Positions 1 to 64,000 of a stretch of 64,000 nt of DNA are shown piece after piece. The notes below the pieces were generated by a model that had not been told where the DNA came from, made no database searches, and saw only the letters and a list, made by a program, of their open reading frames with translations. The first letter of the stretch is position 1. Every line of letters begins with the position of its first letter. The stretch is from an uncultured Ruminococcus sp. (GTDB taxonomy: Bacteria > Bacillota > Clostridia > Oscillospirales > CAG-272). The DNA is taken from assembly GCA_905202255.1 (NCBI GenBank), contig CAJKRH010000003.1, positions 2,466 to 66,465 of the forward strand. The letters run 5' to 3'. Position numbers and translations under genes: made by a program.

Positions 1-1
1 C

Positions 2-202
2 GAGCAATGCAAGATAGCGCTCCTGCAAAAGAAAGCAGGCAAACTGCAAGCCAACTTTATCGAGGGCATGGCGTGCGTCGGCGGATGTATCGGCGGCGCG
101 GGATGTCTCACCCATGGCGAAAAGAATAAAGCCGAGGTGGATAAATACGGCAAAGAGGCTCTTGAAAAAACCATTAAGGATGCAATCTCTGTTCTGAAAT
201 AA
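2..202 (+). CDS. 3' end of an [FeFe]-hydrogenase-like protein (partial, continues upstream of the window)
   Basis: Frame-2 translation reads ...ANFIEGMACVGGCIGGAGCLTHGEKNKAEVDKYGKEALEKTIKDAISVLK, with stop TAA at 200-202. The MACxGGCxxG cysteine motif resembles the C-terminal H-cluster motif of Fe-only hydrogenase large subunits. Confidence 0.45.
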   Translation, partial: EQCKIALLQKKAGKLQANFIEGMACVGGCIGGAGCLTHGEKNKAEVDKYGKEALEKTIKDAISVLK

Positions 203-284
203 TCAGAAAAATCAAACTATATGAAAATATCCCTGCATAAGGCGGCATGCCTTTATGCAGGGATATTTTATTTGCCGTACTTTT

Positions 285-911
285 TCAGTCCGCATTTTCC
301 AGAGCCGCGATATCTCCCGACTGAATTGCCGCGATATTGCGTTTTATTTTTTCTTCGCCCCAGTTCCACCAGCAAATGGCTTCAAGTTTTTCTATCGTCG
401 CATCGTCAAAACGCTTTCGTATCGGCTTTGCGGGCACACCGCCGACGATGGTGTACGGCGGTACATCCTTTGTCACCACGGCGCGCGTGCCGATGATGGC
501 TCCGTCACCTATCTTAACGCCCGACATAATCACCGCCTCATAGCCTATCCAGACATCGTTTCCGATGACAGTATCTCCCTTGTTGTCCCAAGCCATGCAT
601 ATGTCCTTTTTATCAAGCTCCCATTCGTCAAAAAATATGGGAAATGTATATGTGGAGAGCGACTTCATCGAATGATTTCCGCTTGTGAAAAGGAATTTCG
701 CTCCGCAGGCTATCGAGCAGAACTTCCCTATCTTCAGCTTATCTCCGTTTATGGGATAATGATAAAGCACATTGTTCTTTTCAAAATCGCGCGGGTCATG
801 GACGAAATCGTTGTATATGGTGTATTCGCCAACCTCGATATTCGGGTTTGTGATGACATCGCGCAGATATACTATCTGCCTGTCACCCGTGCGCGGATAA
901 ATCTTTTTCAT
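285..911 (-). CDS. Vat-family streptogramin A / xenobiotic (XAT-class) O-acetyltransferase, hexapeptide-repeat protein
   Basis: ORF 285..917. The second ATG (911) lies 6 nt after AGGAGA. Motifs [45 protein letters not shown] and WWNW match my memory of Vat/SatA-type acetyltransferases. Confidence 0.8.
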
Positions 912-939
912 TTCCATTCTCCTTGTCGTAAATCAAAAA

Positions 940-1401
940 TCACCGAAACGACCGAACAGATACGGTTATATGCGCCGCGCCGAATATAACCATGATTATC
1001 GCTGCGGGAAAATTGTGCATCCATATCGCGGCGCAGAGGAAATACATCACGGGAAAAACGGCAAGCGGCATCGGCACGAAAAGAAACGCTTTTCCAAGGA
1101 GTGCCGTATCGCGCCCGCACGCAAAATAGCGAATCCACGCGATATAATAAAGCACAAGAAAAGCTATGGAAATATAAAACCATGCGCTTTTCAAATCAAG
1201 CGGTTTTTCGCCGACGAGAAATGTAAGCACGATAAGATATGCGATTCGGCTGACCCCCTCAACAGTCTCAAGCCACCGCGCCGAACTTTTAGCCGACGCC
1301 GCTTCACCTGCGGGCGAAAAAATCGCATAGGCGATATTGATGAGTATGGGGAGAGCAAAAATCACAAGCCCCACCCATGAAAAAGACAGCTTCAGATTCA
1401 T
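940..1401 (-). CDS. small polytopic membrane protein, unknown function
   Basis: 153-aa ORF with several hydrophobic segments. It overlaps the upstream tetR stop by 4 bp and ends 23 nt before the vat-like gene, so it lies in the same operon. Confidence 0.6.
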   Translation of the reverse strand: MNLKLSFSWVGLVIFALPILINIAYAIFSPAGEAASAKSSARWLETVEGVSRIAYLIVLTFLVGEKPLDLKSAWFYISIAFLVLYYIAWIRYFACGRDTALLGKAFLFVPMPLAVFPVMYFLCAAIWMHNFPAAIIMVIFGAAHITVSVRSFR

Positions 1402-2003
1402 AGTGTAAGCTCTGCTTTCATGGCAAATTCCGGAGATTTTGGCGGCTTGCCGTAAAGCGAACTTAGCGCACGGAACTCGCGCCGAAACGCTTCGCGAAGC
1501 TCATTGTCCGTAAGATCAAGATGACCGATATTGGCAAGAATCGCCAAGCCGTAAGAATAATACAGCATATCGCGATGGAATTTTTCCGCGGTTTCCCTGT
1601 CGTATCCGAAATCCTCGACTATCACATCGATTATATCATCGTAGAGCATATCGCTCTTATAATGGCTCGTCTGCCCGCCGTCGATATAAAGCCAGCGGAA
1701 AAGCTGCTTTTCCTCCGCCGCAAATCTGACAAAGCCCATACCGTAACTGCTGTATCTTGTGTCGATTCCCACGCAGGCGCGCAGAGAATCGCGCACGCGC
1801 GTTTTGTGCATTTCCGTGGCGCGGTCGGTCAGCGCCTGCTTCAACTCCGACATATTGCGAAAAGAAAAATAGATAGGCTGAGTGGAACAGCCGAGCTTCT
1901 GCGCCACACTTCTCGCATTTACAGCGGAAAATCCCCCCTCGCGCAAAACCTCCACAGCCGCATCTATAATATCCTCTCTCGATACCTTTTTTATTGCCGG
2001 CAT
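1398..2003 (-). CDS. TetR/AcrR-family transcriptional regulator
   Basis: The N-terminal HTH KVSREDIIDAAVEVLREGGFSAVNARSVAQKLGCSTQPIYFSFRNMSEL is typical of TetR_N. Confidence 0.85.
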   Translation of the reverse strand: MPAIKKVSREDIIDAAVEVLREGGFSAVNARSVAQKLGCSTQPIYFSFRNMSELKQALTDRATEMHKTRVRDSLRACVGIDTRYSSYGMGFVRFAAEEKQLFRWLYIDGGQTSHYKSDMLYDDIIDVIVEDFGYDRETAEKFHRDMLYYSYGLAILANIGHLDLTDNELREAFRREFRALSSLYGKPPKSPEFAMKAELTL

Positions 2004-2102
2004 GACTTTTCCTCCTATAATAACATTTTGTTATGCATAACATAGCGTTATTATACGCCAAATCGTACCGTTTGTCAAGAGCTCCGCTGAAAATCGCGCA
2101 AA

Positions 2103-2129
2103 AAAGTCGGGCGAATATCGCCCGACTTT
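2103..2129 (-). terminator. intrinsic terminator downstream of asnA
   Basis: Perfect 11-bp stem AAAGTCGGGCG/CGCCCGACTTT with a 5-nt loop. On the minus strand it is followed by a T-run (plus-strand A-run 2100-2105). Confidence 0.7.
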
Positions 2130-2224
2130 CTTATATATCAATCAAACAGTGTTTCCTTGCTTCTGTTTTCGTTTGACTCTTATCAGCCGAAGGAACCTTT
2201 GCAGTAGTTGACAAATCTGAAAAA

Positions 2225-3232
2225 TCAAAGCAGGATAATTCCGTTTTCGGCGCAGATTTTTCTCGTTTCATCATCCCAGAGCGAAACCTGAACCTCGCCT
2301 ATATGCGCCTTACCGAGCAGGAGCATGGAGAGACGCGACTGACCTATGCCTCCGCCCATGGTAAGCGGGAGCTTGCCTGCCAGAAGCGCACTGTGGAAAG
2401 GAAGCTTTCTCCTGTCGTCCGCGCCTGCGGCACTTAGCTGCCTGTCCATTGCCTCGGGGTCTACGCGTATACCCATAGAAGAAATCTCAAAAGCACAGCC
2501 GAGAATATCATTCCAAAAGAGGATATCTCCGTTGAGCTTCCAGTCATCATAGTCGGGTGCTCTTCCGTCGTGCGGCTTGCCTGATCTCAGCTTGTCGCCT
2601 ATCTGCATGATAAATGCCGTCTTATGCTTGCGAAGATATTCGTTTTCCCTCTCCTTCGGTGTGAGGTCGGGGTACATATCCTCCAGCTCCTGAGTAGTGA
2701 CAAAGCTGACGATACGCTCAAGCTCGACTGTTATCTGCGGATATCTTACCTTAAGCATATCAAGCGTGTCGCATATAGCCCCGACTATTCCCTTCACTGT
2801 ATTTTTGAGATAAGTGACGGTCCTTGTTTCGGGTGTGATTATCTTCTCCCAGTCCCACTGGTCGGTATATATGGAATGAAGATTGTCCAGCTCCTCATCA
2901 CGGCGGATTGCATTCATATCCGTATAGAGACCTTCACCCTCATGGAAGCAGTAAACGCCAAGTGCCATGCGCTTCCATTTTGCGAGGGAATGAACTACCA
3001 CGGCATCTTTTCCCGTATCCTTGATGTCAAAGCGCACAGGGCGCTCAATGCCGTTCAGGTCATCGTTGAGTCCTGTCTCCGGATCTACGAAAAGCGGCGC
3101 GGAAACACGCTTCAAATTCAGAACATTACAAAGCCTCTCCTCAAAAATTCGTTTTAACATACCTATTGCCGTCTGCGTGTCATAAAGCCCGAGAGTCGCT
3201 TTATATCCCTTCGGCACGATAACCTTGCTCAT
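2225..3232 (-). CDS. asnA: aspartate--ammonia ligase (asparagine synthetase A)
   Basis: 335 aa. N-terminus MSKVIVPKGYKATLGLYDTQTAIGMLKRIFE and C-terminal GGGIGQSRLSMLLLGKAHIGEVQVSLW are hallmark AsnA sequences. Confidence 0.93.
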   Translation of the reverse strand: MSKVIVPKGYKATLGLYDTQTAIGMLKRIFEERLCNVLNLKRVSAPLFVDPETGLNDDLNGIERPVRFDIKDTGKDAVVVHSLAKWKRMALGVYCFHEGEGLYTDMNAIRRDEELDNLHSIYTDQWDWEKIITPETRTVTYLKNTVKGIVGAICDTLDMLKVRYPQITVELERIVSFVTTQELEDMYPDLTPKERENEYLRKHKTAFIMQIGDKLRSGKPHDGRAPDYDDWKLNGDILFWNDILGCAFEISSMGIRVDPEAMDRQLSAAGADDRRKLPFHSALLAGKLPLTMGGGIGQSRLSMLLLGKAHIGEVQVSLWDDETRKICAENGIILL

Positions 3233-3336
3233 ATGAAAGCCTCCTTTAATTTTTTTGATATGTCAGTATAAAACAATTTTCACCAAATGTCAATAGAATC
3301 CTGCCATTTTTTCTTTAAAAATATTTTCAAAACCAC

Positions 3337-3365
3337 TTTACAAAAATGTACTTCTATGTTAAAAT
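3337..3365 (+). promoter_or_regulatory. sigma70-type promoter for the decarboxylase-beta leader
   Basis: TTTACA (3337-3342), a 17-nt spacer, then TAAAAT (3360-3365). Confidence 0.55.
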
Positions 3366-3371
3366 ATTATC

Positions 3372-3509
3372 ATCATTTCCCAAAAGGGAGTAGCGTGCGG
3401 GCTTGTCCCGTTGCATCGCCGTCATCACGGTGTTACCACCCGACGATGCATTAAATCGCAAGACTTTCGGGCTACTGTGTTTACAGCGGCTTTGAAAGTC
3501 TGTTTTTTT
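3372..3509 (+). promoter_or_regulatory. structured 5' leader ending in an intrinsic terminator (attenuator / candidate riboswitch)
   Basis: Nested hairpins: TGCATCG...CGATGCA enclosing CCGT-CATC-ACGG, plus GCGGG-CTTGT-CCCGT. A terminator stem AGACTTTC (3461-3468)/GAAAGTCT (3494-3501) and T-run 3503-3509 lie 28 nt before the start codon. Confidence 0.5.
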
Positions 3510-3537
3510 ATACTTTTTTGAAAGGAAGAAACATTTT

Positions 3538-4665
3538 ATGGGAATTTTATCTCAAATTCTTGAGCAGTTACAGGCGATATCCTATAAGCATATCATTATG
3601 TGGGCTATAGGCGCTCTGCTCATCTACCTCGCCATCAAAAAGGATATGGAGCCTGCGCTCCTGCTCCCGATGGGCTTCGGCGCGATACTCGTAAACCTGC
3701 CGTTTTCCGGTGCGCTCACGCAAGGAACGGAAATCGGCGCACTCTCAAAACTTTTCGATATCGGCATCGGGGAGGAAAGCGGTGAGCTTTTCCCTCTGCT
3801 CCTCTTTATCGGCATCGGCGCGATGATTGATTTCGGTCCGCTCCTCTCAAATCCGAAGCTCCTGCTTTTCGGCGCGGCGGCGCAATTCGGCATCTTCTTC
3901 ACGCTCAGCATGGCTCGCCTCTTCGGTTTCGAACTCAATGATGCCGCCTCTATCGCCATAATCGGCGCGGCAGACGGACCCACCTCCATAGTCGTGGCAA
4001 AGCTTCTCAAGTCACAATTTATCGGTGCCATCATGGTAGCGGCATATTCATATATGGCACTCGTGCCGATAATCCAGCCTCCTGTGATAAAGCTGATGAC
4101 GACAAAAAAAGAGCGACTTATCCGCATGCCCTATGAAGCAAAGAATGTTTCCAAGCTCACAAGAATACTTTTCCCGATTATACTCACTATAATCGTCGGC
4201 ATCATAGCGCCGAAGAGTGTTTCGCTCATAGGTTTCCTCATGTTCGGTAATCTGCTCCGTGAATGCGGCGTGCTCGATTCACTCTCGGAAACAGCGCAAA
4301 AGGTTCTTGCAAATCTCATCACGCTTCTGCTCGGCATCACCATAGCAACACAGATGCAGGCAGATAAATTCATTAAGAAAGAGACCCTCCTGATTATCGC
4401 TCTCGGTCTCGTGGCGTTCATATTTGATACAGTCGGCGGTGTGCTTTTTGCAAAGCTTATCAACCTTTTCTCAAAGAAGAAGATAAACCCGATGATAGGT
4501 GCGGCAGGCATTTCGGCTTTCCCGATGTCGGCGCGCGTAATCCACAAGATGGGACTTGCGGAAGATCCGCAGAACTTCCTGCTCATGCATACAGTAGGCG
4601 TAAATGTTTCCGGTCAGATAGCTTCTGTTATAGCCGGCGGTCTTATCGTCGCTCTCGTTTCGTAA
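3538..4665 (+). CDS. sodium ion-translocating decarboxylase beta subunit (OadB/GcdB/MmdB family)
   Basis: 375-aa polytopic membrane protein with good RBS context. The sequence pattern (..AIGALLIYLAIKKDMEPALLLPMGFGAILVNLP.., ..GAADGPTSI.., ..MIGAAGISAFPMSARV..) matches the beta subunit family. Confidence 0.88.
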   Translation: MGILSQILEQLQAISYKHIIMWAIGALLIYLAIKKDMEPALLLPMGFGAILVNLPFSGALTQGTEIGALSKLFDIGIGEESGELFPLLLFIGIGAMIDFGPLLSNPKLLLFGAAAQFGIFFTLSMARLFGFELNDAASIAIIGAADGPTSIVVAKLLKSQFIGAIMVAAYSYMALVPIIQPPVIKLMTTKKERLIRMPYEAKNVSKLTRILFPIILTIIVGIIAPKSVSLIGFLMFGNLLRECGVLDSLSETAQKVLANLITLLLGITIATQMQADKFIKKETLLIIALGLVAFIFDTVGGVLFAKLINLFSKKKINPMIGAAGISAFPMSARVIHKMGLAEDPQNFLLMHTVGVNVSGQIASVIAGGLIVALVS

Positions 4666-4677
4666 GGAGGATTTCAT

Positions 4678-4821
4678 ATGTTTGATGTAAAAGCTTTTCT
4701 CGATAGCCTTCCCATCATGGGAGAAGGAATGCTCGGTATATTCGGCGTCTGCCTGATAATAATCGGGTGCGTCTATCTCATCGCCGCAATAAAGCCGAAA
4801 GATAAAAACAAAAAAGACTGA
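4678..4821 (+). CDS. 47-aa single-TM peptide, OadG-like small subunit candidate
   Basis: Not in the ORF track because it is under 60 aa. AAGGAGG lies 7 nt upstream of ATG 4678. Translation is MFDVKAFLDSLPIMGEGMLGIFGVCLIIIGCVYLIAAIKPKDKNKKD; its position right after the beta subunit is as for gamma subunits. Confidence 0.55.
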   Translation: MFDVKAFLDSLPIMGEGMLGIFGVCLIIIGCVYLIAAIKPKDKNKKD

Positions 4822-4853
4822 GATAAAAATTCTCTGCCTTTCTGATTGCTGAT

Positions 4854-4891
4854 ATAACAGAGCGCCGCGGAAATCCGCGGCGCTCTGTTAT
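4854..4891. terminator. bidirectional intrinsic terminator between convergent genes
   Basis: Perfect 17-bp inverted repeat ATAACAGAGCGCCGCGG-AAAT-CCGCGGCGCTCTGTTAT. Confidence 0.7.
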
Positions 4892-4935
4892 CTGTTTGAT
4901 ATTGACCATGCGAAATCGCAGCATCAATGCAAAAA

Positions 4936-5937
4936 TTACTTTACATATGTGCAGCCCTTGTCAAATTCGATTGTACCGTTGTAGTTCTTGATGATACCTG
5001 TAACGGTAATAACATCGCCGACCTTGAGATCCTCGCCGCCCTTGAGACGGAAGCACTGGATTATTCTTTCGCCTACTTTGATATTGACCGTGATATTTTT
5101 GTAATCTGCACTGTATGCAGAGGGAATCTCAACTATCTCGCCACGGAGAACCTGCGTACCCTTCATTGTTGCGCCGTTCTCAAGAGCATAAGCCTTCTCA
5201 GCTGTCAGAAGCTGCTTCGCCTCTTCTACGCTCATATCCTTGGAATATGTGCAACCCTTGTCAAATTCGATCGTGCCGCCGTAATTCTTGATAGTACCCG
5301 TAACTGTGATGACATCGCCGACCTTGAGGTCCTCGCCGCCTTTGAGACGGAAGCACTGAATTATTCTTTCGCCTATCTTGATGTTGACTGTGATATTCTT
5401 GTAATCTGCGCTGTAGGCGGATGGAATTTCAACAATTTCACCGCGAAGAACCTGTGTGCCCTTCATTGTTGCGCCATCCTCAAGAGCAAATGCCTTCTCT
5501 ACAACTTCTGCGACAATCATATCGGCGGGAGCACCCTCGGGAAGTCTGTGAGCAAAGGAAACGGAAACCGTCTCACCTGCTTCATTCTTGATTGTGGCGA
5601 CGAGATTGTAAAGTGTCTCTGCATCGGCTTCTTCGTTTACGTCTATGACTACCATGCCCTTATCATTGGGTGTGATAACGATGTTCTCGGCAGAGCCACT
5701 TGTAGCATCTACAGTCCACTCTATCGGATATTCAACGCCGTTTATATTGATAGCGGCTACCACCTCGTAATCCTCGGGAGTGGTAACTGTGGCGTTCTTA
5801 TACATTGTATAAAGATATTCCTTTGCGAGGTCTAACGGATTTGCCTTAGGCTTATCGGGATTTGGCTTATCACCGCATCCGACAAACACCGAAAGACAAA
5901 GTGCAAGTGCAAAAACAAAAGCCAAAAATCTTTTCAT
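4936..5937 (-). CDS. secreted lipoprotein with two tandem ~85-aa beta-rich (OB-fold-like?) repeats
   Basis: Signal peptide plus lipobox (LSVFVGCGD). The C-terminal half contains two near-identical units of the form A[FY]ALE[DN]GATMKGTQVLRGEIVEIPSAYSADYKNITVNIK.GERIIQCFRLKGGEDLKVGDVITVTG.IKNY.GTIEFDKGCTY. Confidence 0.8.
   Translation of the reverse strand: MKRFLAFVFALALCLSVFVGCGDKPNPDKPKANPLDLAKEYLYTMYKNATVTTPEDYEVVAAININGVEYPIEWTVDATSGSAENIVITPNDKGMVVIDVNEEADAETLYNLVATIKNEAGETVSVSFAHRLPEGAPADMIVAEVVEKAFALEDGATMKGTQVLRGEIVEIPSAYSADYKNITVNIKIGERIIQCFRLKGGEDLKVGDVITVTGTIKNYGGTIEFDKGCTYSKDMSVEEAKQLLTAEKAYALENGATMKGTQVLRGEIVEIPSAYSADYKNITVNIKVGERIIQCFRLKGGEDLKVGDVITVTGIIKNYNGTIEFDKGCTYVK
4939..5493 (-). 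repeat. intragenic tandem duplication (two ~255-nt units separated by a 45-nt linker)
   Basis: Unit 4939-5193 and unit 5239-5493 are alignable base by base with scattered substitutions, both visibly in the DNA and in the protein. Confidence 0.85.
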
Positions 5938-5958
5938 GGTTTGCCTCCTTGTTATTCT

Positions 5959-7323
5959 TTAATTGTTGAACAAAATGTGTTTGTATGAAAATACCTTTAT
6001 CTGATAATTGCCGGCATAGTAATCGACAATTCCTCTGATATCAATATTTTTGCCGAGTAAATCATCGGGTGTGACAAGCTTTCCTTCCGAATCATTCATC
6101 GCTTCTGTGCGAAGCCTTATCTCAGTGCCGTCGTCTGCCGTGCAGATGAGAGTCATTTCGCCGTATGACGAGGTGCCCTCTTTGCCGACCGATTCGACTT
6201 CCTTAACGGTAAGCCCTTTCATGGAAATCGTAGTGGCAAGAGCAAGCTCGGCATATTTTGCGGTGATACTTCCCTCTTCGCCATCCAGAGTTACCTCGGA
6301 AGCAAATGTCGCGGCGGATGTCTCCCTGTATGCGGGCGTGTGCCCATCGCTTATTTTTTTGAGATTGCTCGGGTCATCGGGGCGCATCATATTGTATGAT
6401 AAGCCCGATACCTGATATACGCCGCCTGCCTCATAATACTGCACAGTGCCGACTATTCTCGAGCGATTGCCGACCGAGATTATATCAAGTCCCGCGCCGC
6501 TCAGCGAAAATCCGTAGTAAACGGAGATACCGTAATACATATCTGTATCGGCATCGTATTCCTCAACAGTTATGCTGTTGCTGTTGTCACTCGAGATTAT
6601 GCCCTCGAAAGCGACCTTTTTGCCGTTGTAAGCCTCGGGATTTGCACGAAGCTCTTTCAGAGTAAGCTCCACAGCGTCGCCGTAGTAGAAATCGGGGTCG
6701 CGCTCGCCGGAATATACATTCAGCTTCTGCGCCTTTGCCTGGTCAAGCGCCGCCATGCATGTTGTGCCGTAGCGGTTGTTTGCCGTGGATGAAGCGATGG
6801 CAAGCCCGTTCTGGAGAATCTCCAGATTCAGATTGCGATATTCGCTCTCGCCTTTCGACTTATACCAGACCCATACAAGATATCTGCCGCCTGTGGAATC
6901 GACATTCCACTTTCCGTCGTCCGATTCTATCATGATAGCATCGGCATTTTCGAGCTTTGAGCGTGTGAAATTCGATGCCGCCTTGCCGTATTCCTCGATT
7001 TTACCCGTGGATTCGGGAGTATTTATCGCGAGATATCTCGCCTTGAGCACTCCGCCGGAGACCACACTCTCGGGAACATGGAAATGCGTCGTATCGCCGT
7101 CCACAAAACTGCGCACAGTCACCTCCTGCTTGAGAGTTTCGGATGTCATATCGAGCTTCAGCATCGATACATAATCCCTTATCTCAATCGGTGCAGGTAC
7201 ATTGGTGCTTTCGGTAGTATTTTCGGCTGGAGTATTGCCGCAGGCGACTGCGAGCGGCAATACCATGCATATCAGAAGAAAGAGCGCCGAGATGCGTATA
7301 AATTTTTCGGATATTTTACTCAT
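5959..7323 (-). CDS. secreted thermonuclease (staphylococcal nuclease, SNase-like) lipoprotein with C-terminal extension
   Basis: Lipobox LAVACG. SNase core motifs are FVDGDTTHFHV, ARYLAINTPES, GGRYLVWVW and NLNLEILQNGLA. Confidence 0.85.
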   Translation of the reverse strand: MSKISEKFIRISALFLLICMVLPLAVACGNTPAENTTESTNVPAPIEIRDYVSMLKLDMTSETLKQEVTVRSFVDGDTTHFHVPESVVSGGVLKARYLAINTPESTGKIEEYGKAASNFTRSKLENADAIMIESDDGKWNVDSTGGRYLVWVWYKSKGESEYRNLNLEILQNGLAIASSTANNRYGTTCMAALDQAKAQKLNVYSGERDPDFYYGDAVELTLKELRANPEAYNGKKVAFEGIISSDNSNSITVEEYDADTDMYYGISVYYGFSLSGAGLDIISVGNRSRIVGTVQYYEAGGVYQVSGLSYNMMRPDDPSNLKKISDGHTPAYRETSAATFASEVTLDGEEGSITAKYAELALATTISMKGLTVKEVESVGKEGTSSYGEMTLICTADDGTEIRLRTEAMNDSEGKLVTPDDLLGKNIDIRGIVDYYAGNYQIKVFSYKHILFNN

Positions 7324-8726
7324 TAATATTCACACTCTGCGATAGCATCCTCAAATGCTTTCTTTATCATAGCATCAACATCGCCGCCGTCGTCAGCTGT
7401 CAGGCACTTTGCAAGAAGCTTGCCGACCTGGTCGCGGGCTGTGGAAGAACCGTTGAATGCGGGAGATGTGTAGTATGCGCTTTCCTGCTCAAGGCAAACC
7501 TTTGCGCTGAGTGCGGAAATATAGTTGCCGCCGTCTGCCTTTTCAACGAATGCCTTGTATGCTTCGTTGTTTGCAACAGACTTGAGAACGGGAACATAGC
7601 CGGAAGCCATGGAGAACTCTGCCTGGAAATCAGTGCTTGTTGTGAGGTACTTCACGAAGAGCCAGGAAGCGACAACTTCCTGAGCATTGTCTTTCTTGAA
7701 GATACATACGCTCGGACCCTGAGAAATAACTTTCTTATTTGACTGGGAAACCTGAGGGATGGTAGCTATGCCTACATCGAAAGGATAAGCGCCGTCTACC
7801 TTATTGGGGCGCTGGTGTGTAGCACCTGCGGAAGAACCGATGGACATGTAGCTCTTTGTACCTGTCTGAGCCGTGAAAAGACCGGATGTGTATGCGCCGA
7901 AGAGCGACTGAGTAGTGAGATAGCCCTTCTGATACCATTCGCGGAACTTCTTTACGAAGTTTCTGTTTGTTTCGTTATCAAAGAGATAATGCTCGCCTTC
8001 AGCACTTGTATAATCGGACTTGTACTGCTCGCACATGGTGATGAACCAGTTGCCTTCACTATCGTATCCGAGAGGAATAGAATTGGGGTCGATTTCCTTT
8101 ATTTTCTTCATTGTCTCTTCCATCTCATCCCATGTTGTGGGAACCTTGAGACCGTTTGCATCGAAGAATGTCTTGTTGTAATAAAGAACTTCTGTGGATT
8201 TCGAGAAAGGCATTGTGTACATGAGTCCGTCGCCGAACTGCATGCCTTCATTGTAGTAACCCTCAATGAAATCGTCCTTCTGCTCCTTTGTGAGACCGAG
8301 CGTTTCCTCTGTGCCGTCTGCTCTCTTTACGGTTATCTTGCTGTCGATAAGATTGTCAAGCGTAGCAACTGCGCCTGCAAGGTTATAGAGAGCAACATGG
8401 TCGGGATAGCAGTAAGCGATGTTCGGCTGATTCTTTACCGTGATTTCCGTGCTTATCTGGTCTCTCACATCATCATAGCTGCCAACCTGAGAATGAACGA
8501 TGTGGATATTCGGATAAAGCTTGTTGAAAGACTCAATGTAGCGGTCAAGAACCTCTGTCAGATTTGAGCCCATCGTGTGGTAAAATGTGATGGTAACCTC
8601 ACTGCCGTCGTATCCGCTTTCGGGAACATCAAAGTTCGGAATGCCTTTTTTCGCATTGCCTCCGCAGGAAGCCATAACAAAAACCATGGCAACCAAAAGC
8701 AGAACAGATAAGATTTTCTTCATCAT
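7323..8726 (-). CDS. ABC transporter extracellular solute-binding lipoprotein (carbohydrate-type, family 1)
   Basis: Signal peptide plus lipobox VMASCGG. Size and composition are typical of sugar SBPs, and it is the last gene of an ABC importer operon. Confidence 0.8.
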   Translation of the reverse strand: MMKKILSVLLLVAMVFVMASCGGNAKKGIPNFDVPESGYDGSEVTITFYHTMGSNLTEVLDRYIESFNKLYPNIHIVHSQVGSYDDVRDQISTEITVKNQPNIAYCYPDHVALYNLAGAVATLDNLIDSKITVKRADGTEETLGLTKEQKDDFIEGYYNEGMQFGDGLMYTMPFSKSTEVLYYNKTFFDANGLKVPTTWDEMEETMKKIKEIDPNSIPLGYDSEGNWFITMCEQYKSDYTSAEGEHYLFDNETNRNFVKKFREWYQKGYLTTQSLFGAYTSGLFTAQTGTKSYMSIGSSAGATHQRPNKVDGAYPFDVGIATIPQVSQSNKKVISQGPSVCIFKKDNAQEVVASWLFVKYLTTSTDFQAEFSMASGYVPVLKSVANNEAYKAFVEKADGGNYISALSAKVCLEQESAYYTSPAFNGSSTARDQVGKLLAKCLTADDGGDVDAMIKKAFEDAIAECEY

Positions 8727-8790
8727 AGTGTGGATTCCTCCTGTTTTTATTTTTTTTGATTTATCCGATAATAGCCTCTCTCGAAGCTTA

Positions 8791-9684
8791 TCATCCTTTG
8801 ATTCCGCTTCGGCTGACGCCCTTCATGATGTATTTGCGAAGGAACACAAACACAAGGAAAAGCGGGAGCGAAACAAGCGCTACAGCCGCCATCTGCACCG
8901 GGTAGTTTACGTCACCGGTGGTATCTGTAAAGGCGTTGCGCAAGCCGTTTGTTATCAGCCGGTGTGCTTCGTCATTTGCAACGAGACGCGGCCATACATA
9001 TGAGTTCCATGCGCCCATCATCTTGAGTATCGTTATGGAGATGAGCGTCGGAAGAGAAAGCGGTATCATTACCTTCCAAAGATATTTGATATCGCTTGTG
9101 CCGTCCACCTTGGCGGCGAGATAAAGCTCGTTTGGTATCTGCAAAAAGTTCTGACGGAGCAGGTAGATGTAGAATACGCTGACGAGGAAAGGAATAATCA
9201 GAACTTTATAGGTTTTCATCCAGCCGAGTGAAGCCACCGTGCTGTAGTTGGTTATCGTAAAAAGCTCGCCCGGAATCATCATCGTGGCAAGGAGCGCGGC
9301 AAAAAGCGTATTTTTGCCTTTGAATTCCAGTCTTGCAAAAGCAAATGCCGAGAGCACCGTTATCACAAGCGAAAGCACCGTGGAAACGATACCGACATAT
9401 GCGGTATTGAGAAAGAGTCTTCCGAGACTTGCCGATTCAAAAGCCGTCTTGTAGTTTGAGAAAAGCATACTGCGCGGCCACATCGTCGGAACATTGAGGC
9501 GGTATTCATCAAGGCTCTTCACTGACGAGATGAGCATCCAGTAAAACGGGAAAAGCACGAATATCGCAACACATATAAGGAAAGCGTATATGAGAAACAT
9601 GACGAGAATCTTCATTATGCGCTGTTTTACCGAAACCTGCTGCAAATCTTTTTCATGCATGGTAGAGGTTTTTGTCTTGTCCAT
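8791..9684 (-). CDS. carbohydrate ABC transporter permease (MalG-like)
   Basis: 6-TM protein with the EAA-like loop LYLAAKVDGTSDIKYLWKVMIPLSLP. Confidence 0.85.
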   Translation of the reverse strand: MDKTKTSTMHEKDLQQVSVKQRIMKILVMFLIYAFLICVAIFVLFPFYWMLISSVKSLDEYRLNVPTMWPRSMLFSNYKTAFESASLGRLFLNTAYVGIVSTVLSLVITVLSAFAFARLEFKGKNTLFAALLATMMIPGELFTITNYSTVASLGWMKTYKVLIIPFLVSVFYIYLLRQNFLQIPNELYLAAKVDGTSDIKYLWKVMIPLSLPTLISITILKMMGAWNSYVWPRLVANDEAHRLITNGLRNAFTDTTGDVNYPVQMAAVALVSLPLFLVFVFLRKYIMKGVSRSGIKG

Positions 9685-9696
9685 ACAGCCGCCTCC

Positions 9697-10650
9697 TTAA
9701 TAATGAACTTTTTTCTTGCTGACATAGAGATTTATCAGTGTGACAACAAGAATTATGCCGAAAAGAATGAGTGCGGCGGCGCTTGCCTGACCCTGCTTGC
9801 TTCGCTCGAGAGACTCGTAAATGTATCCAACCATCGTATTGAGTCTGCCAGGGTCATGCACGGGACCGAGCTTCTCACCGAATATACCAACGATGCTCGT
9901 ATATTCCTTGAATCCGCCGATGAAGCCCGTTATTACAACATAAGCTATCATCGGAGAAAGGAGCGGCACGGTTATTCTCGAGAAAATTCTTATTCTCGAA
10001 GTGCCGTCTACTCTTGCGGCGTCATAATACTGCTTGTTTACGCTCTGGAGTCCGCCGAGGAGTATCAGAATCTTGAAAGGAAGCGCATTCCATACGATAT
10101 ATATAACCATTACAGCTATATTCGCCCCGTATGTCGAGCCGCTGTTTATCCAGCTTATCGGAGTACCACCGAAAAACTCTATAACATTATTCACTATTCC
10201 GACGCTTGTTATGAGGCTTGCCTCGGAATTTACGGAGCCTACAATATTTCCTATTACATTGAACATAGCGGCAAATACCATGCCTATCGCTATGGAGTTT
10301 GTGACATAAGGAAGGAAGAATATCGTCTGCAGAGGCTTCTGCAGGAATTTGATAGAATTAAGGCAGACGGCTATTATCAACGCCAAAAAAGTGGAAATCG
10401 GAACGGTAAGAATACAGAGAAGCGCGGTATTTTTCAGGCACTGCAGGAAGTTGCCGTATTTGACAACCTTAGCAAAATTCCCGAATCCGATTTTGAAGGT
10501 AGCGCCTCCTATGGCTGCGAGTCCGTTATAGTTCTCGAGAAAAGCCATGCGAACCGTATTTATTATAGGCCAAACCGTAAATACGAGCAAAAGGACTATC
10601 GCAGGAGAGAGATACAGCCACGCCTTCCATTGCTGTTTACTTTCAACCAT
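9697..10650 (-). CDS. carbohydrate ABC transporter permease (MalF-like)
   Basis: Polytopic protein with the EAA loop YYDAARVDGTSRIRIFSRITVPLLSP. Confidence 0.85.
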   Translation of the reverse strand: MVESKQQWKAWLYLSPAIVLLLVFTVWPIINTVRMAFLENYNGLAAIGGATFKIGFGNFAKVVKYGNFLQCLKNTALLCILTVPISTFLALIIAVCLNSIKFLQKPLQTIFFLPYVTNSIAIGMVFAAMFNVIGNIVGSVNSEASLITSVGIVNNVIEFFGGTPISWINSGSTYGANIAVMVIYIVWNALPFKILILLGGLQSVNKQYYDAARVDGTSRIRIFSRITVPLLSPMIAYVVITGFIGGFKEYTSIVGIFGEKLGPVHDPGRLNTMVGYIYESLERSKQGQASAAALILFGIILVVTLINLYVSKKKVHY

Positions 10651-10652
10651 AA

Positions 10653-11756
10653 TTATTTTACCTCAAAATAAATTCTTTCTTCGGTTTCTTTATCAAAAAT
10701 AAATGTTTTGTTCAGCTTCAGATTGTAGCGAACCATTTCGGCTGTAGCATCTATCTTATAGTCCGAATTTATTATGGAGCGGATTACGGGATTGCACGAG
10801 AATGTGTTTGTGGAAACGATGCTGACATCGCGTCCCATTACCTCAACGCTCGAAAGCTTGCAGCAGAGTGCGCCCTTTTCGTCGGGAATAAAACCCTCGG
10901 GACGGATAGCGACATAAACTTCCCTGTCATCAAGCCCGGGTACGGAAAGAACGGCATCCTCACCTATGTAAAGCTTGCCTGCGGAGATTCTGCCTTCGAG
11001 AACATTTATCGGAGGAGTTCCGAGAAACTTCGCAACAAAGAGGTTCACGGGATTGTCATATACCTCCTGCGGAGCGCCTACCTGCTGGATAACGCCGAGC
11101 TTCATGACGACTATCATATCGGAGATGCTCATCGCTTCCTCCTGGTCGTGCGTTACGAATACCGTCGTAATCTTCGTTTCGCGCTGGATGCGGCGGATTT
11201 CCTCTCTCGTCTGGAGACGCAGACGCGCGTCAAGGTTAGAGAGCGGCTCGTCAAGCAGGAGCACTCTCGGCATCTTTACGAGTGCGCGGGCAATGGCAAC
11301 TCTCTGCTGCTGACCGCCCGAAAGTTCACTCGGCTTTCTGTCCATGAGATTGTCTATCTGGACAAGTTTAGCCGCCTCGTATGCGCGTTCAAGCATGGTT
11401 TCCTTGTCAAGCTTGTCAGCACCCTTGAGGTTCTGCAGCGGGAAAAGAATATTCTGCTTTACAGTCATATGCGGATAGAGCGCATAGTTCTGGAAAACGA
11501 GACCGACGCCTCTGTTTTCGGGAGAAAGGTCGGTGACATCGTCCTCACCGAAGAAGATTTTGCCGCTTGTCGGCTTCTGAAGTCCGCATATCATATAGAG
11601 TGTTGTGCTCTTTCCGCAGCCGGAGGGTCCGAGAAGACCGACAAGTTTGCCGTCCGGTATGGTGAAGTTGAAATCGCTCACCGCAACGACCTTGTCACCC
11701 GACTTCTTGTTTCGGCTCGGGAAGATTTTTGTCAGATTCTGAAGTTCTACTTTCAT
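10653..11756 (-). CDS. sugar ABC transporter ATP-binding protein (MalK/MsmK/UgpC-like)
   Basis: Walker A GPSGCGKST, signature LSGGQQQRVAIARA, Walker B LLLDEPLSNLD. Start moved to ATG 11756 (MKVELQNL), which is preceded by AAGGAAAGGA. Confidence 0.9.
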   Translation of the reverse strand: MKVELQNLTKIFPSRNKKSGDKVVAVSDFNFTIPDGKLVGLLGPSGCGKSTTLYMICGLQKPTSGKIFFGEDDVTDLSPENRGVGLVFQNYALYPHMTVKQNILFPLQNLKGADKLDKETMLERAYEAAKLVQIDNLMDRKPSELSGGQQQRVAIARALVKMPRVLLLDEPLSNLDARLRLQTREEIRRIQRETKITTVFVTHDQEEAMSISDMIVVMKLGVIQQVGAPQEVYDNPVNLFVAKFLGTPPINVLEGRISAGKLYIGEDAVLSVPGLDDREVYVAIRPEGFIPDEKGALCCKLSSVEVMGRDVSIVSTNTFSCNPVIRSIINSDYKIDATAEMVRYNLKLNKTFIFDKETEERIYFEVK

Positions 11757-11980
11757 ATAAAATCCTTTCCTTAGGTTTAATATACTCATTTAATCGTCTG
11801 CATATTTTTTCACATTTCATTAACAGCGGGAACAAAATCCGGCTTTTGACATGACGAAACGACGCACAGAGTGCGCCTTTCGTGATTTATTTACAGTAGA
11901 TTACCAGCCTGCTCCATTTTGCCCTGCTCCCATGTCATATGCTTATTTGTATTGCTTTTGTCGGTAAAACGGTGCGCCGC

Positions 11981-12733
11981 TCAGTATGGCGATTTTCCCA
12001 CTGATTCGGCATGAATTTTCTTTTCGTATTCTATGAGTTCGCTCTCGGAATCAAAGATTCTCTGGCTCGCCATATCTATTACAACCGTATCGGAAATCAA
12101 ATCGTGAATAAGCGAATTATTGCTCGTAGCAGCCAGCAAAATCAGCTGGAGAAGCAGGATAAGCCCGAGGACCACAGGTCCGATAATGCCTATGCTGCCG
12201 AAATATATCATTATTATAATAAGCACGGGAATCATCGTTTCTATCGTGTATTTCCCGAGCACGGCGCGGATAAAGAGCGCCACGGTTTTTATTTTTATGC
12301 CGCCTGTCATCATTACGCCGATGCCGAAAACTTTTTTGCCGACGGTCTGTCCGTTTTTGAGAATCAAAGGGATGACGAATTCGCCTATCATCACTCCCGA
12401 AAATATACCGAGCGATGTTATCACGAGGGTCAGGTTTATGACACGGCTGTACGCCTTTATCGCTTCTTCATCCTGCGATATGGCTTTGTCCGCCTCTTCG
12501 TATCGCTTTATTTCCTCTTCCGTGAGCGAATCAATGCTTTTTGTCCTGTCTATGCCGTATTTTTCTTCGTATTCGGCATAGATTTCGCTGAGCCTGTCGT
12601 TTGCCTTGTCATAGCCTGTGATAAGCGAAATGAGAGCAGCCATTCCGACGGCTATGGTGGCTATAAGAATAAAATCAAGGAGAGCGGCGGCAAATCTTTT
12701 CCATATACTTGCTTTCTGTATATCGTTTATCAT
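11981..12733 (-). CDS. RDD-family membrane protein
   Basis: WKRFAAALLDFILI..., ...GQTVGKKVFGIGVM... and ...LIHDLISDTVVI match the RDD-family pattern. Start set at ATG 12733 (MINDIQ), preceded by AAGGAGA. Confidence 0.7.
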   Translation of the reverse strand: MINDIQKASIWKRFAAALLDFILIATIAVGMAALISLITGYDKANDRLSEIYAEYEEKYGIDRTKSIDSLTEEEIKRYEEADKAISQDEEAIKAYSRVINLTLVITSLGIFSGVMIGEFVIPLILKNGQTVGKKVFGIGVMMTGGIKIKTVALFIRAVLGKYTIETMIPVLIIIMIYFGSIGIIGPVVLGLILLLQLILLAATSNNSLIHDLISDTVVIDMASQRIFDSESELIEYEKKIHAESVGKSPY

Positions 12734-12883
12734 GCCGCCGCTTCTCCTTTTTAACAAACTGTCTACTTATATAAATAATAACACTTATTCTAATTTTAGT
12801 CAACATATTTGAGCTATCTTTGTCAATTTTGGCAAAATAGCCAAATTTTCGAGCTGTAAATACTGCACCTGATACAACAAGCA

Positions 12884-13588
12884 TTACAGAAATTCCGTTA
12901 TATCGGCAAGCTCTGAAACCACAAAATCGGCAATTTCCGGAGATACGGAACACCTGTTTTTATTATAGTAACATGTTTTCATTCCGTATTCCTTGCCGCC
13001 GGCTATGTCGGATGAGAGAGAATCTCCTATAATAATAGTTTCGTGCGGCAATATCAATTTTCCGCTTCTTCCGTTCTTTCCGTTCAGATGCGAAAACGCA
13101 TAATCAAAAAATCCGTGCGACGGTTTCGATACACCCACCTGCTCGGAAATAAATATATAATCAAAATATTTTGCCATGTCTGCAAGTTCCAGCCGATGCA
13201 TTTGCTGAAGAAAAGGACCGTTGCTTGCGGCGCAGACGATATATTTTTCCGAGAGATATTTCAAAAGCTCATATGCGCCGTTTTCCGGTATCGCGCTTTC
13301 GTTCAGTGCTTTGCGGAAGTAATCTTCAAATACCGTTCCGTCAAAATCTATTCCGAGAGCTTCGAAAATTTTGTTCCATCTGACATTTTCAAGCTCGGCG
13401 AAAGTAAGTTCTCCTCTTTCTATCTCTTTCCAAAGCGCGTTGTTTTTTCTCGTGAAAACATCATACATATACGGCTCATAACGCTTCAATGAAAAAATCT
13501 CAAATCCGCTTTTCATAGTTTGTCTGACATACCCGTCAAAATCAAGAAGCGTATTGTCAATGTCGATAAATACAGCTTTTATTTCCAT
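12884..13588 (-). CDS. HAD-superfamily hydrolase (subfamily IA, YjjG-like)
   Basis: Motif I FIDIDNTLLDF, motif II CAASNG, and C-terminal IIIGDSLSSDIAGG. Confidence 0.8.
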   Translation of the reverse strand: MEIKAVFIDIDNTLLDFDGYVRQTMKSGFEIFSLKRYEPYMYDVFTRKNNALWKEIERGELTFAELENVRWNKIFEALGIDFDGTVFEDYFRKALNESAIPENGAYELLKYLSEKYIVCAASNGPFLQQMHRLELADMAKYFDYIFISEQVGVSKPSHGFFDYAFSHLNGKNGRSGKLILPHETIIIGDSLSSDIAGGKEYGMKTCYYNKNRCSVSPEIADFVVSELADITEFL

Positions 13589-13719
13589 GCTATTTTCCTT
13601 TTAATCCGTAATTTTCAGTCTCTTTTTAAATTATACACCGACTTTTTCATTATGTCAATACGGCTGATACGGCTGACACCGTAACAGAAAAAATTCCTTG
13701 CGAAATTTCTGTTTTGATG

Positions 13720-13748
13720 TTGACAAATGCGCTCAGACATGGTATCCT
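13720..13748 (+). promoter_or_regulatory. candidate promoter of the ABC/DUF1854-like/c-di-AMP-receptor-like operon
   Basis: TTGACA (13720-13725), a 17-nt spacer, and TGgTATCCT as an extended -10 (13740-13748). It lies inside the 5' extension of ORF 13698, which argues for the ATG at 13797. Confidence 0.4.
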
Positions 13749-13796
13749 ACAGAAAATTTATTAAAAACGGGAACGGAAAACGAGAGGAAAAGGATT

Positions 13797-16067
13797 ATGG
13801 ATTTTGCTTTACCGTTGGAAAATAAAAAAATATCTGACAGCTCATTGGAAACAAAAATACGCGAAATGCTCGATGAAAACGAACGCGAGCTTTTCAGGAT
13901 AGTGACAGACCTGCTTCCCTGCGGAAATTACGGTCAGTCGCTTGCAGAGTTTACCGACCGCAGGATAATAACCGCCCATCGCGAGGACGGCGGCGATATC
14001 GTCTGCGATACTGTACCGTACAGTGATGTGGACAGCCTCACGATAAAGCGCATGTACGGAAACGCTTTTCTGCTCGCCGTCAAGAAAAGCGGCGAAAAAA
14101 CACAGATAGCGCGCGCCACATATGCGGTGACGGCTCTTTTCAATTCCGCTGTGCTTTTCATGGACAAGATAAACTCGGAAATGCCGACTGATGAAGCCAT
14201 GGAAAGCGTAATTTCCGCATACAGGAGCTTCTGCACCGTTTGCCCGAAATGCGGCAGAAATCTCGTCCGCCCCGGAGCCGACTGTCTCAACTGCGCCTCC
14301 AAGGGCAAGCTTGTATCGAAGCTTGTGAAATATGTCAGACCCGAGTTTAAAATCATCTGCATATCGGTCATCATGTCCGTGGTAATAACGGCGCTGAGCC
14401 TTGTGCCGCCGTATATCACGAAGATGCTCGTCGACGATGTCATCCCGAGTAAAAACAGGCAGGCGCTCTATATAATTGTCGCGTTTCTGCTCGGAACATA
14501 CATAATTCAGTATCTGCTCGGCGCCATCCGCGGAACACTTCTCCGTCGTGCAGGCGACAGTATCGTTGCCGACCTGCGAAACGATGTTTTTGAAAAGGCA
14601 CAACACCTTCCGATGAAGTTTTACGACAAAACCTCCACAGGCTCCGTCATAAACAGAATCAGTAACGATACAAGCAATCTTCAGGCGTTCATCCTGCGTA
14701 TCACCCAGGATGTCATAACACAGCTTTTCCTGCTCGTCGGCATAGTCATAATAATGATAACAATGAACTGGAAGCTTTCGCTTCTCTCGCTTATTCCGGT
14801 TCCGTTTGTTGTATATGCCTCCCGCAAATTCGGACGGAAAATCCGCCCGTTCTACAGACGAATCTGGAGAAAATGGACGGCGGTTTCCTCTGTGCTCACC
14901 GACTCTATCCCGTGCATACGCGTAGTAAAAGCATTTTCGGGTGAAAAACGCGCCTCAAAGCGCCTCGAAAAGCAGAATAACGAATGGTTCAGGGTGAGTG
15001 TGCGCGCAGGTAAAATGTCCAGCATATTCTCGTCGCTCATTTCATTTGTCGTTGTCTGCGGCTCGCTCATAATATGGGATGTAGGCGGCTTGCAGGTTAT
15101 AAACGGAAGTCCCGATATCTCCCTCGGTCTGCTCGTGTCGTTCATTTCATATACTTCTATGTTCTACGGACCCGTAAACTTTTTTGCGGGACTAAACGAC
15201 TCGTATCAGAGCGCACTTACCTCTGCGGAGCGTGTAATGGATATTCTCGATGCCGAGCCAGAGCATGACGACGGAAAAGGCAATATGCCCGACCATATAA
15301 GCGGCAAGGTGGAATTCCGCCATGTAAGCTTCTCTTTCGATAAGACGAAGAATGTTCTCTCCGATATAAACCTCACGATAGAACCCGGCGAAGCCGTCGG
15401 CATCGTCGGAACGACAGGCTCGGGCAAAACAACGCTGATAAACCTCTTCATGCGCTTCTATGACAACTACGACGGTCAGATTCTGCTCGACGGCAGAGAT
15501 ATCAAGACAATAGACATGAGCTATTTCAGAACAAAGATAGGCTATGTTCAGCAGGAAGCGATGATGTTCTCCGATACTATTTTCAATAATATCGCATATG
15601 CCAAGCCAAATGCCACGATAGAAGAAGTGCTGATGGCAGCCGATATAGCAAATGCGCATGAATTTATCCTGCGCCATCCCGATGCATACGATACCATCCT
15701 CGGTGAGCGCGGTGTCGGTCTCTCGGGCGGCGAACGCCAACGAATATCCATTGCCCGCGCGATACTCAACAATCCGAGCGTGCTTATCTTCGATGAGGCG
15801 ACAAGTGCCGTCGACTCCGAAACGGAAAAGCTCATTCAGGATGCGATAAACAACCTCGTAAAGGGCAGAACTACACTCATGATAGCGCACCGGCTCTCCA
15901 CACTGAAGCAGGCGGACAAGATAGTCGTCATCGACAAGGGCAGAATCGCGGAATTCGGCACACCGGATGAGCTGATGGCAAAGCAGGGCAAGTATTACAG
16001 GCTTGTGAAAATCCAGTCTATGGCGGATCAGGTAAAGCTCGATAAAGAAAAAGAGCATCTCGAATAA
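13797..16067 (+). CDS. ABC exporter (fused TMD-NBD) with ~190-aa N-terminal extension containing a zinc-ribbon
   Basis: Start ATG 13797 after GAGGAAAAGG. The N-terminal region carries CPKCG...CLNC, followed by 6 TM segments. NBD motifs are GTTGSGKTT, LSGGERQRISIARA and LIFDEATSAVD. Confidence 0.88.
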   Translation: MDFALPLENKKISDSSLETKIREMLDENERELFRIVTDLLPCGNYGQSLAEFTDRRIITAHREDGGDIVCDTVPYSDVDSLTIKRMYGNAFLLAVKKSGEKTQIARATYAVTALFNSAVLFMDKINSEMPTDEAMESVISAYRSFCTVCPKCGRNLVRPGADCLNCASKGKLVSKLVKYVRPEFKIICISVIMSVVITALSLVPPYITKMLVDDVIPSKNRQALYIIVAFLLGTYIIQYLLGAIRGTLLRRAGDSIVADLRNDVFEKAQHLPMKFYDKTSTGSVINRISNDTSNLQAFILRITQDVITQLFLLVGIVIIMITMNWKLSLLSLIPVPFVVYASRKFGRKIRPFYRRIWRKWTAVSSVLTDSIPCIRVVKAFSGEKRASKRLEKQNNEWFRVSVRAGKMSSIFSSLISFVVVCGSLIIWDVGGLQVINGSPDISLGLLVSFISYTSMFYGPVNFFAGLNDSYQSALTSAERVMDILDAEPEHDDGKGNMPDHISGKVEFRHVSFSFDKTKNVLSDINLTIEPGEAVGIVGTTGSGKTTLINLFMRFYDNYDGQILLDGRDIKTIDMSYFRTKIGYVQQEAMMFSDTIFNNIAYAKPNATIEEVLMAADIANAHEFILRHPDAYDTILGERGVGLSGGERQRISIARAILNNPSVLIFDEATSAVDSETEKLIQDAINNLVKGRTTLMIAHRLSTLKQADKIVVIDKGRIAEFGTPDELMAKQGKYYRLVKIQSMADQVKLDKEKEHLE

Positions 16068-16081
16068 GGAGGTCGGCGGAA

Positions 16082-16570
16082 ATGATAGGATTTTTTATAA
16101 ACGGCGATGAAGCCCGCATTACAAAAACGGGAAATGTCTCCGTACGTCTTGAAACATATGACGGCAGATGCTTTGAAAATCTCGAGCCTCTGCGGCTTTT
16201 CCCTGTTTCGGGGATATCGAAATACATCTCTCTTATCGATGAAAACGGCAAAGAGGTAGCTATAATACGCGATATAAACCACCTTATGCCGGAATCAAAA
16301 AAGGCAATACAGGAATGTCTTGAATCATATTACATCGTACCGAAAATAAAGAAGATTATTTCCCGTGTGGAAAAATACGGAAACATCACTTGGACCGTGG
16401 CAACGGATCGCGGCGAACACAGCTTCGCGATACTGAATACGAGCATCGATATAAAAACACTCTATGACGGGCGTATACTTATTCGCGATTCAAACGACAA
16501 TCGCTACGAAATAGAGGATGTAAATGCACTCGATAAAGACAGTCTCAATCTTTTGAAATTTGATATGTAG
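16082..16570 (+). CDS. DUF1854-like protein (family usually found next to ABC exporter genes)
   Basis: 162 aa, beginning 14 nt after the ABC gene. The family call rests on remembered similarity and genomic context, not a search. Confidence 0.55.
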   Translation: MIGFFINGDEARITKTGNVSVRLETYDGRCFENLEPLRLFPVSGISKYISLIDENGKEVAIIRDINHLMPESKKAIQECLESYYIVPKIKKIISRVEKYGNITWTVATDRGEHSFAILNTSIDIKTLYDGRILIRDSNDNRYEIEDVNALDKDSLNLLKFDM

Positions 16571-16580
16571 GAGGAAAAAT

Positions 16581-16907
16581 ATGAAACTTGTAATCGCGGT
16601 AATTAACAACGACGACAGCAGAACAGCAATAACTGCACTGACGGGACGCGACTTCTTCGTAACTCAGCTTTCCACCACGGGAGGCTTTCTCATGGTGGGA
16701 AACACCACTCTGCTCATAGGCACGGACGAACAGCGTTTGCCCGAGCTTAAGGAGATACTGAAAAAATACTGCACAACGCGCGAAAAGATTTCTCCGTCGG
16801 TAGAAGCTTTCGGCAGAGGTATGCTCAATCATTCCGTAGAAGAAAAGGTAACTATCGGCGGTGCCGTAATGTTTACTCTTTCCGTAGACGATTTTGAGAA
16901 GATATAA
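16581..16907 (+). CDS. cyclic-di-AMP receptor protein (PII-like, DarA/PstA/YaaQ family)
   Basis: MKLVIAVINNDDSRTAITALTGRDFFVTQLSTTGGFLMVGNTTLLIGTDE...GGAVMFTLSVDDFEKI aligns along its length with my memory of B. subtilis YaaQ. Start set at ATG 16581 after TAGGAGGAAAAAT. Confidence 0.75.
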   Translation: MKLVIAVINNDDSRTAITALTGRDFFVTQLSTTGGFLMVGNTTLLIGTDEQRLPELKEILKKYCTTREKISPSVEAFGRGMLNHSVEEKVTIGGAVMFTLSVDDFEKI

Positions 16908-16918
16908 GAGTGCGGAAA

Positions 16919-17992
16919 ATGGAAAATTTCAATATTGACAAGTTCCCGAGAAGCATAGATGCCGGACTGTGGAAAACAGGACACCTTCAGGGCATCGCCG
17001 TTGATACGGCACACGAATATATTTACTATGCCTTTACAACAGTACTCGTAAAGGCAAGACTCAATGGGGAAACAGTCGGCTGGGTAGGCGGACTTGCGGG
17101 TCATCTCGGGTGTATCGATTTCAATGATGAGGACGGGCGGGTTTATGCTTCGCTTGAGCTCAAGCATGATGCAATAGGTCAGGGCATCATGCAGAATACC
17201 GGAAGTAAAATAGCCGACGAAGATGCATTCTATATTGCCATATTTGATGTAGATAAGATTACACGCCCGAATATGGATGCCGAAACCGACGGTATAATGA
17301 AGACCGTCTATCTTTCCGAGGTCGCGAGAATGTACAGTGCTGTCATGCCGGACGGAACCAAGCATGAATTTGCCTGCAGCGGCATTGACGGTACCGGCAT
17401 CGGTCCGGTATTCGGAGCTCCGAAAAACAGTCCCTCCATGCTCATGGTAGCCTGCGGTATTTACGGCGATATATGCCGAGATGATAATGACTGCAATATA
17501 ATCATGCAGTATGACTGGCGCAAATTCGGCGAAAAGGCAAAACCGCTCTGTCAGCTTGCACCGCACCACAGCGAGGTGAAACCGGACAAGGTCTATTTCA
17601 TTTTCACCGGCAATACGGAGTGGGGTATACAAAATCTCGAATATGACGCTTTCACCGGAGACTGGATAGCTGCTGTATATCGCGGCAAAAAGGAAAAATA
17701 TCCAAACTATCCGATGTTCATAATAGACGGTGCGGCAGCTCCGTATGAAGATTATATCGCCTACGGAAGAAAGGGACTTCACCTCTCACTGAAAAAAGAG
17801 GGCGTCTTTGATGAAGCAACAGGCATATACGGCTGTCTCTTCCGAAAAGGTCAGACGGGTATTTATGCCTTCGGAAACGGGCTCTACTATATATCAAACG
17901 AATATCGTACCGAATCAAAGGAAGACGGCAGTATCATTAAGCTATACCGTCACGCCGACGACCCCTCCGATGGTTTTACCGAAATAGTATAA
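16919..17992 (+). CDS. hypothetical protein (357 aa), last gene of the operon
   Basis: Long ORF with codon usage like its neighbours. I recognise no motifs. The start could be GTG 16910 or ATG 16919. Confidence 0.6.
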   Translation: MENFNIDKFPRSIDAGLWKTGHLQGIAVDTAHEYIYYAFTTVLVKARLNGETVGWVGGLAGHLGCIDFNDEDGRVYASLELKHDAIGQGIMQNTGSKIADEDAFYIAIFDVDKITRPNMDAETDGIMKTVYLSEVARMYSAVMPDGTKHEFACSGIDGTGIGPVFGAPKNSPSMLMVACGIYGDICRDDNDCNIIMQYDWRKFGEKAKPLCQLAPHHSEVKPDKVYFIFTGNTEWGIQNLEYDAFTGDWIAAVYRGKKEKYPNYPMFIIDGAAAPYEDYIAYGRKGLHLSLKKEGVFDEATGIYGCLFRKGQTGIYAFGNGLYYISNEYRTESKEDGSIIKLYRHADDPSDGFTEIV

Positions 17993-18011
17993 GGTTCACC
18001 GCCATGTATGC

Positions 18012-18044
18012 AAAAAAGCTCTGCTTTCGGGCAGAGCTTTTTTT
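18012..18044. terminator. bidirectional intrinsic terminator
   Basis: A-run, GCTCTGC-TTTCGG-GCAGAGC, then T-run, lying between convergent genes. Confidence 0.75.
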
Positions 18045-18056
18045 ATGGAAAAATGT

Positions 18057-21000
18057 TTATTTTGTCAGGATTCTCGGCGAAGTGAGTATACCCGTTCTCT
18101 TTGTTATATACTCGGGGCACCAGAATCTGCCGCCGCGCGTAATCCAGCTTGTGGGACCGCAATAGCTTATATTTTCGTCTACATTATGGAGCGTGCCGAA
18201 TGTATTCGCCCTGTTTCCGTAGAGCGTTATTTCAAGCGTGTGCTCACCTGCGGAGACGGCGCCGAGCTTCAGTCTTGCCGGAGGATAAATCATCGCGCCC
18301 ATCTCTTTTCCGTCCATGCGCACTTTCATGAGCGCGCCGGCATATCTTGTTATCTCGAGCGTCTTTTCGCCGCCGTCAGAAACAAAAGAAGTCTTATAGG
18401 TGAGGTTTCCGCCGTAAAACGGCATGCCCTGCGATACGATGTCCATATATCCTATCTTTTTCGGCATTTCCGTTATCTTTGCGGATGTGCCCGTCAGCTT
18501 CACACCGAATTTACCGAGTATAAAGCAGCTCTCAAGCTGTGTTATATCTCCGAAGCGATAGTTTATCACAAGGCGGTTTTCACCTTTCTTTATTTTCGGC
18601 AAAGCAATTTTGAGCAGTGCGTCCTCGTCTATATAGTAGCCTACGACATCGTGGCTGACCTTTTCGCCGTTGAATATGATATCATCCGTATATTCGAGGC
18701 ATTCGAGTGCCAGTTCCGCGCCCTCATATTCGATATCGCTCTCGAAATCATAGTAAAGCGGGAGTTTATCCTGTGGATTCTTGTCAAGCGGCTCTGCCCA
18801 TGGCTGCTTCATATGGCTTCCGCGACGGCGGATGCCGAGCGCATCGCGAACAGCCATATCCGTATAGAGAATATCGCGTTCGCGCTTTATTTCACCGCCG
18901 TTCAGGCTGTAAGAGGGCTTGTCAAGCAGGAGCACATTCGGCTCGGCAAGAGAAACCTCCGCTTCTCCCGCGAGAATTTCCTCTCCCGAGAAGCTCTCTT
19001 CGCCTATCTCGCCGACCTCTCCTCTTCCCGCTTCCAGCTCAAGCATGAGCGACGAGCAGGCGCCGCTTATCCATTTGACAAGTGTATTGCCGCCCTCATA
19101 TTTTGCAGGCATAGGACTGATTTCACCGGTTTCGGTATCGAGCAAGGTTACCTTCCATTCGCCGCGCAGCTTCACCGTCAATAAATCAAGAAAAGAGATA
19201 TCGAGATCACCCGCACGGTAGAGATGCGCGATGAAAAGATGCTTTTTCTCACCGTCGGTGCGCATTTGATAAACTATGTTGGAATAAGTGTCTCCGGAAC
19301 CCGTGCAAACCTGCACATCCCTGTATTTTTCGAGACTTGCGAGCACTTCATCCTTCAGCGGATTCACATGGATACATGACTTTGCAAATTCCGCCGCATC
19401 GCCGCTCTCCGCTGCGTCGACATGAGTCGGTATATTGCCCATGAACACCACTTCTCCGCCTGCCGTGCGGAAGTTTTTCAGCGCGTCGAGCGTAGTTTTG
19501 CGCAGCGTCACAAGGTTTGGGACGACCACTGCGTCATATTTCATCTCGCCGACGGCAAAGCCGCTCTCCGTCTTTTTATACTGCGAAGGAAGCATCGCCT
19601 CGCATATGAAATCAAAATCCATACCGTTTGTTATCAGCCAACGCGTAAGATCGCAGAAGAGATTGTCCTTCTCGCGAATCGCCGTCGACGAGCGGTCGTT
19701 CGGTCCGTAAGCAAGCCAGAAACTCTCTATCGGATGAATAACAGCGATACGAACATCTGCTTTGCCGCGCGTCATAGCGGTGTTCACTCTCGCAAAGTGA
19801 TCCTCTATGAGTCTGTATTCCTTATACCAAGGTGATTGATGACCTATGGAAGCGGGATAATCGCGCTTTGCCTCGCCGCGCATGGAAGCCCAGTAAAGAT
19901 GCGGCACGCGCACGGTTACGCCCATTGCCGCCTGCCAGTCACCCTGAAGCTTGTGCCCGCGAAAGTCAAATTCCCATCTCGTCACGCCGTAAAGCTCGGA
20001 GAGAACGCCTGGGGCGCCCATCTGACGGCTCATGCTTTGCGCCTGCTTTGCAGTCGTCAGCTCGCGCTTATCGGCAAGCATATCTATGCCCGGGATGCCG
20101 AAGCCGCGATACTGGCGCATGCAGTCGCCGACAGCCCATGTCTGCGTTTTCAGCAGAAATTCATCCATCACATGACCTGCCATGAGTATATTGTTTTCGC
20201 GGCACCAAGCGCCTATATTGTCGGAGTAAGCCTCGGCAAAACGCTCTGCCGCATGGTCAAAGAAGAGATATCTAATCTTCGAAAGTCTGCCGCCCGCGAG
20301 ATTCCATACTACCTCGGGAAAGCTGTCCAGCAGGCTCACACCGTATGCTGTGCGGAATGTATCCTCAAAATCGTTTGTAAAGGGATATGACGCACCGCCC
20401 TTATCCTGCTTTGCGAAGTTCAGCACTGACACATGGGAAAACTGCGGCTCATCCGTGAATATCGCGGGAACAGCCTTTCCGAATTCATCGCCTATCACAG
20501 CCTTGTATCTCTCGTGCGTTACCTTTATAAACTTATCTATCGCTTCTTTTTTCAGTGTGTCGACATACGCCTGACCGTTGAATCGGTCGTCATCCGCGTC
20601 ATATTCAAGATAGGCAAAATACTTTTTACCCTCGGCACGCTCTGATATATCTATGCGCCTGTATGAGAGGAGGTCTCCGCTTTCGTCGAGGGAAACATCA
20701 TATGCGGCAAGGAAAATATATTTCCCTTTCGGCAGACTCGTAATTGCGTTCGCCTTATCGCTGTCGAGAGTCAGCGTGCCGTCGTCATACGGCGTGGGAG
20801 TAAACCACAGCTTTTTTCTGCGCATTTCGATATCTTCCGTAACAAAACCGCCGGCATAGCCCGAGGGCCACTTATCCTCGTCATAGAGCCAAGCATACAT
20901 GCCCTCGCTCTTCCCCTTTTCCACGCAGAAGCGGACAATATCCATAAATTCATCCGAAAGATACGGCGTGGCAAGCCCTATGCGCGGATGCATATCATAG

Positions 21001-21161
21001 CCGCCGAAGCCCATCTCTTTCATATAGCCGATCTGCTTTGCGAGCAAATCCTTTTTCAGCTCGCAGTTCCATGACCAGAATGGCACAGCGCGGTATTCGC
21101 TTGTAGGATTTTCAAAAAGCCCGCGTGAAAGCGCGGCTTCGCTGTTTTTCGGATAAAACAT
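18057..21161 (-). CDS. large putative glycoside hydrolase (FWSWN-type N-terminus; GH106-like / jelly-roll GH-like family)
   Basis: Start set at ATG 21161 (MFYPKNS), preceded by GGGAGG. The N-terminus ...YRAVPFWSWNCELKKD... resembles the PFWxWN signature I associate with GH106-type and related hydrolases. Function remains uncertain. Confidence 0.55.
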   Translation of the reverse strand: MFYPKNSEAALSRGLFENPTSEYRAVPFWSWNCELKKDLLAKQIGYMKEMGFGGYDMHPRIGLATPYLSDEFMDIVRFCVEKGKSEGMYAWLYDEDKWPSGYAGGFVTEDIEMRRKKLWFTPTPYDDGTLTLDSDKANAITSLPKGKYIFLAAYDVSLDESGDLLSYRRIDISERAEGKKYFAYLEYDADDDRFNGQAYVDTLKKEAIDKFIKVTHERYKAVIGDEFGKAVPAIFTDEPQFSHVSVLNFAKQDKGGASYPFTNDFEDTFRTAYGVSLLDSFPEVVWNLAGGRLSKIRYLFFDHAAERFAEAYSDNIGAWCRENNILMAGHVMDEFLLKTQTWAVGDCMRQYRGFGIPGIDMLADKRELTTAKQAQSMSRQMGAPGVLSELYGVTRWEFDFRGHKLQGDWQAAMGVTVRVPHLYWASMRGEAKRDYPASIGHQSPWYKEYRLIEDHFARVNTAMTRGKADVRIAVIHPIESFWLAYGPNDRSSTAIREKDNLFCDLTRWLITNGMDFDFICEAMLPSQYKKTESGFAVGEMKYDAVVVPNLVTLRKTTLDALKNFRTAGGEVVFMGNIPTHVDAAESGDAAEFAKSCIHVNPLKDEVLASLEKYRDVQVCTGSGDTYSNIVYQMRTDGEKKHLFIAHLYRAGDLDISFLDLLTVKLRGEWKVTLLDTETGEISPMPAKYEGGNTLVKWISGACSSLMLELEAGRGEVGEIGEESFSGEEILAGEAEVSLAEPNVLLLDKPSYSLNGGEIKRERDILYTDMAVRDALGIRRRGSHMKQPWAEPLDKNPQDKLPLYYDFESDIEYEGAELALECLEYTDDIIFNGEKVSHDVVGYYIDEDALLKIALPKIKKGENRLVINYRFGDITQLESCFILGKFGVKLTGTSAKITEMPKKIGYMDIVSQGMPFYGGNLTYKTSFVSDGGEKTLEITRYAGALMKVRMDGKEMGAMIYPPARLKLGAVSAGEHTLEITLYGNRANTFGTLHNVDENISYCGPTSWITRGGRFWCPEYITKRTGILTSPRILTK

Positions 21162-21265
21162 AAAAACCTCCCAAAAAAATAATGCAGGCGCTCTTTTAAG
21201 CACCTACATTATAAACTAAACAAAGGTATAAGTCAACATCAAAACCGAAAATAAGGCTCCGATTT

Positions 21266-22075
21266 TTATTTGTCGAAAGCATTGAGAAATGAAGAAAGCC
21301 TTTCGTTCCCGTTTCCCGAGAAAAGCTCCTCCGGAGTTCCGTACGCAGCGGCAATTCCCTCACTCATAAACATAATCTTATCAGAAACCTTGCGGGCAAA
21401 ATCCATTTCGTGAGTGACGATAATCATGGTTCTCTCGCTGTCCCGAAGCTCGCGGATAACCTTTAGCACCTCGCCCGTAAGCTCCGGATCGAGTGCGCTT
21501 GTCGGCTCATCAAAGCAAAGAATATCGGGACTCTGCATCAGAGCTCTCGCAATAGATACCCTCTGCTGCTGTCCCCCCGAAAGCTCGCATGGGTATGAAT
21601 TTCTCTTCTGCAAAAGCCCTACCTTGGAAAGAAGTGCCTCGGCATCCGCATCTACCTTGTCGTAAAGGCTCTTTTTCGCTTCGCCGCTGAGTTTTTCGCG
21701 CTTTGCCGTCTCTGCGGCACGCATTTTCGACGCGAGAGTCAGATTTTCGAAAACCGTATACTGCGGAAAAAGATTGAACGACTGGAAAACAAGCCCGAAA
21801 TGAAGCCTCTTTTCGCGAAGCTCGGAATTTTTCGTGCGCGATGTGTCGTACGCGGAAAAAATCTTCTGCCCATCTATGAAAATTTCGCCTTTATCTGGTG
21901 TCTCGAGGAAGTTGAGACAGCGCAAAAGCGTTGTCTTTCCGCTTCCGGAGGAGCCTATGATGCTCAGCACCTGCCCCTTTTCCAGCGTGAAATCCACACC
22001 GCGCAGAACCTGCGTATCGTTGAAATATTTTTCCAAGCCCTTTACTTCAAGAAATGCCATTTTCTTCTCCATCAT
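21266..22075 (-). CDS. amino-acid ABC transporter ATP-binding protein (GlnQ-like)
   Basis: GSSGSGKTT, LSGGQQQRVSIARA and ILCFDEPTSALD. The start overlaps the permease stop by 4 bp. Confidence 0.9.
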   Translation of the reverse strand: MMEKKMAFLEVKGLEKYFNDTQVLRGVDFTLEKGQVLSIIGSSGSGKTTLLRCLNFLETPDKGEIFIDGQKIFSAYDTSRTKNSELREKRLHFGLVFQSFNLFPQYTVFENLTLASKMRAAETAKREKLSGEAKKSLYDKVDADAEALLSKVGLLQKRNSYPCELSGGQQQRVSIARALMQSPDILCFDEPTSALDPELTGEVLKVIRELRDSERTMIIVTHEMDFARKVSDKIMFMSEGIAAAYGTPEELFSGNGNERLSSFLNAFDK

Positions 22076-22719
22076 ATTTTATAGTAAGCAAGCTTCTTTT
22101 CCAGATAACCGAAAAGGAGCGTGAGCAGTCCGACGAAAATGAGATAGAATACGCCCGCGTAGAAGAGCGGCCATATGAGTCCTCGCATGCTCATCAGATC
22201 CTCGGCGCATTTCAAAACCTCGGCGACGAGAATGACGCGGGCGAGCGCCGTGTCCTTGACAAGGGTTATCACCTCGTTTGACATGGGGGCGAGTATACGC
22301 TTGACTACCTGCATGAGAACAACGCGGAAAAATATCTGCGCCTTTGTCATGCCGAGAACCTGCCCTGCCTCATACTGCCCTGCGGGTATGCTCTCTATTC
22401 CCCCGCGATAGATTTCGGAGAAATAGCAGGCATAATTTATGGCAAAGGCTATTATTACAGCGGTAAAGCGCGATGATACGGGTGCTCCGAACACAAAACC
22501 CGGGACATAGAATACTACAAATATCTGCAGCATCAGCGGCACACCGCGTATTATCCAGACAAAAACCTTTACAAGGTATGAGAGCGGCTTGAAACGCGAC
22601 ATGGAGCCCCATGCTATTATCAAGCCGAGCGGTAACGCTATCACCAGCGTCAACGCGAATATAAGGCAGGTTGTTTTCAGCCCCGAAAGCAGGCTCAGCG
22701 TAACTTCCGCAAAACTCAT
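22072..22719 (-). CDS. amino-acid ABC transporter permease (His/Glu/Gln/Arg/opine family)
   Basis: 215-aa protein with about 5 TM segments and the loop EAGQVLGMTKAQIFFRVVLMQ. Confidence 0.88.
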   Translation of the reverse strand: MSFAEVTLSLLSGLKTTCLIFALTLVIALPLGLIIAWGSMSRFKPLSYLVKVFVWIIRGVPLMLQIFVVFYVPGFVFGAPVSSRFTAVIIAFAINYACYFSEIYRGGIESIPAGQYEAGQVLGMTKAQIFFRVVLMQVVKRILAPMSNEVITLVKDTALARVILVAEVLKCAEDLMSMRGLIWPLFYAGVFYLIFVGLLTLLFGYLEKKLAYYKI

Positions 22720-22738
22720 CTTACTTATCCTTTGTCAA

Positions 22739-23545
22739 TCAATAGTTAATCGTTTCCTGAACGGAAAGGCTGTTTTCGAGTCCGTATTTCTTTGCGATTT
22801 CGAGAAGCTTTCCGTTGTCGCGCAGAGTTTTGATAGCCTCGTTTACCTTGGCTGTGAGGTCACTGCCGCGGCGGAAGCCGATTGCATATATCTCGGATTC
22901 GAGCTCTATTGCGTTCACTATGCAGAGGTCATCGTAGTTGCCCTTGCCGCAGACATTCTGCGCGAGGATAATATCGACTACCGCAAAATCAGCCGCACCG
23001 GATTTTACCTCTGTGAATGTGTTTATCTGAGCCGCCGCCTTGACAACCTTGCCGCTCTCGCCTACAGCTTCGTCGGCATAGCTCTGACCTGCGCTGCCCG
23101 ATTCCACCACAGCCGTCTTGCCGACAAGATCTGCCTCGCTCTTGTAGCTGTCGAGATTTGATTTCTTTACAACAACGCACTGCTGATTGAGCATATAGCC
23201 GTAGGAGAAATCGACAAGCTCTTTTCTCGGCGTGCCGTTATCGGAGCTGTTTGCCGTGAAGCCGTTCCAGATGCAGTCGATGGCACCCGAGGAAAGCTCA
23301 TTGTACTTCTGCTCCCACTGTATCTCCTGAAATTCTACTTTCATTCCGAGGATTTTGCCGACTTCCTTGGCAAAATCGCTGTCGAAGCCGACCCATTCGC
23401 CGTTTTCGTCCTTGTAATTTATGCGGTCGACAAGCGTGACGCCGCAGACGAGTGTGTCATCATCCTTTTTGCCGCATGAAGCAAAAGCAAAAAGCATCAT
23501 CGCCGCCATAGCCGCGGCAAGAATAAGGGAAACAATTCTTTTCAT
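22739..23545 (-). CDS. amino-acid ABC transporter substrate-binding lipoprotein
   Basis: Lipobox FAFASCG. SBP_bac_3-like pattern (..DGEWVGFDSDFAKEVGKILGMKVEFQEIQW..). Confidence 0.85.
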   Translation of the reverse strand: MKRIVSLILAAAMAAMMLFAFASCGKKDDDTLVCGVTLVDRINYKDENGEWVGFDSDFAKEVGKILGMKVEFQEIQWEQKYNELSSGAIDCIWNGFTANSSDNGTPRKELVDFSYGYMLNQQCVVVKKSNLDSYKSEADLVGKTAVVESGSAGQSYADEAVGESGKVVKAAAQINTFTEVKSGAADFAVVDIILAQNVCGKGNYDDLCIVNAIELESEIYAIGFRRGSDLTAKVNEAIKTLRDNGKLLEIAKKYGLENSLSVQETINY

Positions 23546-23669
23546 TTCATTATACCTCTGTTCGATGTGAATTTGTTTTAGCGTTTTACTATGTTAAAAC
23601 GATGATACGATAATATCACAGCTTTCCCGATTTGTCAAGAGGTTTTATGAAAAAAATTTCATATTTTTT

Positions 23670-25274
23670 TCAGTCCGGAAAATCAAATACCACTTCCGTC
23701 GATGGCGGCAGGCGGTTGTAGGTTTTATACCAGTTCCAATGGTAAGGAACATTGTCATACGGCATGATGTATTTATATTCTCCGTTTTTGAGATATTCGA
23801 GATGCAGAGGTGCTGTCTCGTCGCCCTCCGCTTTCCACTGCTCTATGCGCGCCGCGTTCTCTCTGTGTATCGCATAATTTTCGCCGTAGCCGCAGGCAAA
23901 AGAAAGCATGCTGTCAAAGCAGAGCGCACAGAGCGCGGCAAGAAGAAATGCGCAGGATGCCGTTTTCTTCCTTGCAAGTGCGGTTATCACAGCCGCAAGC
24001 GCAAAAACGGATATTGCGGCAAGCACAAAGCGCCCGTATGAGAAAAGAAGCGCCGCCGCGACCGCCGTCGGCACCAATGAAATCTTTCTTTTGCAGATGC
24101 CATCGAGTATAATCGGAAAAAGAAGCACGACGGAGACGAGGGTTGTCCTGCCGCCGTATTCCGGCGAAACAAGCATGCATGCCTGAAGCACTGCGGAAAT
24201 CAGAACGAAGAAAGCTCCGTCGTCGCCCTCGCGGAAAAATGCGATTATCTTTTCCGCGGCGATTTCCGCGAGTGCCACGAGAGCAAAAGCCGCCCTTATT
24301 GCGCCCGAAGTCGTGCCGTCGCCGTTCATGACAATGAGCGCGACGGACGCAGCGCAGAGTGCTATCGGAATCATGCGCCAAAATTCACGCTTCTCTTTTA
24401 TTTTGGCAAGAGAATCACCGATATGGCAGGCAAAGAGAATGGCAAGCGCGGTTCCCATGCCTATCTTCCCCGACATGCTGTTTGCCACCGCGGGAATATT
24501 GTCGGCTATGCGCTCAGTAAGCGACTTCGCATAGAAATCGGGATAGTATGTCATGCGCACGGAGTTTCCCGGGGCAAGGAAAAGAAGCGCCGCTCCGAGC
24601 GCGACCGATACAGCCGCAAAATACATGGCGGCATCGGGCTTTTTCTTTGCTTTAATCCGCAGGATAAAAGCGTAAGCCACCACAGCTATCGCTCCCGCGG
24701 AGCACTGCTCCGTCGAAAACGCGCAGAAAAACGCAAGCACAGGCACGGCGGCACCGCATCTCCATTTTTCCTCGCCGCGCTTTACAAGATAGAAAAGCAA
24801 AAGCAGGAGCAGAATCGGATAAAGATAATTGAGTGCGCCTGTCGCCCAATAGATACTCTGCCGCGCGATGTCAAGCGAAATCGAGGCAAAAAGCAGGCAC
24901 GAAACGACAAGCGCTATGCGAAATTCCTCCGTGTCGATTCCGTTTCTGTATGCCTTGGCTCCGATAAGTGCCGAAAGCAGAGTGACGGCGGCGATGCATA
25001 GCGTGCCGAAAATGCGCCATGCCACCATCTGACCGCCCGCGAGCAGCAACTCATCGAGCAGATGGACGAGCGCGCGCCCGTTGGTTTTCATATAATGAAA
25101 GATGTTTTCGTCTACAAAATGCGAAAATCCCTCGTAGAAAAACGAACCGTAGTAATAATCGTCGCCGTATGCCACGGTAAAACTCATCGTCACCGCGACA
25201 AAAGCGACAAACAGCGCAAAAACCGCTATATGATAATTCCGCCTTGCAAAGCCGAAAATTTTCAAATCATTCAC
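23670..25274 (-). CDS. large polytopic membrane protein (possible GT-C-like / DUF6056-like)
   Basis: 534 aa with at least 10 hydrophobic segments. The N-terminal YGDDYYYGSFFYEG...TNGRALVHLL resembles membrane glycosyltransferase-like DUF proteins. The family call is weak. Confidence 0.5.
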   Translation of the reverse strand: MNDLKIFGFARRNYHIAVFALFVAFVAVTMSFTVAYGDDYYYGSFFYEGFSHFVDENIFHYMKTNGRALVHLLDELLLAGGQMVAWRIFGTLCIAAVTLLSALIGAKAYRNGIDTEEFRIALVVSCLLFASISLDIARQSIYWATGALNYLYPILLLLLLFYLVKRGEEKWRCGAAVPVLAFFCAFSTEQCSAGAIAVVAYAFILRIKAKKKPDAAMYFAAVSVALGAALLFLAPGNSVRMTYYPDFYAKSLTERIADNIPAVANSMSGKIGMGTALAILFACHIGDSLAKIKEKREFWRMIPIALCAASVALIVMNGDGTTSGAIRAAFALVALAEIAAEKIIAFFREGDDGAFFVLISAVLQACMLVSPEYGGRTTLVSVVLLFPIILDGICKRKISLVPTAVAAALLFSYGRFVLAAISVFALAAVITALARKKTASCAFLLAALCALCFDSMLSFACGYGENYAIHRENAARIEQWKAEGDETAPLHLEYLKNGEYKYIMPYDNVPYHWNWYKTYNRLPPSTEVVFDFPD

Positions 25275-25441
25275 CCCTTTTTCTGTATTTTACCAAAAAT
25301 CTGCACGCTTGTCAAACGCCTGCTTGTATTTATCTTAAATAAAATTGTATTTTCATGTTTATTTTCGTTTTTATAATTGATTTTATCCGCGATTTCTGTT
25401 AAACTGTAGCCATAGAAAACAAATCCGAAAGGAAATTTTTT

Positions 25442-28081
25442 ATGAAAATCAAGGAAAATTCGTTAAGAGTCAATAATCAGCTCTCCCCTGTCATCGACAG
25501 TACGCCCTTTTTCTCATGGGAGCTTGATGGTAGCCCCGCCGAGCATCAGAAAAGCTACAAGGTCACGGTGACGCGCGAAAACGGAAGCGTTGTCTGGACA
25601 TCTGGCACGGTAGAGAGCGAAAAGCGCTGTTATATCCATATGGAGGAGAAAAACGAACCGCTTTCCCGCTATCTCTGCCATGTCGAGATAACGGATGAAA
25701 ACGGAAACAAATCTTCTGCCTGCTCGTCCTTTCGTACAGGAAAAATGGGCGGCGAATGGCAGGCAAAGTGGATAACGGGATATTTTCTTCGCAAGCGCGA
25801 CGATGCGCTCGCAGCCCCTTATCTGCGAAAGGATTTTGCGCTCTCTGGAACGGTAAAGGACGCCATGCTCTATATCTGCGGACTCGGATATTTTGTCTGC
25901 ACGATAAACGGCAAGCGCGTAAACGAGGAATTTCTCTCCACACCGTATACCGATTACAGCAAGCATATTTTCTATCGCGCCTTTGATATAAAAGATAAGC
26001 TTGCGGAGAAAAACGCAATAGGCGTTGTGCTCGGAAACGGGTTTTACAATTGCTTTACGGATGATCCGTGGCAATCCCGCTTCGCACCGTGGCGCGATGT
26101 TCCGAAAATGATATGCGAACTTCATATCGAATACGAAAACGGCGAAAAAGAAATAATCTCGAGCGACCCCTCATGGCAGAGCTCGCGCGGTCCCATCACA
26201 TTCAACGGTATACGCCACGGCGAAGAATACAATGCCAACCTCGAGATGCCGGGCTGGGATACATACGGATATACATGCGGCGAAGGCTGGAAAAATGCGC
26301 GTATGGTTCGTCCCGCAGGCGGTGAGCTTTTGCTGATGGAAATGGAACCGATAACAATCCGCATGCGCCGCCCTGCCGTGCGCATGAAAAATTACGACGG
26401 CAAAACGCTCTTTGATATCGGTCAGAATCAGGCGGGTGTATGCCTGCTCACATTGCGCGGCAAGAAGGGCGACAGGATAACGATAAAATACTGCGACCTT
26501 CTCGATAAGGACGGCAAGCTTACCCAGTGGCCGCTCAGCTGCTTCATAAAAAACTATACATTCCAGACCGAGGTTTATACAAAGAAAAGCGACGAACCCG
26601 AGGTATGGCATTCGGAATTTACATATCACGGCTTCCAGTATGCAGAGATAGACGGCGGAGACGAAAACAGACAGCTCTCCGATGTCGTGGCTCTTTCGCT
26701 TTCAAATAATCTGCGCGACAGAGGCGAATTTACCACCTCGGACGAAACGATAAATAAGGTTCAGAAAATGTGCATAGAGTCTACGCGCTCATGTACCATG
26801 AATACGATAGCTTCCGATGCCGTCCGTGAAAAAACATCGTGGATAGGCGATGCGGGCTTCTCGAGCGAACAGATACTCATAAACTTCGCTTCCGAGCAGT
26901 TTATGAACAGATGGCTGCTTGACCTCCGTGATGCACAGACGCCGGCAGGTGCCGTTCCCTGCGTTGTTCCCTCCACGGGATGGGGCTTCAACTCACTCAA
27001 CGGCCCCGACTGGGCAAGCACCATAATCGATTCCACGGCATTTCTCTACCGTGCCACGGGCGACCTTGCATACCTGAGAGAAAACTACGATATGCTCCGC
27101 CGTCACTGCTCACATATTTCGCAGATGGCTATAGACGGCATAGCAAATTACGGACTGGGCGACTGGTGCGCTCCGTTTGAGGGTGAGGCGATAAGCGTGA
27201 ATATGGGCTCATTCAAGTGTCCCGTCACCGTAACCGATACAGGCTACTATCATACCGCCGTGCGCACGCTCGCACGCTGGGCAAAGCTTCTCGGCAAAAC
27301 AGAGGACGAAAAGAAATATACCGCCCTTGCCGACAGCATAAAGAAAGCATTCCGAAGCAAACTCTATGATGAAAGCACGCATACGGTAAAGGGCAATTGC
27401 CAGACGGCAACAGGCGTTATGATATATCACGGGCTTTGCGAAAAGGACGAATATGCACCGCTCATAGCACGCCTTAAGGAACAGATAGCCGAGCAGAACG
27501 GACATCTTGATTTCGGCGTACTCGGAAACAAAGCCGTTTTCAATGCGCTCGGTATGTGCGGCGAGGTACGCACCGCGCTCGACCTCATAAAGAATCCTAC
27601 TTTCCCGAGCTATAAGCACTGGATAGATATGGGCGCAAATACGCTCTGGGAATGCTGGAACGGTCTCGGCTCGCGAAACCACCATATGTTCTCCGATGTT
27701 TCCGCTTTCTTCTATAAATATATCGGCGGTATCTCGGCAGATGATGACATGCCCGCATATGAGCATATCATTCTCCGCCCTGCTGCCGGTTGCGGCATAA
27801 AAAAGGTGCATTGCTCGGTTGAAACTCCGTACGGAAAGGCAGTAAGCGATTTTGAAAATGACGGAAAGACGCTCCGCCTCTCGCTGACTGTTCCCTCCGG
27901 CTCGCATGCGACACTCTTCCTGCCGATGTATCTCGATGATGTTTTCGAGGGCGCTCCGCATACGCCATTTGCCGAAAAGCTCACGGCAAGCGGCAATGCT
28001 GTGAAATTTGCCCCAGGAGATATGTCGGATATAAAAGCCGAACTCCCATCCGGCGAATATACATTTACAGCAAAAATATAA
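25442..28081 (+). CDS. alpha-L-rhamnosidase, glycoside hydrolase family 78
   Basis: 879 aa. Motifs AAPYLRKDF, YICGLGYF..INGKRV, FDIGQNQAG, GDWCAPFEG and WECWNG..HHMFSDVSAFFYKYIGGI are typical of GH78. Confidence 0.9.
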   Translation: MKIKENSLRVNNQLSPVIDSTPFFSWELDGSPAEHQKSYKVTVTRENGSVVWTSGTVESEKRCYIHMEEKNEPLSRYLCHVEITDENGNKSSACSSFRTGKMGGEWQAKWITGYFLRKRDDALAAPYLRKDFALSGTVKDAMLYICGLGYFVCTINGKRVNEEFLSTPYTDYSKHIFYRAFDIKDKLAEKNAIGVVLGNGFYNCFTDDPWQSRFAPWRDVPKMICELHIEYENGEKEIISSDPSWQSSRGPITFNGIRHGEEYNANLEMPGWDTYGYTCGEGWKNARMVRPAGGELLLMEMEPITIRMRRPAVRMKNYDGKTLFDIGQNQAGVCLLTLRGKKGDRITIKYCDLLDKDGKLTQWPLSCFIKNYTFQTEVYTKKSDEPEVWHSEFTYHGFQYAEIDGGDENRQLSDVVALSLSNNLRDRGEFTTSDETINKVQKMCIESTRSCTMNTIASDAVREKTSWIGDAGFSSEQILINFASEQFMNRWLLDLRDAQTPAGAVPCVVPSTGWGFNSLNGPDWASTIIDSTAFLYRATGDLAYLRENYDMLRRHCSHISQMAIDGIANYGLGDWCAPFEGEAISVNMGSFKCPVTVTDTGYYHTAVRTLARWAKLLGKTEDEKKYTALADSIKKAFRSKLYDESTHTVKGNCQTATGVMIYHGLCEKDEYAPLIARLKEQIAEQNGHLDFGVLGNKAVFNALGMCGEVRTALDLIKNPTFPSYKHWIDMGANTLWECWNGLGSRNHHMFSDVSAFFYKYIGGISADDDMPAYEHIILRPAAGCGIKKVHCSVETPYGKAVSDFENDGKTLRLSLTVPSGSHATLFLPMYLDDVFEGAPHTPFAEKLTASGNAVKFAPGDMSDIKAELPSGEYTFTAKI

Positions 28082-28083
28082 CT

Positions 28084-28118
28084 AAAAAGGAATCCGCAGA
28101 TGATGCGGATTCCTTTTT
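28084..28118. terminator. bidirectional intrinsic terminator
   Basis: AAAAAGGAATCCGCA-GATGA-TGCGGATTCCTTTTT. Confidence 0.8.
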
Positions 28119-28133
28119 AGTATTCAAAACATA

Positions 28134-28643
28134 TCAACTGAAAACCTCTTCATATGGGATATTTCCGTCATCGTCCTTGGCATACCAGTGATAATAGAAG
28201 TCGCGCGGTCTTATCCATTTTTTAAAATCAATGTAGTACTCGGTATCTACCGCTTCTTTCAGTTCATCAAGATTGTTGAAATACATATATTCGTCACTGT
28301 CCAAATCAATCACAAGATATTTTATATAAGTTGCACCGACAAGTCCCAAATCTGATGTATCTTTGCCATTATCCCCGTCGCTTATCTGAATAAAGATATA
28401 TTTATCGTTATAGGCAAAATAAGAAATTCTGTCTTTTGTCGGCTCATGAAGTTCCGCACTGCCGTCCTTTGCGCTTAACTGGTCTATGGAAACATAAAAC
28501 GGACCACGATGAATATAATATCTGCCATCAGCAATCTTAAAATTGTAATCGCTCAACCCCGGTCCCGGAATGCATGAAGTCAAGAGCGTAAAACATATTG
28601 CTGCCAGCAAAACAAAGCCTGTTATATTTTTTAGTTTTTTCAT
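28134..28643 (-). CDS. lipoprotein of unknown function, tandem paralogue 1
   Basis: Start set at MKKLKNITGFVLLAAICFTLLTSC (lipobox). It shares its N-terminus, central ISYFAYNDKYIF.QISDG and C-terminus with the upstream paralogue. Confidence 0.7.
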   Translation of the reverse strand: MKKLKNITGFVLLAAICFTLLTSCIPGPGLSDYNFKIADGRYYIHRGPFYVSIDQLSAKDGSAELHEPTKDRISYFAYNDKYIFIQISDGDNGKDTSDLGLVGATYIKYLVIDLDSDEYMYFNNLDELKEAVDTEYYIDFKKWIRPRDFYYHWYAKDDDGNIPYEEVFS

Positions 28644-28650
28644 AATCATA

Positions 28651-29160
28651 TCAACTGAAAACCTCTTCATATGGAACTTTTCCGTTATCATACTTTACAT
28701 ACCATAAATCATAAAAATCACCCGGTCTTATCCATTTTTTAAAATCAATGTAGTGCTCATTATCTACCGCTTCTTTCAGTTCATCAAGACTGTTGAAATA
28801 CATATATTCATCGCTGTCCAAATCAACCACAAGATATTTTATATATGTTGCACCGACAAGCCCGGAATCAGAATCCATTTTTCCCTCACAATTACTGCCA
28901 TCGCTTATCTGAAGAAAAATATATTTATCGTTATAAGCAAAATAAGAAATTCTGTCCTCGGTATCACTGTGATGAGCGGTACCATCTTTCATTTTCTTTT
29001 GTATGAATCGTATATCTCTTGCAACAAGAAGAATTTCATATCTTCCATCAACAATCTTGAAGCTATATTCGCTCAACCCGGGTCCCACACACGAAGCCAA
29101 AAGCGTAAAACATATTGCTGCCAACAAAACAAAGCCTGTTATATTTTTTAGTTTTTTCAT
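28651..29160 (-). CDS. lipoprotein of unknown function, tandem paralogue 2
   Basis: Start set at MKKLKNITGFVLLAAICFTLLASC. It is a paralogue of 28134..28643. Confidence 0.7.
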   Translation of the reverse strand: MKKLKNITGFVLLAAICFTLLASCVGPGLSEYSFKIVDGRYEILLVARDIRFIQKKMKDGTAHHSDTEDRISYFAYNDKYIFLQISDGSNCEGKMDSDSGLVGATYIKYLVVDLDSDEYMYFNSLDELKEAVDNEHYIDFKKWIRPGDFYDLWYVKYDNGKVPYEEVFS

Positions 29161-29177
29161 ATATTTTCCTTTCCGTA

Positions 29178-29657
29178 TCATTCCGCAAGCAGTGGCTTCA
29201 GGTGTTGTCTTTCGCTCTTCTCTTTAGCTTTTGCAAGCAAAATATATCCTGTGGCAAAAGCCAGATTTATAAGCGAGCCATATATGGGATAAGTTTCAAT
29301 TTCACTTTCCATAATTATAACAAAAGGAATAATATACATCGCATAAGAAATTACCGCATCAATAATTACGCCTACTGCAAAGGGTATATATGACTTTTTA
29401 AACACAAGGCAATATGATGCTATACGCCAGATAATGCATATTATGGATAATGCCAAAAATAACGAATTTAATTTTACAGTAGTAATATCCCACTCAACAA
29501 ATCCCTGAAAAAATGCCACATACAGTCTGTCGCCAAAAGGATGTCTGAAAAGCGCCACCCCGAATGCAACAAATAAGACTGACTTAATAGATGCCAAAAG
29601 GTAAATCGTAGATAGCATGATAAGAATTAAGTGTTTTAATTTTTTATTAGTCGACAT
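29178..29657 (-). CDS. polytopic membrane protein, unknown function
   Basis: 159 aa with 4-5 hydrophobic segments, AT-rich, first gene of the three-gene minus-strand cluster. Confidence 0.55.
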   Translation of the reverse strand: MSTNKKLKHLILIMLSTIYLLASIKSVLFVAFGVALFRHPFGDRLYVAFFQGFVEWDITTVKLNSLFLALSIICIIWRIASYCLVFKKSYIPFAVGVIIDAVISYAMYIIPFVIIMESEIETYPIYGSLINLAFATGYILLAKAKEKSERQHLKPLLAE

Positions 29658-29934
29658 ATTTTCATATTGTCACCTTATTATCTTTTCCGAGCATTATATT
29701 GTTTTTATGATATTGTTTGATTTATTATACCATTAAATGGAAGCAAATGCAAGTCTATTTATTATTTTGCATCATTAAAAGTTAAAAAAACAGCGTGTAA
29801 ATTGCCTTTAATTCACATCATAATATGCATTTCCCCATCATTCGTCAAAATTTGAGTGCAAGCTGTTGCAAAAAAGAATGGATAATGGTATAATTGAAAT
29901 ATCGTAAGAATCGGCTTTTAAAGGAGTTTAATAT

Positions 29935-30420
29935 ATGAAAATTTCAGACGCAATCGAAAAGATGATTGTATTTTGCAACGGCAATCTGCACGATATCAAT
30001 CATTTTCTCAAAGTATGGGCATTTACCAAGAATATCGGTGAACTCGAGGGGCTTGATGCGCAAACGCAGGAGACGCTCGAGCTTACTGCGGTAGTGCATG
30101 ATATTTCCTGTCCGCTCTGCCGCGAGAAATACGGCAATGTGGACGGAAGGAATCAGGAAAAAGAGAGTGCTCCGCTTGTTGAAGCATTTTTCGCGGGTGA
30201 GGACTGCAATGCCGATGTTGCACGCATCTCATGGCTTGTTTCCCATCATCATACCTACACGGATGTGGACGGCATCGACCATCGAATCCTGCTCGAAGCG
30301 GATTTCCTTGTCAATGCGGGTGAGAGCGGCTATTCAAGAGCGGCGATTGAAAGCGCAGAAAAGCAATTTTTCCGCACCGCCGCAGGGATTCGTCTTTTGA
30401 ACAGTATATATTTATCATAA
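29935..30420 (+). CDS. HD-domain phosphohydrolase-like protein
   Basis: H..(VVHD)..HHH pattern: NHFLKVW, TAVVHDIS, WLVSHHHTY and EADFLVN. Confidence 0.7.
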   Translation: MKISDAIEKMIVFCNGNLHDINHFLKVWAFTKNIGELEGLDAQTQETLELTAVVHDISCPLCREKYGNVDGRNQEKESAPLVEAFFAGEDCNADVARISWLVSHHHTYTDVDGIDHRILLEADFLVNAGESGYSRAAIESAEKQFFRTAAGIRLLNSIYLS

Positions 30421-30458
30421 CAAGATATTGACAAACGAAATTTGCGGAGGGAATCCAT

Positions 30459-30890
30459 ATGATACGACTTGAAGATATCAATCCCGATAATTGGAGATTA
30501 AGTCTGCATGTCAGTGATGAGCAGAAAACATTTGTAGCAAATTCGACCGTTATGCTGGCAAGAGCCTATGCATACAGAGAAAGCAGAAGTCGCGCTTTCG
30601 TTATATACGATGATGAAACACCCGTCGGAATGGCTCTGTATTATGATATGGAAGATGCATATAATTTCAGCCAGTTTTTCATTGATGAAAGATATCAGGG
30701 CAGAGGGCTTGGATATAAAGCGGCTGAAATGATTATTCATGAAATGGAGAAAGACGGAGTTTATAACAAAGTGGTACTCTGCTATGTCGACGGAGACGAA
30801 GCGGCAAAGCGGCTGTATCTTAAGCTCGGCTTTCATCACACGGGAGAAGCCGAAGAGGACGAAATCGTGATGGAAAAGATTCTTCGGTGA
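30459..30890 (+). CDS. GNAT-family N-acetyltransferase (diamine/spermidine acetyltransferase-like)
   Basis: Acetyl-CoA motif YQGRGLGYKAAE and a GNAT-sized protein of 143 aa. Confidence 0.75.
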   Translation: MIRLEDINPDNWRLSLHVSDEQKTFVANSTVMLARAYAYRESRSRAFVIYDDETPVGMALYYDMEDAYNFSQFFIDERYQGRGLGYKAAEMIIHEMEKDGVYNKVVLCYVDGDEAAKRLYLKLGFHHTGEAEEDEIVMEKILR

Positions 30891-30984
30891 TTTGTAATAT
30901 CGACAATATCCTAAAATAAACAGCCCATTGATTTCAAAAAATCAAGGGGCTGTTTATTCTATTTAAGCCACAGTTAAGCGAAAG

Positions 30985-32637
30985 TTAAATTCCGGTATCG
31001 CGCGTTCCGATTTCCACGGTTCTCCCTCCGAGATTTTCGTAAATGCGGTGCGAAATCGAAAGCACGGTGCGCCCCACGGAAGCGCGGCGCAGTGCTTCAA
31101 GCACGCGCGCTTCCGTCTCGGCATCGAGATTTGCCGTTATCTCGTCCAGCAGGAGCACCGCAGGATTTGCCGCGGCGGCACGCGCGATTGAAAGAAGTTG
31201 CCATTCACCCTGCGAAAACATTCCGTCTGTACATACGGTGGCATATCCCTCGGGAAGCGCACGGATTGTCTCATCGAGTCCCGCAAGCCTTGCGGCATCC
31301 CGCGCCATCTCTTCCGTAATGCCCGCGTCGCCCAGCGTTATCTGGTCGAGCACCGTACCAGGCACACGGGAAAAATGCTGCTCCACACAGCCGATGCAGG
31401 CGCGGCGCTCCCCATCCGTGATATCCGAAACATCCACCCCACCGATTGTGATTCTTCCCTTTTCAGGCTTATAAAGCCCGAGCAGGAGGCGAAAAACAGT
31501 GCTCTTGCCTGCGCCCGTCCTGCCGACGAGCGTGACCTGTTCGCCCTCCTTTACAGTCATGGAAAAGTCCTGAAGTACAGGCTTTTCCCCATATCCGAAT
31601 GTCACATCCGAGAGCACGACATCTCCGCGCGCGGCGCTGTCCCGTTCTCTCGGCAGAGTGCGTTCATCCTGCGCGAGAAAAGCGTCGATGCGCTTTACTC
31701 CCGCCATCGCGGACTGAATGGTCTGTATCTCCATGCCGAGGCTTTCGATGGGCGAGAAAATTCGGGATATGTAATTTATCACGGCGACCGATGTGCCGAC
31801 CGACATGCCGAAAAGCGTAAGAACTTCCGCTTTGCCCGATGACGAAAGAAGCATTACGATGCCGACAACTGCGGCGTTCAGAATGAGAACGACAGGCGAA
31901 TAAATCGCATCATAGAAATTCGTTTTTTCCACGGCGGCATAGCTTTCGCCTATGCGGCGGTCGTATTTCTTCTCCATATAACTTTCCAACCCGAGAACAC
32001 GGATTGTGCGTATATTATGCAGTGTTTCCGGCACCTGCCCCGATACGGAAGCCACCGCGCGGCGGTTTTCAAGCTGTGCGGCAAGCATTTTCTTCTGTAT
32101 ATGACGAGTGAAAACAGCGAAAAGCGGAAGAACCAGCAGCAGAATCAGCGCAAGTCCGGTATTCTTCACCACAATGACCACCAGAATCGAAACGATACGG
32201 CAGGCATCGGCAATCATGCTGATTATGCCGCAGGTAAACAGCGCCTCCACGGTATCGACATCTCCGGAAAAGCGCGCGGCAACCTCACCCGGATTCTGCG
32301 CCACAAGCGTGCTTGCAGGAAGTCGCGTAAGCTTCTGCGACATTTCCGAGCGCAGAGCATGCGTCATTTTCTGCCCGAAAAGCACGAGCAGTGTTTCCTG
32401 CGCCGATGAGAGCACTCCCTCAAGCGCAAGGCTCCCGAAGTAAAGGAGCACCGCCGCAAACGAAAGCGGTATACCGCCTGTCAGGTCGTCTATCACGCGG
32501 GCAAGAAGAAGCGGCGGTATGAGTGATGCACCGACCGATGCCGCCACGCACAGAACCGTACCCAAGGTAAGAAAAAGATGCGTAAGCGCCGCTTCGCGCA
32601 CTGCGGCAAATACTCCGATTTTATTTTTATTCTTCAT
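30985..32637 (-). CDS. ABC exporter permease/ATPase, heterodimer partner with degenerate signature motif
   Basis: TMD followed by an NBD with Walker A GRTGAGKST and Walker B LLLDEITANLD. The signature reads FSQGEWQLLSIARA instead of LSGGQ. Confidence 0.85.
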   Translation of the reverse strand: MKNKNKIGVFAAVREAALTHLFLTLGTVLCVAASVGASLIPPLLLARVIDDLTGGIPLSFAAVLLYFGSLALEGVLSSAQETLLVLFGQKMTHALRSEMSQKLTRLPASTLVAQNPGEVAARFSGDVDTVEALFTCGIISMIADACRIVSILVVIVVKNTGLALILLLVLPLFAVFTRHIQKKMLAAQLENRRAVASVSGQVPETLHNIRTIRVLGLESYMEKKYDRRIGESYAAVEKTNFYDAIYSPVVLILNAAVVGIVMLLSSSGKAEVLTLFGMSVGTSVAVINYISRIFSPIESLGMEIQTIQSAMAGVKRIDAFLAQDERTLPRERDSAARGDVVLSDVTFGYGEKPVLQDFSMTVKEGEQVTLVGRTGAGKSTVFRLLLGLYKPEKGRITIGGVDVSDITDGERRACIGCVEQHFSRVPGTVLDQITLGDAGITEEMARDAARLAGLDETIRALPEGYATVCTDGMFSQGEWQLLSIARAAAANPAVLLLDEITANLDAETEARVLEALRRASVGRTVLSISHRIYENLGGRTVEIGTRDTGI

Positions 32638-34372
32638 GATGCTCGCCTCCTGTCTGGCTTTCGTAAAGCTTTCTGTAAGCGGGAACGGAAGCCATCAGCT
32701 CCGCATGCGTGCCGACAAATGTTTTTCCGTCCTCCATGAATATCACTTTCCGCATCTGCGGGAAGTGATAAAGCCGAAGCGAAATCAGAAATACAACTTT
32801 ATCTTTCGCGTAATTTTGCAGGTTTGCAAATACGGTATCTTCCGTATTGCGGTCGAGCGCCGAAAAGGGGTCGTCCAGTACCATCACAGGGCGCGGATGC
32901 GCAAGCGTCCTCGCCAGAGCCAGTCTCTGTGCCTGCCCGCCCGAGAGACGCACGCCGCCCGTGCCGATTACCGTATCAACACCGTTTTCCATTGCAAGTG
33001 CTTCGTCGTTCAGAGCCACGGCAGAAAGATAAGGTACCGCCTCCTCTTCCGCGCCGCAAAGCACATTATTTTGCACCGTATCGGAGAAAAGCTCGGGGTC
33101 ATGCCCGAGATAGCCGACCGTAGCGGAAATTTCGCGCGGCGTCATAGCCGAGAACTCCTTTCTGCCGTAGCGCGCAGAGCCGCCATACGGTTCTTCGCAG
33201 ATAAATACGCGCCCAAGAGTCGATTTTCCGCAGGCGACGGGACCTGTAACGCCGATTATATCCCCCGGATGCGCTGTGAGCGAAAGCCCCGAAAAAATCG
33301 GTTCGTCGCCATAGGCAAAAGAAAGATTCTCAAGCGTTACATCCGCAGGCGCGGGGATTGTGAGCGCTTCAAGCGGCTCGGGAGATTTCATCAGCGGCTG
33401 AATCCTGCGCCATGAAACCTCGGCTTTCTGCACGGAATTGAAAAGTTTCGCCACCTTTGAGGATTTGACAGTCAGCTTTGTAAAACACGAGAGAAAAGTG
33501 GTGAAAGCCGCGATATCCCATGCATTCCATCCTGTGCCGAGCACATTTTTTGCGCCGAGCCACAAAATGAATATCGTTCCCGCGCCCGATGCCGCGAGAT
33601 AAAGCGGCGGGAGCGCCGATTGCCATACATTGCTTTTTACAGCGGTTTTTTCATAGTTTTGAAGCGCTTCTTCATATCGCTCCGCTCTTGCGTCCTCGCA
33701 GCCGTATATGCGATATGTCACGGCGTTTTCCGCGCGGTCGAGCGTAGCACCGCTAAGAGCACCCGCCGCTTTCTTATATGCCGCTCCCGCGCGCTGAACG
33801 GGCTTTTTCATTCTCGCCGCACATAAATACGAAACCGGTGTGAAAAGCAGGCTGAGAATCGCCAGCCGCCAATCGTAAATAAAGAGCATGACCGCATAGC
33901 CGAGCAGGGCTACACCCGTATCGAATACCTCGGTCGTGAATTTCCGCATTCCCTCGACGCAGCCGTCCACATCCGAGATAGCCTTTGTCATCAGCTCTCC
34001 CGAGCCCTCCTTTTCAAGCGCCGTGCGGCTCTGCCTGATAAGATTTGCATAGAGAATGCCTTTCATGCGCCGATTTATATTGTTGGCAAAGCGGCGGACA
34101 TAGAATCGCTTGATAAACCGCGCCGCCTGCACCGCCAGTGTGACGGCGATATAGGCAAGCACAAGCATCGCCATCGCCGCGGCTGTCTCACTCCCGCCGA
34201 GAATATCGGCAAGGCACTGCGCGAGCCTGCCCTCAAACCACGGCGTCGCGAGCAGACCGATATTATAAAAGAGACCCGAGAGGGTTATAAATGTCAGCGA
34301 CAGCCACTCGATACGAAAATAAGAAGCGATTCTGTCGGGACGAAAAATCTTTTTGTTTTTCATATGTATCAT
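32627..34372 (-). CDS. ABC exporter permease/ATPase, heterodimer partner with canonical motifs
   Basis: Walker A GPVACGKST, signature LSGGQAQRLALAR, Walker B MVLDDPFSALD. It overlaps the downstream partner by 11 nt. Confidence 0.85.
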   Translation of the reverse strand: MIHMKNKKIFRPDRIASYFRIEWLSLTFITLSGLFYNIGLLATPWFEGRLAQCLADILGGSETAAAMAMLVLAYIAVTLAVQAARFIKRFYVRRFANNINRRMKGILYANLIRQSRTALEKEGSGELMTKAISDVDGCVEGMRKFTTEVFDTGVALLGYAVMLFIYDWRLAILSLLFTPVSYLCAARMKKPVQRAGAAYKKAAGALSGATLDRAENAVTYRIYGCEDARAERYEEALQNYEKTAVKSNVWQSALPPLYLAASGAGTIFILWLGAKNVLGTGWNAWDIAAFTTFLSCFTKLTVKSSKVAKLFNSVQKAEVSWRRIQPLMKSPEPLEALTIPAPADVTLENLSFAYGDEPIFSGLSLTAHPGDIIGVTGPVACGKSTLGRVFICEEPYGGSARYGRKEFSAMTPREISATVGYLGHDPELFSDTVQNNVLCGAEEEAVPYLSAVALNDEALAMENGVDTVIGTGGVRLSGGQAQRLALARTLAHPRPVMVLDDPFSALDRNTEDTVFANLQNYAKDKVVFLISLRLYHFPQMRKVIFMEDGKTFVGTHAELMASVPAYRKLYESQTGGEHHEE

Positions 34373-34380
34373 CGCTTTCG

Positions 34381-34827
34381 TTATTTTATCAGATGAGGAA
34401 ATCCCGCGCGGCTCTCGGTTTTCGATGCCGCATAGAGTTTATCGAGCAGCGCGGCAAATGTCGCAGTTTCTTCGTCGGTCAGCGACGAAGTAATGTATTC
34501 GTAAAACGACGCCTCTATCTCCGCTTTTGACGATTTCAGATTTTCCGCCTGCTCTGTGGGATAGAGCAATTGACTGCGCTTGTCGCTCGGGTCATCGCGA
34601 CGGATAAGATAGCCTTTCGCTTCGAGATTTTTTGTCCTCCTTGCAATGGCGGCTTTGTCCGCGTGCAGGATTTCCGCGAGTTTCGCCTGCGTGCACCCGG
34701 GATTGTGGCGCAGCGCGTGAATCAGGTCAATTTCCGCCGTGCCTACTCCGTCATCGCGCAGAGAAACGAGAACAAGTTTCTCCGCCTCCCGCGCGATTTT
34801 TGTGATTTTTCTCTCTGTTATATCCAT
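34381..34827 (-). CDS. MarR-family transcriptional regulator
   Basis: Start ATG 34827 after GGAGGA. Winged-HTH region ..CTQAKLAEILHADKAAIARRTKNLEAKGYLIRRDDPSDKR.. Confidence 0.85.
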   Translation of the reverse strand: MDITERKITKIAREAEKLVLVSLRDDGVGTAEIDLIHALRHNPGCTQAKLAEILHADKAAIARRTKNLEAKGYLIRRDDPSDKRSQLLYPTEQAENLKSSKAEIEASFYEYITSSLTDEETATFAALLDKLYAASKTESRAGFPHLIK

Positions 34828-35073
34828 ATATTTTCCTCCGTAGCGCAATATAGTTGTATATACATCGTTGTATCTGCATCTATTATAGCACGCAAAAATA
34901 AAATGTCAAGAGGAGAGCGCGAAAAAAATGCGTCGCTATTCTCTGCATGAAAATATTCTCTACTTAAGGTTGCAAAAATACAAATACAGGCTGTTTGACC
35001 TGCCTGCAAATATATGCTATAATAAACTTAAGCGAAGGATCCGCGCCAAATCAAACTTACAGGAGGAGACAAT

Positions 35074-36141
35074 ATGAATCTTTCAAATAAAATACGCGAG
35101 CTGCGCAAAAGCCGAAATCTGACGCAGGAACAGCTTGCCGAGGCGCTTTGCGTTTCGCCTCAGGCTGTCTCAAAGTGGGAGCTCGGCACCTGCTATCCCG
35201 ATATGGGACTTATCCCGACACTTGCTTACTATTTCAATGTGTCGCTCGATACCTTATTTGATTTTGACGCCGAGCGCATGGGCAAAGAGATAGAGGAAAT
35301 ACGCGTTGAATCGGGTAAATTTTTCTGGAACGATTTTGAAAAAGCGGAGCGGATTTTGCTCGATGGTCTGAAATCCTATTCCGCATCGCTGACTCTGAAA
35401 ACAGAACTTTTTGAGCTTTATGCCTACAATGCCGACCGCGGCGATGCCCACATCCGAAAGGCACTGGCGCTGGCGGAACAGATACTTGCGGTCTCTCAGG
35501 ATGTTTTCTGCACCTGCCGCACAAAGAGCAATATAATTCATATATATGAGTATCTTGACACGGAAAAAGGCGAAAATCACACAGCGGAAATCGAAGAAAT
35601 CATTCATTCCCTGCCATATATGTTTCCGTATATGCTGCAAGACAGAATGCGCCTCGCAGCTCAATCGTTCCATAACGAAGAGGGACTGCGTGAAGCGAAA
35701 CTGCTCAAAAATATCGAATGGCAGGAACTTTTTATTGCCTGCCAGACAGAGGGAAACCGATACTGTGACCTCGGCGATTATGAACATGCGCTCTCATCAT
35801 ATACGGAGAGTGTAGATGTCATCGAGCGATTCATGTATCCCGACAAGAATGGCTACGACGCCTACCCTATCGGCGGAACCCACGCGAACCACGCAATGAC
35901 ACTGCTCGATATTGCCGCCTGCAAACTCCACCTGAATGAGCCCGACGGAATTGATGAACTTATTGCGCGCGCCAAGCGCATCTATTTCGGCACATATGAC
36001 AATATTAAGCTGAAAAATCCCAAGGATATATATAACCATATGCGTGAATACTTTGCGAAGGAATATCAGGAAAAGGGACTTGATGCATATGCGACGCTGG
36101 ATTTATCAGAAATAGATAAACGCATTGCAGACATGAAATAG
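35074..36141 (+). CDS. XRE-family HTH regulator with long helical (TPR-like) C-terminal domain
   Basis: N-terminus IRELRKSRNLTQEQLAEALCVSPQAVSKWELG, followed by a ~290-aa helical repeat-like region. Confidence 0.8.
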   Translation: MNLSNKIRELRKSRNLTQEQLAEALCVSPQAVSKWELGTCYPDMGLIPTLAYYFNVSLDTLFDFDAERMGKEIEEIRVESGKFFWNDFEKAERILLDGLKSYSASLTLKTELFELYAYNADRGDAHIRKALALAEQILAVSQDVFCTCRTKSNIIHIYEYLDTEKGENHTAEIEEIIHSLPYMFPYMLQDRMRLAAQSFHNEEGLREAKLLKNIEWQELFIACQTEGNRYCDLGDYEHALSSYTESVDVIERFMYPDKNGYDAYPIGGTHANHAMTLLDIAACKLHLNEPDGIDELIARAKRIYFGTYDNIKLKNPKDIYNHMREYFAKEYQEKGLDAYATLDLSEIDKRIADMK

Positions 36142-36180
36142 AGCCAAAGCACCGCCATGTGCGACCGTCTATAGCTAAAA

Positions 36181-36210
36181 AATAGCAGATGCCGCAAAGC
36201 ATCTGCTATT
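36181..36210. terminator. terminator hairpin between convergent genes
   Basis: AATAGCAGATGC-CGCAAA-GCATCTGCTATT, with an A-run on the left flank (a T-run on the minus strand). Confidence 0.7.
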
Positions 36211-36227
36211 CTGTAATTCTCATTTTT

Positions 36228-36968
36228 TTACTGAAATTCAACAATAAGAATTCCCTCGCTTCCGGCAGGCAATTCCTCTTTTACGGAGCCTTTATCAAAC
36301 AAAACGGCACCGCCTTTGGCGATTTCATCGCAGTCGGATTTATCGATACACAGAGAGCTGACATAAAGAACAGGCGCCTTTATTTTCCCCGCCTGTTCGG
36401 CATATTCAAACTTCACCGCGTTGTTCCATTCCGAATAATTATAGTCCGTATAGACAGGCCACCAGACAATATCCGGTTTCAGCTCATTTATGCGGGCGAT
36501 GTTTTCTTCATACAACAAATCTCCGCACAGACCGACAGCGACTTTTTTACCAAGGAAATCAAATGTGTGAAATCCGTCACCCTCGCAGTATTCTCTGCCC
36601 GCAGACGGTTCTTTCCAGCCGGGCGATACTCTGCGATATAAATCTGCTATTCTGCCGTTCTTATCTATGGTCATCTGCGAACTGAAAAATGCATCGCCGT
36701 CCTTTTCGGCGAAACCAAATGACACAGCGACGGAATATTCTTTTGTCATGCTGCATATTTCGCGGATGACAATATCGTCGCGGGAAAGTACTATCTCCCT
36801 GTCATGTTGAACCGCAAAATTCAAGCTATAAAAACCTTGAAGAAACGCTTCTCCGAAGATAGCGACATCCGCCTTGCCTGCGCACTTTTCAAGTACATCG
36901 GCAAGTACCGCTTTGTTATGCCCCGTGTCCCCGTCGATAAAGCCAACGGCTGCAAGAGCATATTTCAT
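36228..36968 (-). CDS. carbon-nitrogen hydrolase (nitrilase superfamily) protein
   Basis: Start ATG 36968 after GGAGGTG. The E-K-C triad context is plausible: ..IFGEAFLQGF.. and ..VAVGLCGDLLYE.. Confidence 0.7.
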   Translation of the reverse strand: MKYALAAVGFIDGDTGHNKAVLADVLEKCAGKADVAIFGEAFLQGFYSLNFAVQHDREIVLSRDDIVIREICSMTKEYSVAVSFGFAEKDGDAFFSSQMTIDKNGRIADLYRRVSPGWKEPSAGREYCEGDGFHTFDFLGKKVAVGLCGDLLYEENIARINELKPDIVWWPVYTDYNYSEWNNAVKFEYAEQAGKIKAPVLYVSSLCIDKSDCDEIAKGGAVLFDKGSVKEELPAGSEGILIVEFQ

Positions 36969-37021
36969 TCTCATCACCTCCGCAAATCACTGCCTGTAAA
37001 ATCAGTATAACACATCAGTAT

Positions 37022-37056
37022 AGTCATAACCACCGGCTCAGTCGGTGGTTATGACT
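37022..37056. repeat. perfect 14-bp inverted repeat at the left edge of the mobile region
   Basis: AGTCATAACCACCG-GCTCAGT-CGGTGGTTATGACT. It lies about 40 nt before the point (37095) where homology to the 45583 module starts. Confidence 0.6.
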
Positions 37057-37082
37057 TATATATTTAGAAATCCCATTCTCCG

Positions 37083-37598
37083 ATGTCGCCATCATACCTG
37101 CATATATCCAAGCGAAAATTCCTGTATATGCTTCAAAACGGCTATATCCGCTACGAGGACAACGGCAACAAAACGCATCGGTACTCCTTGCGAATGTGCG
37201 ATGTGGAAGCCCTGCGGAAGGAAATGACCAACCATCCCGAACGCTTTGCCGACCTTAACGGGCGGTTTACGGCGCAAAGAAACAAACCACCGACACCGAC
37301 CATTGTACTGTCGCAGGACGAGGCAAAGAAACTGCGTGAGTACATAACCAAACAGTGGGCAAAACATCCCGATGCCTTGCCAAGTAATAGGGCGGCTGAG
37401 CTGACCGGCTTGACCGTCGGAACGCTCAACCGCCATGTGGCAAAAGGCAACATCTTCGGCGCGGTAGTCGGTGGGAAGGTACTCATCAGCAAGCAAAGTC
37501 TGATCGGATACCTCGCCGCGCCGGATGGTGTGAGGAAAACAACGATAGTACAGATGAAAAAACTACTTGCGGGGTACAAGCAGGTAGGAAAGCAATAA
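37083..37598 (+). CDS. double-HTH (excisionase-family-like) DNA-binding protein, 5'-truncated paralogue of 45547..46083
   Basis: From residue Y5 (YLHISKRKF...) it aligns with residues 13 onward of the 178-aa copy. The native N-terminus (MEQIISADAARA) is replaced by MSPS from unrelated sequence. Confidence 0.6.
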   Translation: MSPSYLHISKRKFLYMLQNGYIRYEDNGNKTHRYSLRMCDVEALRKEMTNHPERFADLNGRFTAQRNKPPTPTIVLSQDEAKKLREYITKQWAKHPDALPSNRAAELTGLTVGTLNRHVAKGNIFGAVVGGKVLISKQSLIGYLAAPDGVRKTTIVQMKKLLAGYKQVGKQ

Positions 37599-37649
37599 AA
37601 AGCAAAGGAATGGTCTCAAGATGTGCTTGAGGCTCTTCCTTTGCTCTTT
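37095..37649 (+). repeat. ~555-bp direct repeat, copy A (HTH gene plus its compound terminator hairpin)
   Basis: Alignable with 45583-46134. Homology starts at TACCTGCATATATCCAA and ends at CCTTTGCTCTTT. By eye, most positions are identical in the first ~420 nt and more diverged toward the 3' end. Confidence 0.85.
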
Positions 37650-37723
37650 TAGGTTATGTATCCAAATAAAAAGTCGAAAAGTGGTTTGCGTTACAAGCAT
37701 AATACAAACCACTTTTCAGTAAC

Positions 37724-38275
37724 TCACTTCATAACTTTTTCAAAGCGGAACATTTCATCCGGCCCCTCGCCGGGGAATGATTGTTCGTCTTTCTCCGGCG
37801 GATTCGGATCCGGGTGCATGGCGGAGAAAAACTCAACGGCGTGAAAACCGCATTTGTTGATATAAAAATGGATATTGCGCTTTTCAAAATATGGCGTGCA
37901 GGTCTCCCAGACCTTAGTTTCGGGGTGCAGAGCTTCCACGGCAAGCCAAGCGCCATAGCCGATGCCTTTGCTGTGTTCCTTCGGCGAAACGAAAAGAAGC
38001 TCCAGCTCATTGTGATGTGTCTCTTTGTCGATTTTCAGCACCACACCGCCAACCTTTCTGCCTTCATACAGAATCCGGTATGCTTCGCTGCCTGGTGCAT
38101 CAATACTTTGCTCAATGGTTGCGCGGGAGATGATCTCTCCATCCTCATCAAAATGGTCGTCCCGCAACCCGAATTCTTCCACTGCGCCATACTTGAAAGA
38201 CGCCTGATTATCAAGGATGAACTGCTCGCGGTCGCCCGCTTCCAGCGGGGCAAGGGTTACTTTTGTGTTGTTCAT
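37724..38275 (-). CDS. GNAT-family N-acetyltransferase (cargo of the older element remnant)
   Basis: Start ATG 38275 after GGAGGT. The ..VSPEHSKGIGYGAWL.. acetyl-CoA-binding-like motif, in a protein of 183 aa. Confidence 0.7.
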   Translation of the reverse strand: MNNTKVTLAPLEAGDREQFILDNQASFKYGAVEEFGLRDDHFDEDGEIISRATIEQSIDAPGSEAYRILYEGRKVGGVVLKIDKETHHNELELLFVSPKEHSKGIGYGAWLAVEALHPETKVWETCTPYFEKRNIHFYINKCGFHAVEFFSAMHPDPNPPEKDEQSFPGEGPDEMFRFEKVMK

Positions 38276-38284
38276 ATGTACCTC

Positions 38285-38420
38285 CAAAAAAATAAAAAAT
38301 ACCCGGTCATTACTAAGTAATAACCGAGCGCACTCGACACCTAATCCGGTATGCGGCCTGCAAGGCTTGCGCCTTACGATCCCCGAGCGTTACGACGCTC
38401 TACCTCCGGTGACATGATAT
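38285..38420 (-). promoter_or_regulatory. structured leader with intrinsic terminator upstream of the GNAT gene (candidate riboswitch/attenuator)
   Basis: Minus-strand hairpins are GAGCG-TCGTAA-CGCTC, AAGGC-GCAA-GCCTT and CGAG-TGCG-CTCG, with a possible closing CACC/GGTG pair. Then comes terminator GGTTATTAC-TTA-GTAATGACC (38305-38325) plus TATTTTTTATTTTTT, directly before the RBS. Confidence 0.45.
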
Positions 38421-38461
38421 GAATCAGCCGAACCCGGAAAACCGGAATCCGGCTGATTATT

Positions 38462-38482
38462 TGGCGGAGAGGAAGGGATTCG
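38462..38482 (-). repeat. 21-nt copy of the tRNA-Ser 3' end (att-like remnant, break in the T-loop)
   Basis: TGGCGGAGAGGAAGGGATTCG is identical to 58349-58369 and 40217-40237. It is preceded (downstream on the minus strand) by its own hairpin AATCAGCCG...CGGCTGATT. Confidence 0.75.
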
Positions 38483-38700
38483 CTCTCGCCTACGGGCTCC
38501 GGCGCAGCGAGGCTCTAGGCCTGAGATGGGACGCCATCGACTTTGAGCGCAATACCATCACCATCAGACACATCGTAACAAATGCCAAGATAGACGGCAA
38601 GTATGAGATCGTCCGCGAGGATCGCGCCAAGACGAAATCCAGTCTGCGCTCTCTTCCTCTGGTCGACAATATCCGGGAGAAGCTGCTGGCCTTGAAGAAA
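38483..38700 (+). pseudogene. internal fragment of a tyrosine recombinase gene
   Basis: Translation ..GLRRSEALGLRWDAIDFERNTITIRH...SLRSLPL.. parallels residues ~215-285 of the intact integrase at 44311. There is no N-terminal domain and no HxxR/Y catalytic C-terminus. Confidence 0.7.
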
Positions 38701-38939
38701 TTGATGATATGGATGTGCGCTATTTCACTCCGACAGAATTCGAGATGCAGCTCTACCAGCGTGTTTACGACAATCTGACCACAGAGATGGTGAAGCGTTA
38801 TCAGGAGCAGTCGGAATCAATCAAGGCTTATAATCGCAGAAAGATCGAGAACTGGGAGCGCATCCAGATGGAACAACTGATAGCGACATATATTCACATC
38901 CAGTGCAATGCAATCCGCATCTTGAATCAATCATATGTA

Positions 38940-39398
38940 TTACCTCCGTTTCTTGTACACGATGATTTCGGCATCGGAACCGTTATCCCCATACTCACAG
39001 ACCAAAAGATAGTTCTCATCAGCTGTGAGGCCATAACATCTGTTGCTGTTTTTCTTACAAATCTGATTACCAAGATAAATTCTGTCATCGTCCCAGAATT
39101 TAATTTTCTGTCCACCGGGAAGTGAATATTGCAGGTTTATATAAGCACCATGCAGTGCATTGAGACCTGTAACTTCATCCATATCCTCGATTCCGAGCGC
39201 ATTGAACTCTGCTATCAGCTGCTTTTTTAATTTGCAAGGAGCCTCAAAAGATCTGCCGCAATTTTCACACCCCTTATCTTTACAACATACGGCAATCATG
39301 CAAGAACCACCAAACGGATGCCCATTCGTTTCTGTACATCCTCCGCATTCATTTCTCAATCCGCATTCGCTGCAGTCTAATCCGCATAACGTTTTCAT
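38940..39398 (-). CDS. DUF3795-like cysteine-rich protein
   Basis: Start set at MKTLCGLDCSECGLRNECGGC; the CGLDCxxC...C.GC pattern is typical of DUF3795. Confidence 0.65.
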   Translation of the reverse strand: MKTLCGLDCSECGLRNECGGCTETNGHPFGGSCMIAVCCKDKGCENCGRSFEAPCKLKKQLIAEFNALGIEDMDEVTGLNALHGAYINLQYSLPGGQKIKFWDDDRIYLGNQICKKNSNRCYGLTADENYLLVCEYGDNGSDAEIIVYKKRR

Positions 39399-39414
39399 TA
39401 TACTACCTCCATTT

Positions 39415-39618
39415 TTATAAAAACAGCAACTCATTGCCTTCAGGATCGCGCAGTATAAGCTCTCTACCGCCCCAAGCCGCTGTAAATGGCGGATTGCACT
39501 CTATTCCTGCAGCAACAATGTTTTCGTACACCTCATCCATCTTTCCGTTTGTAGAAAAGACAAAGTGGTTACAGACAACACTATTATCCTCATCGCCCTG
39601 ACGCCAAATCCAGATCAT
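39415..39618 (-). pseudogene. C-terminal fragment of a glyoxalase/bleomycin-resistance (VOC) family gene
   Basis: ..FSTNGKMDEVYENIVAAGIECNPPFTAAWGGRELILRDPEGNELLFL is a VOC C-terminal half. The upstream reading frame is interrupted by an in-frame TGA and the candidate N-terminus lies in another frame. Confidence 0.5.
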
Positions 39619-40180
39619 CGGCTCATCGGATCCATCCTGCAGAGCCAGCGTAAGCTCAGTCTGACATTGAGGTCAGCGCGACTTCTGAGCAACTCCTGTA
39701 TTTCGCTATATTGTACTGCCATTGCAGTTCCTCCTTTTGGGGAACAATTCTTTCAATTATTATATCAGAATATTCCCCAACAGTCAACAAGTATTGGGGA
39801 ACAATTCCGAGAAATATTATTTAATATTTCTTCCCAATCTTGCAAATACACATTGAAAGATGCGATTACATTATGGCAAGAAATAAAGAGGGCGCAAAGT
39901 ACATTTTCTTTCTGCCGATTTGAACCCCGAGCACTAAAACCCACACATGACTTTTGGTGCGGTTGCCCGCAACCGGGTGTTTTGAAAATCGGCAAATTTC
40001 CGTTCGAAAAAAATTATTCTAATGCACCAAAAAGTAGGCAAGCCTTAAAAAGCCTTATTTCATGCGGTATTCGGAGATTTTTTATTCTAATATTCACGAA
40101 CGAAAAAGAGCATAAAATCGGCTCGAAAAAGCGACAGAAATGCAAAAAATCAGGGTCGGAGAATTTTCACCAAATAGAAA

Positions 40181-40213
40181 GAACCCTTGAAAACACTGGG
40201 TTTTCAAGGGTTC
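40181..40213 (-). terminator. terminator hairpin following the orphan tRNA-Ser 3' portion (probable original tRNA terminator)
   Basis: Perfect 14-bp stem GAACCCTTGAAAAC-ACTGG-GTTTTCAAGGGTTC, with TTTCTATTT after it on the minus strand. Confidence 0.6.
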
Positions 40214-40273
40214 CGTTGGCGGAGAGGAAGGGATTCGAACCCTTGTGCGCTTTCGCGCAAACTGATTTCGAGT
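40214..40273 (-). pseudogene. orphan 3' portion of tRNA-Ser(CGA), from the 3' end to the anticodon loop; left att-like junction
   Basis: 60 nt identical to 58346-58405. Identity ends after TGATTTCGAGT. The next ~25 nt (GTCATCACTTCCCGATACCTTGCGG) resemble only a degenerate tRNA 5' part (CACTTC..GATACCT). Confidence 0.85.
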
Positions 40274-40598
40274 GTCATCACTTCCCGATACCTTGCGGTA
40301 TTTTATGAGAAGATAAGAGAACCTGAAATCCCCCGCCATAGACGAATTGACCGGGCATTTTGATTGCTTTTGCGAAAAATTACGAAAAAAGCTGATGTCG
40401 CGGTGTTTTTCGTCATCGACCAACTTCTAACAAAAATCTAACGGCTTTTTTAGAAATTTCATTAGAAGTCCGCGAAAAAAGCCTTTTTGAATTGCGATTT
40501 GGCAGTCCGCCGACTGTGTCTGCACGGAGTGATACAAAAGCAAAAATCATCTGTATCTCTGTGCATACAGTCCGAAGCTCGGACTGCTTTTTTGCGAA

Positions 40599-41798
40599 TT
40601 ACAGCTGCTCCGAAAGCAGAAAATCCGCCAGATGAACGATCCGGATACCGTTCTCAATTCCCGTGTCCATTTCGTTCAGCGTCACCACATATTTCGGATA
40701 ATGATCCTTGATCTCCATCAGATTCCCGACCTCGCGGTCGGAATTTTCCGGCAGCTGCACGCAGACCTGCACATACACCCGCTCGTCGCGGCGGTTGGCA
40801 ACAAAGTCGATCTCTTTCGTGTTGTTCTTCCCGATGAACACCTCATATCCACGCCGTTTCAGCTCCAGATAAACAATGTTCTCCAACACCCCGTCCAGCA
40901 TTTTTCTGTTGTATCCGAGCAGAGCGTATTTGAGGGACACATCCGAAAGGTAATATTTTTCCTGCGTTTTCAGAATGCTTTTCCCCTGCAGATCATACCG
41001 TTCGCACGGATAGATGATAAACGCCTGCTCCAGCCAGCGCAGATAGTTATAAATGCTCTCCACTGAAATCGTGCGATGCTCGCTTTTCAGAAAGGTCGAG
41101 ATGGAGTTTGCGGAAAAGGTCTTGCCCATGTTTTCCACGACAAATTTCACCACGCGGTCGAACAAGTCCTGCCGGTTGATACGATGGCGTTTGACAATAT
41201 CGCGCGACACCACCGTATGATAAATGCCGTCCACAATCTGATAGGCAGACTGTGCATCGTAGTTGCCGAGAGCAACAATCGGGAATCCGCCGAAGCGGAT
41301 ATATTCGTCCAATAACTCATTCCGTGACAGCTTACTGTCTGTCTTAAAATCAAGATATTCGCAGAATGACAAGGTATAGACCGGAATCAGAATATACCGC
41401 CCGGTCAGATAGGTGGAGATTTCGCTTGACATCAGCTTGGAATTGGAACCGGTCACATAAATATCGGCGCGCCCGCCCTCCAATAGACTATTGACCGCCT
41501 TCTCCCAGCCGGGAACCTCCTGAATCTCGTCAAGCAGCAGGTAATAACGCCCCTCGCCGGTCATTGCAAAAGTCAACTCGTCGTACATCTGCTTTGCCGT
41601 GATATTTTCGGGGACATCCATTTCGGTGTATTTTTTCAAAATGATGCGGTCGTCACCGACACCGCGCTGTTTAAGCTCTTCTCGGATCATCTCAAAAATC
41701 GTGGATTTCCCGCTGCGGCGCACTCCCGCAAGGATTTTCACAAGTGGCTGATCGATAAAAGGTCTTACCGCTTCCACATAATCGGGTCTGAATATCAT
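40599..41798 (-). CDS. AAA-family ATPase with DUF4143-like C-terminal domain
   Basis: The N-terminus ..KILAGVRRSGKSTIFEMI.. contains a Walker A. The 399-aa architecture is typical of ATP-binding proteins of the AAA_14/DUF4143 type. Confidence 0.8.
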   Translation of the reverse strand: MIFRPDYVEAVRPFIDQPLVKILAGVRRSGKSTIFEMIREELKQRGVGDDRIILKKYTEMDVPENITAKQMYDELTFAMTGEGRYYLLLDEIQEVPGWEKAVNSLLEGGRADIYVTGSNSKLMSSEISTYLTGRYILIPVYTLSFCEYLDFKTDSKLSRNELLDEYIRFGGFPIVALGNYDAQSAYQIVDGIYHTVVSRDIVKRHRINRQDLFDRVVKFVVENMGKTFSANSISTFLKSEHRTISVESIYNYLRWLEQAFIIYPCERYDLQGKSILKTQEKYYLSDVSLKYALLGYNRKMLDGVLENIVYLELKRRGYEVFIGKNNTKEIDFVANRRDERVYVQVCVQLPENSDREVGNLMEIKDHYPKYVVTLNEMDTGIENGIRIVHLADFLLSEQL

Positions 41799-41958
41799 AA
41801 AATCGCCCCCTTTCTTTTATAGTATACCATAAAAAATGAAAATAATCAAGTAGTTTTTCGGTTTTGACCTTAAAAACATATAGACATAAAGCACTTTATA
41901 AAATTCCCGATTTTTTTGCGGTTTGCCGCATTTATTTCTTGCAGGAGGTGTTTTGACC

Positions 41959-42051
41959 ATGAAAATCATGCGCTCGCAGTACTTGATTCAGCTTATCAAA
42001 AAGATGCACAACGGTCGTGTAAAAATCATCACGGGAATCCGCAGGCGTTGA
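41959..42051 (+). pseudogene. 30-codon N-terminal stub of a second AAA/DUF4143-type ATPase gene
   Basis: MKIMRSQYLIQLIKKMHNGRVKIITGIRRR-stop. It ends exactly where the Walker A (GKS) should follow, and GGAGG lies upstream. Confidence 0.6.
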
Positions 42052-42998
42052 AACCTATTTTTCGTATTTTGAAGATGCTTTCTTGCTACAAAATCCCTAC
42101 GGTAAAGAAAGTGTTTATCCCATCACCACCTGAAACAAATTAAATAACTAACGATAACGCCACACAGCCCCTTGATTCAAAAAGGATCAAGGGGCTGTTG
42201 TTATCTCGCCACACGCCCCAAATTCGGGCGCGTGACGGCTTTCTGATTTGCGTGCGGGAAAACGCTCCTCCGAGCCATTCAAAGCAGACACAGGCGATTC
42301 CAGCGGGCGTGCGAGGGGGATGCGGCACATAGTATGATTTCAATGTGTTGCGCCTCAGACTTGAATCGATTATCGGCAGTTATACAATGGATTTCACGAG
42401 TATTTTCAAGGGTCGATTTTCAAGCGGGAGAAAGGCAGTGCGTCAAACGCCCTGCCGGATTCACAGCGGACGGCAGAGCCGACCGCATTTTCTCGCGTTT
42501 TGACCGCATTTGCTCGTTTTTTTGCGCATATCGGTTAGAAGAAGGCAGTGTGTCAAGCACGCGTATAATCGCGGAATCGGTGTGTCAACCATACGCATGA
42601 TTCCGCAAAACAGGCGGATTTTTCGCTTGGTTGCGGGCGTTTCCCGTGTGTCAGGTATACACACAAAAAAATCAATATCTCTGCAACCAAGGGGGTAGTG
42701 TTTGTATCAGGTGAACCATGGGTGGGTTCACCATGAACCCCCAATGTAAACTATACAAGAGAAAGAATATATAGAAAAACAGAAAAAGAACAACAAAGAG
42801 AACGCCCGTTTCTCCGTTGCGCCGCGAATCGTTTCCTGAGTGCGCCGACGGGAATCGGCCGATCCGGTTTTCTTTTTCTGCTTTTTCTTTGTCCGAAAAA
42901 AGATTTCGTGAAAGATATTTTTTGATTCGATTATCAAAGCTAAGAGAGTGCCGACCGTTTTTCTGCAAAAAAGTTTGATAATTTTTTCGTCCAAACGC

Positions 42999-43230
42999 GA
43001 AAAAAGTGTGGAATATAGGGTGAGAGGAACTTTCCCTGAAAAAAAGTTTCCGCCGACAGGTTGTAAAATCTGAAAAAAGTGTGGAATACAGGGTGAGGAA
43101 GTTTTTTCAAAAAACTTTTCGCTCAAACCACAAAAAAGTGTGGAATACAGGGTGAGAGGACTTTCCCTGAAAAAAAGTTCCCACTGAAGGGCTATCAAAC
43201 CCGAAAAAAGTGTGGAATACAGGGTGAGGG
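42999..43230 (+). repeat. four iteron-like direct repeats (~28 nt) spaced 60-73 bp apart
   Basis: GAAAAAAGTGTGGAATA[T/C]AGGGTGAG(A)GG occurs at 42999, 43072, 43131 and 43203. Units 1 and 3 also share the following ACTTTCCCTGAAAAAAAGTT. Confidence 0.85.
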
Positions 43231-43675
43231 GAAAAATAATCCTCCGGGTTCATTGACAACCGAATAAAGGGATACCGAGGTAGCATCCCGCCTTGCCCGA
43301 AAGGGCGAGCCGCCGGGACCGGGCGCCATGACCTCACCTATCGGGTGAGCGAGCGATCAACCGTGTTGCCGGACCGACCGATAAACAGCATCGGCGGCAG
43401 GCGATGACAGAGGTGCGGAACAATGATACTTCTGCGAAAGCAGCCCGCGATTTGCATGCGGGATACGGGGGTTACGGGCTGGAACTCTTATGTCCGCGAC
43501 ACTGTATATGATCCTCGTTTCCGTGAAAATAGTCACGGAATAGATGCTGCGAGGTACTCGGTATCTCCCCTGTGGGCAACGGTCTGCGCCGTCTGACGAC
43601 TGCGCTCTCCGTTGCCCCATCGCCGGGGCTGATATAAATACGGCGATACAAAAAATAAGTTGGGAGGACAAAAGT

Positions 43676-43984
43676 ATGATCTCCGAAAAAAACAGAACAC
43701 GAAACCTGACCATCACCCTGCGCGTTACATCGTCGGAGCGAGAACTTTTCCTCCGCGGCGCAGAGAAAAGAAACATGACGCTGACGGATTTTCTCGTCAG
43801 TGCCGCGCTCTATAAACCAAGTCACGCCATCAAAGAATGCAAAGCCATTCTCAAAAAACTGAATGAAGTGCAGGCAGAATTGCTCCGAGCCGAGTCCGAC
43901 CATCCCGATTATGCGGATGTGCTGGCGGCGCAAAAGGAGCTGTATCAGTTGCTTTTTCTGCTTGCAAGAAAGGAAACGATATGA
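43676..43984 (+). CDS. MobC-like ribbon-helix-helix protein (relaxosome accessory / RHH family)
   Basis: Start ATG 43676 after GGGAGGA. RNLTITLRVTSSERELFLRGAEKRNMTLTDFLVSAAL is the RHH pattern seen in MobC-type proteins. Confidence 0.6.
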   Translation: MISEKNRTRNLTITLRVTSSERELFLRGAEKRNMTLTDFLVSAALYKPSHAIKECKAILKKLNEVQAELLRAESDHPDYADVLAAQKELYQLLFLLARKETI

Positions 43985-44283
43985 ACATACAAACCGAAAT
44001 CAAGCCCTGCCTTGCGGATTATCCCGACGCTCTCACCGTGGTTGAAGTCATCGCTATCCTTCGCGTCAGTCGGAAAACGGTGTACGAGTTGATCAAAGAC
44101 GGGCGCATCAAAGCGGTCAAGGTCGGACGCAGTCACCGCATCGCAAAGGAGAATCTCATCGAATTTCTGAACCCCGCCGCGGCACATTCGAACCCCGGTT
44201 GTGTTCTTTCTGATAACAATCGGGAAAAGGTCTGGACTTGCGAACAACAGTGTGGTATGTTGTGTGTTGCGCGGACAGCGTAA
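43981..44283 (+). CDS. excisionase-family HTH protein (Xis-like)
   Basis: ATGA overlap with the upstream gene. LTVVEVIAILRVSRKTVYELIKDGRIKAVKVGRSHRIAKENLIEFL matches the HTH_17/excisionase pattern. Confidence 0.7.
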   Translation: MNIQTEIKPCLADYPDALTVVEVIAILRVSRKTVYELIKDGRIKAVKVGRSHRIAKENLIEFLNPAAAHSNPGCVLSDNNREKVWTCEQQCGMLCVARTA

Positions 44284-44310
44284 AACCAAAAGCACAAGGA
44301 GAAAAGCATC

Positions 44311-45513
44311 ATGCCACAAGCAAAAAATCATCTGACCGCCAGCACGCAAGCCAAGAACGGAAGCCTCTATGCGGTCATCCAGTACAAGGACGAGAACGGA
44401 AAGCGGAAAAACAAATGGAAGTCCCTCGGGCTGAAAGAAGGAGCTTCCAAAGCCAAAATCAACGCCGCCATGCGCGAGGCGGTCAATGACTTCGAGAAAG
44501 AGCTGACCGAAATTCTTACGCGCTCACAGAATCCAGATGCGGATATGCCGGTCTTCGAGTACATGGTCAAATGGCTCGGCAGCGTCCAGCCGAGCCTGCA
44601 AATCAACACCTATCGCAGTTACCACAACATGATCTACGGCAGAATCAAACGCTACTTCGGTCCGAAACCCATCACCATCGCAAGCCTGCGCCCGAACCAG
44701 ATCGACGAGTTCTATCAGTCCATCTTCGATGAAGGCATGGTCGCCAACACGGTCATTCACTATCACGCAGTCATGCGCCGCGCGTTCCAGCAGGCGTACA
44801 AGAAAGAAATCCTCTCTGCCAATCCCTTTGACCGCGTGGAACGCCCAAAGAAAAACAAATTCTTCGGTCAGAATCTCTCGGAAGAAGAACTGCTGACACT
44901 GCTCAGTCTCGCAAGATCGGAAGCCATCTACCCGGCAATCATCCTTGCAGGGTGCATGGGACTGCGACGGAGTGAAGCACTCGGCATGCGGTGGTCACGC
45001 ATTGACATGGAGAAGCGCGAGGTTCTGCTCGACACCAAGGTTGTAGAAGTCGAGATTGACGGCGAGAAAATTCTCAAACCGATTGAGGAAATGAAGAACT
45101 CCAGCAGTCGCAGAAGCCTGCCGATCCCCGCGCCGGTCTATGAAATGCTGGTCGAACAAAAGGCACAACAGGACCTCTACCGCCGTATGTTCAAGGGCAG
45201 TTACAACCGCGCATACGACGATTATGTGTGCACGGACAAGCTGGGCAACCTTCTGACACCGCGATATGTCACGCTCCGCTTCTCGCAGGTGCTTGAGAAG
45301 AACGGCATGCGGCACATCCGCTTCCACGACCTGCGACACACCTTCGCCAGCATTCTCATCAACAAGGACATCCCGCTGTTCAATGTATCGAAATACCTTG
45401 GTCACTCGGACATCAGTACAACGGCAAATATCTATGCGCACCTGGACAAGAGCGGAAAAGACATCAGTGCGGAAACCATCAGCGCGCTGTTTGATGATCG
45501 GCATCACGACTAA
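44311..45513 (+). CDS. tyrosine-type site-specific recombinase/integrase
   Basis: N-terminal arm-binding-like SLYAVIQYKDENGKRKNKWKSLGL. Catalytic residues in GLRRSEALGMRW, HDLRHTFAS and LGHSDISTTANIYAHL. Confidence 0.92.
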   Translation: MPQAKNHLTASTQAKNGSLYAVIQYKDENGKRKNKWKSLGLKEGASKAKINAAMREAVNDFEKELTEILTRSQNPDADMPVFEYMVKWLGSVQPSLQINTYRSYHNMIYGRIKRYFGPKPITIASLRPNQIDEFYQSIFDEGMVANTVIHYHAVMRRAFQQAYKKEILSANPFDRVERPKKNKFFGQNLSEEELLTLLSLARSEAIYPAIILAGCMGLRRSEALGMRWSRIDMEKREVLLDTKVVEVEIDGEKILKPIEEMKNSSSRRSLPIPAPVYEMLVEQKAQQDLYRRMFKGSYNRAYDDYVCTDKLGNLLTPRYVTLRFSQVLEKNGMRHIRFHDLRHTFASILINKDIPLFNVSKYLGHSDISTTANIYAHLDKSGKDISAETISALFDDRHHD

Positions 45514-45546
45514 TCGTGGTGCCGATTTCTGATAGGGGGTGAGTGC

Positions 45547-46083
45547 ATGGAACAGATCATCAGCGCGGATGCGGCAAGAGCGTACCTGCATATATCCAAA
45601 CGAAAATTCCTGTTTATGCTGCAAAACGGCTATATCCGATACGAGGACAACGGCAACAAAACGCATCGGTACTCATTGCGGATGTGCGATGTGGAAGCCC
45701 TGCGGAAGGAAATGACCGATCATCCCGAACGCTTTGCCGACCTGAATGGGCGGTTTACGGCGCAAAGAAACAAGCCGCCGACACCGACCATTGTACTGTC
45801 GCAGGAGGAAGCGAGAAAGTTACGCGAATACATAGCAAAATGTTGGAGCAAATATCCCGATGCCTTGCCAAGCAAGCTGGCGGCAGAGCTGACCGGCTTG
45901 ACGGTGGGAACGCTCAATCGCTACGTGGCAAGAGGCAACATCTTCGGTGCGGTGGTCGGCGGAAAAGTGCTGATCAGCAAGCAAAGCCTGATCGGACATA
46001 TCGCCTCTCCGGAGACGGCGCGCAAAGTCGGGACAGAGCAACTGCGAAATTTGCTTGCAGGGTATAAAAAAGAGAAAAAATAA
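45547..46083 (+). CDS. double-HTH (excisionase-family-like) DNA-binding protein, full-length copy
   Basis: 178 aa. Two HTH_17-like segments: ..AARAYLHISKRKFLFMLQNGYIRY.. and ..AAELTGLTVGTLNRYVARGNIFGAVVGGKVLISKQSL.. Confidence 0.75.
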   Translation: MEQIISADAARAYLHISKRKFLFMLQNGYIRYEDNGNKTHRYSLRMCDVEALRKEMTDHPERFADLNGRFTAQRNKPPTPTIVLSQEEARKLREYIAKCWSKYPDALPSKLAAELTGLTVGTLNRYVARGNIFGAVVGGKVLISKQSLIGHIASPETARKVGTEQLRNLLAGYKKEKK

Positions 46084-46134
46084 AGAGCAAAGGAATGGTC
46101 TTGAGATGTTCTCAAGGTTGTTCCTTTGCTCTTT
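45583..46134 (+). repeat. ~555-bp direct repeat, copy B (HTH gene plus compound terminator hairpin)
   Basis: Pairs with 37095-37649. It ends with hairpin AGCAAAGGAA...TTCCTTTGCT, which encloses CTTGAG..CTCAAG. Confidence 0.85.
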
Positions 46135-46241
46135 GCCAGCAACTTGACAAAAACAAACCACTTACTAAACCTTGTGTCTTCAATTTCGAACATGAATTTC
46201 GCATTTGCAAAGTCAAATTTCGACATTATGCTTTCCACCAC

Positions 46242-46270
46242 TTGTTTTTCTGCAGCAAATATGATATAAT
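46242..46270 (+). promoter_or_regulatory. sigma70-type promoter of the defence operon
   Basis: TTGTTT (46242-46247), a 17-nt spacer, and TATAAT (46265-46270), 30 nt upstream of ATG 46301. Confidence 0.55.
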
Positions 46271-46300
46271 ATAATGAGTCTATTGGGTTAGGAGTAAAAC

Positions 46301-46528
46301 ATGAGTGTGAGTTACAAAAAGCTGTGGAAGCTATTGATTGATAAGGACATGAAGAAAAAAGATCTCCAGTTGGCTACCGGTCTCAGTTCTTCAACCATTG
46401 CAAAAATGACAAAGAACGAATCGGTCAATACAGAAGTGCTTGTCAAAGTCTGCACGGCGCTCGGCTGCGATATAGGCGACATTATGGAAGTGATTCCGGA
46501 TATCAAATCTGACACGGAGAAACGCTAA
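46301..46528 (+). CDS. XRE-family HTH protein (controller-like, 75 aa)
   Basis: LLIDKDMKKKDLQLATGLSSSTIAKMTKNESVNTEVLVKVCTALGCDIGDIMEV is a Cro/C1-type HTH. Its stop overlaps the next start (TAATG). Confidence 0.8.
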   Translation: MSVSYKKLWKLLIDKDMKKKDLQLATGLSSSTIAKMTKNESVNTEVLVKVCTALGCDIGDIMEVIPDIKSDTEKR

Positions 46529-49500
46529 TGGAACTTATCGATAATATCAACAAAACATTGAAAGATGACCTGGCAGATTCGATACACAGCGGGAGTAAAA
46601 TATCCATTGCCGCAGCTTGCTTTTCGATATACGCCTTTCAAGCGTTAAAAGATCAACTTACACAAATAGATGAGCTGCGTTTTATTTTCACCTCCCCGAC
46701 ATTCATCGCCGAGAAAGCCAAAAAAGAACGCCGGGAGTTTTATATTCCTCGCCTTACGCGAGAAAGAAGCCTTTATGGAACGGAGTTTGAAATAAGGCTA
46801 CGCAATGAGTTGACTCAAAAAGCCATTGCTAAAGAATGTGCAGATTGGATCCGAGCGAAAGTTACTTTCAAATCCAACATCAGTGATAAATCCATCCAAG
46901 GGCAATTAGTGGTTGACGATGCAGGCTATACACCAATCAATGGCTTTACGACAGTTGAACTCGGCTGCGAAAAAGGAAACGCAATGAACACAACCATCGT
47001 AAAAGATGCTTCTCTTGCTAAAACGCTCTTGGCAGGATTTAATGATATTTGGTCTGACAGCAAATTGCTTCAAAATGTGACAGACGAAATTATCGATAGC
47101 ATCTCCACTGCTTACAACGAGAATTCACCCGAATTCATCTACTTTGTAACGCTCTATAATATCTTCAACGAATTCCTTGAAGATATTTCAGAAGATGTTT
47201 TGCCGAATGAAGCGACCGGATTTAAGGAAAGTAAAATCTGGGGAATGCTTTATAACTTCCAAAGGGATGCTGCATTGGCGATTATCAATAAACTTGAAAA
47301 GTTCAACGGATGCATCCTGGCAGACAGCGTGGGATTGGGCAAAACCTTCACCGCACTGGCGGTTATTAAGTACTACGAAAACCGCAACAAATCGGTTCTC
47401 GTCCTCTGCCCTAAAAAACTGGCGAACAACTGGAACACCTATAAGGATAACTATGTCAATAATCCAATCGCCGCTGACCGTCTTCGCTATGATGTGCTTT
47501 ATCATACTGACCTGTCGAGAAACCACGGTTCCTCCAATGGTTTAGACTTGGATCGCTTGAACTGGGGCAATTATGATCTGGTCGTAATCGATGAATCACA
47601 CAACTTCAGAAACGGCGGGAAATCCGGCGGCGATTCGGAAAAAGAAAACAGATATCTCCGACTTTTGAACAAAGTCATCAGAACAGGTGTAAAGACCAAG
47701 GTTTTAATGCTCTCGGCAACGCCGGTAAACAATCGTTTTAATGATTTGAAAAATCAGCTTGCGCTTGCTTATGAGGGTAATTCAAACCTGATCAACGAAA
47801 AACTGAACACCAAAAGCACAATTGAGGAAATATTCCGTCAGGCTCAGCGGGCGTTTAACACATGGAGCAAACAAGATCCTCGCAGCAGAACCACCGAAAG
47901 CCTCCTGAAAATGCTGGACTTCGATTTCTTTGAGGTACTGGATTCTGTTACGATTGCCCGTTCAAGAAAGCACATTGAAAAATACTATGATACCGCAGAT
48001 ATCGGTTCTTTTCCGGAAAGGCTTAAGCCAATTTCCTTGTATCCGCCACTGACAGATCTGCGCAGTGCGATCAACTATAACGAAATATTTGAGCAGCTGA
48101 TGCTTTTGAATCTTGCAATTTATACTCCATCCCACTACATTCTCGACAGCAAAAAAAGCAAATACGCTGATTTGTTTGACGATGAAAAGGTTAATGTGGG
48201 CTTTACACAGGCGAACCGAGAGCAAGGCATCAGGCGTTTGATGGCAATCAACCTGATGAAACGAATGGAAAGCTCCGTCGCATCGTTCAGACTCACATTG
48301 AGCCGGATTGACAATCTGCTGAAAACAACGATATCAACCATTGACAGCTTCAATCAGTATTCCGATACCAACGTCAATCTGGAAGACATCTCTCAGCTGA
48401 ACGATTTTGATCTTGATGACCAAAACGATGATGAACTCTTTTCTTTCGGGAAAAAGGTCAAAATCAATCTGAGCGATATGGACTATACATCATGGCGCAG
48501 AGATCTTGCAAAGGACAAAGAAACCATTGAACTTTTGACTGTCATGGTTGCTGATATTACACCGGAGCATGACAGCAAATTGCAGGAGCTTTTCAGAGTT
48601 CTCTCAAATAAGATTGAGCATCCCATCAATGACAATAATCGAAAGGTTATTATTTTCACCGCATTTTCTGATACCGCAGAGTACCTTTATGAGAATGTGA
48701 GCAGGTTTGTTCTCCAAAACTATCATTTGAACACCGCAATGGTAACAGGCTCGGTTGACGGCCGTTCAACCGTTCCTCGTCTGCACTGCGATATGAATAC
48801 CGTGCTGACTTGCTTCTCTCCGATCTCTAAAGATAAAGAACTGCTGATGCCCGGTGATACGACAGAAATAGATGTGCTGATTGCAACCGACTGTATTTCC
48901 GAAGGTCAGAACCTGCAGGATTGCGACTATCTCATCAATTACGATATTCACTGGAATCCCGTTCGCATCATTCAGCGGTTCGGGCGTATCGACCGTATCG
49001 GAAGCCGCAATAAAGTCATTCAGCTGGTAAACTTCTGGCCAAATGTTACACTTGACGAATATATAGACCTCAAGGCACGTGTTGAAACCCGTATGAAGAT
49101 CGTTGATATGACCGCAACCGGAGACGACAACATATTGCAAGAAGAAAAGTCCGATCTGGAATACAGGAAAGCACAATTGAAGCGCCTCCAGGAAGAAGTC
49201 GTTGATATCGAGGAAATGTCCTCCGGCATCTCCATCATGGATCTGGGCTTAAATGAATTCCGGCTCGACCTGCTGGAATATGTCAAAGCAAATCCCAATC
49301 TTGACAAAACACCGTTCGGACTTCACGCCGTAGCCGCTTCAAATGATGAATGCCCTCCGGGCGTTGTGTTCGTGCTGAAGAACCGATCAAACAGCATCAA
49401 TATCGACCACCAGAATCGGCTGCATCCGTTCTATATGGTGTATATTGCCGATGATGGCGAAGTTGTTTGCGACCACCTTTCGCCCAAAGCAATGCTGGAC

Positions 49501-49755
49501 AAGCTCCGCTATTTGTGCAAAGGTAAAGCCACGCCGATTCCGGAACTGTACCGTCGGTTCAATAAGGAAACGAAAGACGGACGCAATATGCAAGCAACCT
49601 CCGCATTGCTTGGAGATGCGATTGCATCCATTATCGAAACCAAAGAAGAAAGCGAGATTGATACATTCCTTGGCGGTGGTCAGATGAGCTTTTTGTCAAA
49701 CGAAATCAAGGGGCTGGATGATTTTGAACTGATCTGCTTCTTGGTCGTAAAATAA
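46528..49755 (+). CDS. SNF2-family helicase with ~230-aa N-terminal extension (possibly an inactivated PLD-like N-domain)
   Basis: Motif I ILADSVGLGKT, motif II VVIDESHNFRN, and C-terminal lobe ATDCISEGQNLQDCDYLINYDIHWNPVRIIQRFGRIDRIGS. I could not find an HxK..D motif in the N-terminal region. Confidence 0.85.
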   Translation: MELIDNINKTLKDDLADSIHSGSKISIAAACFSIYAFQALKDQLTQIDELRFIFTSPTFIAEKAKKERREFYIPRLTRERSLYGTEFEIRLRNELTQKAIAKECADWIRAKVTFKSNISDKSIQGQLVVDDAGYTPINGFTTVELGCEKGNAMNTTIVKDASLAKTLLAGFNDIWSDSKLLQNVTDEIIDSISTAYNENSPEFIYFVTLYNIFNEFLEDISEDVLPNEATGFKESKIWGMLYNFQRDAALAIINKLEKFNGCILADSVGLGKTFTALAVIKYYENRNKSVLVLCPKKLANNWNTYKDNYVNNPIAADRLRYDVLYHTDLSRNHGSSNGLDLDRLNWGNYDLVVIDESHNFRNGGKSGGDSEKENRYLRLLNKVIRTGVKTKVLMLSATPVNNRFNDLKNQLALAYEGNSNLINEKLNTKSTIEEIFRQAQRAFNTWSKQDPRSRTTESLLKMLDFDFFEVLDSVTIARSRKHIEKYYDTADIGSFPERLKPISLYPPLTDLRSAINYNEIFEQLMLLNLAIYTPSHYILDSKKSKYADLFDDEKVNVGFTQANREQGIRRLMAINLMKRMESSVASFRLTLSRIDNLLKTTISTIDSFNQYSDTNVNLEDISQLNDFDLDDQNDDELFSFGKKVKINLSDMDYTSWRRDLAKDKETIELLTVMVADITPEHDSKLQELFRVLSNKIEHPINDNNRKVIIFTAFSDTAEYLYENVSRFVLQNYHLNTAMVTGSVDGRSTVPRLHCDMNTVLTCFSPISKDKELLMPGDTTEIDVLIATDCISEGQNLQDCDYLINYDIHWNPVRIIQRFGRIDRIGSRNKVIQLVNFWPNVTLDEYIDLKARVETRMKIVDMTATGDDNILQEEKSDLEYRKAQLKRLQEEVVDIEEMSSGISIMDLGLNEFRLDLLEYVKANPNLDKTPFGLHAVAASNDECPPGVVFVLKNRSNSINIDHQNRLHPFYMVYIADDGEVVCDHLSPKAMLDKLRYLCKGKATPIPELYRRFNKETKDGRNMQATSALLGDAIASIIETKEESEIDTFLGGGQMSFLSNEIKGLDDFELICFLVVK

Positions 49756-49774
49756 AATCAAAGGAGGCATGGAT

Positions 49775-50380
49775 ATGCTTGGATTCCCACAGAAAACAGA
49801 ATTACGAAAACCACTACATAAAAAAGTGATTTTTGAAAAGCTTCAACTGAACACCTTACAGCAAGATCGTGTGGATGCAGACATTTCACGCCTCTATTTT
49901 GTCAATGAGATCTCGCCTTACAGCGTAGGGATTACAGATGGAGAAGCCGTCAAGGCGTTTTATGTGATCCTGGTCTGCCTCAAGCGGAAGGATTATGACG
50001 ATAAAACGATCTCGATGCTCTTTCGCTTGATCGACAACAAAATGATTCTCGTTCTGCAATATGAAACCGAAAGCCGGGTGGCGATCTTTCATGGGAAACT
50101 CATTCAAACGGATTGGAAGCCAACAGACGCATTTTCCTTCTCCCTGCAAGGGCTGAACCTTGATTCAGTATGGAACAACCTAATCATTCAAATCGGGGAT
50201 ATTCACCCTGAAAGCGGACGCTCCATTGAAGAACAGATTGCACTTGACGAACAACGAAAAAAGATAGAAAAGGAAATTGCGTCTCTCGAAAAAATGGCAC
50301 GAGCGGAAAAACAGCCGAAAAAGAAGTTTGAACTGGTGCAACGGATTAGAGCTTTAAAAGAAAATCAAAATTCACCATAA
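49775..50380 (+). CDS. DUF4391-like protein
   Basis: MLGFPQKTELRKPLHKKVIFEK... and ...SLQGLNLDSVWNNLIIQIGDI match my memory of DUF4391 proteins (LP..T...IPK..F; L.GLN.D.VY.N...QI), followed by a C-terminal coiled-coil tail. Start set at the second ATG, 7 nt after AAGGAGG. Confidence 0.6.
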   Translation: MLGFPQKTELRKPLHKKVIFEKLQLNTLQQDRVDADISRLYFVNEISPYSVGITDGEAVKAFYVILVCLKRKDYDDKTISMLFRLIDNKMILVLQYETESRVAIFHGKLIQTDWKPTDAFSFSLQGLNLDSVWNNLIIQIGDIHPESGRSIEEQIALDEQRKKIEKEIASLEKMARAEKQPKKKFELVQRIRALKENQNSP

Positions 50381-50393
50381 GGAGGTTGTCGTT

Positions 50394-50912
50394 ATGTTTC
50401 TATATAAATTGCTACTCACTCTAAACGCAACATCATGGATGGCGATCATATATGTAATAAAAGAAGGTTGGACAATTGGGAAAGTGCCAAATCATTTGTT
50501 TGGAATACTGCTTTTGATAATTCCGATCTTTCTGTCATGGATTTCGCTTATTATGACTCGTTTTTTAGGAATTGAATCTTTAGTTGGTAATTGCAAAGAG
50601 TTTAGCCTTGCAGATGGGGAGTTTCTACCGATATATTTGGGGTATTTCTTTGTTTCCGTGGGAGTTTCTGACCTCTTTACAATGGCAGTGGTATACCTCA
50701 TAGTATTTGTCTTTACCTTTTTATCACAAACACAATACTATAATCCCATATATCTGCTTTTTGGCTATCATTACTACCACGTCACGACTGAAAATGGTAC
50801 AAGTATTTTTATTATCAGAAAAGGTCCAGTTATTCGAAATTCCGCAGAGCTAAGATTCGATCATTTGCATCGTTTGAACAATACAACTTTTATTGAGAGG
50901 AAGACAAAATGA
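50394..50912 (+). CDS. small ~4-TM membrane protein (KwaA-like candidate)
   Basis: 172 aa with AAGGAGG 8 nt upstream. Hydrophobic segments lie at about residues 3-24, 34-57, 76-92 and 96-112, followed by a ~60-aa soluble tail. About 33% GC by hand count of the first 60 nt. Confidence 0.6.
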   Translation: MFLYKLLLTLNATSWMAIIYVIKEGWTIGKVPNHLFGILLLIIPIFLSWISLIMTRFLGIESLVGNCKEFSLADGEFLPIYLGYFFVSVGVSDLFTMAVVYLIVFVFTFLSQTQYYNPIYLLFGYHYYHVTTENGTSIFIIRKGPVIRNSAELRFDHLHRLNNTTFIERKTK

Positions 50913-51754
50913 GTAATATATGTGTAAAATTAAAGCAACGTGAAAACAGCAAGTATCGACTGATGCTTTCATCAGATGAAACTATCTTTCCGGTATTTGA
51001 TCCGGAAAGTGCTTCAACATCACCATACACTCCGGGAGCAACGCTTGAAGATGATGATTGGTTTTGCATTCAGAATGTTCGGGATACTGAATATAGCATA
51101 GATTTGCTTTCTGAAACCTTTACCACCGTAGACTTGGCTTTACTCACTCATGCAGAATTTGAAAGGATAGATTACCTGTTTGCATTTGATGATAGATTCA
51201 TCTTCTTTCAGAATATATCCAAGTCAAATTTGATTGCACAAAAAAGAATTTTCCGCTTTGGAGAAGAATTCAAATACAGAACCAACTGCTCGGAAATTGT
51301 TATCAGAGAAATTCCGGATGCAATTTATGATAAAACCACCGACAGCCTATATTTCCGTAAACTCGAATCTATCACCAGTATATTCAGGGGGATAGATATG
51401 CTTTATCGCGAAGCCACGCAAGAAGAAACAGATTCTTTTCTTGCAAATGATTTTATCAACTTAAAGGATGACTATTCCGGCAGCAAAGTAAAAACCGCCA
51501 ACAGAAAAAGGATTGCTCTTGCAGCAAAAACCCTGTCGGAGCTTGGAGAAACCGATCGAAAGAACATCTTTGCCTACATAGGCGAATACTGTCCCGAATT
51601 GAAAGTTTCAGAAAATGCTTTTGAAGTTGGTTCTGAAAATGAATTGAAAATGCTGCTGTATGGTATCGAGCAGAGGTTTTATACTACTCCGGTTGGTGGA
51701 GAGAAACGCCTTGCCAATTCGGTTATTACATTGAATCAAGGAGGACAAGCATAA
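50909..51754 (+). CDS. 281-aa soluble protein, DUF4868/KwaB-like candidate
   Basis: ATGA overlap with the 4-TM gene. The segment ..IREIPDAIYDKTTDSLYFRKLESITSIFRGIDMLYREATQEETDSFL.. resembles the DUF4868 core as I remember it. Not verified. Confidence 0.5.
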   Translation: MSNICVKLKQRENSKYRLMLSSDETIFPVFDPESASTSPYTPGATLEDDDWFCIQNVRDTEYSIDLLSETFTTVDLALLTHAEFERIDYLFAFDDRFIFFQNISKSNLIAQKRIFRFGEEFKYRTNCSEIVIREIPDAIYDKTTDSLYFRKLESITSIFRGIDMLYREATQEETDSFLANDFINLKDDYSGSKVKTANRKRIALAAKTLSELGETDRKNIFAYIGEYCPELKVSENAFEVGSENELKMLLYGIEQRFYTTPVGGEKRLANSVITLNQGGQA

Positions 51755-53736
51755 TGGATAAACTGAAAATGCAAACGGCGAACAAAGCCGATGAGAACTA
51801 CAGAAAGCTGGCGGAGATGTTCCCGAACGCCGTGACGGAGACGATTGACGAGAACGGCGAGGTTGTTCGTGCCATTGACAAGGATGTGCTGATGCAGGAA
51901 ATCAACACAAAGGTCGTTGACGGAAAAGAGGAACGCTATCAGTTCACCTGGCCGGACAAGAAGAAATCTGTCCTGCTGGCGAACGCTCCCATTTCCAAAA
52001 CGCTGCGTCCAGTTCGTGATGATGAAACAAAACCCACCGGTGCGGACAGTGAGGGAAAACCTTATTGTAGCACTGGCAGCGTGGACTTTGATACCACCGA
52101 AAACCTCTATATCGAGGGTGATAACCTTGAAGTGCTGAAGCTCCTGCAGGAAACCTATCTCGGCAAAATCAAGATGATTTACATAGACCCGCCGTACAAT
52201 ACGGGAAATGACTTTGTGTATGAGGATGATTTTGCCCAAAGCACTGATGAGTACCTTGCAAATAGCGGACAGTTTGACGAGTACGGCAACCGTATGGTGC
52301 AGAACACCGAGAGCAACGGTCGTTTCCATACGGACTGGCTTAATATGATGTACACCCGTTTGCGAATTGCTAAAGATTTGCTTGCAGATGATGGTGTTAT
52401 TTTCATATCGATTGATGATAACGAGATTGCTAATCTCAGCAAAATGTGCGATGAAATATTTGGTAGTGATAACGCCATAGCTGTGTTTCCAAGACTTGCG
52501 ACAAAGAGTGGTAAGACCCCTCTAACATTTATGGTGAGTCACGATTATGTTCTTTGCTATACGAAATCCAGGCATGATATTTTTGTCGGACAAGCATTTG
52601 AGGACGATAGTTATAAATACTCCGATGAATACGAGGCGGAAAGAGGAAGGTATAATCTCAAGCAACCTCTGGATTGTAATTCGATAAGTTACTCAGCTTC
52701 TCTTGACTATCCAATTACACATGAAGGAGTCACTTATTATCCGGGTAGTGATTATAACAAATATCTTGAGAGACAAAGCGGTAAACATCTACCCAAAGAT
52801 TACGCATGGCGATGGTCAAAAGAGTTGTTCGAGTTTGGCTTGAAAAACGGATGGATTGTTTTTCAAAACGGGCGAATCTATACAAAGGGGTATCTTAACG
52901 CTGCGATTGAAAAACAGCCGAACGGGTCTTATGCTGTCGTAAAGAGAGAAAAAACACGAAAAATGTCTACCATTGATTTTATATCAAACGATTATTCTAA
53001 CGACATTGCCAAGAAGCAACTTGCTTCTCATAAAATTTCTGCTCGATTTGATTTTCCAAAACCAGTGGATTTAATTAAGGCATTGTTGGCTACGCACTAT
53101 GATAAAGATGCTTTGGTTGTAGATTTTTTCAGCGGATCTGCTACTACCGCCGAAGCTGTTTTTAAGCAGAACATAACAGATGGTGGCAATCGAAGGTTTA
53201 TTCTTGTCCAGTTGCCCGAGGAAACACAAGATAGTACATACAAAAACATCTGTGAAATCGGCAAGGAACGCATCCGTCGTGCCGGTAAGAAAATCAAAGA
53301 AGAAGCGGGACTTACTGCACAAAACCTCGACATCGGTTTCCGTGTTCTGAAGTGCGATACCTCCAACATGAAAGATGTGTATTACAATCCCGACGATTAT
53401 GAAATCGGTATGTTCGATCAGCTGACTGACAACATAAAGGAAGACAGAACTCCCGAAGATTTGCTTTTCCAGGTTATGCTCGATCTTGGCGTTCTTCTGT
53501 CAAGCAAAATTGAGGAAACCACCATTGCCGGTAAGAAGGTGTTCAATGTGGAGGGTAACTACCTGATCGCCTGCTTTGATGACAATGTAACCGACGAAGT
53601 CATTACGGCAATTGCAAAACAAGAACCGTACTACTTTGTCATGCGCGATAGCTCCATGGCTTCCGACAGCGTGGCAACCAACTTCGATCAGATTTTCGCT
53701 ACCTATAGTCCGACCACGATAAGGAAGGTGCTATGA
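51754..53736 (+). CDS. type III-like N6-adenine DNA methyltransferase (Mod, beta-class, DPPY)
   Basis: Motif IV MIYIDPPYNTGNDFVY precedes motif I VVDFFSGSATTAEAV. This order, with a variable middle region, is typical of Mod subunits. Confidence 0.88.
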   Translation: MDKLKMQTANKADENYRKLAEMFPNAVTETIDENGEVVRAIDKDVLMQEINTKVVDGKEERYQFTWPDKKKSVLLANAPISKTLRPVRDDETKPTGADSEGKPYCSTGSVDFDTTENLYIEGDNLEVLKLLQETYLGKIKMIYIDPPYNTGNDFVYEDDFAQSTDEYLANSGQFDEYGNRMVQNTESNGRFHTDWLNMMYTRLRIAKDLLADDGVIFISIDDNEIANLSKMCDEIFGSDNAIAVFPRLATKSGKTPLTFMVSHDYVLCYTKSRHDIFVGQAFEDDSYKYSDEYEAERGRYNLKQPLDCNSISYSASLDYPITHEGVTYYPGSDYNKYLERQSGKHLPKDYAWRWSKELFEFGLKNGWIVFQNGRIYTKGYLNAAIEKQPNGSYAVVKREKTRKMSTIDFISNDYSNDIAKKQLASHKISARFDFPKPVDLIKALLATHYDKDALVVDFFSGSATTAEAVFKQNITDGGNRRFILVQLPEETQDSTYKNICEIGKERIRRAGKKIKEEAGLTAQNLDIGFRVLKCDTSNMKDVYYNPDDYEIGMFDQLTDNIKEDRTPEDLLFQVMLDLGVLLSSKIEETTIAGKKVFNVEGNYLIACFDDNVTDEVITAIAKQEPYYFVMRDSSMASDSVATNFDQIFATYSPTTIRKVL

Positions 53737-53737
53737 G

Positions 53738-55036
53738 TTGAAGCAAATAACAGAAATAACACGAAGAGATATCTTCGCTTTGTTTCAATATGGCATGGAT
53801 ATAGACGAATTGTGGGAAACCAAACGAGTACGCTATGGCTATTATGGCAACCTAAGCGAGATTGATTTTCTCAAACGGATTTATGACCTCAAAGAACTTC
53901 CGAGTTATGATAATCGTTTTGAAGATGCCGAGGGCGACATATGGCAGCACACGATAAATAACGACGATTATGAAAATGGTTGGATTTTTGAGGACGATAG
54001 ATTTGAACTCTTGAATGGCGACGATGAAGTTCTGCTGAAGTTCTTATGTGCTGTTTTTCATCCTGCGGTTAGGTATGAAAAAGGTTATTGGAAAGAAATT
54101 CTTGATGCAGTAAACGGACTGCTTCACAACGACGGCTATGAGCTTTATCCGGAAAGCAAAATATCCGGACGAGATGTGTATGGTTGGCGTAAATACGACC
54201 AGGAGGAAAGTTCTTTGTTTGTCCCTTTCTCACAAAGGCACGAAAAGGCAATAAAGGCAAAAGAGCTTAAACTCTCGTTGAGTATGAAAATCCGAAACCA
54301 AATTTACAAACTTATCGAAAGATACTCAACCGTATATCGTGAAACCGATGATACTGGATGGAACTATGATATTACTACGAGTGAATGTATCTTTAGAGAT
54401 ATTTCACAGTTCTATAAGCCGAAGTGCTTTGACGCAAGCAATAATTATGTTGAAACCTCGGATATGGAGCAATTTATTCTGCATAATTCACCATTCTGCG
54501 TTCTTGATGTGATTGAGTTGTGCGAAAAGTACAATGCCGAAAGTGATTATTCGTCTCAGATGAATACACTTTTTAAGTTAAATTCGGTTGGATACAGATT
54601 AGAACAAGGGAGAGTTGTAAGTACCTTCGAAGTCCCTATTGACAAAAAGGTTGTATCGGATATTTCCGAACAAGGTTTGAAGGAACTTATAGAAGAAGCA
54701 GATAACTATTATCGAGCAGGCAATAAACAGATTGCAGTAGAGAAAATATGGGATGCTTTTGAGAGACTGAAAACCTTTTATTCTCCGGCACTTAATAAGG
54801 CATCATCTGCGAACAAAATAATTGATGATATGAGTTCTTCAGACCCTCACTATAAGGCTATGTATGAAGACGAGTTCAAGGCACTAACGAACATTGGCAA
54901 TGGGTTCAGAATTCGCCATCACGAAACGACCAAGGTTGATATTACGGACAATCGACAATACGACTATTTTTACAAGCGTTGTCTTGCCTTGATTTCTGTC
55001 GCTATCCTATACTTGGAAGGAGGAAGTCACAAATGA
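53738..55036 (+). CDS. 432-aa AbiJ-like protein: conserved N-terminal module plus HEPN-like C-terminus (candidate)
   Basis: TTG start 8-10 nt after AAGGAAGGTG. The N-terminus reads ..FLKRIYDLKELPSYDNRFEDAEGDIWQHTINNDDYENGWIFEDDRFELLNGDDEVLLKFLCAVFHPAVR.. The C-terminus reads ..IWDAFERLKTFY...LTNIGNGFRIRHHETTK.. About 33% GC in the first 60 nt. Confidence 0.5.
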   Translation: MKQITEITRRDIFALFQYGMDIDELWETKRVRYGYYGNLSEIDFLKRIYDLKELPSYDNRFEDAEGDIWQHTINNDDYENGWIFEDDRFELLNGDDEVLLKFLCAVFHPAVRYEKGYWKEILDAVNGLLHNDGYELYPESKISGRDVYGWRKYDQEESSLFVPFSQRHEKAIKAKELKLSLSMKIRNQIYKLIERYSTVYRETDDTGWNYDITTSECIFRDISQFYKPKCFDASNNYVETSDMEQFILHNSPFCVLDVIELCEKYNAESDYSSQMNTLFKLNSVGYRLEQGRVVSTFEVPIDKKVVSDISEQGLKELIEEADNYYRAGNKQIAVEKIWDAFERLKTFYSPALNKASSANKIIDDMSSSDPHYKAMYEDEFKALTNIGNGFRIRHHETTKVDITDNRQYDYFYKRCLALISVAILYLEGGSHK

Positions 55037-58000
55037 AATTCAAATTCAAGATACAGGGGTACCAAACCGATGCGGTAGACGCAGTGGTGAAAGTATTTGG
55101 CGGACAACCGTTTCAGGAAAGAACAAATTTCCGTCGGGATGTCGGCAAACTGTCGGCTCCGCAGCAAATTGCTTTGGAAATCGATGAGGACGGCGAAGCG
55201 CTTAACAGCGAGGTCGGCTATAAAAACGCCGCCGTGGAACTTTCCGACGATCAACTGCTTCGCAATATCAATGAGATTCAGTCACAGAACAATATTAAAC
55301 TTTCTTCCGCTTTAACCAGCGGAAGCAACTGCGGAAGATGCAGTCTTGATATTGAAATGGAAACCGGCACGGGCAAAACCTATGTCTACATCAAGACGAT
55401 GTTTGAGCTGAACAAGCGGTATGGCTGGAGCAAGTTCATTGTGGTCGTACCGTCAATCGCAATCCGTGAAGGCGTCAAAAAGTCGTTTGAAATCACCGAA
55501 GATCACTTCATGGAGAACTACGGCAAGAAAGCAAGATACTTTATCTACAACAGCTCAAATCTGGAGCAGCTCGATACTTTTTCTTCAAGCTCCGGCATCA
55601 ATGTCATGATCATCAATACACAGGCATTTGCCGCTTCACTGAAAGAGGACGGTAAGAGCAAGGAGGCGAAGATAATTTTCTCTCCGCGCGATACCTTTGG
55701 CTCCCGCAAGCCGATTGATGTTATTGCAGCTAACCATCCGATTCTCATTATGGATGAGCCGCAGAAAATGGGCGGCGAAGTGACGCAGAATGCACTCAAG
55801 AACTTTCATCCGCTGTTCACGATCAACTATTCTGCAACGCATAAAACGCAGCACAATCTTGTCTATGTATTGGATGCGTTGGATGCTTTCAACAAACGCC
55901 TGGTCAAGAAGATTGAGGTCAAGGGCTTTGAGGTAAAGAATTTCAGAGGAACAGACCATTATCTCTACTTTGAGAGCATTATTCTTTCCCAAAAGAAGCC
56001 TCCTATGGCTCGGATCGAGCTTGAAATCGGCTACAACAAATCGGTCAACCGGGAAACCCGTGTTCTCGGTGTCGGCGACGATCTGTTCTACATTTCGCAG
56101 GAAATGGGGCAATACAAAGGCTATACCATTTCGGAAATTGATCCGATTCAGAATACCATAACCTTCACAAACGGTGTTGTTCTGAAAGCCGGCGAGATCG
56201 TAGGAGATATTTCAGAACGGGATATGCGCCGAATCCAGATCAGAGAAACCATTCTTTCACATTTTGAGAAAGAAGAAAAACTCTTTAATATGGGCATCAA
56301 GTGCCTCTCATTGTTTTTCATCGATGAAGTATCAAAATATCGCCAGTACGATGAAAACGGAGACGAGAAACTCGGCGAGTACGGACAGATGTTCGAGCAG
56401 GAGTATATCAGCGTCCTCAACGACTATGTAACCTTGCTCGATACGCCTTATCAACGGTATCTGAAATCGACTTGCTCCGATGTATCCGCCGTACATAAAG
56501 GCTACTTCAGCATCGATAAGAAGACCGGCAGAAGCATCGACAGCGAGTTGAAGCGCGGCAGTGAATTCTCAGATGATATTTCTGCCTACGATCTGATCCT
56601 CAAAAACAAGGAGCGTCTGCTGTCATTTGAAGAACCGACACGGTTTATTTTCTCTCATTCCGCATTGCGTGAAGGTTGGGATAATCCGAATGTATTTCAG
56701 ATCTGCACATTGAAGCATTCAGACAGTCAAACAGCAAAACGCCAAGAGGTCGGACGAGGGCTTCGCCTTTGCGTCAATCAAACCGGAAGTCGTATGGATT
56801 CCGAGACGCTCGGTTCTTCGGTGCAGGATGTAAATCTCTTGACGGTTGTGGCAAGCGAAAGCTACCGTGATTTTGTCGGAGCCTTACAGTCAGACATTAA
56901 GACGGTTCTTTATGACAGACCGACTACCGCAACAAGCGAGTATTTCAACGGCAAGTATGTGAAAGTCAACGATGTCCCGACCCTGATCGATAAAAACGCA
57001 GCAGATACAATTGAATTCTATCTCATCAGTAACGGCTATGTAAATATGCAGCGTAAGGTCACGGACAAGTACCGCATGGATGTGCAAATGGGAACAATCG
57101 CTCCGCTTCCGGCAGAACTTGAACCTATGAGCGGTGGGATTCATACATTGATTCAATCGGTATATGATGATACCGTCATTGATGATATGTTCACCGACGG
57201 ACATGAATCTGCCATTAAAGAAAATCCGCTGAATGATAACTGGGCAAAGAAGGAATTCCAAGCCCTTTGGAATCAGATCAACCACAAGTACGCATACACT
57301 GTATCTTTTGACAGCAATGAATTGATCGCCAAGGCAATCGCTCATATTGATGACAAATTATTCGTTTCCGAACTGCAATACACAACTTCTATCGGCAGAC
57401 AGAAAACAGAAATGAATGAGTATGAGGTCGACAGAGGTGAATCGTTCGGTTCTGTAAAAACGAGAACGCAGACTCTCAGGCACGCAGAAACCAGTCAGGT
57501 CAAGTATGACCTGATCGGTAAAATAGCCGGTGGGACGACTCTGACAAGAAAAACCGTGGCGGCAATTCTGAAAGGAATACGCCAGGACAAACTTTATATG
57601 TTCAGGAATAACCCGGAGGAATTCATTTCAAAGGTTATTCGGTTGATCAACGAGCAAAAGGCAACCATGATTGTGGAGCATATCTCCTATAACTCAATCG
57701 AAGGCGGATTTGACAGTGGTATTTTTACTGCGGATAAGAGCAAACAAGCCTTTGATAAAGCATTCAGAGCCGAAAAGGCGATTCAGGATTATGTTTTCAC
57801 AGATGGCTCCGCCGAGCAAAGCATCGAACGCAAATTCGCACAGGATCTCGATGCTGCCGCAGAAGTCTGCGTATATGCAAAACTGCCGAAGGGCTTCCAC
57901 ATTCCAACTCCTGTTGGCAATTACTCTCCCGACTGGGCGATTGCTTTCTATGAGGGGACAGTGAAGCACATATTCTTTGTTGCCGAAACAAAGGGAACGA

Positions 58001-58146
58001 TGGAAAGTCTGAATCTCCGTCCAATCGAGCAAGCCAAAATTTCTTGCGCAAAGAAACTGTTCAATGAGATGTCCAACAGCCAAGTTCGCTATCATGATGT
58101 GGATAGCTATCAGAGTCTGTTAGACATTATGAACTCAATGGTTTAA
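55033..58146 (+). CDS. type III restriction enzyme Res subunit (SF2 helicase plus C-terminal PD-(D/E)xK-like nuclease)
   Basis: Start ATG 55033 (MKFKFKIQGYQTDAV) after GGAAGGAGGAAG, with an ATGA overlap. Motifs METGTGKTY and ILIMDEPQKM, and a C-terminal ..YSPDWAIAF...IFFVAETKG. Confidence 0.88.
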   Translation: MKFKFKIQGYQTDAVDAVVKVFGGQPFQERTNFRRDVGKLSAPQQIALEIDEDGEALNSEVGYKNAAVELSDDQLLRNINEIQSQNNIKLSSALTSGSNCGRCSLDIEMETGTGKTYVYIKTMFELNKRYGWSKFIVVVPSIAIREGVKKSFEITEDHFMENYGKKARYFIYNSSNLEQLDTFSSSSGINVMIINTQAFAASLKEDGKSKEAKIIFSPRDTFGSRKPIDVIAANHPILIMDEPQKMGGEVTQNALKNFHPLFTINYSATHKTQHNLVYVLDALDAFNKRLVKKIEVKGFEVKNFRGTDHYLYFESIILSQKKPPMARIELEIGYNKSVNRETRVLGVGDDLFYISQEMGQYKGYTISEIDPIQNTITFTNGVVLKAGEIVGDISERDMRRIQIRETILSHFEKEEKLFNMGIKCLSLFFIDEVSKYRQYDENGDEKLGEYGQMFEQEYISVLNDYVTLLDTPYQRYLKSTCSDVSAVHKGYFSIDKKTGRSIDSELKRGSEFSDDISAYDLILKNKERLLSFEEPTRFIFSHSALREGWDNPNVFQICTLKHSDSQTAKRQEVGRGLRLCVNQTGSRMDSETLGSSVQDVNLLTVVASESYRDFVGALQSDIKTVLYDRPTTATSEYFNGKYVKVNDVPTLIDKNAADTIEFYLISNGYVNMQRKVTDKYRMDVQMGTIAPLPAELEPMSGGIHTLIQSVYDDTVIDDMFTDGHESAIKENPLNDNWAKKEFQALWNQINHKYAYTVSFDSNELIAKAIAHIDDKLFVSELQYTTSIGRQKTEMNEYEVDRGESFGSVKTRTQTLRHAETSQVKYDLIGKIAGGTTLTRKTVAAILKGIRQDKLYMFRNNPEEFISKVIRLINEQKATMIVEHISYNSIEGGFDSGIFTADKSKQAFDKAFRAEKAIQDYVFTDGSAEQSIERKFAQDLDAAAEVCVYAKLPKGFHIPTPVGNYSPDWAIAFYEGTVKHIFFVAETKGTMESLNLRPIEQAKISCAKKLFNEMSNSQVRYHDVDSYQSLLDIMNSMV

Positions 58147-58163
58147 TTCAATAGCAACTCAAA

Positions 58164-58199
58164 AACCGCCTGCGATTCAATCACGAACCGTAGGCGGTT
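58164..58199 (+). terminator. hairpin downstream of res (weak terminator)
   Basis: AACCGCCTGCG...CGTAGGCGGTT, an 11-bp stem with one G-U pair and a 14-nt loop. The T-tail is poor. Confidence 0.4.
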
Positions 58200-58314
58200 A
58201 TCTTCGCTCAACTATTGTTAAAGAAAGCGGAGAGATCATTTTATCTCTGCGTTATTTCTTTGAAGTTTTGATGCTCCATCGGCATCACTGTCAACTCGTT
58301 CGTATCCTATCGGT

Positions 58315-58344
58315 AAAAACAAAAAGGACACCTTTCGGTGTCCT
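58315..58344 (-). terminator. intrinsic terminator of the intact tRNA-Ser
   Basis: AGGACACC-TTTC-GGTGTCCT, followed on the minus strand by TTTTTGTTTTT. Confidence 0.8.
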
Positions 58345-58348
58345 GCGT

Positions 58349-58437
58349 TGGCGGAGAGGAAGGGATTCGAACCCTTGTGCGCTTTCGCGCAAACTGATTT
58401 CGAGTCAGCCCCGTTATGACCACTTCGATACCTCTCC
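58349..58437 (-). tRNA. tRNA-Ser (anticodon CGA), class II with long variable arm, CCA encoded
   Basis: The minus strand reads GGAGAGGTATCGAAGTGGTCATAACGGGGCTGACTCGAAATCAGTTTGCGCGAAAGCGCACAAGGGTTCGAATCCCTTCCTCTCCGCCA. It has a 7-bp acceptor stem GGAGAGG/CCTCTCC, anticodon loop CTCGAAA, T-loop GGTTCGAATCC and a hairpin variable arm. Confidence 0.92.
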
Positions 58438-58596
58438 ATATATGTTCACCCTCAAAAACAAGGGAAACAATCATTATTCAATTTTTTAGAAAACCCGTTA
58501 GATAAGTCGGTCAGAAAAATCATCAACCGAGCGAAAACCCAACAAAATCAAGGCTTTCCGGCGGTTTTCAGTGGCACAACTACTCAAATGTGTACA

Positions 58597-58639
58597 TGAT
58601 TTCGAGTCAGCCCCGTTATGACCACTTCGATACCTCTCC
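58597..58639 (-). repeat. orphan 5' portion of tRNA-Ser, from the 5' end to the anticodon loop; right att-like junction
   Basis: 43 nt identical to 58395-58437. Identity begins at TGATTTCGAGT. It lies about 50 nt downstream (minus strand) of a consensus promoter. Confidence 0.85.
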
Positions 58640-58689
58640 GTATATAAGAATGAGGCAAAACCGATTTATGCGCCTCACTTTGCTAAAGC

Positions 58690-58718
58690 ATTATAGCACA
58701 TAAAATCGGTTTTGTCAA
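58690..58718 (-). promoter_or_regulatory. consensus sigma70-type promoter of the ancestral tRNA-Ser gene
   Basis: On the minus strand: TTGACA (58718-58713), a 17-nt spacer, and TATAAT (58695-58690). Confidence 0.75.
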
Positions 58719-58753
58719 CGGGAAAAGTCCATACTTGAAAAAATTATTTTCTT

Positions 58754-60739
58754 TTATCTTTTTCCGTGCGGGTTACTGCTTCTTTTTTGCGGCTTTTTCG
58801 CATCATTTTTATCAGAATAACCTTTTGCGGGCGATTTTCCGTTCCTCTCATTTTTGCGCGGCGGTTTGCCGTCGTTTGCGGGATTTCCGCGCTTCGCGCT
58901 TCCCTGCTTTGCGCCGACCTGTTTATATCCGCGCGTACCTGCGCTGTCAGGACGCACGAGACATTTTTCGCCATAGCCGATGAGGTCGCTTCTGCCTGCC
59001 TCGCGGAGCGCACGAAGCACTATAACGCGGTTTTCGGGGCGGAAATATTGCAGGAGTGCTCTCTGCTCCGCCTTTTCCGCAGGCGTTTTCGGCACATAAA
59101 TCGGCTTCATCGTATATGGGTCAAGCCCCGTATAGAACATACAGGTCGACACCGTCCCGGGAGTCGGATAAAAATCCTGAACCTGCTCGGGATGTATTCC
59201 CTCCTCCTTGAGAAACTGCGCAAGTATTATCGCATCTTTTATAGTGCTTCCCGGATGACTCGACATGAGATACGGCACGAGATATTGTTTCTTATCCATG
59301 CTTTTTGTCAGCTCATAGAAGCGCGCACGGAATTTCTTATAAACGGAAATATCAGGCTTGCCCATGGCAGTCAGCACTCCTGCCGAGCAATGCTCGGGTG
59401 CGACCTTAAGCTGTCCGCTGACATGATAACGCACGAGGTCCTTGAAGAAATCATCGTTTTTATCGAGAAGCATATAATCAAATCTGATTCCCGAGCGTAT
59501 GAAAATTTTCTTTATTCCCTTTATTTCGCGCAGGCGGCGAAGAAGATGCAGATATTCGCTTTCGTCTACCACAAGATTCTTGCATGGCGTAGGCGCAAGG
59601 CACTTTTTGCCCTTGCACATGCCGCGCTTTTCCTGCCCGTTGCAGGAGGGGCGGCGGAAATTTGCCGTAGGTCCGCCGACATCATGGATATATCCCTTGA
59701 AATCGGGCATAGCGGCAAGCATTTTTGCCTCGCGGACAACGGAATCCTCGCTGCGGCAGGTAATATATCTTCCCTGATGATAAGCTATGGAGCAGAAATT
59801 GCAGGCGCCGAAGCAACCGCGCACATGAGTTATCGAAAATTTCACCTCTTCTATCGCGGGAACTCCTCCCTGCGCTTCATATGACGGATGATAATTTCTC
59901 ATATACGGCAGTTCATATACCGCGTCAAGCTCCTCCTGCGAAAGAGGAAGCGCAGGAGGATTCTGAACAACAATCCTGTCTCCGTGCCGCTGAATTACGG
60001 TTTTGCCGCGGAAAGCATCGGATTCATCCTGCTGAATACGGCAGGATTTCGCATATGCCGCCTTTCCTGCAGGCGTATTTTCCTTTACCTGCTCAAATGA
60101 GGGACATTCCTCGCAGGGGCGATATGTATATTCGCTTGTTTTAACGGAATATGATGTGCCGCGTATATCGGTGAGCATAGAAATATGCTCGCCCTCATCG
60201 AGCCGCTTCGCTATCTCAACGCAGGAATGCTCACCCATGCCGAACATGAGCAGATCGGCATCACATTCTGTCAGTATCGAAGGGCGCACGCGGTCATCCC
60301 AGTAATCATAATGGGCAAATCGGCGAAGCGAAGCCTCCAGCCCGCCTATACAGAGCGGAATATCGCCGTAGAGACGGCGGATATTTTTGCAGTAAACCTC
60401 CGTTGCGCGGTCGGGACGCTTCCCTGCCTTGCCGCCGGCCGTATAATAATCGTTACTGCGCTTTCTCTTTGCGGCGGTATAATGCGCCACCATGGAATCT
60501 ATATTTCCACCCGAGACGAAAAAGGCAAGACGCGGGCGACCGAACTGCATATAGTCGGCATCGCACTGCGGCTGTGAACATATGCATATTTTTAAGCCCG
60601 CGGCTTCAAGCACACGGGAGATTATTGCTATACCGAAGCTCGGATGGTCTACATAGGCATCGCCCGTGACGCAGACTATATCCGGCGCGTCCCAGCCGCG
60701 CTCAAGCATTTCTTTTTTACTTAACGGAAGAAAATGCAT
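58754..60739 (-). CDS. ygiQ: YgiQ-family radical SAM protein (UPF0313)
   Basis: N-terminus MHFLPLSKKEMLERGWDAPDIVCVTGDAYVDHPSFG, radical SAM cluster motif GCFGACNFCSI, and a long basic C-terminal tail. Confidence 0.88.
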   Translation of the reverse strand: MHFLPLSKKEMLERGWDAPDIVCVTGDAYVDHPSFGIAIISRVLEAAGLKICICSQPQCDADYMQFGRPRLAFFVSGGNIDSMVAHYTAAKRKRSNDYYTAGGKAGKRPDRATEVYCKNIRRLYGDIPLCIGGLEASLRRFAHYDYWDDRVRPSILTECDADLLMFGMGEHSCVEIAKRLDEGEHISMLTDIRGTSYSVKTSEYTYRPCEECPSFEQVKENTPAGKAAYAKSCRIQQDESDAFRGKTVIQRHGDRIVVQNPPALPLSQEELDAVYELPYMRNYHPSYEAQGGVPAIEEVKFSITHVRGCFGACNFCSIAYHQGRYITCRSEDSVVREAKMLAAMPDFKGYIHDVGGPTANFRRPSCNGQEKRGMCKGKKCLAPTPCKNLVVDESEYLHLLRRLREIKGIKKIFIRSGIRFDYMLLDKNDDFFKDLVRYHVSGQLKVAPEHCSAGVLTAMGKPDISVYKKFRARFYELTKSMDKKQYLVPYLMSSHPGSTIKDAIILAQFLKEEGIHPEQVQDFYPTPGTVSTCMFYTGLDPYTMKPIYVPKTPAEKAEQRALLQYFRPENRVIVLRALREAGRSDLIGYGEKCLVRPDSAGTRGYKQVGAKQGSAKRGNPANDGKPPRKNERNGKSPAKGYSDKNDAKKPQKRSSNPHGKR

Positions 60740-60897
60740 AATTTTGATTCTCCTTATTTGATAAAGTAATTATACATTAAATTTCCGCTTCTGTCAACCG
60801 AGGAGATAATATAAAAATATTTTTATTTATTATTGTAAAAGCGAAATATTTGTGATATAATTAACCTGAAATATTAGTTTTTTTCTAAGGAGAAAAC

Positions 60898-63528
60898 ATG
60901 GAAAATCTGAAAATCTATGACCTCACCGTAAATTATCTGAAAAATCCCTGCGGGATAGACACCGTGCCGCGTTTTTCTTTCAAGGCGCAAAGCGGCATAC
61001 GCGGCGATAAACTCGCGGAATTTACCGTAACGGTCAGTGCAAACCCCGATTTTTCCTCGCCCGTATGGCAGAGGCATTTCGGCTCGGAGGATGAAAGCGT
61101 CCTCATCAGATACGAGGGAGAAGCGCTCTCCCCGGTCACGCGGTACTATTTTTCCGTTGCGGCAAAGAGCGCGGCGGGTGCCGTGGGCAAAAACGAAAGC
61201 GGCACATTCGTCACAGGCAAGCTCTCCGAGCGTTGGAGCGGAAAATGGATAACTGCAAACTTCATCCGAAAGGAAGATTCGGCTTTTGCCGCACCTTATC
61301 TGCGCAAGACCTTTGATATTTCCGCGCCGGTAAAGGAAGCATATCTCACTATATGCGGACTCGGATATTTCGAGAGCTATATAAACGGCGAAAAGACAGG
61401 CGATGATATGCTCTCCCCTGCCTTTACGCGATATGACGCGACAGATATGTATATGGTATACGATGTGAAGCGCCTGCTCACCGTCGGCAAAAACGCGCTC
61501 TCCGCCGTCCTCGGAAACGGCTGGTACAACTGCTTTGCCGAGGACCCGTGGAATACCCGCGCTGCTTCATGGCGCCATTGGCCGAAGCTCATCTGCGAAC
61601 TGAAAATAACATACGAAAACGGCGAAACCGAGATTATCCCCTCCGATACATCATGGAAAAGCTCGCACGGACCCATCATCTTCAACGGAATCCGAAACGG
61701 CGAGCATTACGATGCGCGCCTTGAACTTGACGGATGGACGGAAGCCGACTATGACGACAGCGCATGGGAAGGCACAAAGATAATGAAAAGCCCCGGCGGA
61801 CTTCTCCGCGCCATGGAGATGGAGCCTATCCGCGTGCGCACCGTCATCGATGCAAAGAAAATGTGGAAAACGCCGGGCGGCGCCTATGTTTTCGATATCG
61901 GGCAGAATCAGGCGGGCATAGGCAAATTCGTTTTCCGCGGCAAGGCGGGAACGGAAATCACCATAAGATATTCCGATGTGCTGAAGGATGACGGCGAGAT
62001 AGATACAAGCGCGATAGGCGGATTTGTGCGCAGTCACGGCTTCCAGACGGACAAGTATATCAAAAAGAGCGATGAACCGGAATGCTGGCATCCGATATTC
62101 GTTTACCACGGCTTCCAGTATATCGAGATTACAGGCATAGATTACGAACCCGAGCTTTCCGATGTCAAGGCGATGACGCTCTGCACCGCCGTCGACGATA
62201 CAGGCAGATTCTCCTGCTCGGACGAGCTTCTCAATAAAGTTCAGCATATGTGCCGCTGGTCCACCATCTCGAATATGCATTCCATACCGACCGACTGCCC
62301 CCACAGAGAGAAAAACGGCTGGACAGGCGATACAAGCCTCTCCTGCGAGCAGATGCTGACAAACTTCGGCACGCGCGCTTTCCTCTCCAAGTGGAATGAC
62401 GATATGATAACCTCCCAGCGCCCCGCAGGTCAGATTCCCTGCGTTGTCCCCTCCACGGGATGGGGCTACTACGGGCTGATGGGACCCGACTGGTCGAGCG
62501 CACTGATAAATGTTCCGTATAATATCTATATCTACAACGGCGATAAGGATATCCTCGCAAAAAGCTACGAGGCTATAAAGAAAAACTGCGATTTCATGGA
62601 GAGCATGACAACGGATTATACCCTTGATTACGGCACGGGCGACTGGTGTCCGCCTTTTGAGGGTCCCGCCATCTCCAAGAATATGGGCGCATACAAGTGC
62701 CCGACAAGAGTTTCCGATACGGCATTCTTCTATAACGCCGCAAGGACTGTTGTCAAGATGGCAGACATTCTCGGCTACGGCGACGATGCGGAATACTACA
62801 GAAACCTCGCCGAGAAGATACGCACGGTTTTCCGCGAGAAATTCTACGATGCCGAGCATCATACAGTCATGGGCGATTGTCAGACGGCAACGGCGGCAAT
62901 GCTTTATTTCGACCTCTGCACGGAGGAGGAGCGCCGTCCGCTCATAGATACGCTCATTTCGCAGATAGAGCGCAATGACTGGCATCTCGATTTCGGCGTT
63001 CTCGGCTGTAAATTCGTTATGCATTCGCTCGGCAGAGCCGGCGAGGGCAATGTCGGTCACCGTATGCTCGCGCAGAGGACTTTTCCCGGTTGCCGCAGAT
63101 GGATAGACCTCGGCGCCACCACTCTCTGGGAATGCTGGAACGGCGGCGGCTCGCATAACCATCATATGTTCTCCGACCTTTCTTCATTTATGTATAAATA
63201 TGTCGGCGGTATCTCACCCGATGAAAACGACCCCGGCTTCCGCCATACGATATTCCGCCCCGCAGTGGACTGCGGCATGGAAAGCGCCGCCGCATCGCAT
63301 GAGAGCATGTACGGCGAGGTCAAGTGCTACTGGGCAAACCGCGACGGAAAGCTTACGGTAAATCTGACCGTTCCTTTCGGCTGCAGCGGAACGCTCTACC
63401 TGCCCTCGAAATATTTCGATGCGCTCACGGAAAGCGGCGTCAAGGCAAGGGATATGCTTCCCTGCACGGTCATCGGAAACGAAGTCGGCTTTGAGCTCTG
63501 CGGCGGTGAATACAGCTTCACGGCATGA
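60898..63528 (+). CDS. alpha-L-rhamnosidase, glycoside hydrolase family 78 (paralogue of 25442..28081)
   Basis: Same motif set as the first copy: AAPYLRKTF, TICGLGYF, FDIGQNQAG, GDWCPPFEG and WECWNGGGSHNHHMFSDLSSFMYKYVGGI. Confidence 0.9.
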   Translation: MENLKIYDLTVNYLKNPCGIDTVPRFSFKAQSGIRGDKLAEFTVTVSANPDFSSPVWQRHFGSEDESVLIRYEGEALSPVTRYYFSVAAKSAAGAVGKNESGTFVTGKLSERWSGKWITANFIRKEDSAFAAPYLRKTFDISAPVKEAYLTICGLGYFESYINGEKTGDDMLSPAFTRYDATDMYMVYDVKRLLTVGKNALSAVLGNGWYNCFAEDPWNTRAASWRHWPKLICELKITYENGETEIIPSDTSWKSSHGPIIFNGIRNGEHYDARLELDGWTEADYDDSAWEGTKIMKSPGGLLRAMEMEPIRVRTVIDAKKMWKTPGGAYVFDIGQNQAGIGKFVFRGKAGTEITIRYSDVLKDDGEIDTSAIGGFVRSHGFQTDKYIKKSDEPECWHPIFVYHGFQYIEITGIDYEPELSDVKAMTLCTAVDDTGRFSCSDELLNKVQHMCRWSTISNMHSIPTDCPHREKNGWTGDTSLSCEQMLTNFGTRAFLSKWNDDMITSQRPAGQIPCVVPSTGWGYYGLMGPDWSSALINVPYNIYIYNGDKDILAKSYEAIKKNCDFMESMTTDYTLDYGTGDWCPPFEGPAISKNMGAYKCPTRVSDTAFFYNAARTVVKMADILGYGDDAEYYRNLAEKIRTVFREKFYDAEHHTVMGDCQTATAAMLYFDLCTEEERRPLIDTLISQIERNDWHLDFGVLGCKFVMHSLGRAGEGNVGHRMLAQRTFPGCRRWIDLGATTLWECWNGGGSHNHHMFSDLSSFMYKYVGGISPDENDPGFRHTIFRPAVDCGMESAAASHESMYGEVKCYWANRDGKLTVNLTVPFGCSGTLYLPSKYFDALTESGVKARDMLPCTVIGNEVGFELCGGEYSFTA

Positions 63529-63563
63529 GCGACCGTTCAAAACAATGTGAAAGGAGCGCTTAA

Positions 63564-64000
63564 ATGGCAAAAATACTTCACATAGCGGATGTGCATCTCG
63601 ATTCCCCTTTCTCGCTTCTCGACCCGCAGAAATCGCAGGCGCGAAGAAACGAGCTACGCGGAACATTCACCTCCGCCATGATGTATGCGAAGATAGAAAA
63701 ATATGATATAGTCATCATCGCGGGCGACCTTTTTGACTGTGAGTTTGTAACAAGGGAGACTATGGAACTCATCACCTCGCAGTTCGCGGCAAATCCCGAC
63801 TGCAAATTCGTGATAGCCCCGGGAAATCATGATTTCTACTCTTCCACATCTCCTTATTCCAAGACAAAATTCCCCGAAAATGTATACATCTTCACTTCCG
63901 AAACGCTGACCTGCTTCCGATTTGACGATATCGGAGTTGATGTCTACGGCTACGCATTCACAGGCGAAAAAATGGAGAAAAATCCGCTTGCCGCGGCGGT
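63564..64000 (+). CDS. metallophosphoesterase / DNA repair exonuclease SbcD-like (partial, runs off the 3' edge)
   Basis: ATG 63564 after AAAGGAG. Motifs ILHIADVHLD, IIAGDLFD and APGNHD of calcineurin-like phosphoesterases. Confidence 0.75.
   Translation, partial: MAKILHIADVHLDSPFSLLDPQKSQARRNELRGTFTSAMMYAKIEKYDIVIIAGDLFDCEFVTRETMELITSQFAANPDCKFVIAPGNHDFYSSTSPYSKTKFPENVYIFTSETLTCFRFDDIGVDVYGYAFTGEKMEKNPLAAA

Follow-up and report, generated by a model that had tools for sequence, protein, structure and literature searches.

A type III-like R-M operon in the window, the whole 64,000-nucleotide stretch of DNA analysed here, is split between its mod and res genes by an open reading frame for a 432-aa protein, raising the question of whether this gene belongs to the restriction enzyme, guards it, or is cargo with a defence function of its own. 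The original prediction described it as an inserted gene with an AbiJ-type N-terminus and a HEPN-like C-terminus, that is, a suicide-type RNase providing an abortive layer of defence. The gene itself is real: its Pfam matches lie far above the gathering cut-offs and homologues are many, falling into 1,636 clusters at 90% identity, with a relative in 234 species of the GTDB species-representative genome set. Its borders are as originally described. The mod stop (TGA, 53734-53736) is followed by one G and then by the TTG start at 53738, and the reading frame ends in CAC AAA TGA, where the res ATG at 55033 shares ATGA with the stop. The long TTG start is supported by the NTD3 model, which begins at aa 3, by the many homologues of 432 aa, and by the conservation of the start together with its ribosome-binding site; both occupy the same aligned position in 70 loci, about 60% of which use GTG or TTG. 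Some gene callers pick downstream starts, giving 418 or 413 aa.

The gene is also AT-richer than its neighbours. The hand-counted GC content of the first 60 nt proved exact (33.3%, against 43.3% for res), and the difference holds over whole genes: GC is 38.7% (GC3 38.6%) for the AbiJ-like gene, 43.6% (GC3 47.5%) for mod and 45.4% (GC3 53.0%) for res, the four core operon genes having a GC of 42-45% and a GC3 of 45-53%. The features of the locus are collected in Table 1.

Table 1. Features of the operon, its two cargo inserts and the surrounding island (positions in the window)
Feature	Position	Strand	Basis or remark
Integrative island, ~18 kb	40214..58405	.	Flanking 60-bp direct repeats + integrase
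60-bp direct repeats of tRNA-Ser 3' end	40214-40273 and 58346-58405		Bound the island
Tyrosine integrase	44311-45513		Island
HKD+SNF2 helicase	46528-49755	+	Conserved upstream partner of mod/res
DUF4391 protein	49769-50380	+	Conserved upstream partner of mod/res
KwaA/KwaB (Kiwa), cargo of DUF4391-mod slot	50394..51754	+	PADLOC; GC 34.9% and 38.4%
Type III Mod methyltransferase, 660 aa	51754..53736	+	PADLOC MTase_III E=2.8e-204
Ribosome-binding site AAGGAAGG	53721..53728	+	Within final mod codons
AbiJ-like cargo gene, 432 aa	53738..55036	+	TTG start; stop overlaps res ATG (ATGA)
AbiJ_NTD3 (PF18860), aa 3-159, putative sensor	53744..54214	+	Pfam E=1.2e-54
AbiJ_NTD4 (PF18863), aa 164-295	54227..54622	+	Pfam E=6.1e-11
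All-alpha C-terminal domain, aa 298-432, predicted HEPN-like fold	54629..55033	+	PADLOC PDLC04995, model, Foldseek
Motif G387-N388-G-F-R391-I-R393-H394-H395-E396	54896..54925	+	Family alignment
GGAGG	55019..55023	+	Within final codons of AbiJ-like gene, 9 nt before res ATG
Type III Res helicase-nuclease, 1037 aa	55033..58146	+	PADLOC REase_III E=3.3e-290; Pfam ResIII + RE_endonuc
tRNA-Ser gene	58349-58437	-	Its 3' end is repeated at both island ends

Two cargo slots in a conserved operon

The surroundings of res were compared across 80 metagenome loci, the best of more than 595 matches to Res (77-86% identity), with the proteins of the window mapped onto each locus. A backbone of HKD-SNF2 helicase, DUF4391, Mod and Res is conserved in these 80 loci. 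The interval between mod and res is empty in three of them (L082, L086 and L148) and otherwise contains a single tightly packed gene on the same strand, or two in L150 and L004. At least 19 unrelated families are found there among the best 80 Res relatives. The full 432-aa AbiJ-like gene is present in one locus (L083) and lacking from the other 79, the three empty ones included. The AbiJ-like gene is exchangeable cargo and not part of the restriction enzyme, and the original description of it as an insertion holds, since related mod/res junctions contain other genes or nothing.

The annotated cargo of this slot comprises Abi_C, a solo version of the C-terminal domain, RhuM, 23S_rRNA_IVP, DUF2971, a Shedu nuclease and Schlafen/AlbA_2, and there is also a DUF4145-like protein with an RNxxxH motif. 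Canonical Abi_C forms a cargo family of its own (cluster C2) in the same slot. The remaining clusters, roughly ten families, carry no annotation and include several small membrane proteins; the commonest unannotated family is a coiled-coil protein of 113-139 aa that has a membrane anchor at its C-terminus. The solo cargo, a 212-aa protein without NTD3 or NTD4, fills the slot in 9 loci, and its C-terminus shares 45-49% identity with aa 316-426 of the AbiJ-like protein. The solo form is unlikely to have arisen by recent truncation of the 432-aa gene in situ, because the identity of the shared domain is no higher than this.

The slot junctions are nucleotide-precise across the compared loci. The end of mod is constant (...AAGGAAGGTGCTG-TAATG or TGATG), so that the stop of mod overlaps the start of whichever gene comes next, cargo or res, and mod also encodes the ribosome-binding site ahead of that start. 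This conserved site, AAGGAAGG, serves the cargo or, in empty loci, res itself. The start of res is likewise constant (ATGAARTTTAATTTYAAR), and each cargo type brings its own GGAGG as the ribosome-binding site for res. Promoter and terminator scans across the operon gave no score above shuffled controls, so no internal promoter or terminator is claimed.

A second cargo slot lies between DUF4391 and mod. It contains Kiwa in the window and in L124, and elsewhere TIR proteins, a ThsB-like TIR, DUF4365, DUF6680, a KAP NTPase, or nothing. Both inserts of the window, Kiwa and the AbiJ-like gene, are AT-richer than the core genes. The two slots vary independently of each other, and a 100%-identical copy of the AbiJ-like protein is found under two operon configurations that differ in genomic setting as well. 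The island is mobile. As Res and its flanks remain about 80% conserved while the content changes wholly, the mod-res slot is a natural trap for defence cargo. No description of the two-slot architecture of this operon family was found in the literature searched, which was incomplete, and DUF4391 received only unrelated mentions there.

Outside the operon, the best 80 species-level loci with a relative of the AbiJ-like gene were examined. A Mod/Res operon surrounds the relative in 7 of the 80, and these are the closest ones (66-81% identity). In about 70 the relative has no adjacent Mod/Res and lies in heterogeneous, defence-island-like contexts. Neighbours of relatives of 41-59% identity are ResIII helicases, Abi_C, Schlafen, recombinases and ParA-like ATPases, and an rRNA/tRNA m5U methyltransferase gene lies upstream of the relative in 14 of 66 loci lacking the operon.

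AbiJ modules and a divergent C-terminal domain

The claim of an AbiJ-type N-terminus was borne out by the Pfam search, in which two AbiJ modules scored above their cut-offs. AbiJ_NTD3 reaches 184.6 bits against a gathering cut-off of 32.5 and covers model positions 1-144 of 167, and AbiJ_NTD4 reaches 43.4 bits against a cut-off of 34, covering positions 3-136 of 152. The two peptides quoted in the original prediction were located in the protein at aa 44-112 and aa 383-399. AbiJ-NTD3 and NTD4 were defined in 2013 as N-terminal modules joined to AbiJ-type HEPN and other toxin domains, and AbiJ NTDs were proposed to sense phage components and to restrain the toxin, i.e. to act as sensor and antitoxin (Anantharaman et al., 2013; PMC3710099). 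In plasmid proteins, the fusion partner of NTD3 is either Abi_C ('abortive infection family protein') or a Shedu nuclease, so that the sensor-plus-effector design is modular. Foldseek searches with the full-length model against the PDB and the viral BFVD gave nothing significant, and no match for NTD3 or NTD4.

No Pfam or NCBIfam family matches the C-terminal 135 aa, not even Abi_C (PF14355) at E<=1. Among PADLOC models, these residues correspond to the C-terminal portion of candidate PDC-S32 (PDLC04995, E=4.2e-52, model positions 120-300 of 301). A search with the C-terminal region alone returned 829 proteins, each representing one 50%-identity cluster; among the best 150, NTD4 is present in 64, NTD3 in 28 and Abi_C in none, and five of the 150 weakly match the Pfam family PaREP1. 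Searches for a relationship to HEPN at the sequence level were negative. Both phmmer with the AbiJ-like protein, which found no HEPN, and hmmsearch with a 30-sequence C-terminal profile gave only chance matches against all PDB sequences (ribosomal L28 and IL-10). When a 130-sequence alignment of the C-terminus was compared with Abi_C alignments by local hhalign, the probability was <=2%; the Abi_C sequences came from slot cargo, from neighbours and from four plasmid proteins. As a positive control, the Abi_C proteins from the same mod-res slot match Pfam Abi_C at E=1e-23. A relaxed hhalign alignment paired I-G-N...R-H-H with L-R-N...G-H-G, a pairing that carries no evidential weight.

Structure prediction gave a more positive picture. 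The AlphaFold model of the domain alone (pLDDT 93, pTM 0.87) consists of four long helices, with the conserved motif in the loop preceding the last helix. Its top Foldseek matches in the PDB are HEPN proteins, namely 2q00 (probability 0.97), 2hsb (0.95), 2jpu, 4nqf and 8yuf, with E-values of 0.2-0.4 and a TM of ~0.5, values to be read with the ease with which four-helix bundles match one another. The same HEPN proteins are the only compact Foldseek matches of the full-length model. The entries 2q00 and 2jpu belong to the PaREP1 family, the same family that is weakly matched by sequence. Entry 2hsb was deposited as a HEPN-domain protein. The claim of a HEPN C-terminus is thus weakly supported: the fold matches and the five weak PaREP1 matches favour it, and the sequence tests for HEPN do not. 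A HEPN-like fold has moderate support from the model, and our reading is that this is a divergent HEPN-like domain outside Abi_C as now defined.

Residue conservation was read from 30 diverse family members (40-59% identity) that were aligned, and in which W338, A340, E342, R343, K345, E379, L383, G387, N388, R393, H394, Y410 and C415 are invariant. The Arg/His cluster singled out in the original prediction is conserved for R393 and H394; R391 and H395 vary across the family. Since G387, N388, R393 and H394 are the fixed positions, the family motif is G-N-x4-R-H, and the earlier remark that the spacing departs from Rx4-6H was correct: an invariant Gly takes the position of the canonical Arg, and an invariant Arg stands directly before the His. 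The N-to-H spacing of G-N-x4-R-H equals that of the canonical Abi_C motif R-N-x5-H (L-R-N-P-Y-G-S-G-H-G). The Arg adjoins the His in G-N-x4-R-H, whereas it lies seven residues before the His in the canonical AbiJ motif. The upstream acidic residue of HEPN domains is typically part of Ex3[KR]. In the helix AVEKIWDAFERLK, as judged from the sequence alignment alone, E342, R343 and K345 are invariant and D339 nearly so (D339-x3-R343). The invariant polar residues W338, E342, R343, K345, E379, N388, R393 and H394 look like an active site, and the domain is probably catalytic.

Proposed function and relation to known systems

The AbiJ-like protein is best viewed, with somewhat better than even confidence, as a self-contained Abi sensor-effector that became cargo of the operon and is expressed along with the R-M enzyme as a second layer of defence. 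AbiJ_NTD3 and AbiJ_NTD4 would be the phage-sensing and auto-inhibitory parts, and the 135-aa HEPN-like domain with its G-N-x4-R-H motif would be the toxic effector, most likely a metal-independent RNase; RNase activity, N-terminal sensing and an abortive outcome are all what we infer for the protein. The cargo would be co-transcribed and translationally coupled, with its own ribosome-binding site in the end of mod and that of res in the end of the cargo. Because one transcript would carry both, cells bearing the island would gain DNA restriction together with an independent, phage-triggered layer of growth arrest. The idea of layered defence as such is established (PMC3710099; PMC12707154).

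Three other readings were weighed. A conserved specificity or accessory subunit of the type III-like enzyme, for which tight operon packing and nothing else speaks, is extremely improbable and was rejected: the slot content of the closest Res relatives, one in 80 with the gene, three with mod abutting res and the others with unrelated genes, rules it out, orthologues are widespread without Mod/Res, and the base composition is unlike that of the core genes. Another reading makes the protein a guardian in the manner of PrrC, held latent on Mod/Res and freed as a toxin when a phage disables the enzyme with an analogue of the anti-restriction proteins Ocr, ArdA or Stp; this is the strict form of the back-up suggested in the original prediction. 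The gene does lie inside the mod-res pair, with translational coupling on either side, PrrC/EcoprrI provides a precedent, links to R-M operons exist for at least 16 HEPN clades (PMC3710099; PMC12707154), and EcoR22I, a type III R-M system with an SNF2 helicase, couples restriction to cell death on Ocr (bioRxiv 10.1101/2023.04.06.535777). The solo C-terminal domain in the same slot also fits a remark of 2013 that AbiJ proteins without NTDs are those most often found in R-M operons (PMC3710099), and the guardian model may suit this NTD-less version better. For the full-length protein, however, it is unlikely. The association with R-M is conserved in only 7 of the best 80 species-level loci, there is no ABC ATPase regulatory domain as in PrrC, and the slot may be empty or filled by any of at least 19 unrelated proteins with Res still about 80% identical, which makes a cargo-specific fit to Mod/Res improbable. 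It is the occurrence of the family mostly outside R-M operons, together with putative sensor domains of its own, that makes an autonomous, co-expressed Abi protein more likely than a guardian.

The nature of the effector is a separate matter. The C-terminal domain could be a non-nuclease, i.e. a helical domain for oligomerisation, scaffolding or the binding of nucleic acid, possibly a dead HEPN, with defence exerted e.g. by binding or sequestering a phage protein. This would agree with the absence of the canonical Rx4-6H and the negative or marginal outcome of the HEPN sequence tests, as HEPN families lacking the motif are non-catalytic binders (PMC3710099). For lactococcal AbiJ, HHpred support for HEPN is weak and the mechanism is not known, escape mutants point to phage ssDNA-annealing proteins, and there is no report of RNase activity (2026 review, PMC13064643). 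Nevertheless, N, R, H and E are invariant in a family diverged to ~40% identity, which favours catalysis over a scaffold role; PaREP1/8 and AbiV, HEPN families in which R or H is relocated, are thought to be still active (PMC3710099); and other proteins carry proven nuclease or toxin domains at the same domain position. A non-nuclease domain is therefore decidedly doubtful, and the preferred reading retains a probably catalytic effector.

The gene itself is mostly confirmatory, in that a HEPN/Abi-type protein in an R-M operon is a pattern recognised since PrrC and generalised in 2013. Most of the remaining interest rests on the two-slot architecture and on the G-N-x4-R-H domain family, for which no Pfam model exists and no description was found in the literature searched. 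It is conceivable, as a tentative extension, that both slots are nucleotide-precise, recombination-driven cargo slots, making up a miniature defence island in one transcript whose roughly ten unannotated families would be undiscovered anti-phage effectors, and that the G-N-x4-R-H domain is a distinct HEPN family absent from Pfam with its catalytic Arg moved next to the His. Listing the content of both slots across metagenomes would narrow the candidate anti-phage genes to a short list of high confidence, and the slots offer a clean system in which to ask whether embedded effectors act alone or guard the surrounding R-M enzyme. The domain occurs in more than 800 representative proteins, and its relocated Arg offers a simple mutagenesis test of the flexibility of the HEPN active site.

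Several known systems resemble parts of this one. PrrC/EcoprrI shares the placement of a HEPN-type toxin gene inside an R-M operon and the layering of defence, but PrrC has an ABC-ATPase domain and a canonical HEPN motif, belongs to a type Ic operon and is an anticodon nuclease masked by the R-M enzyme, whereas the operon in the window is type III-like and its protein has AbiJ NTDs and comes from a family mostly independent of R-M. EcoR22I, likened here by description, has its Mod/Res on a mobile element (P4 hotspot) together with an SNF2 helicase that is DrmD-like, and joins restriction and cell death in one locus (Silas et al., 2023). Its cell death, however, is reported to need the R-M genes themselves and involves no embedded Abi gene, and the operon in the window adds the DUF4391 gene and two cargo slots. 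The best structural matches of the C-terminal domain, PaREP1/8 and AF_0298 (HEPN-T clade; 2q00, 2jpu and 2hsb), differ in being archaeal stand-alone proteins of 9-16% identity, matched by fold only and with weak E-values. PaREP1/8, like the domain in the window, keeps the His without the canonical Arg (PMC3710099).

PDC-S32 (~300 aa; STM4504/CBY_0614-like) joins an AbiJ-NTD4-like region to the same C-terminal domain, and its C-terminal 180 residues match the protein in the window; the 212-aa solo cargo matches it too. The protein in the window has an extra N-terminal NTD3, and PDC-S32 is a computational candidate of which no mention was found in the literature searched. A further likeness is to AbiJ proteins with NTD3 or NTD4, which have the same N-terminal domains, a helical C-terminal effector, and defence-island and R-M-linked contexts (PMC3710099). 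In contrast to these, the C-terminus of the protein in the window is unseen by Abi_C (PF14355), with G-N-x4-R-H in place of R-N-x5-H, and NTD3 and NTD4 occur in tandem. An 80%-identical homologue is called 'AbiJ-related protein' in UniRef, and the NCBI name is likewise.

Two cargo slots in the operon family

Besides the mod-res junction, the operon family has a further hypervariable cargo slot, located between DUF4391 and mod, both in the window and across the loci of the 80 closest Res relatives (L081-L160). Kiwa occupies it in the window and in L124, while TIR_2 proteins fill it in 13 loci and DUF4365 in nine among the best 80 of more than 595 Res matches. The other residents in L081-L160 comprise ThsB-like TIR, DUF6680 and KAP NTPase proteins as well as unknown proteins, and two loci (L156 and L091) carry no cargo there. 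Cargo assorts independently between this slot and the mod-res slot. The most frequent mod-res cargo in the same best 80 of more than 595 matches is an unannotated protein of 113-139 aa (15 loci) with a coiled-coil and a transmembrane helix at the C-terminus. Several further mod-res residents (cargo clusters C9, C11-C16, C18 and C19) are small membrane proteins or lack a Pfam or PADLOC match. All of these residents, the 113-139-aa protein included, are candidates for new defence effectors.

Four loci (L166-L169) encode an AbiJ-like protein 100% identical to that of the window, but their surroundings differ. The DUF4391-mod slot holds a 598-aa protein in L166 and L168 and Kiwa in L167 and L169, the respective Mod proteins are 647 and 639 aa long (660 aa in the window), and the flanking genes are also different. 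An identical protein amid such unlike cargo, Mod lengths and flanks implies that operon modules were recombined or transferred very recently among gut bacteria. A 75-aa HTH_3/HTH_26 protein, whose gene is kept in all four loci, possibly regulates the helicase/Mod/Res operon as a C-protein-like controller.

Features of the island, the operon and related loci
Feature	Location	Remark
Direct repeat, left copy	window 40214-40273	60 bp, exact, tRNA-Ser(cga) 3' end
Direct repeat, right copy	window 58346-58405	60 bp, exact, tRNA-Ser(cga) 3' end
tRNA-Ser(cga)	window 58349-58437, minus strand	
Integrase	window 44311-45513	inside island
75-aa HTH_3/HTH_26 protein gene	window 46301-46528	end coincides exactly with helicase start codon
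KwaA	window 50394-50912	DUF4391-mod interval
KwaB	window 50909-51754	DUF4391-mod interval
Abi_C and AbiJ-like pair	L004 1570-3924	
TRAM-domain m5U RNA methyltransferase	L008, L011, L013, L015, L016, L020 and others	upstream of AbiJ-like gene
113-139-aa coiled-coil/transmembrane cargo	L102, L104, L107, L110, L116, L122, L123, L128, L131, L132, L134, L138, L140, L142, L158	mod-res slot

Neighbours and start codons of AbiJ-like genes

In six free-standing loci without adjacent Mod/Res (L007, L017, L021, L022, L035 and L037) and once inside the mod-res slot (L004), the AbiJ-like gene is directly preceded, and often overlapped, by a canonical Abi_C (AbiJ HEPN) gene encoding 265-323 aa. This recurrent two-gene pair may represent a partnership between the HEPN-type Abi_C protein and the putatively HEPN-type AbiJ-like protein. 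In 14 of the 66 free-standing loci the directly upstream gene encodes a TRAM-domain m5U RNA methyltransferase, suggesting a recurrent insertion hotspot beside this housekeeping gene in Clostridia. An unusually high proportion of the family (~60% of genes across 70 loci) starts, at the conserved position, with GTG or TTG, which may hold a putative toxic protein at low expression.

The tRNA-Ser island

The integrase and the entire R-M operon lie in an island of ~18 kb between the 60-bp tRNA-Ser(cga) repeats, a classic tRNA-targeted integrative element. A second partial copy of the tRNA-Ser 5' part (58597-58639 versus 58395-58437; 43 nt, one mismatch) is found ~200 nt beyond the first and may be a remnant of another integration/excision event or a tRNA pseudogene. 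Near-identical paralogues of 171/178 aa (37083-37598 and 45547-46083) have a faint match to HTH_17 (excisionase-like); one adjoins the island integrase and the other lies beyond the left att repeat, at a distance of ~3 kb, and the pair suggests a neighbouring or older related element.
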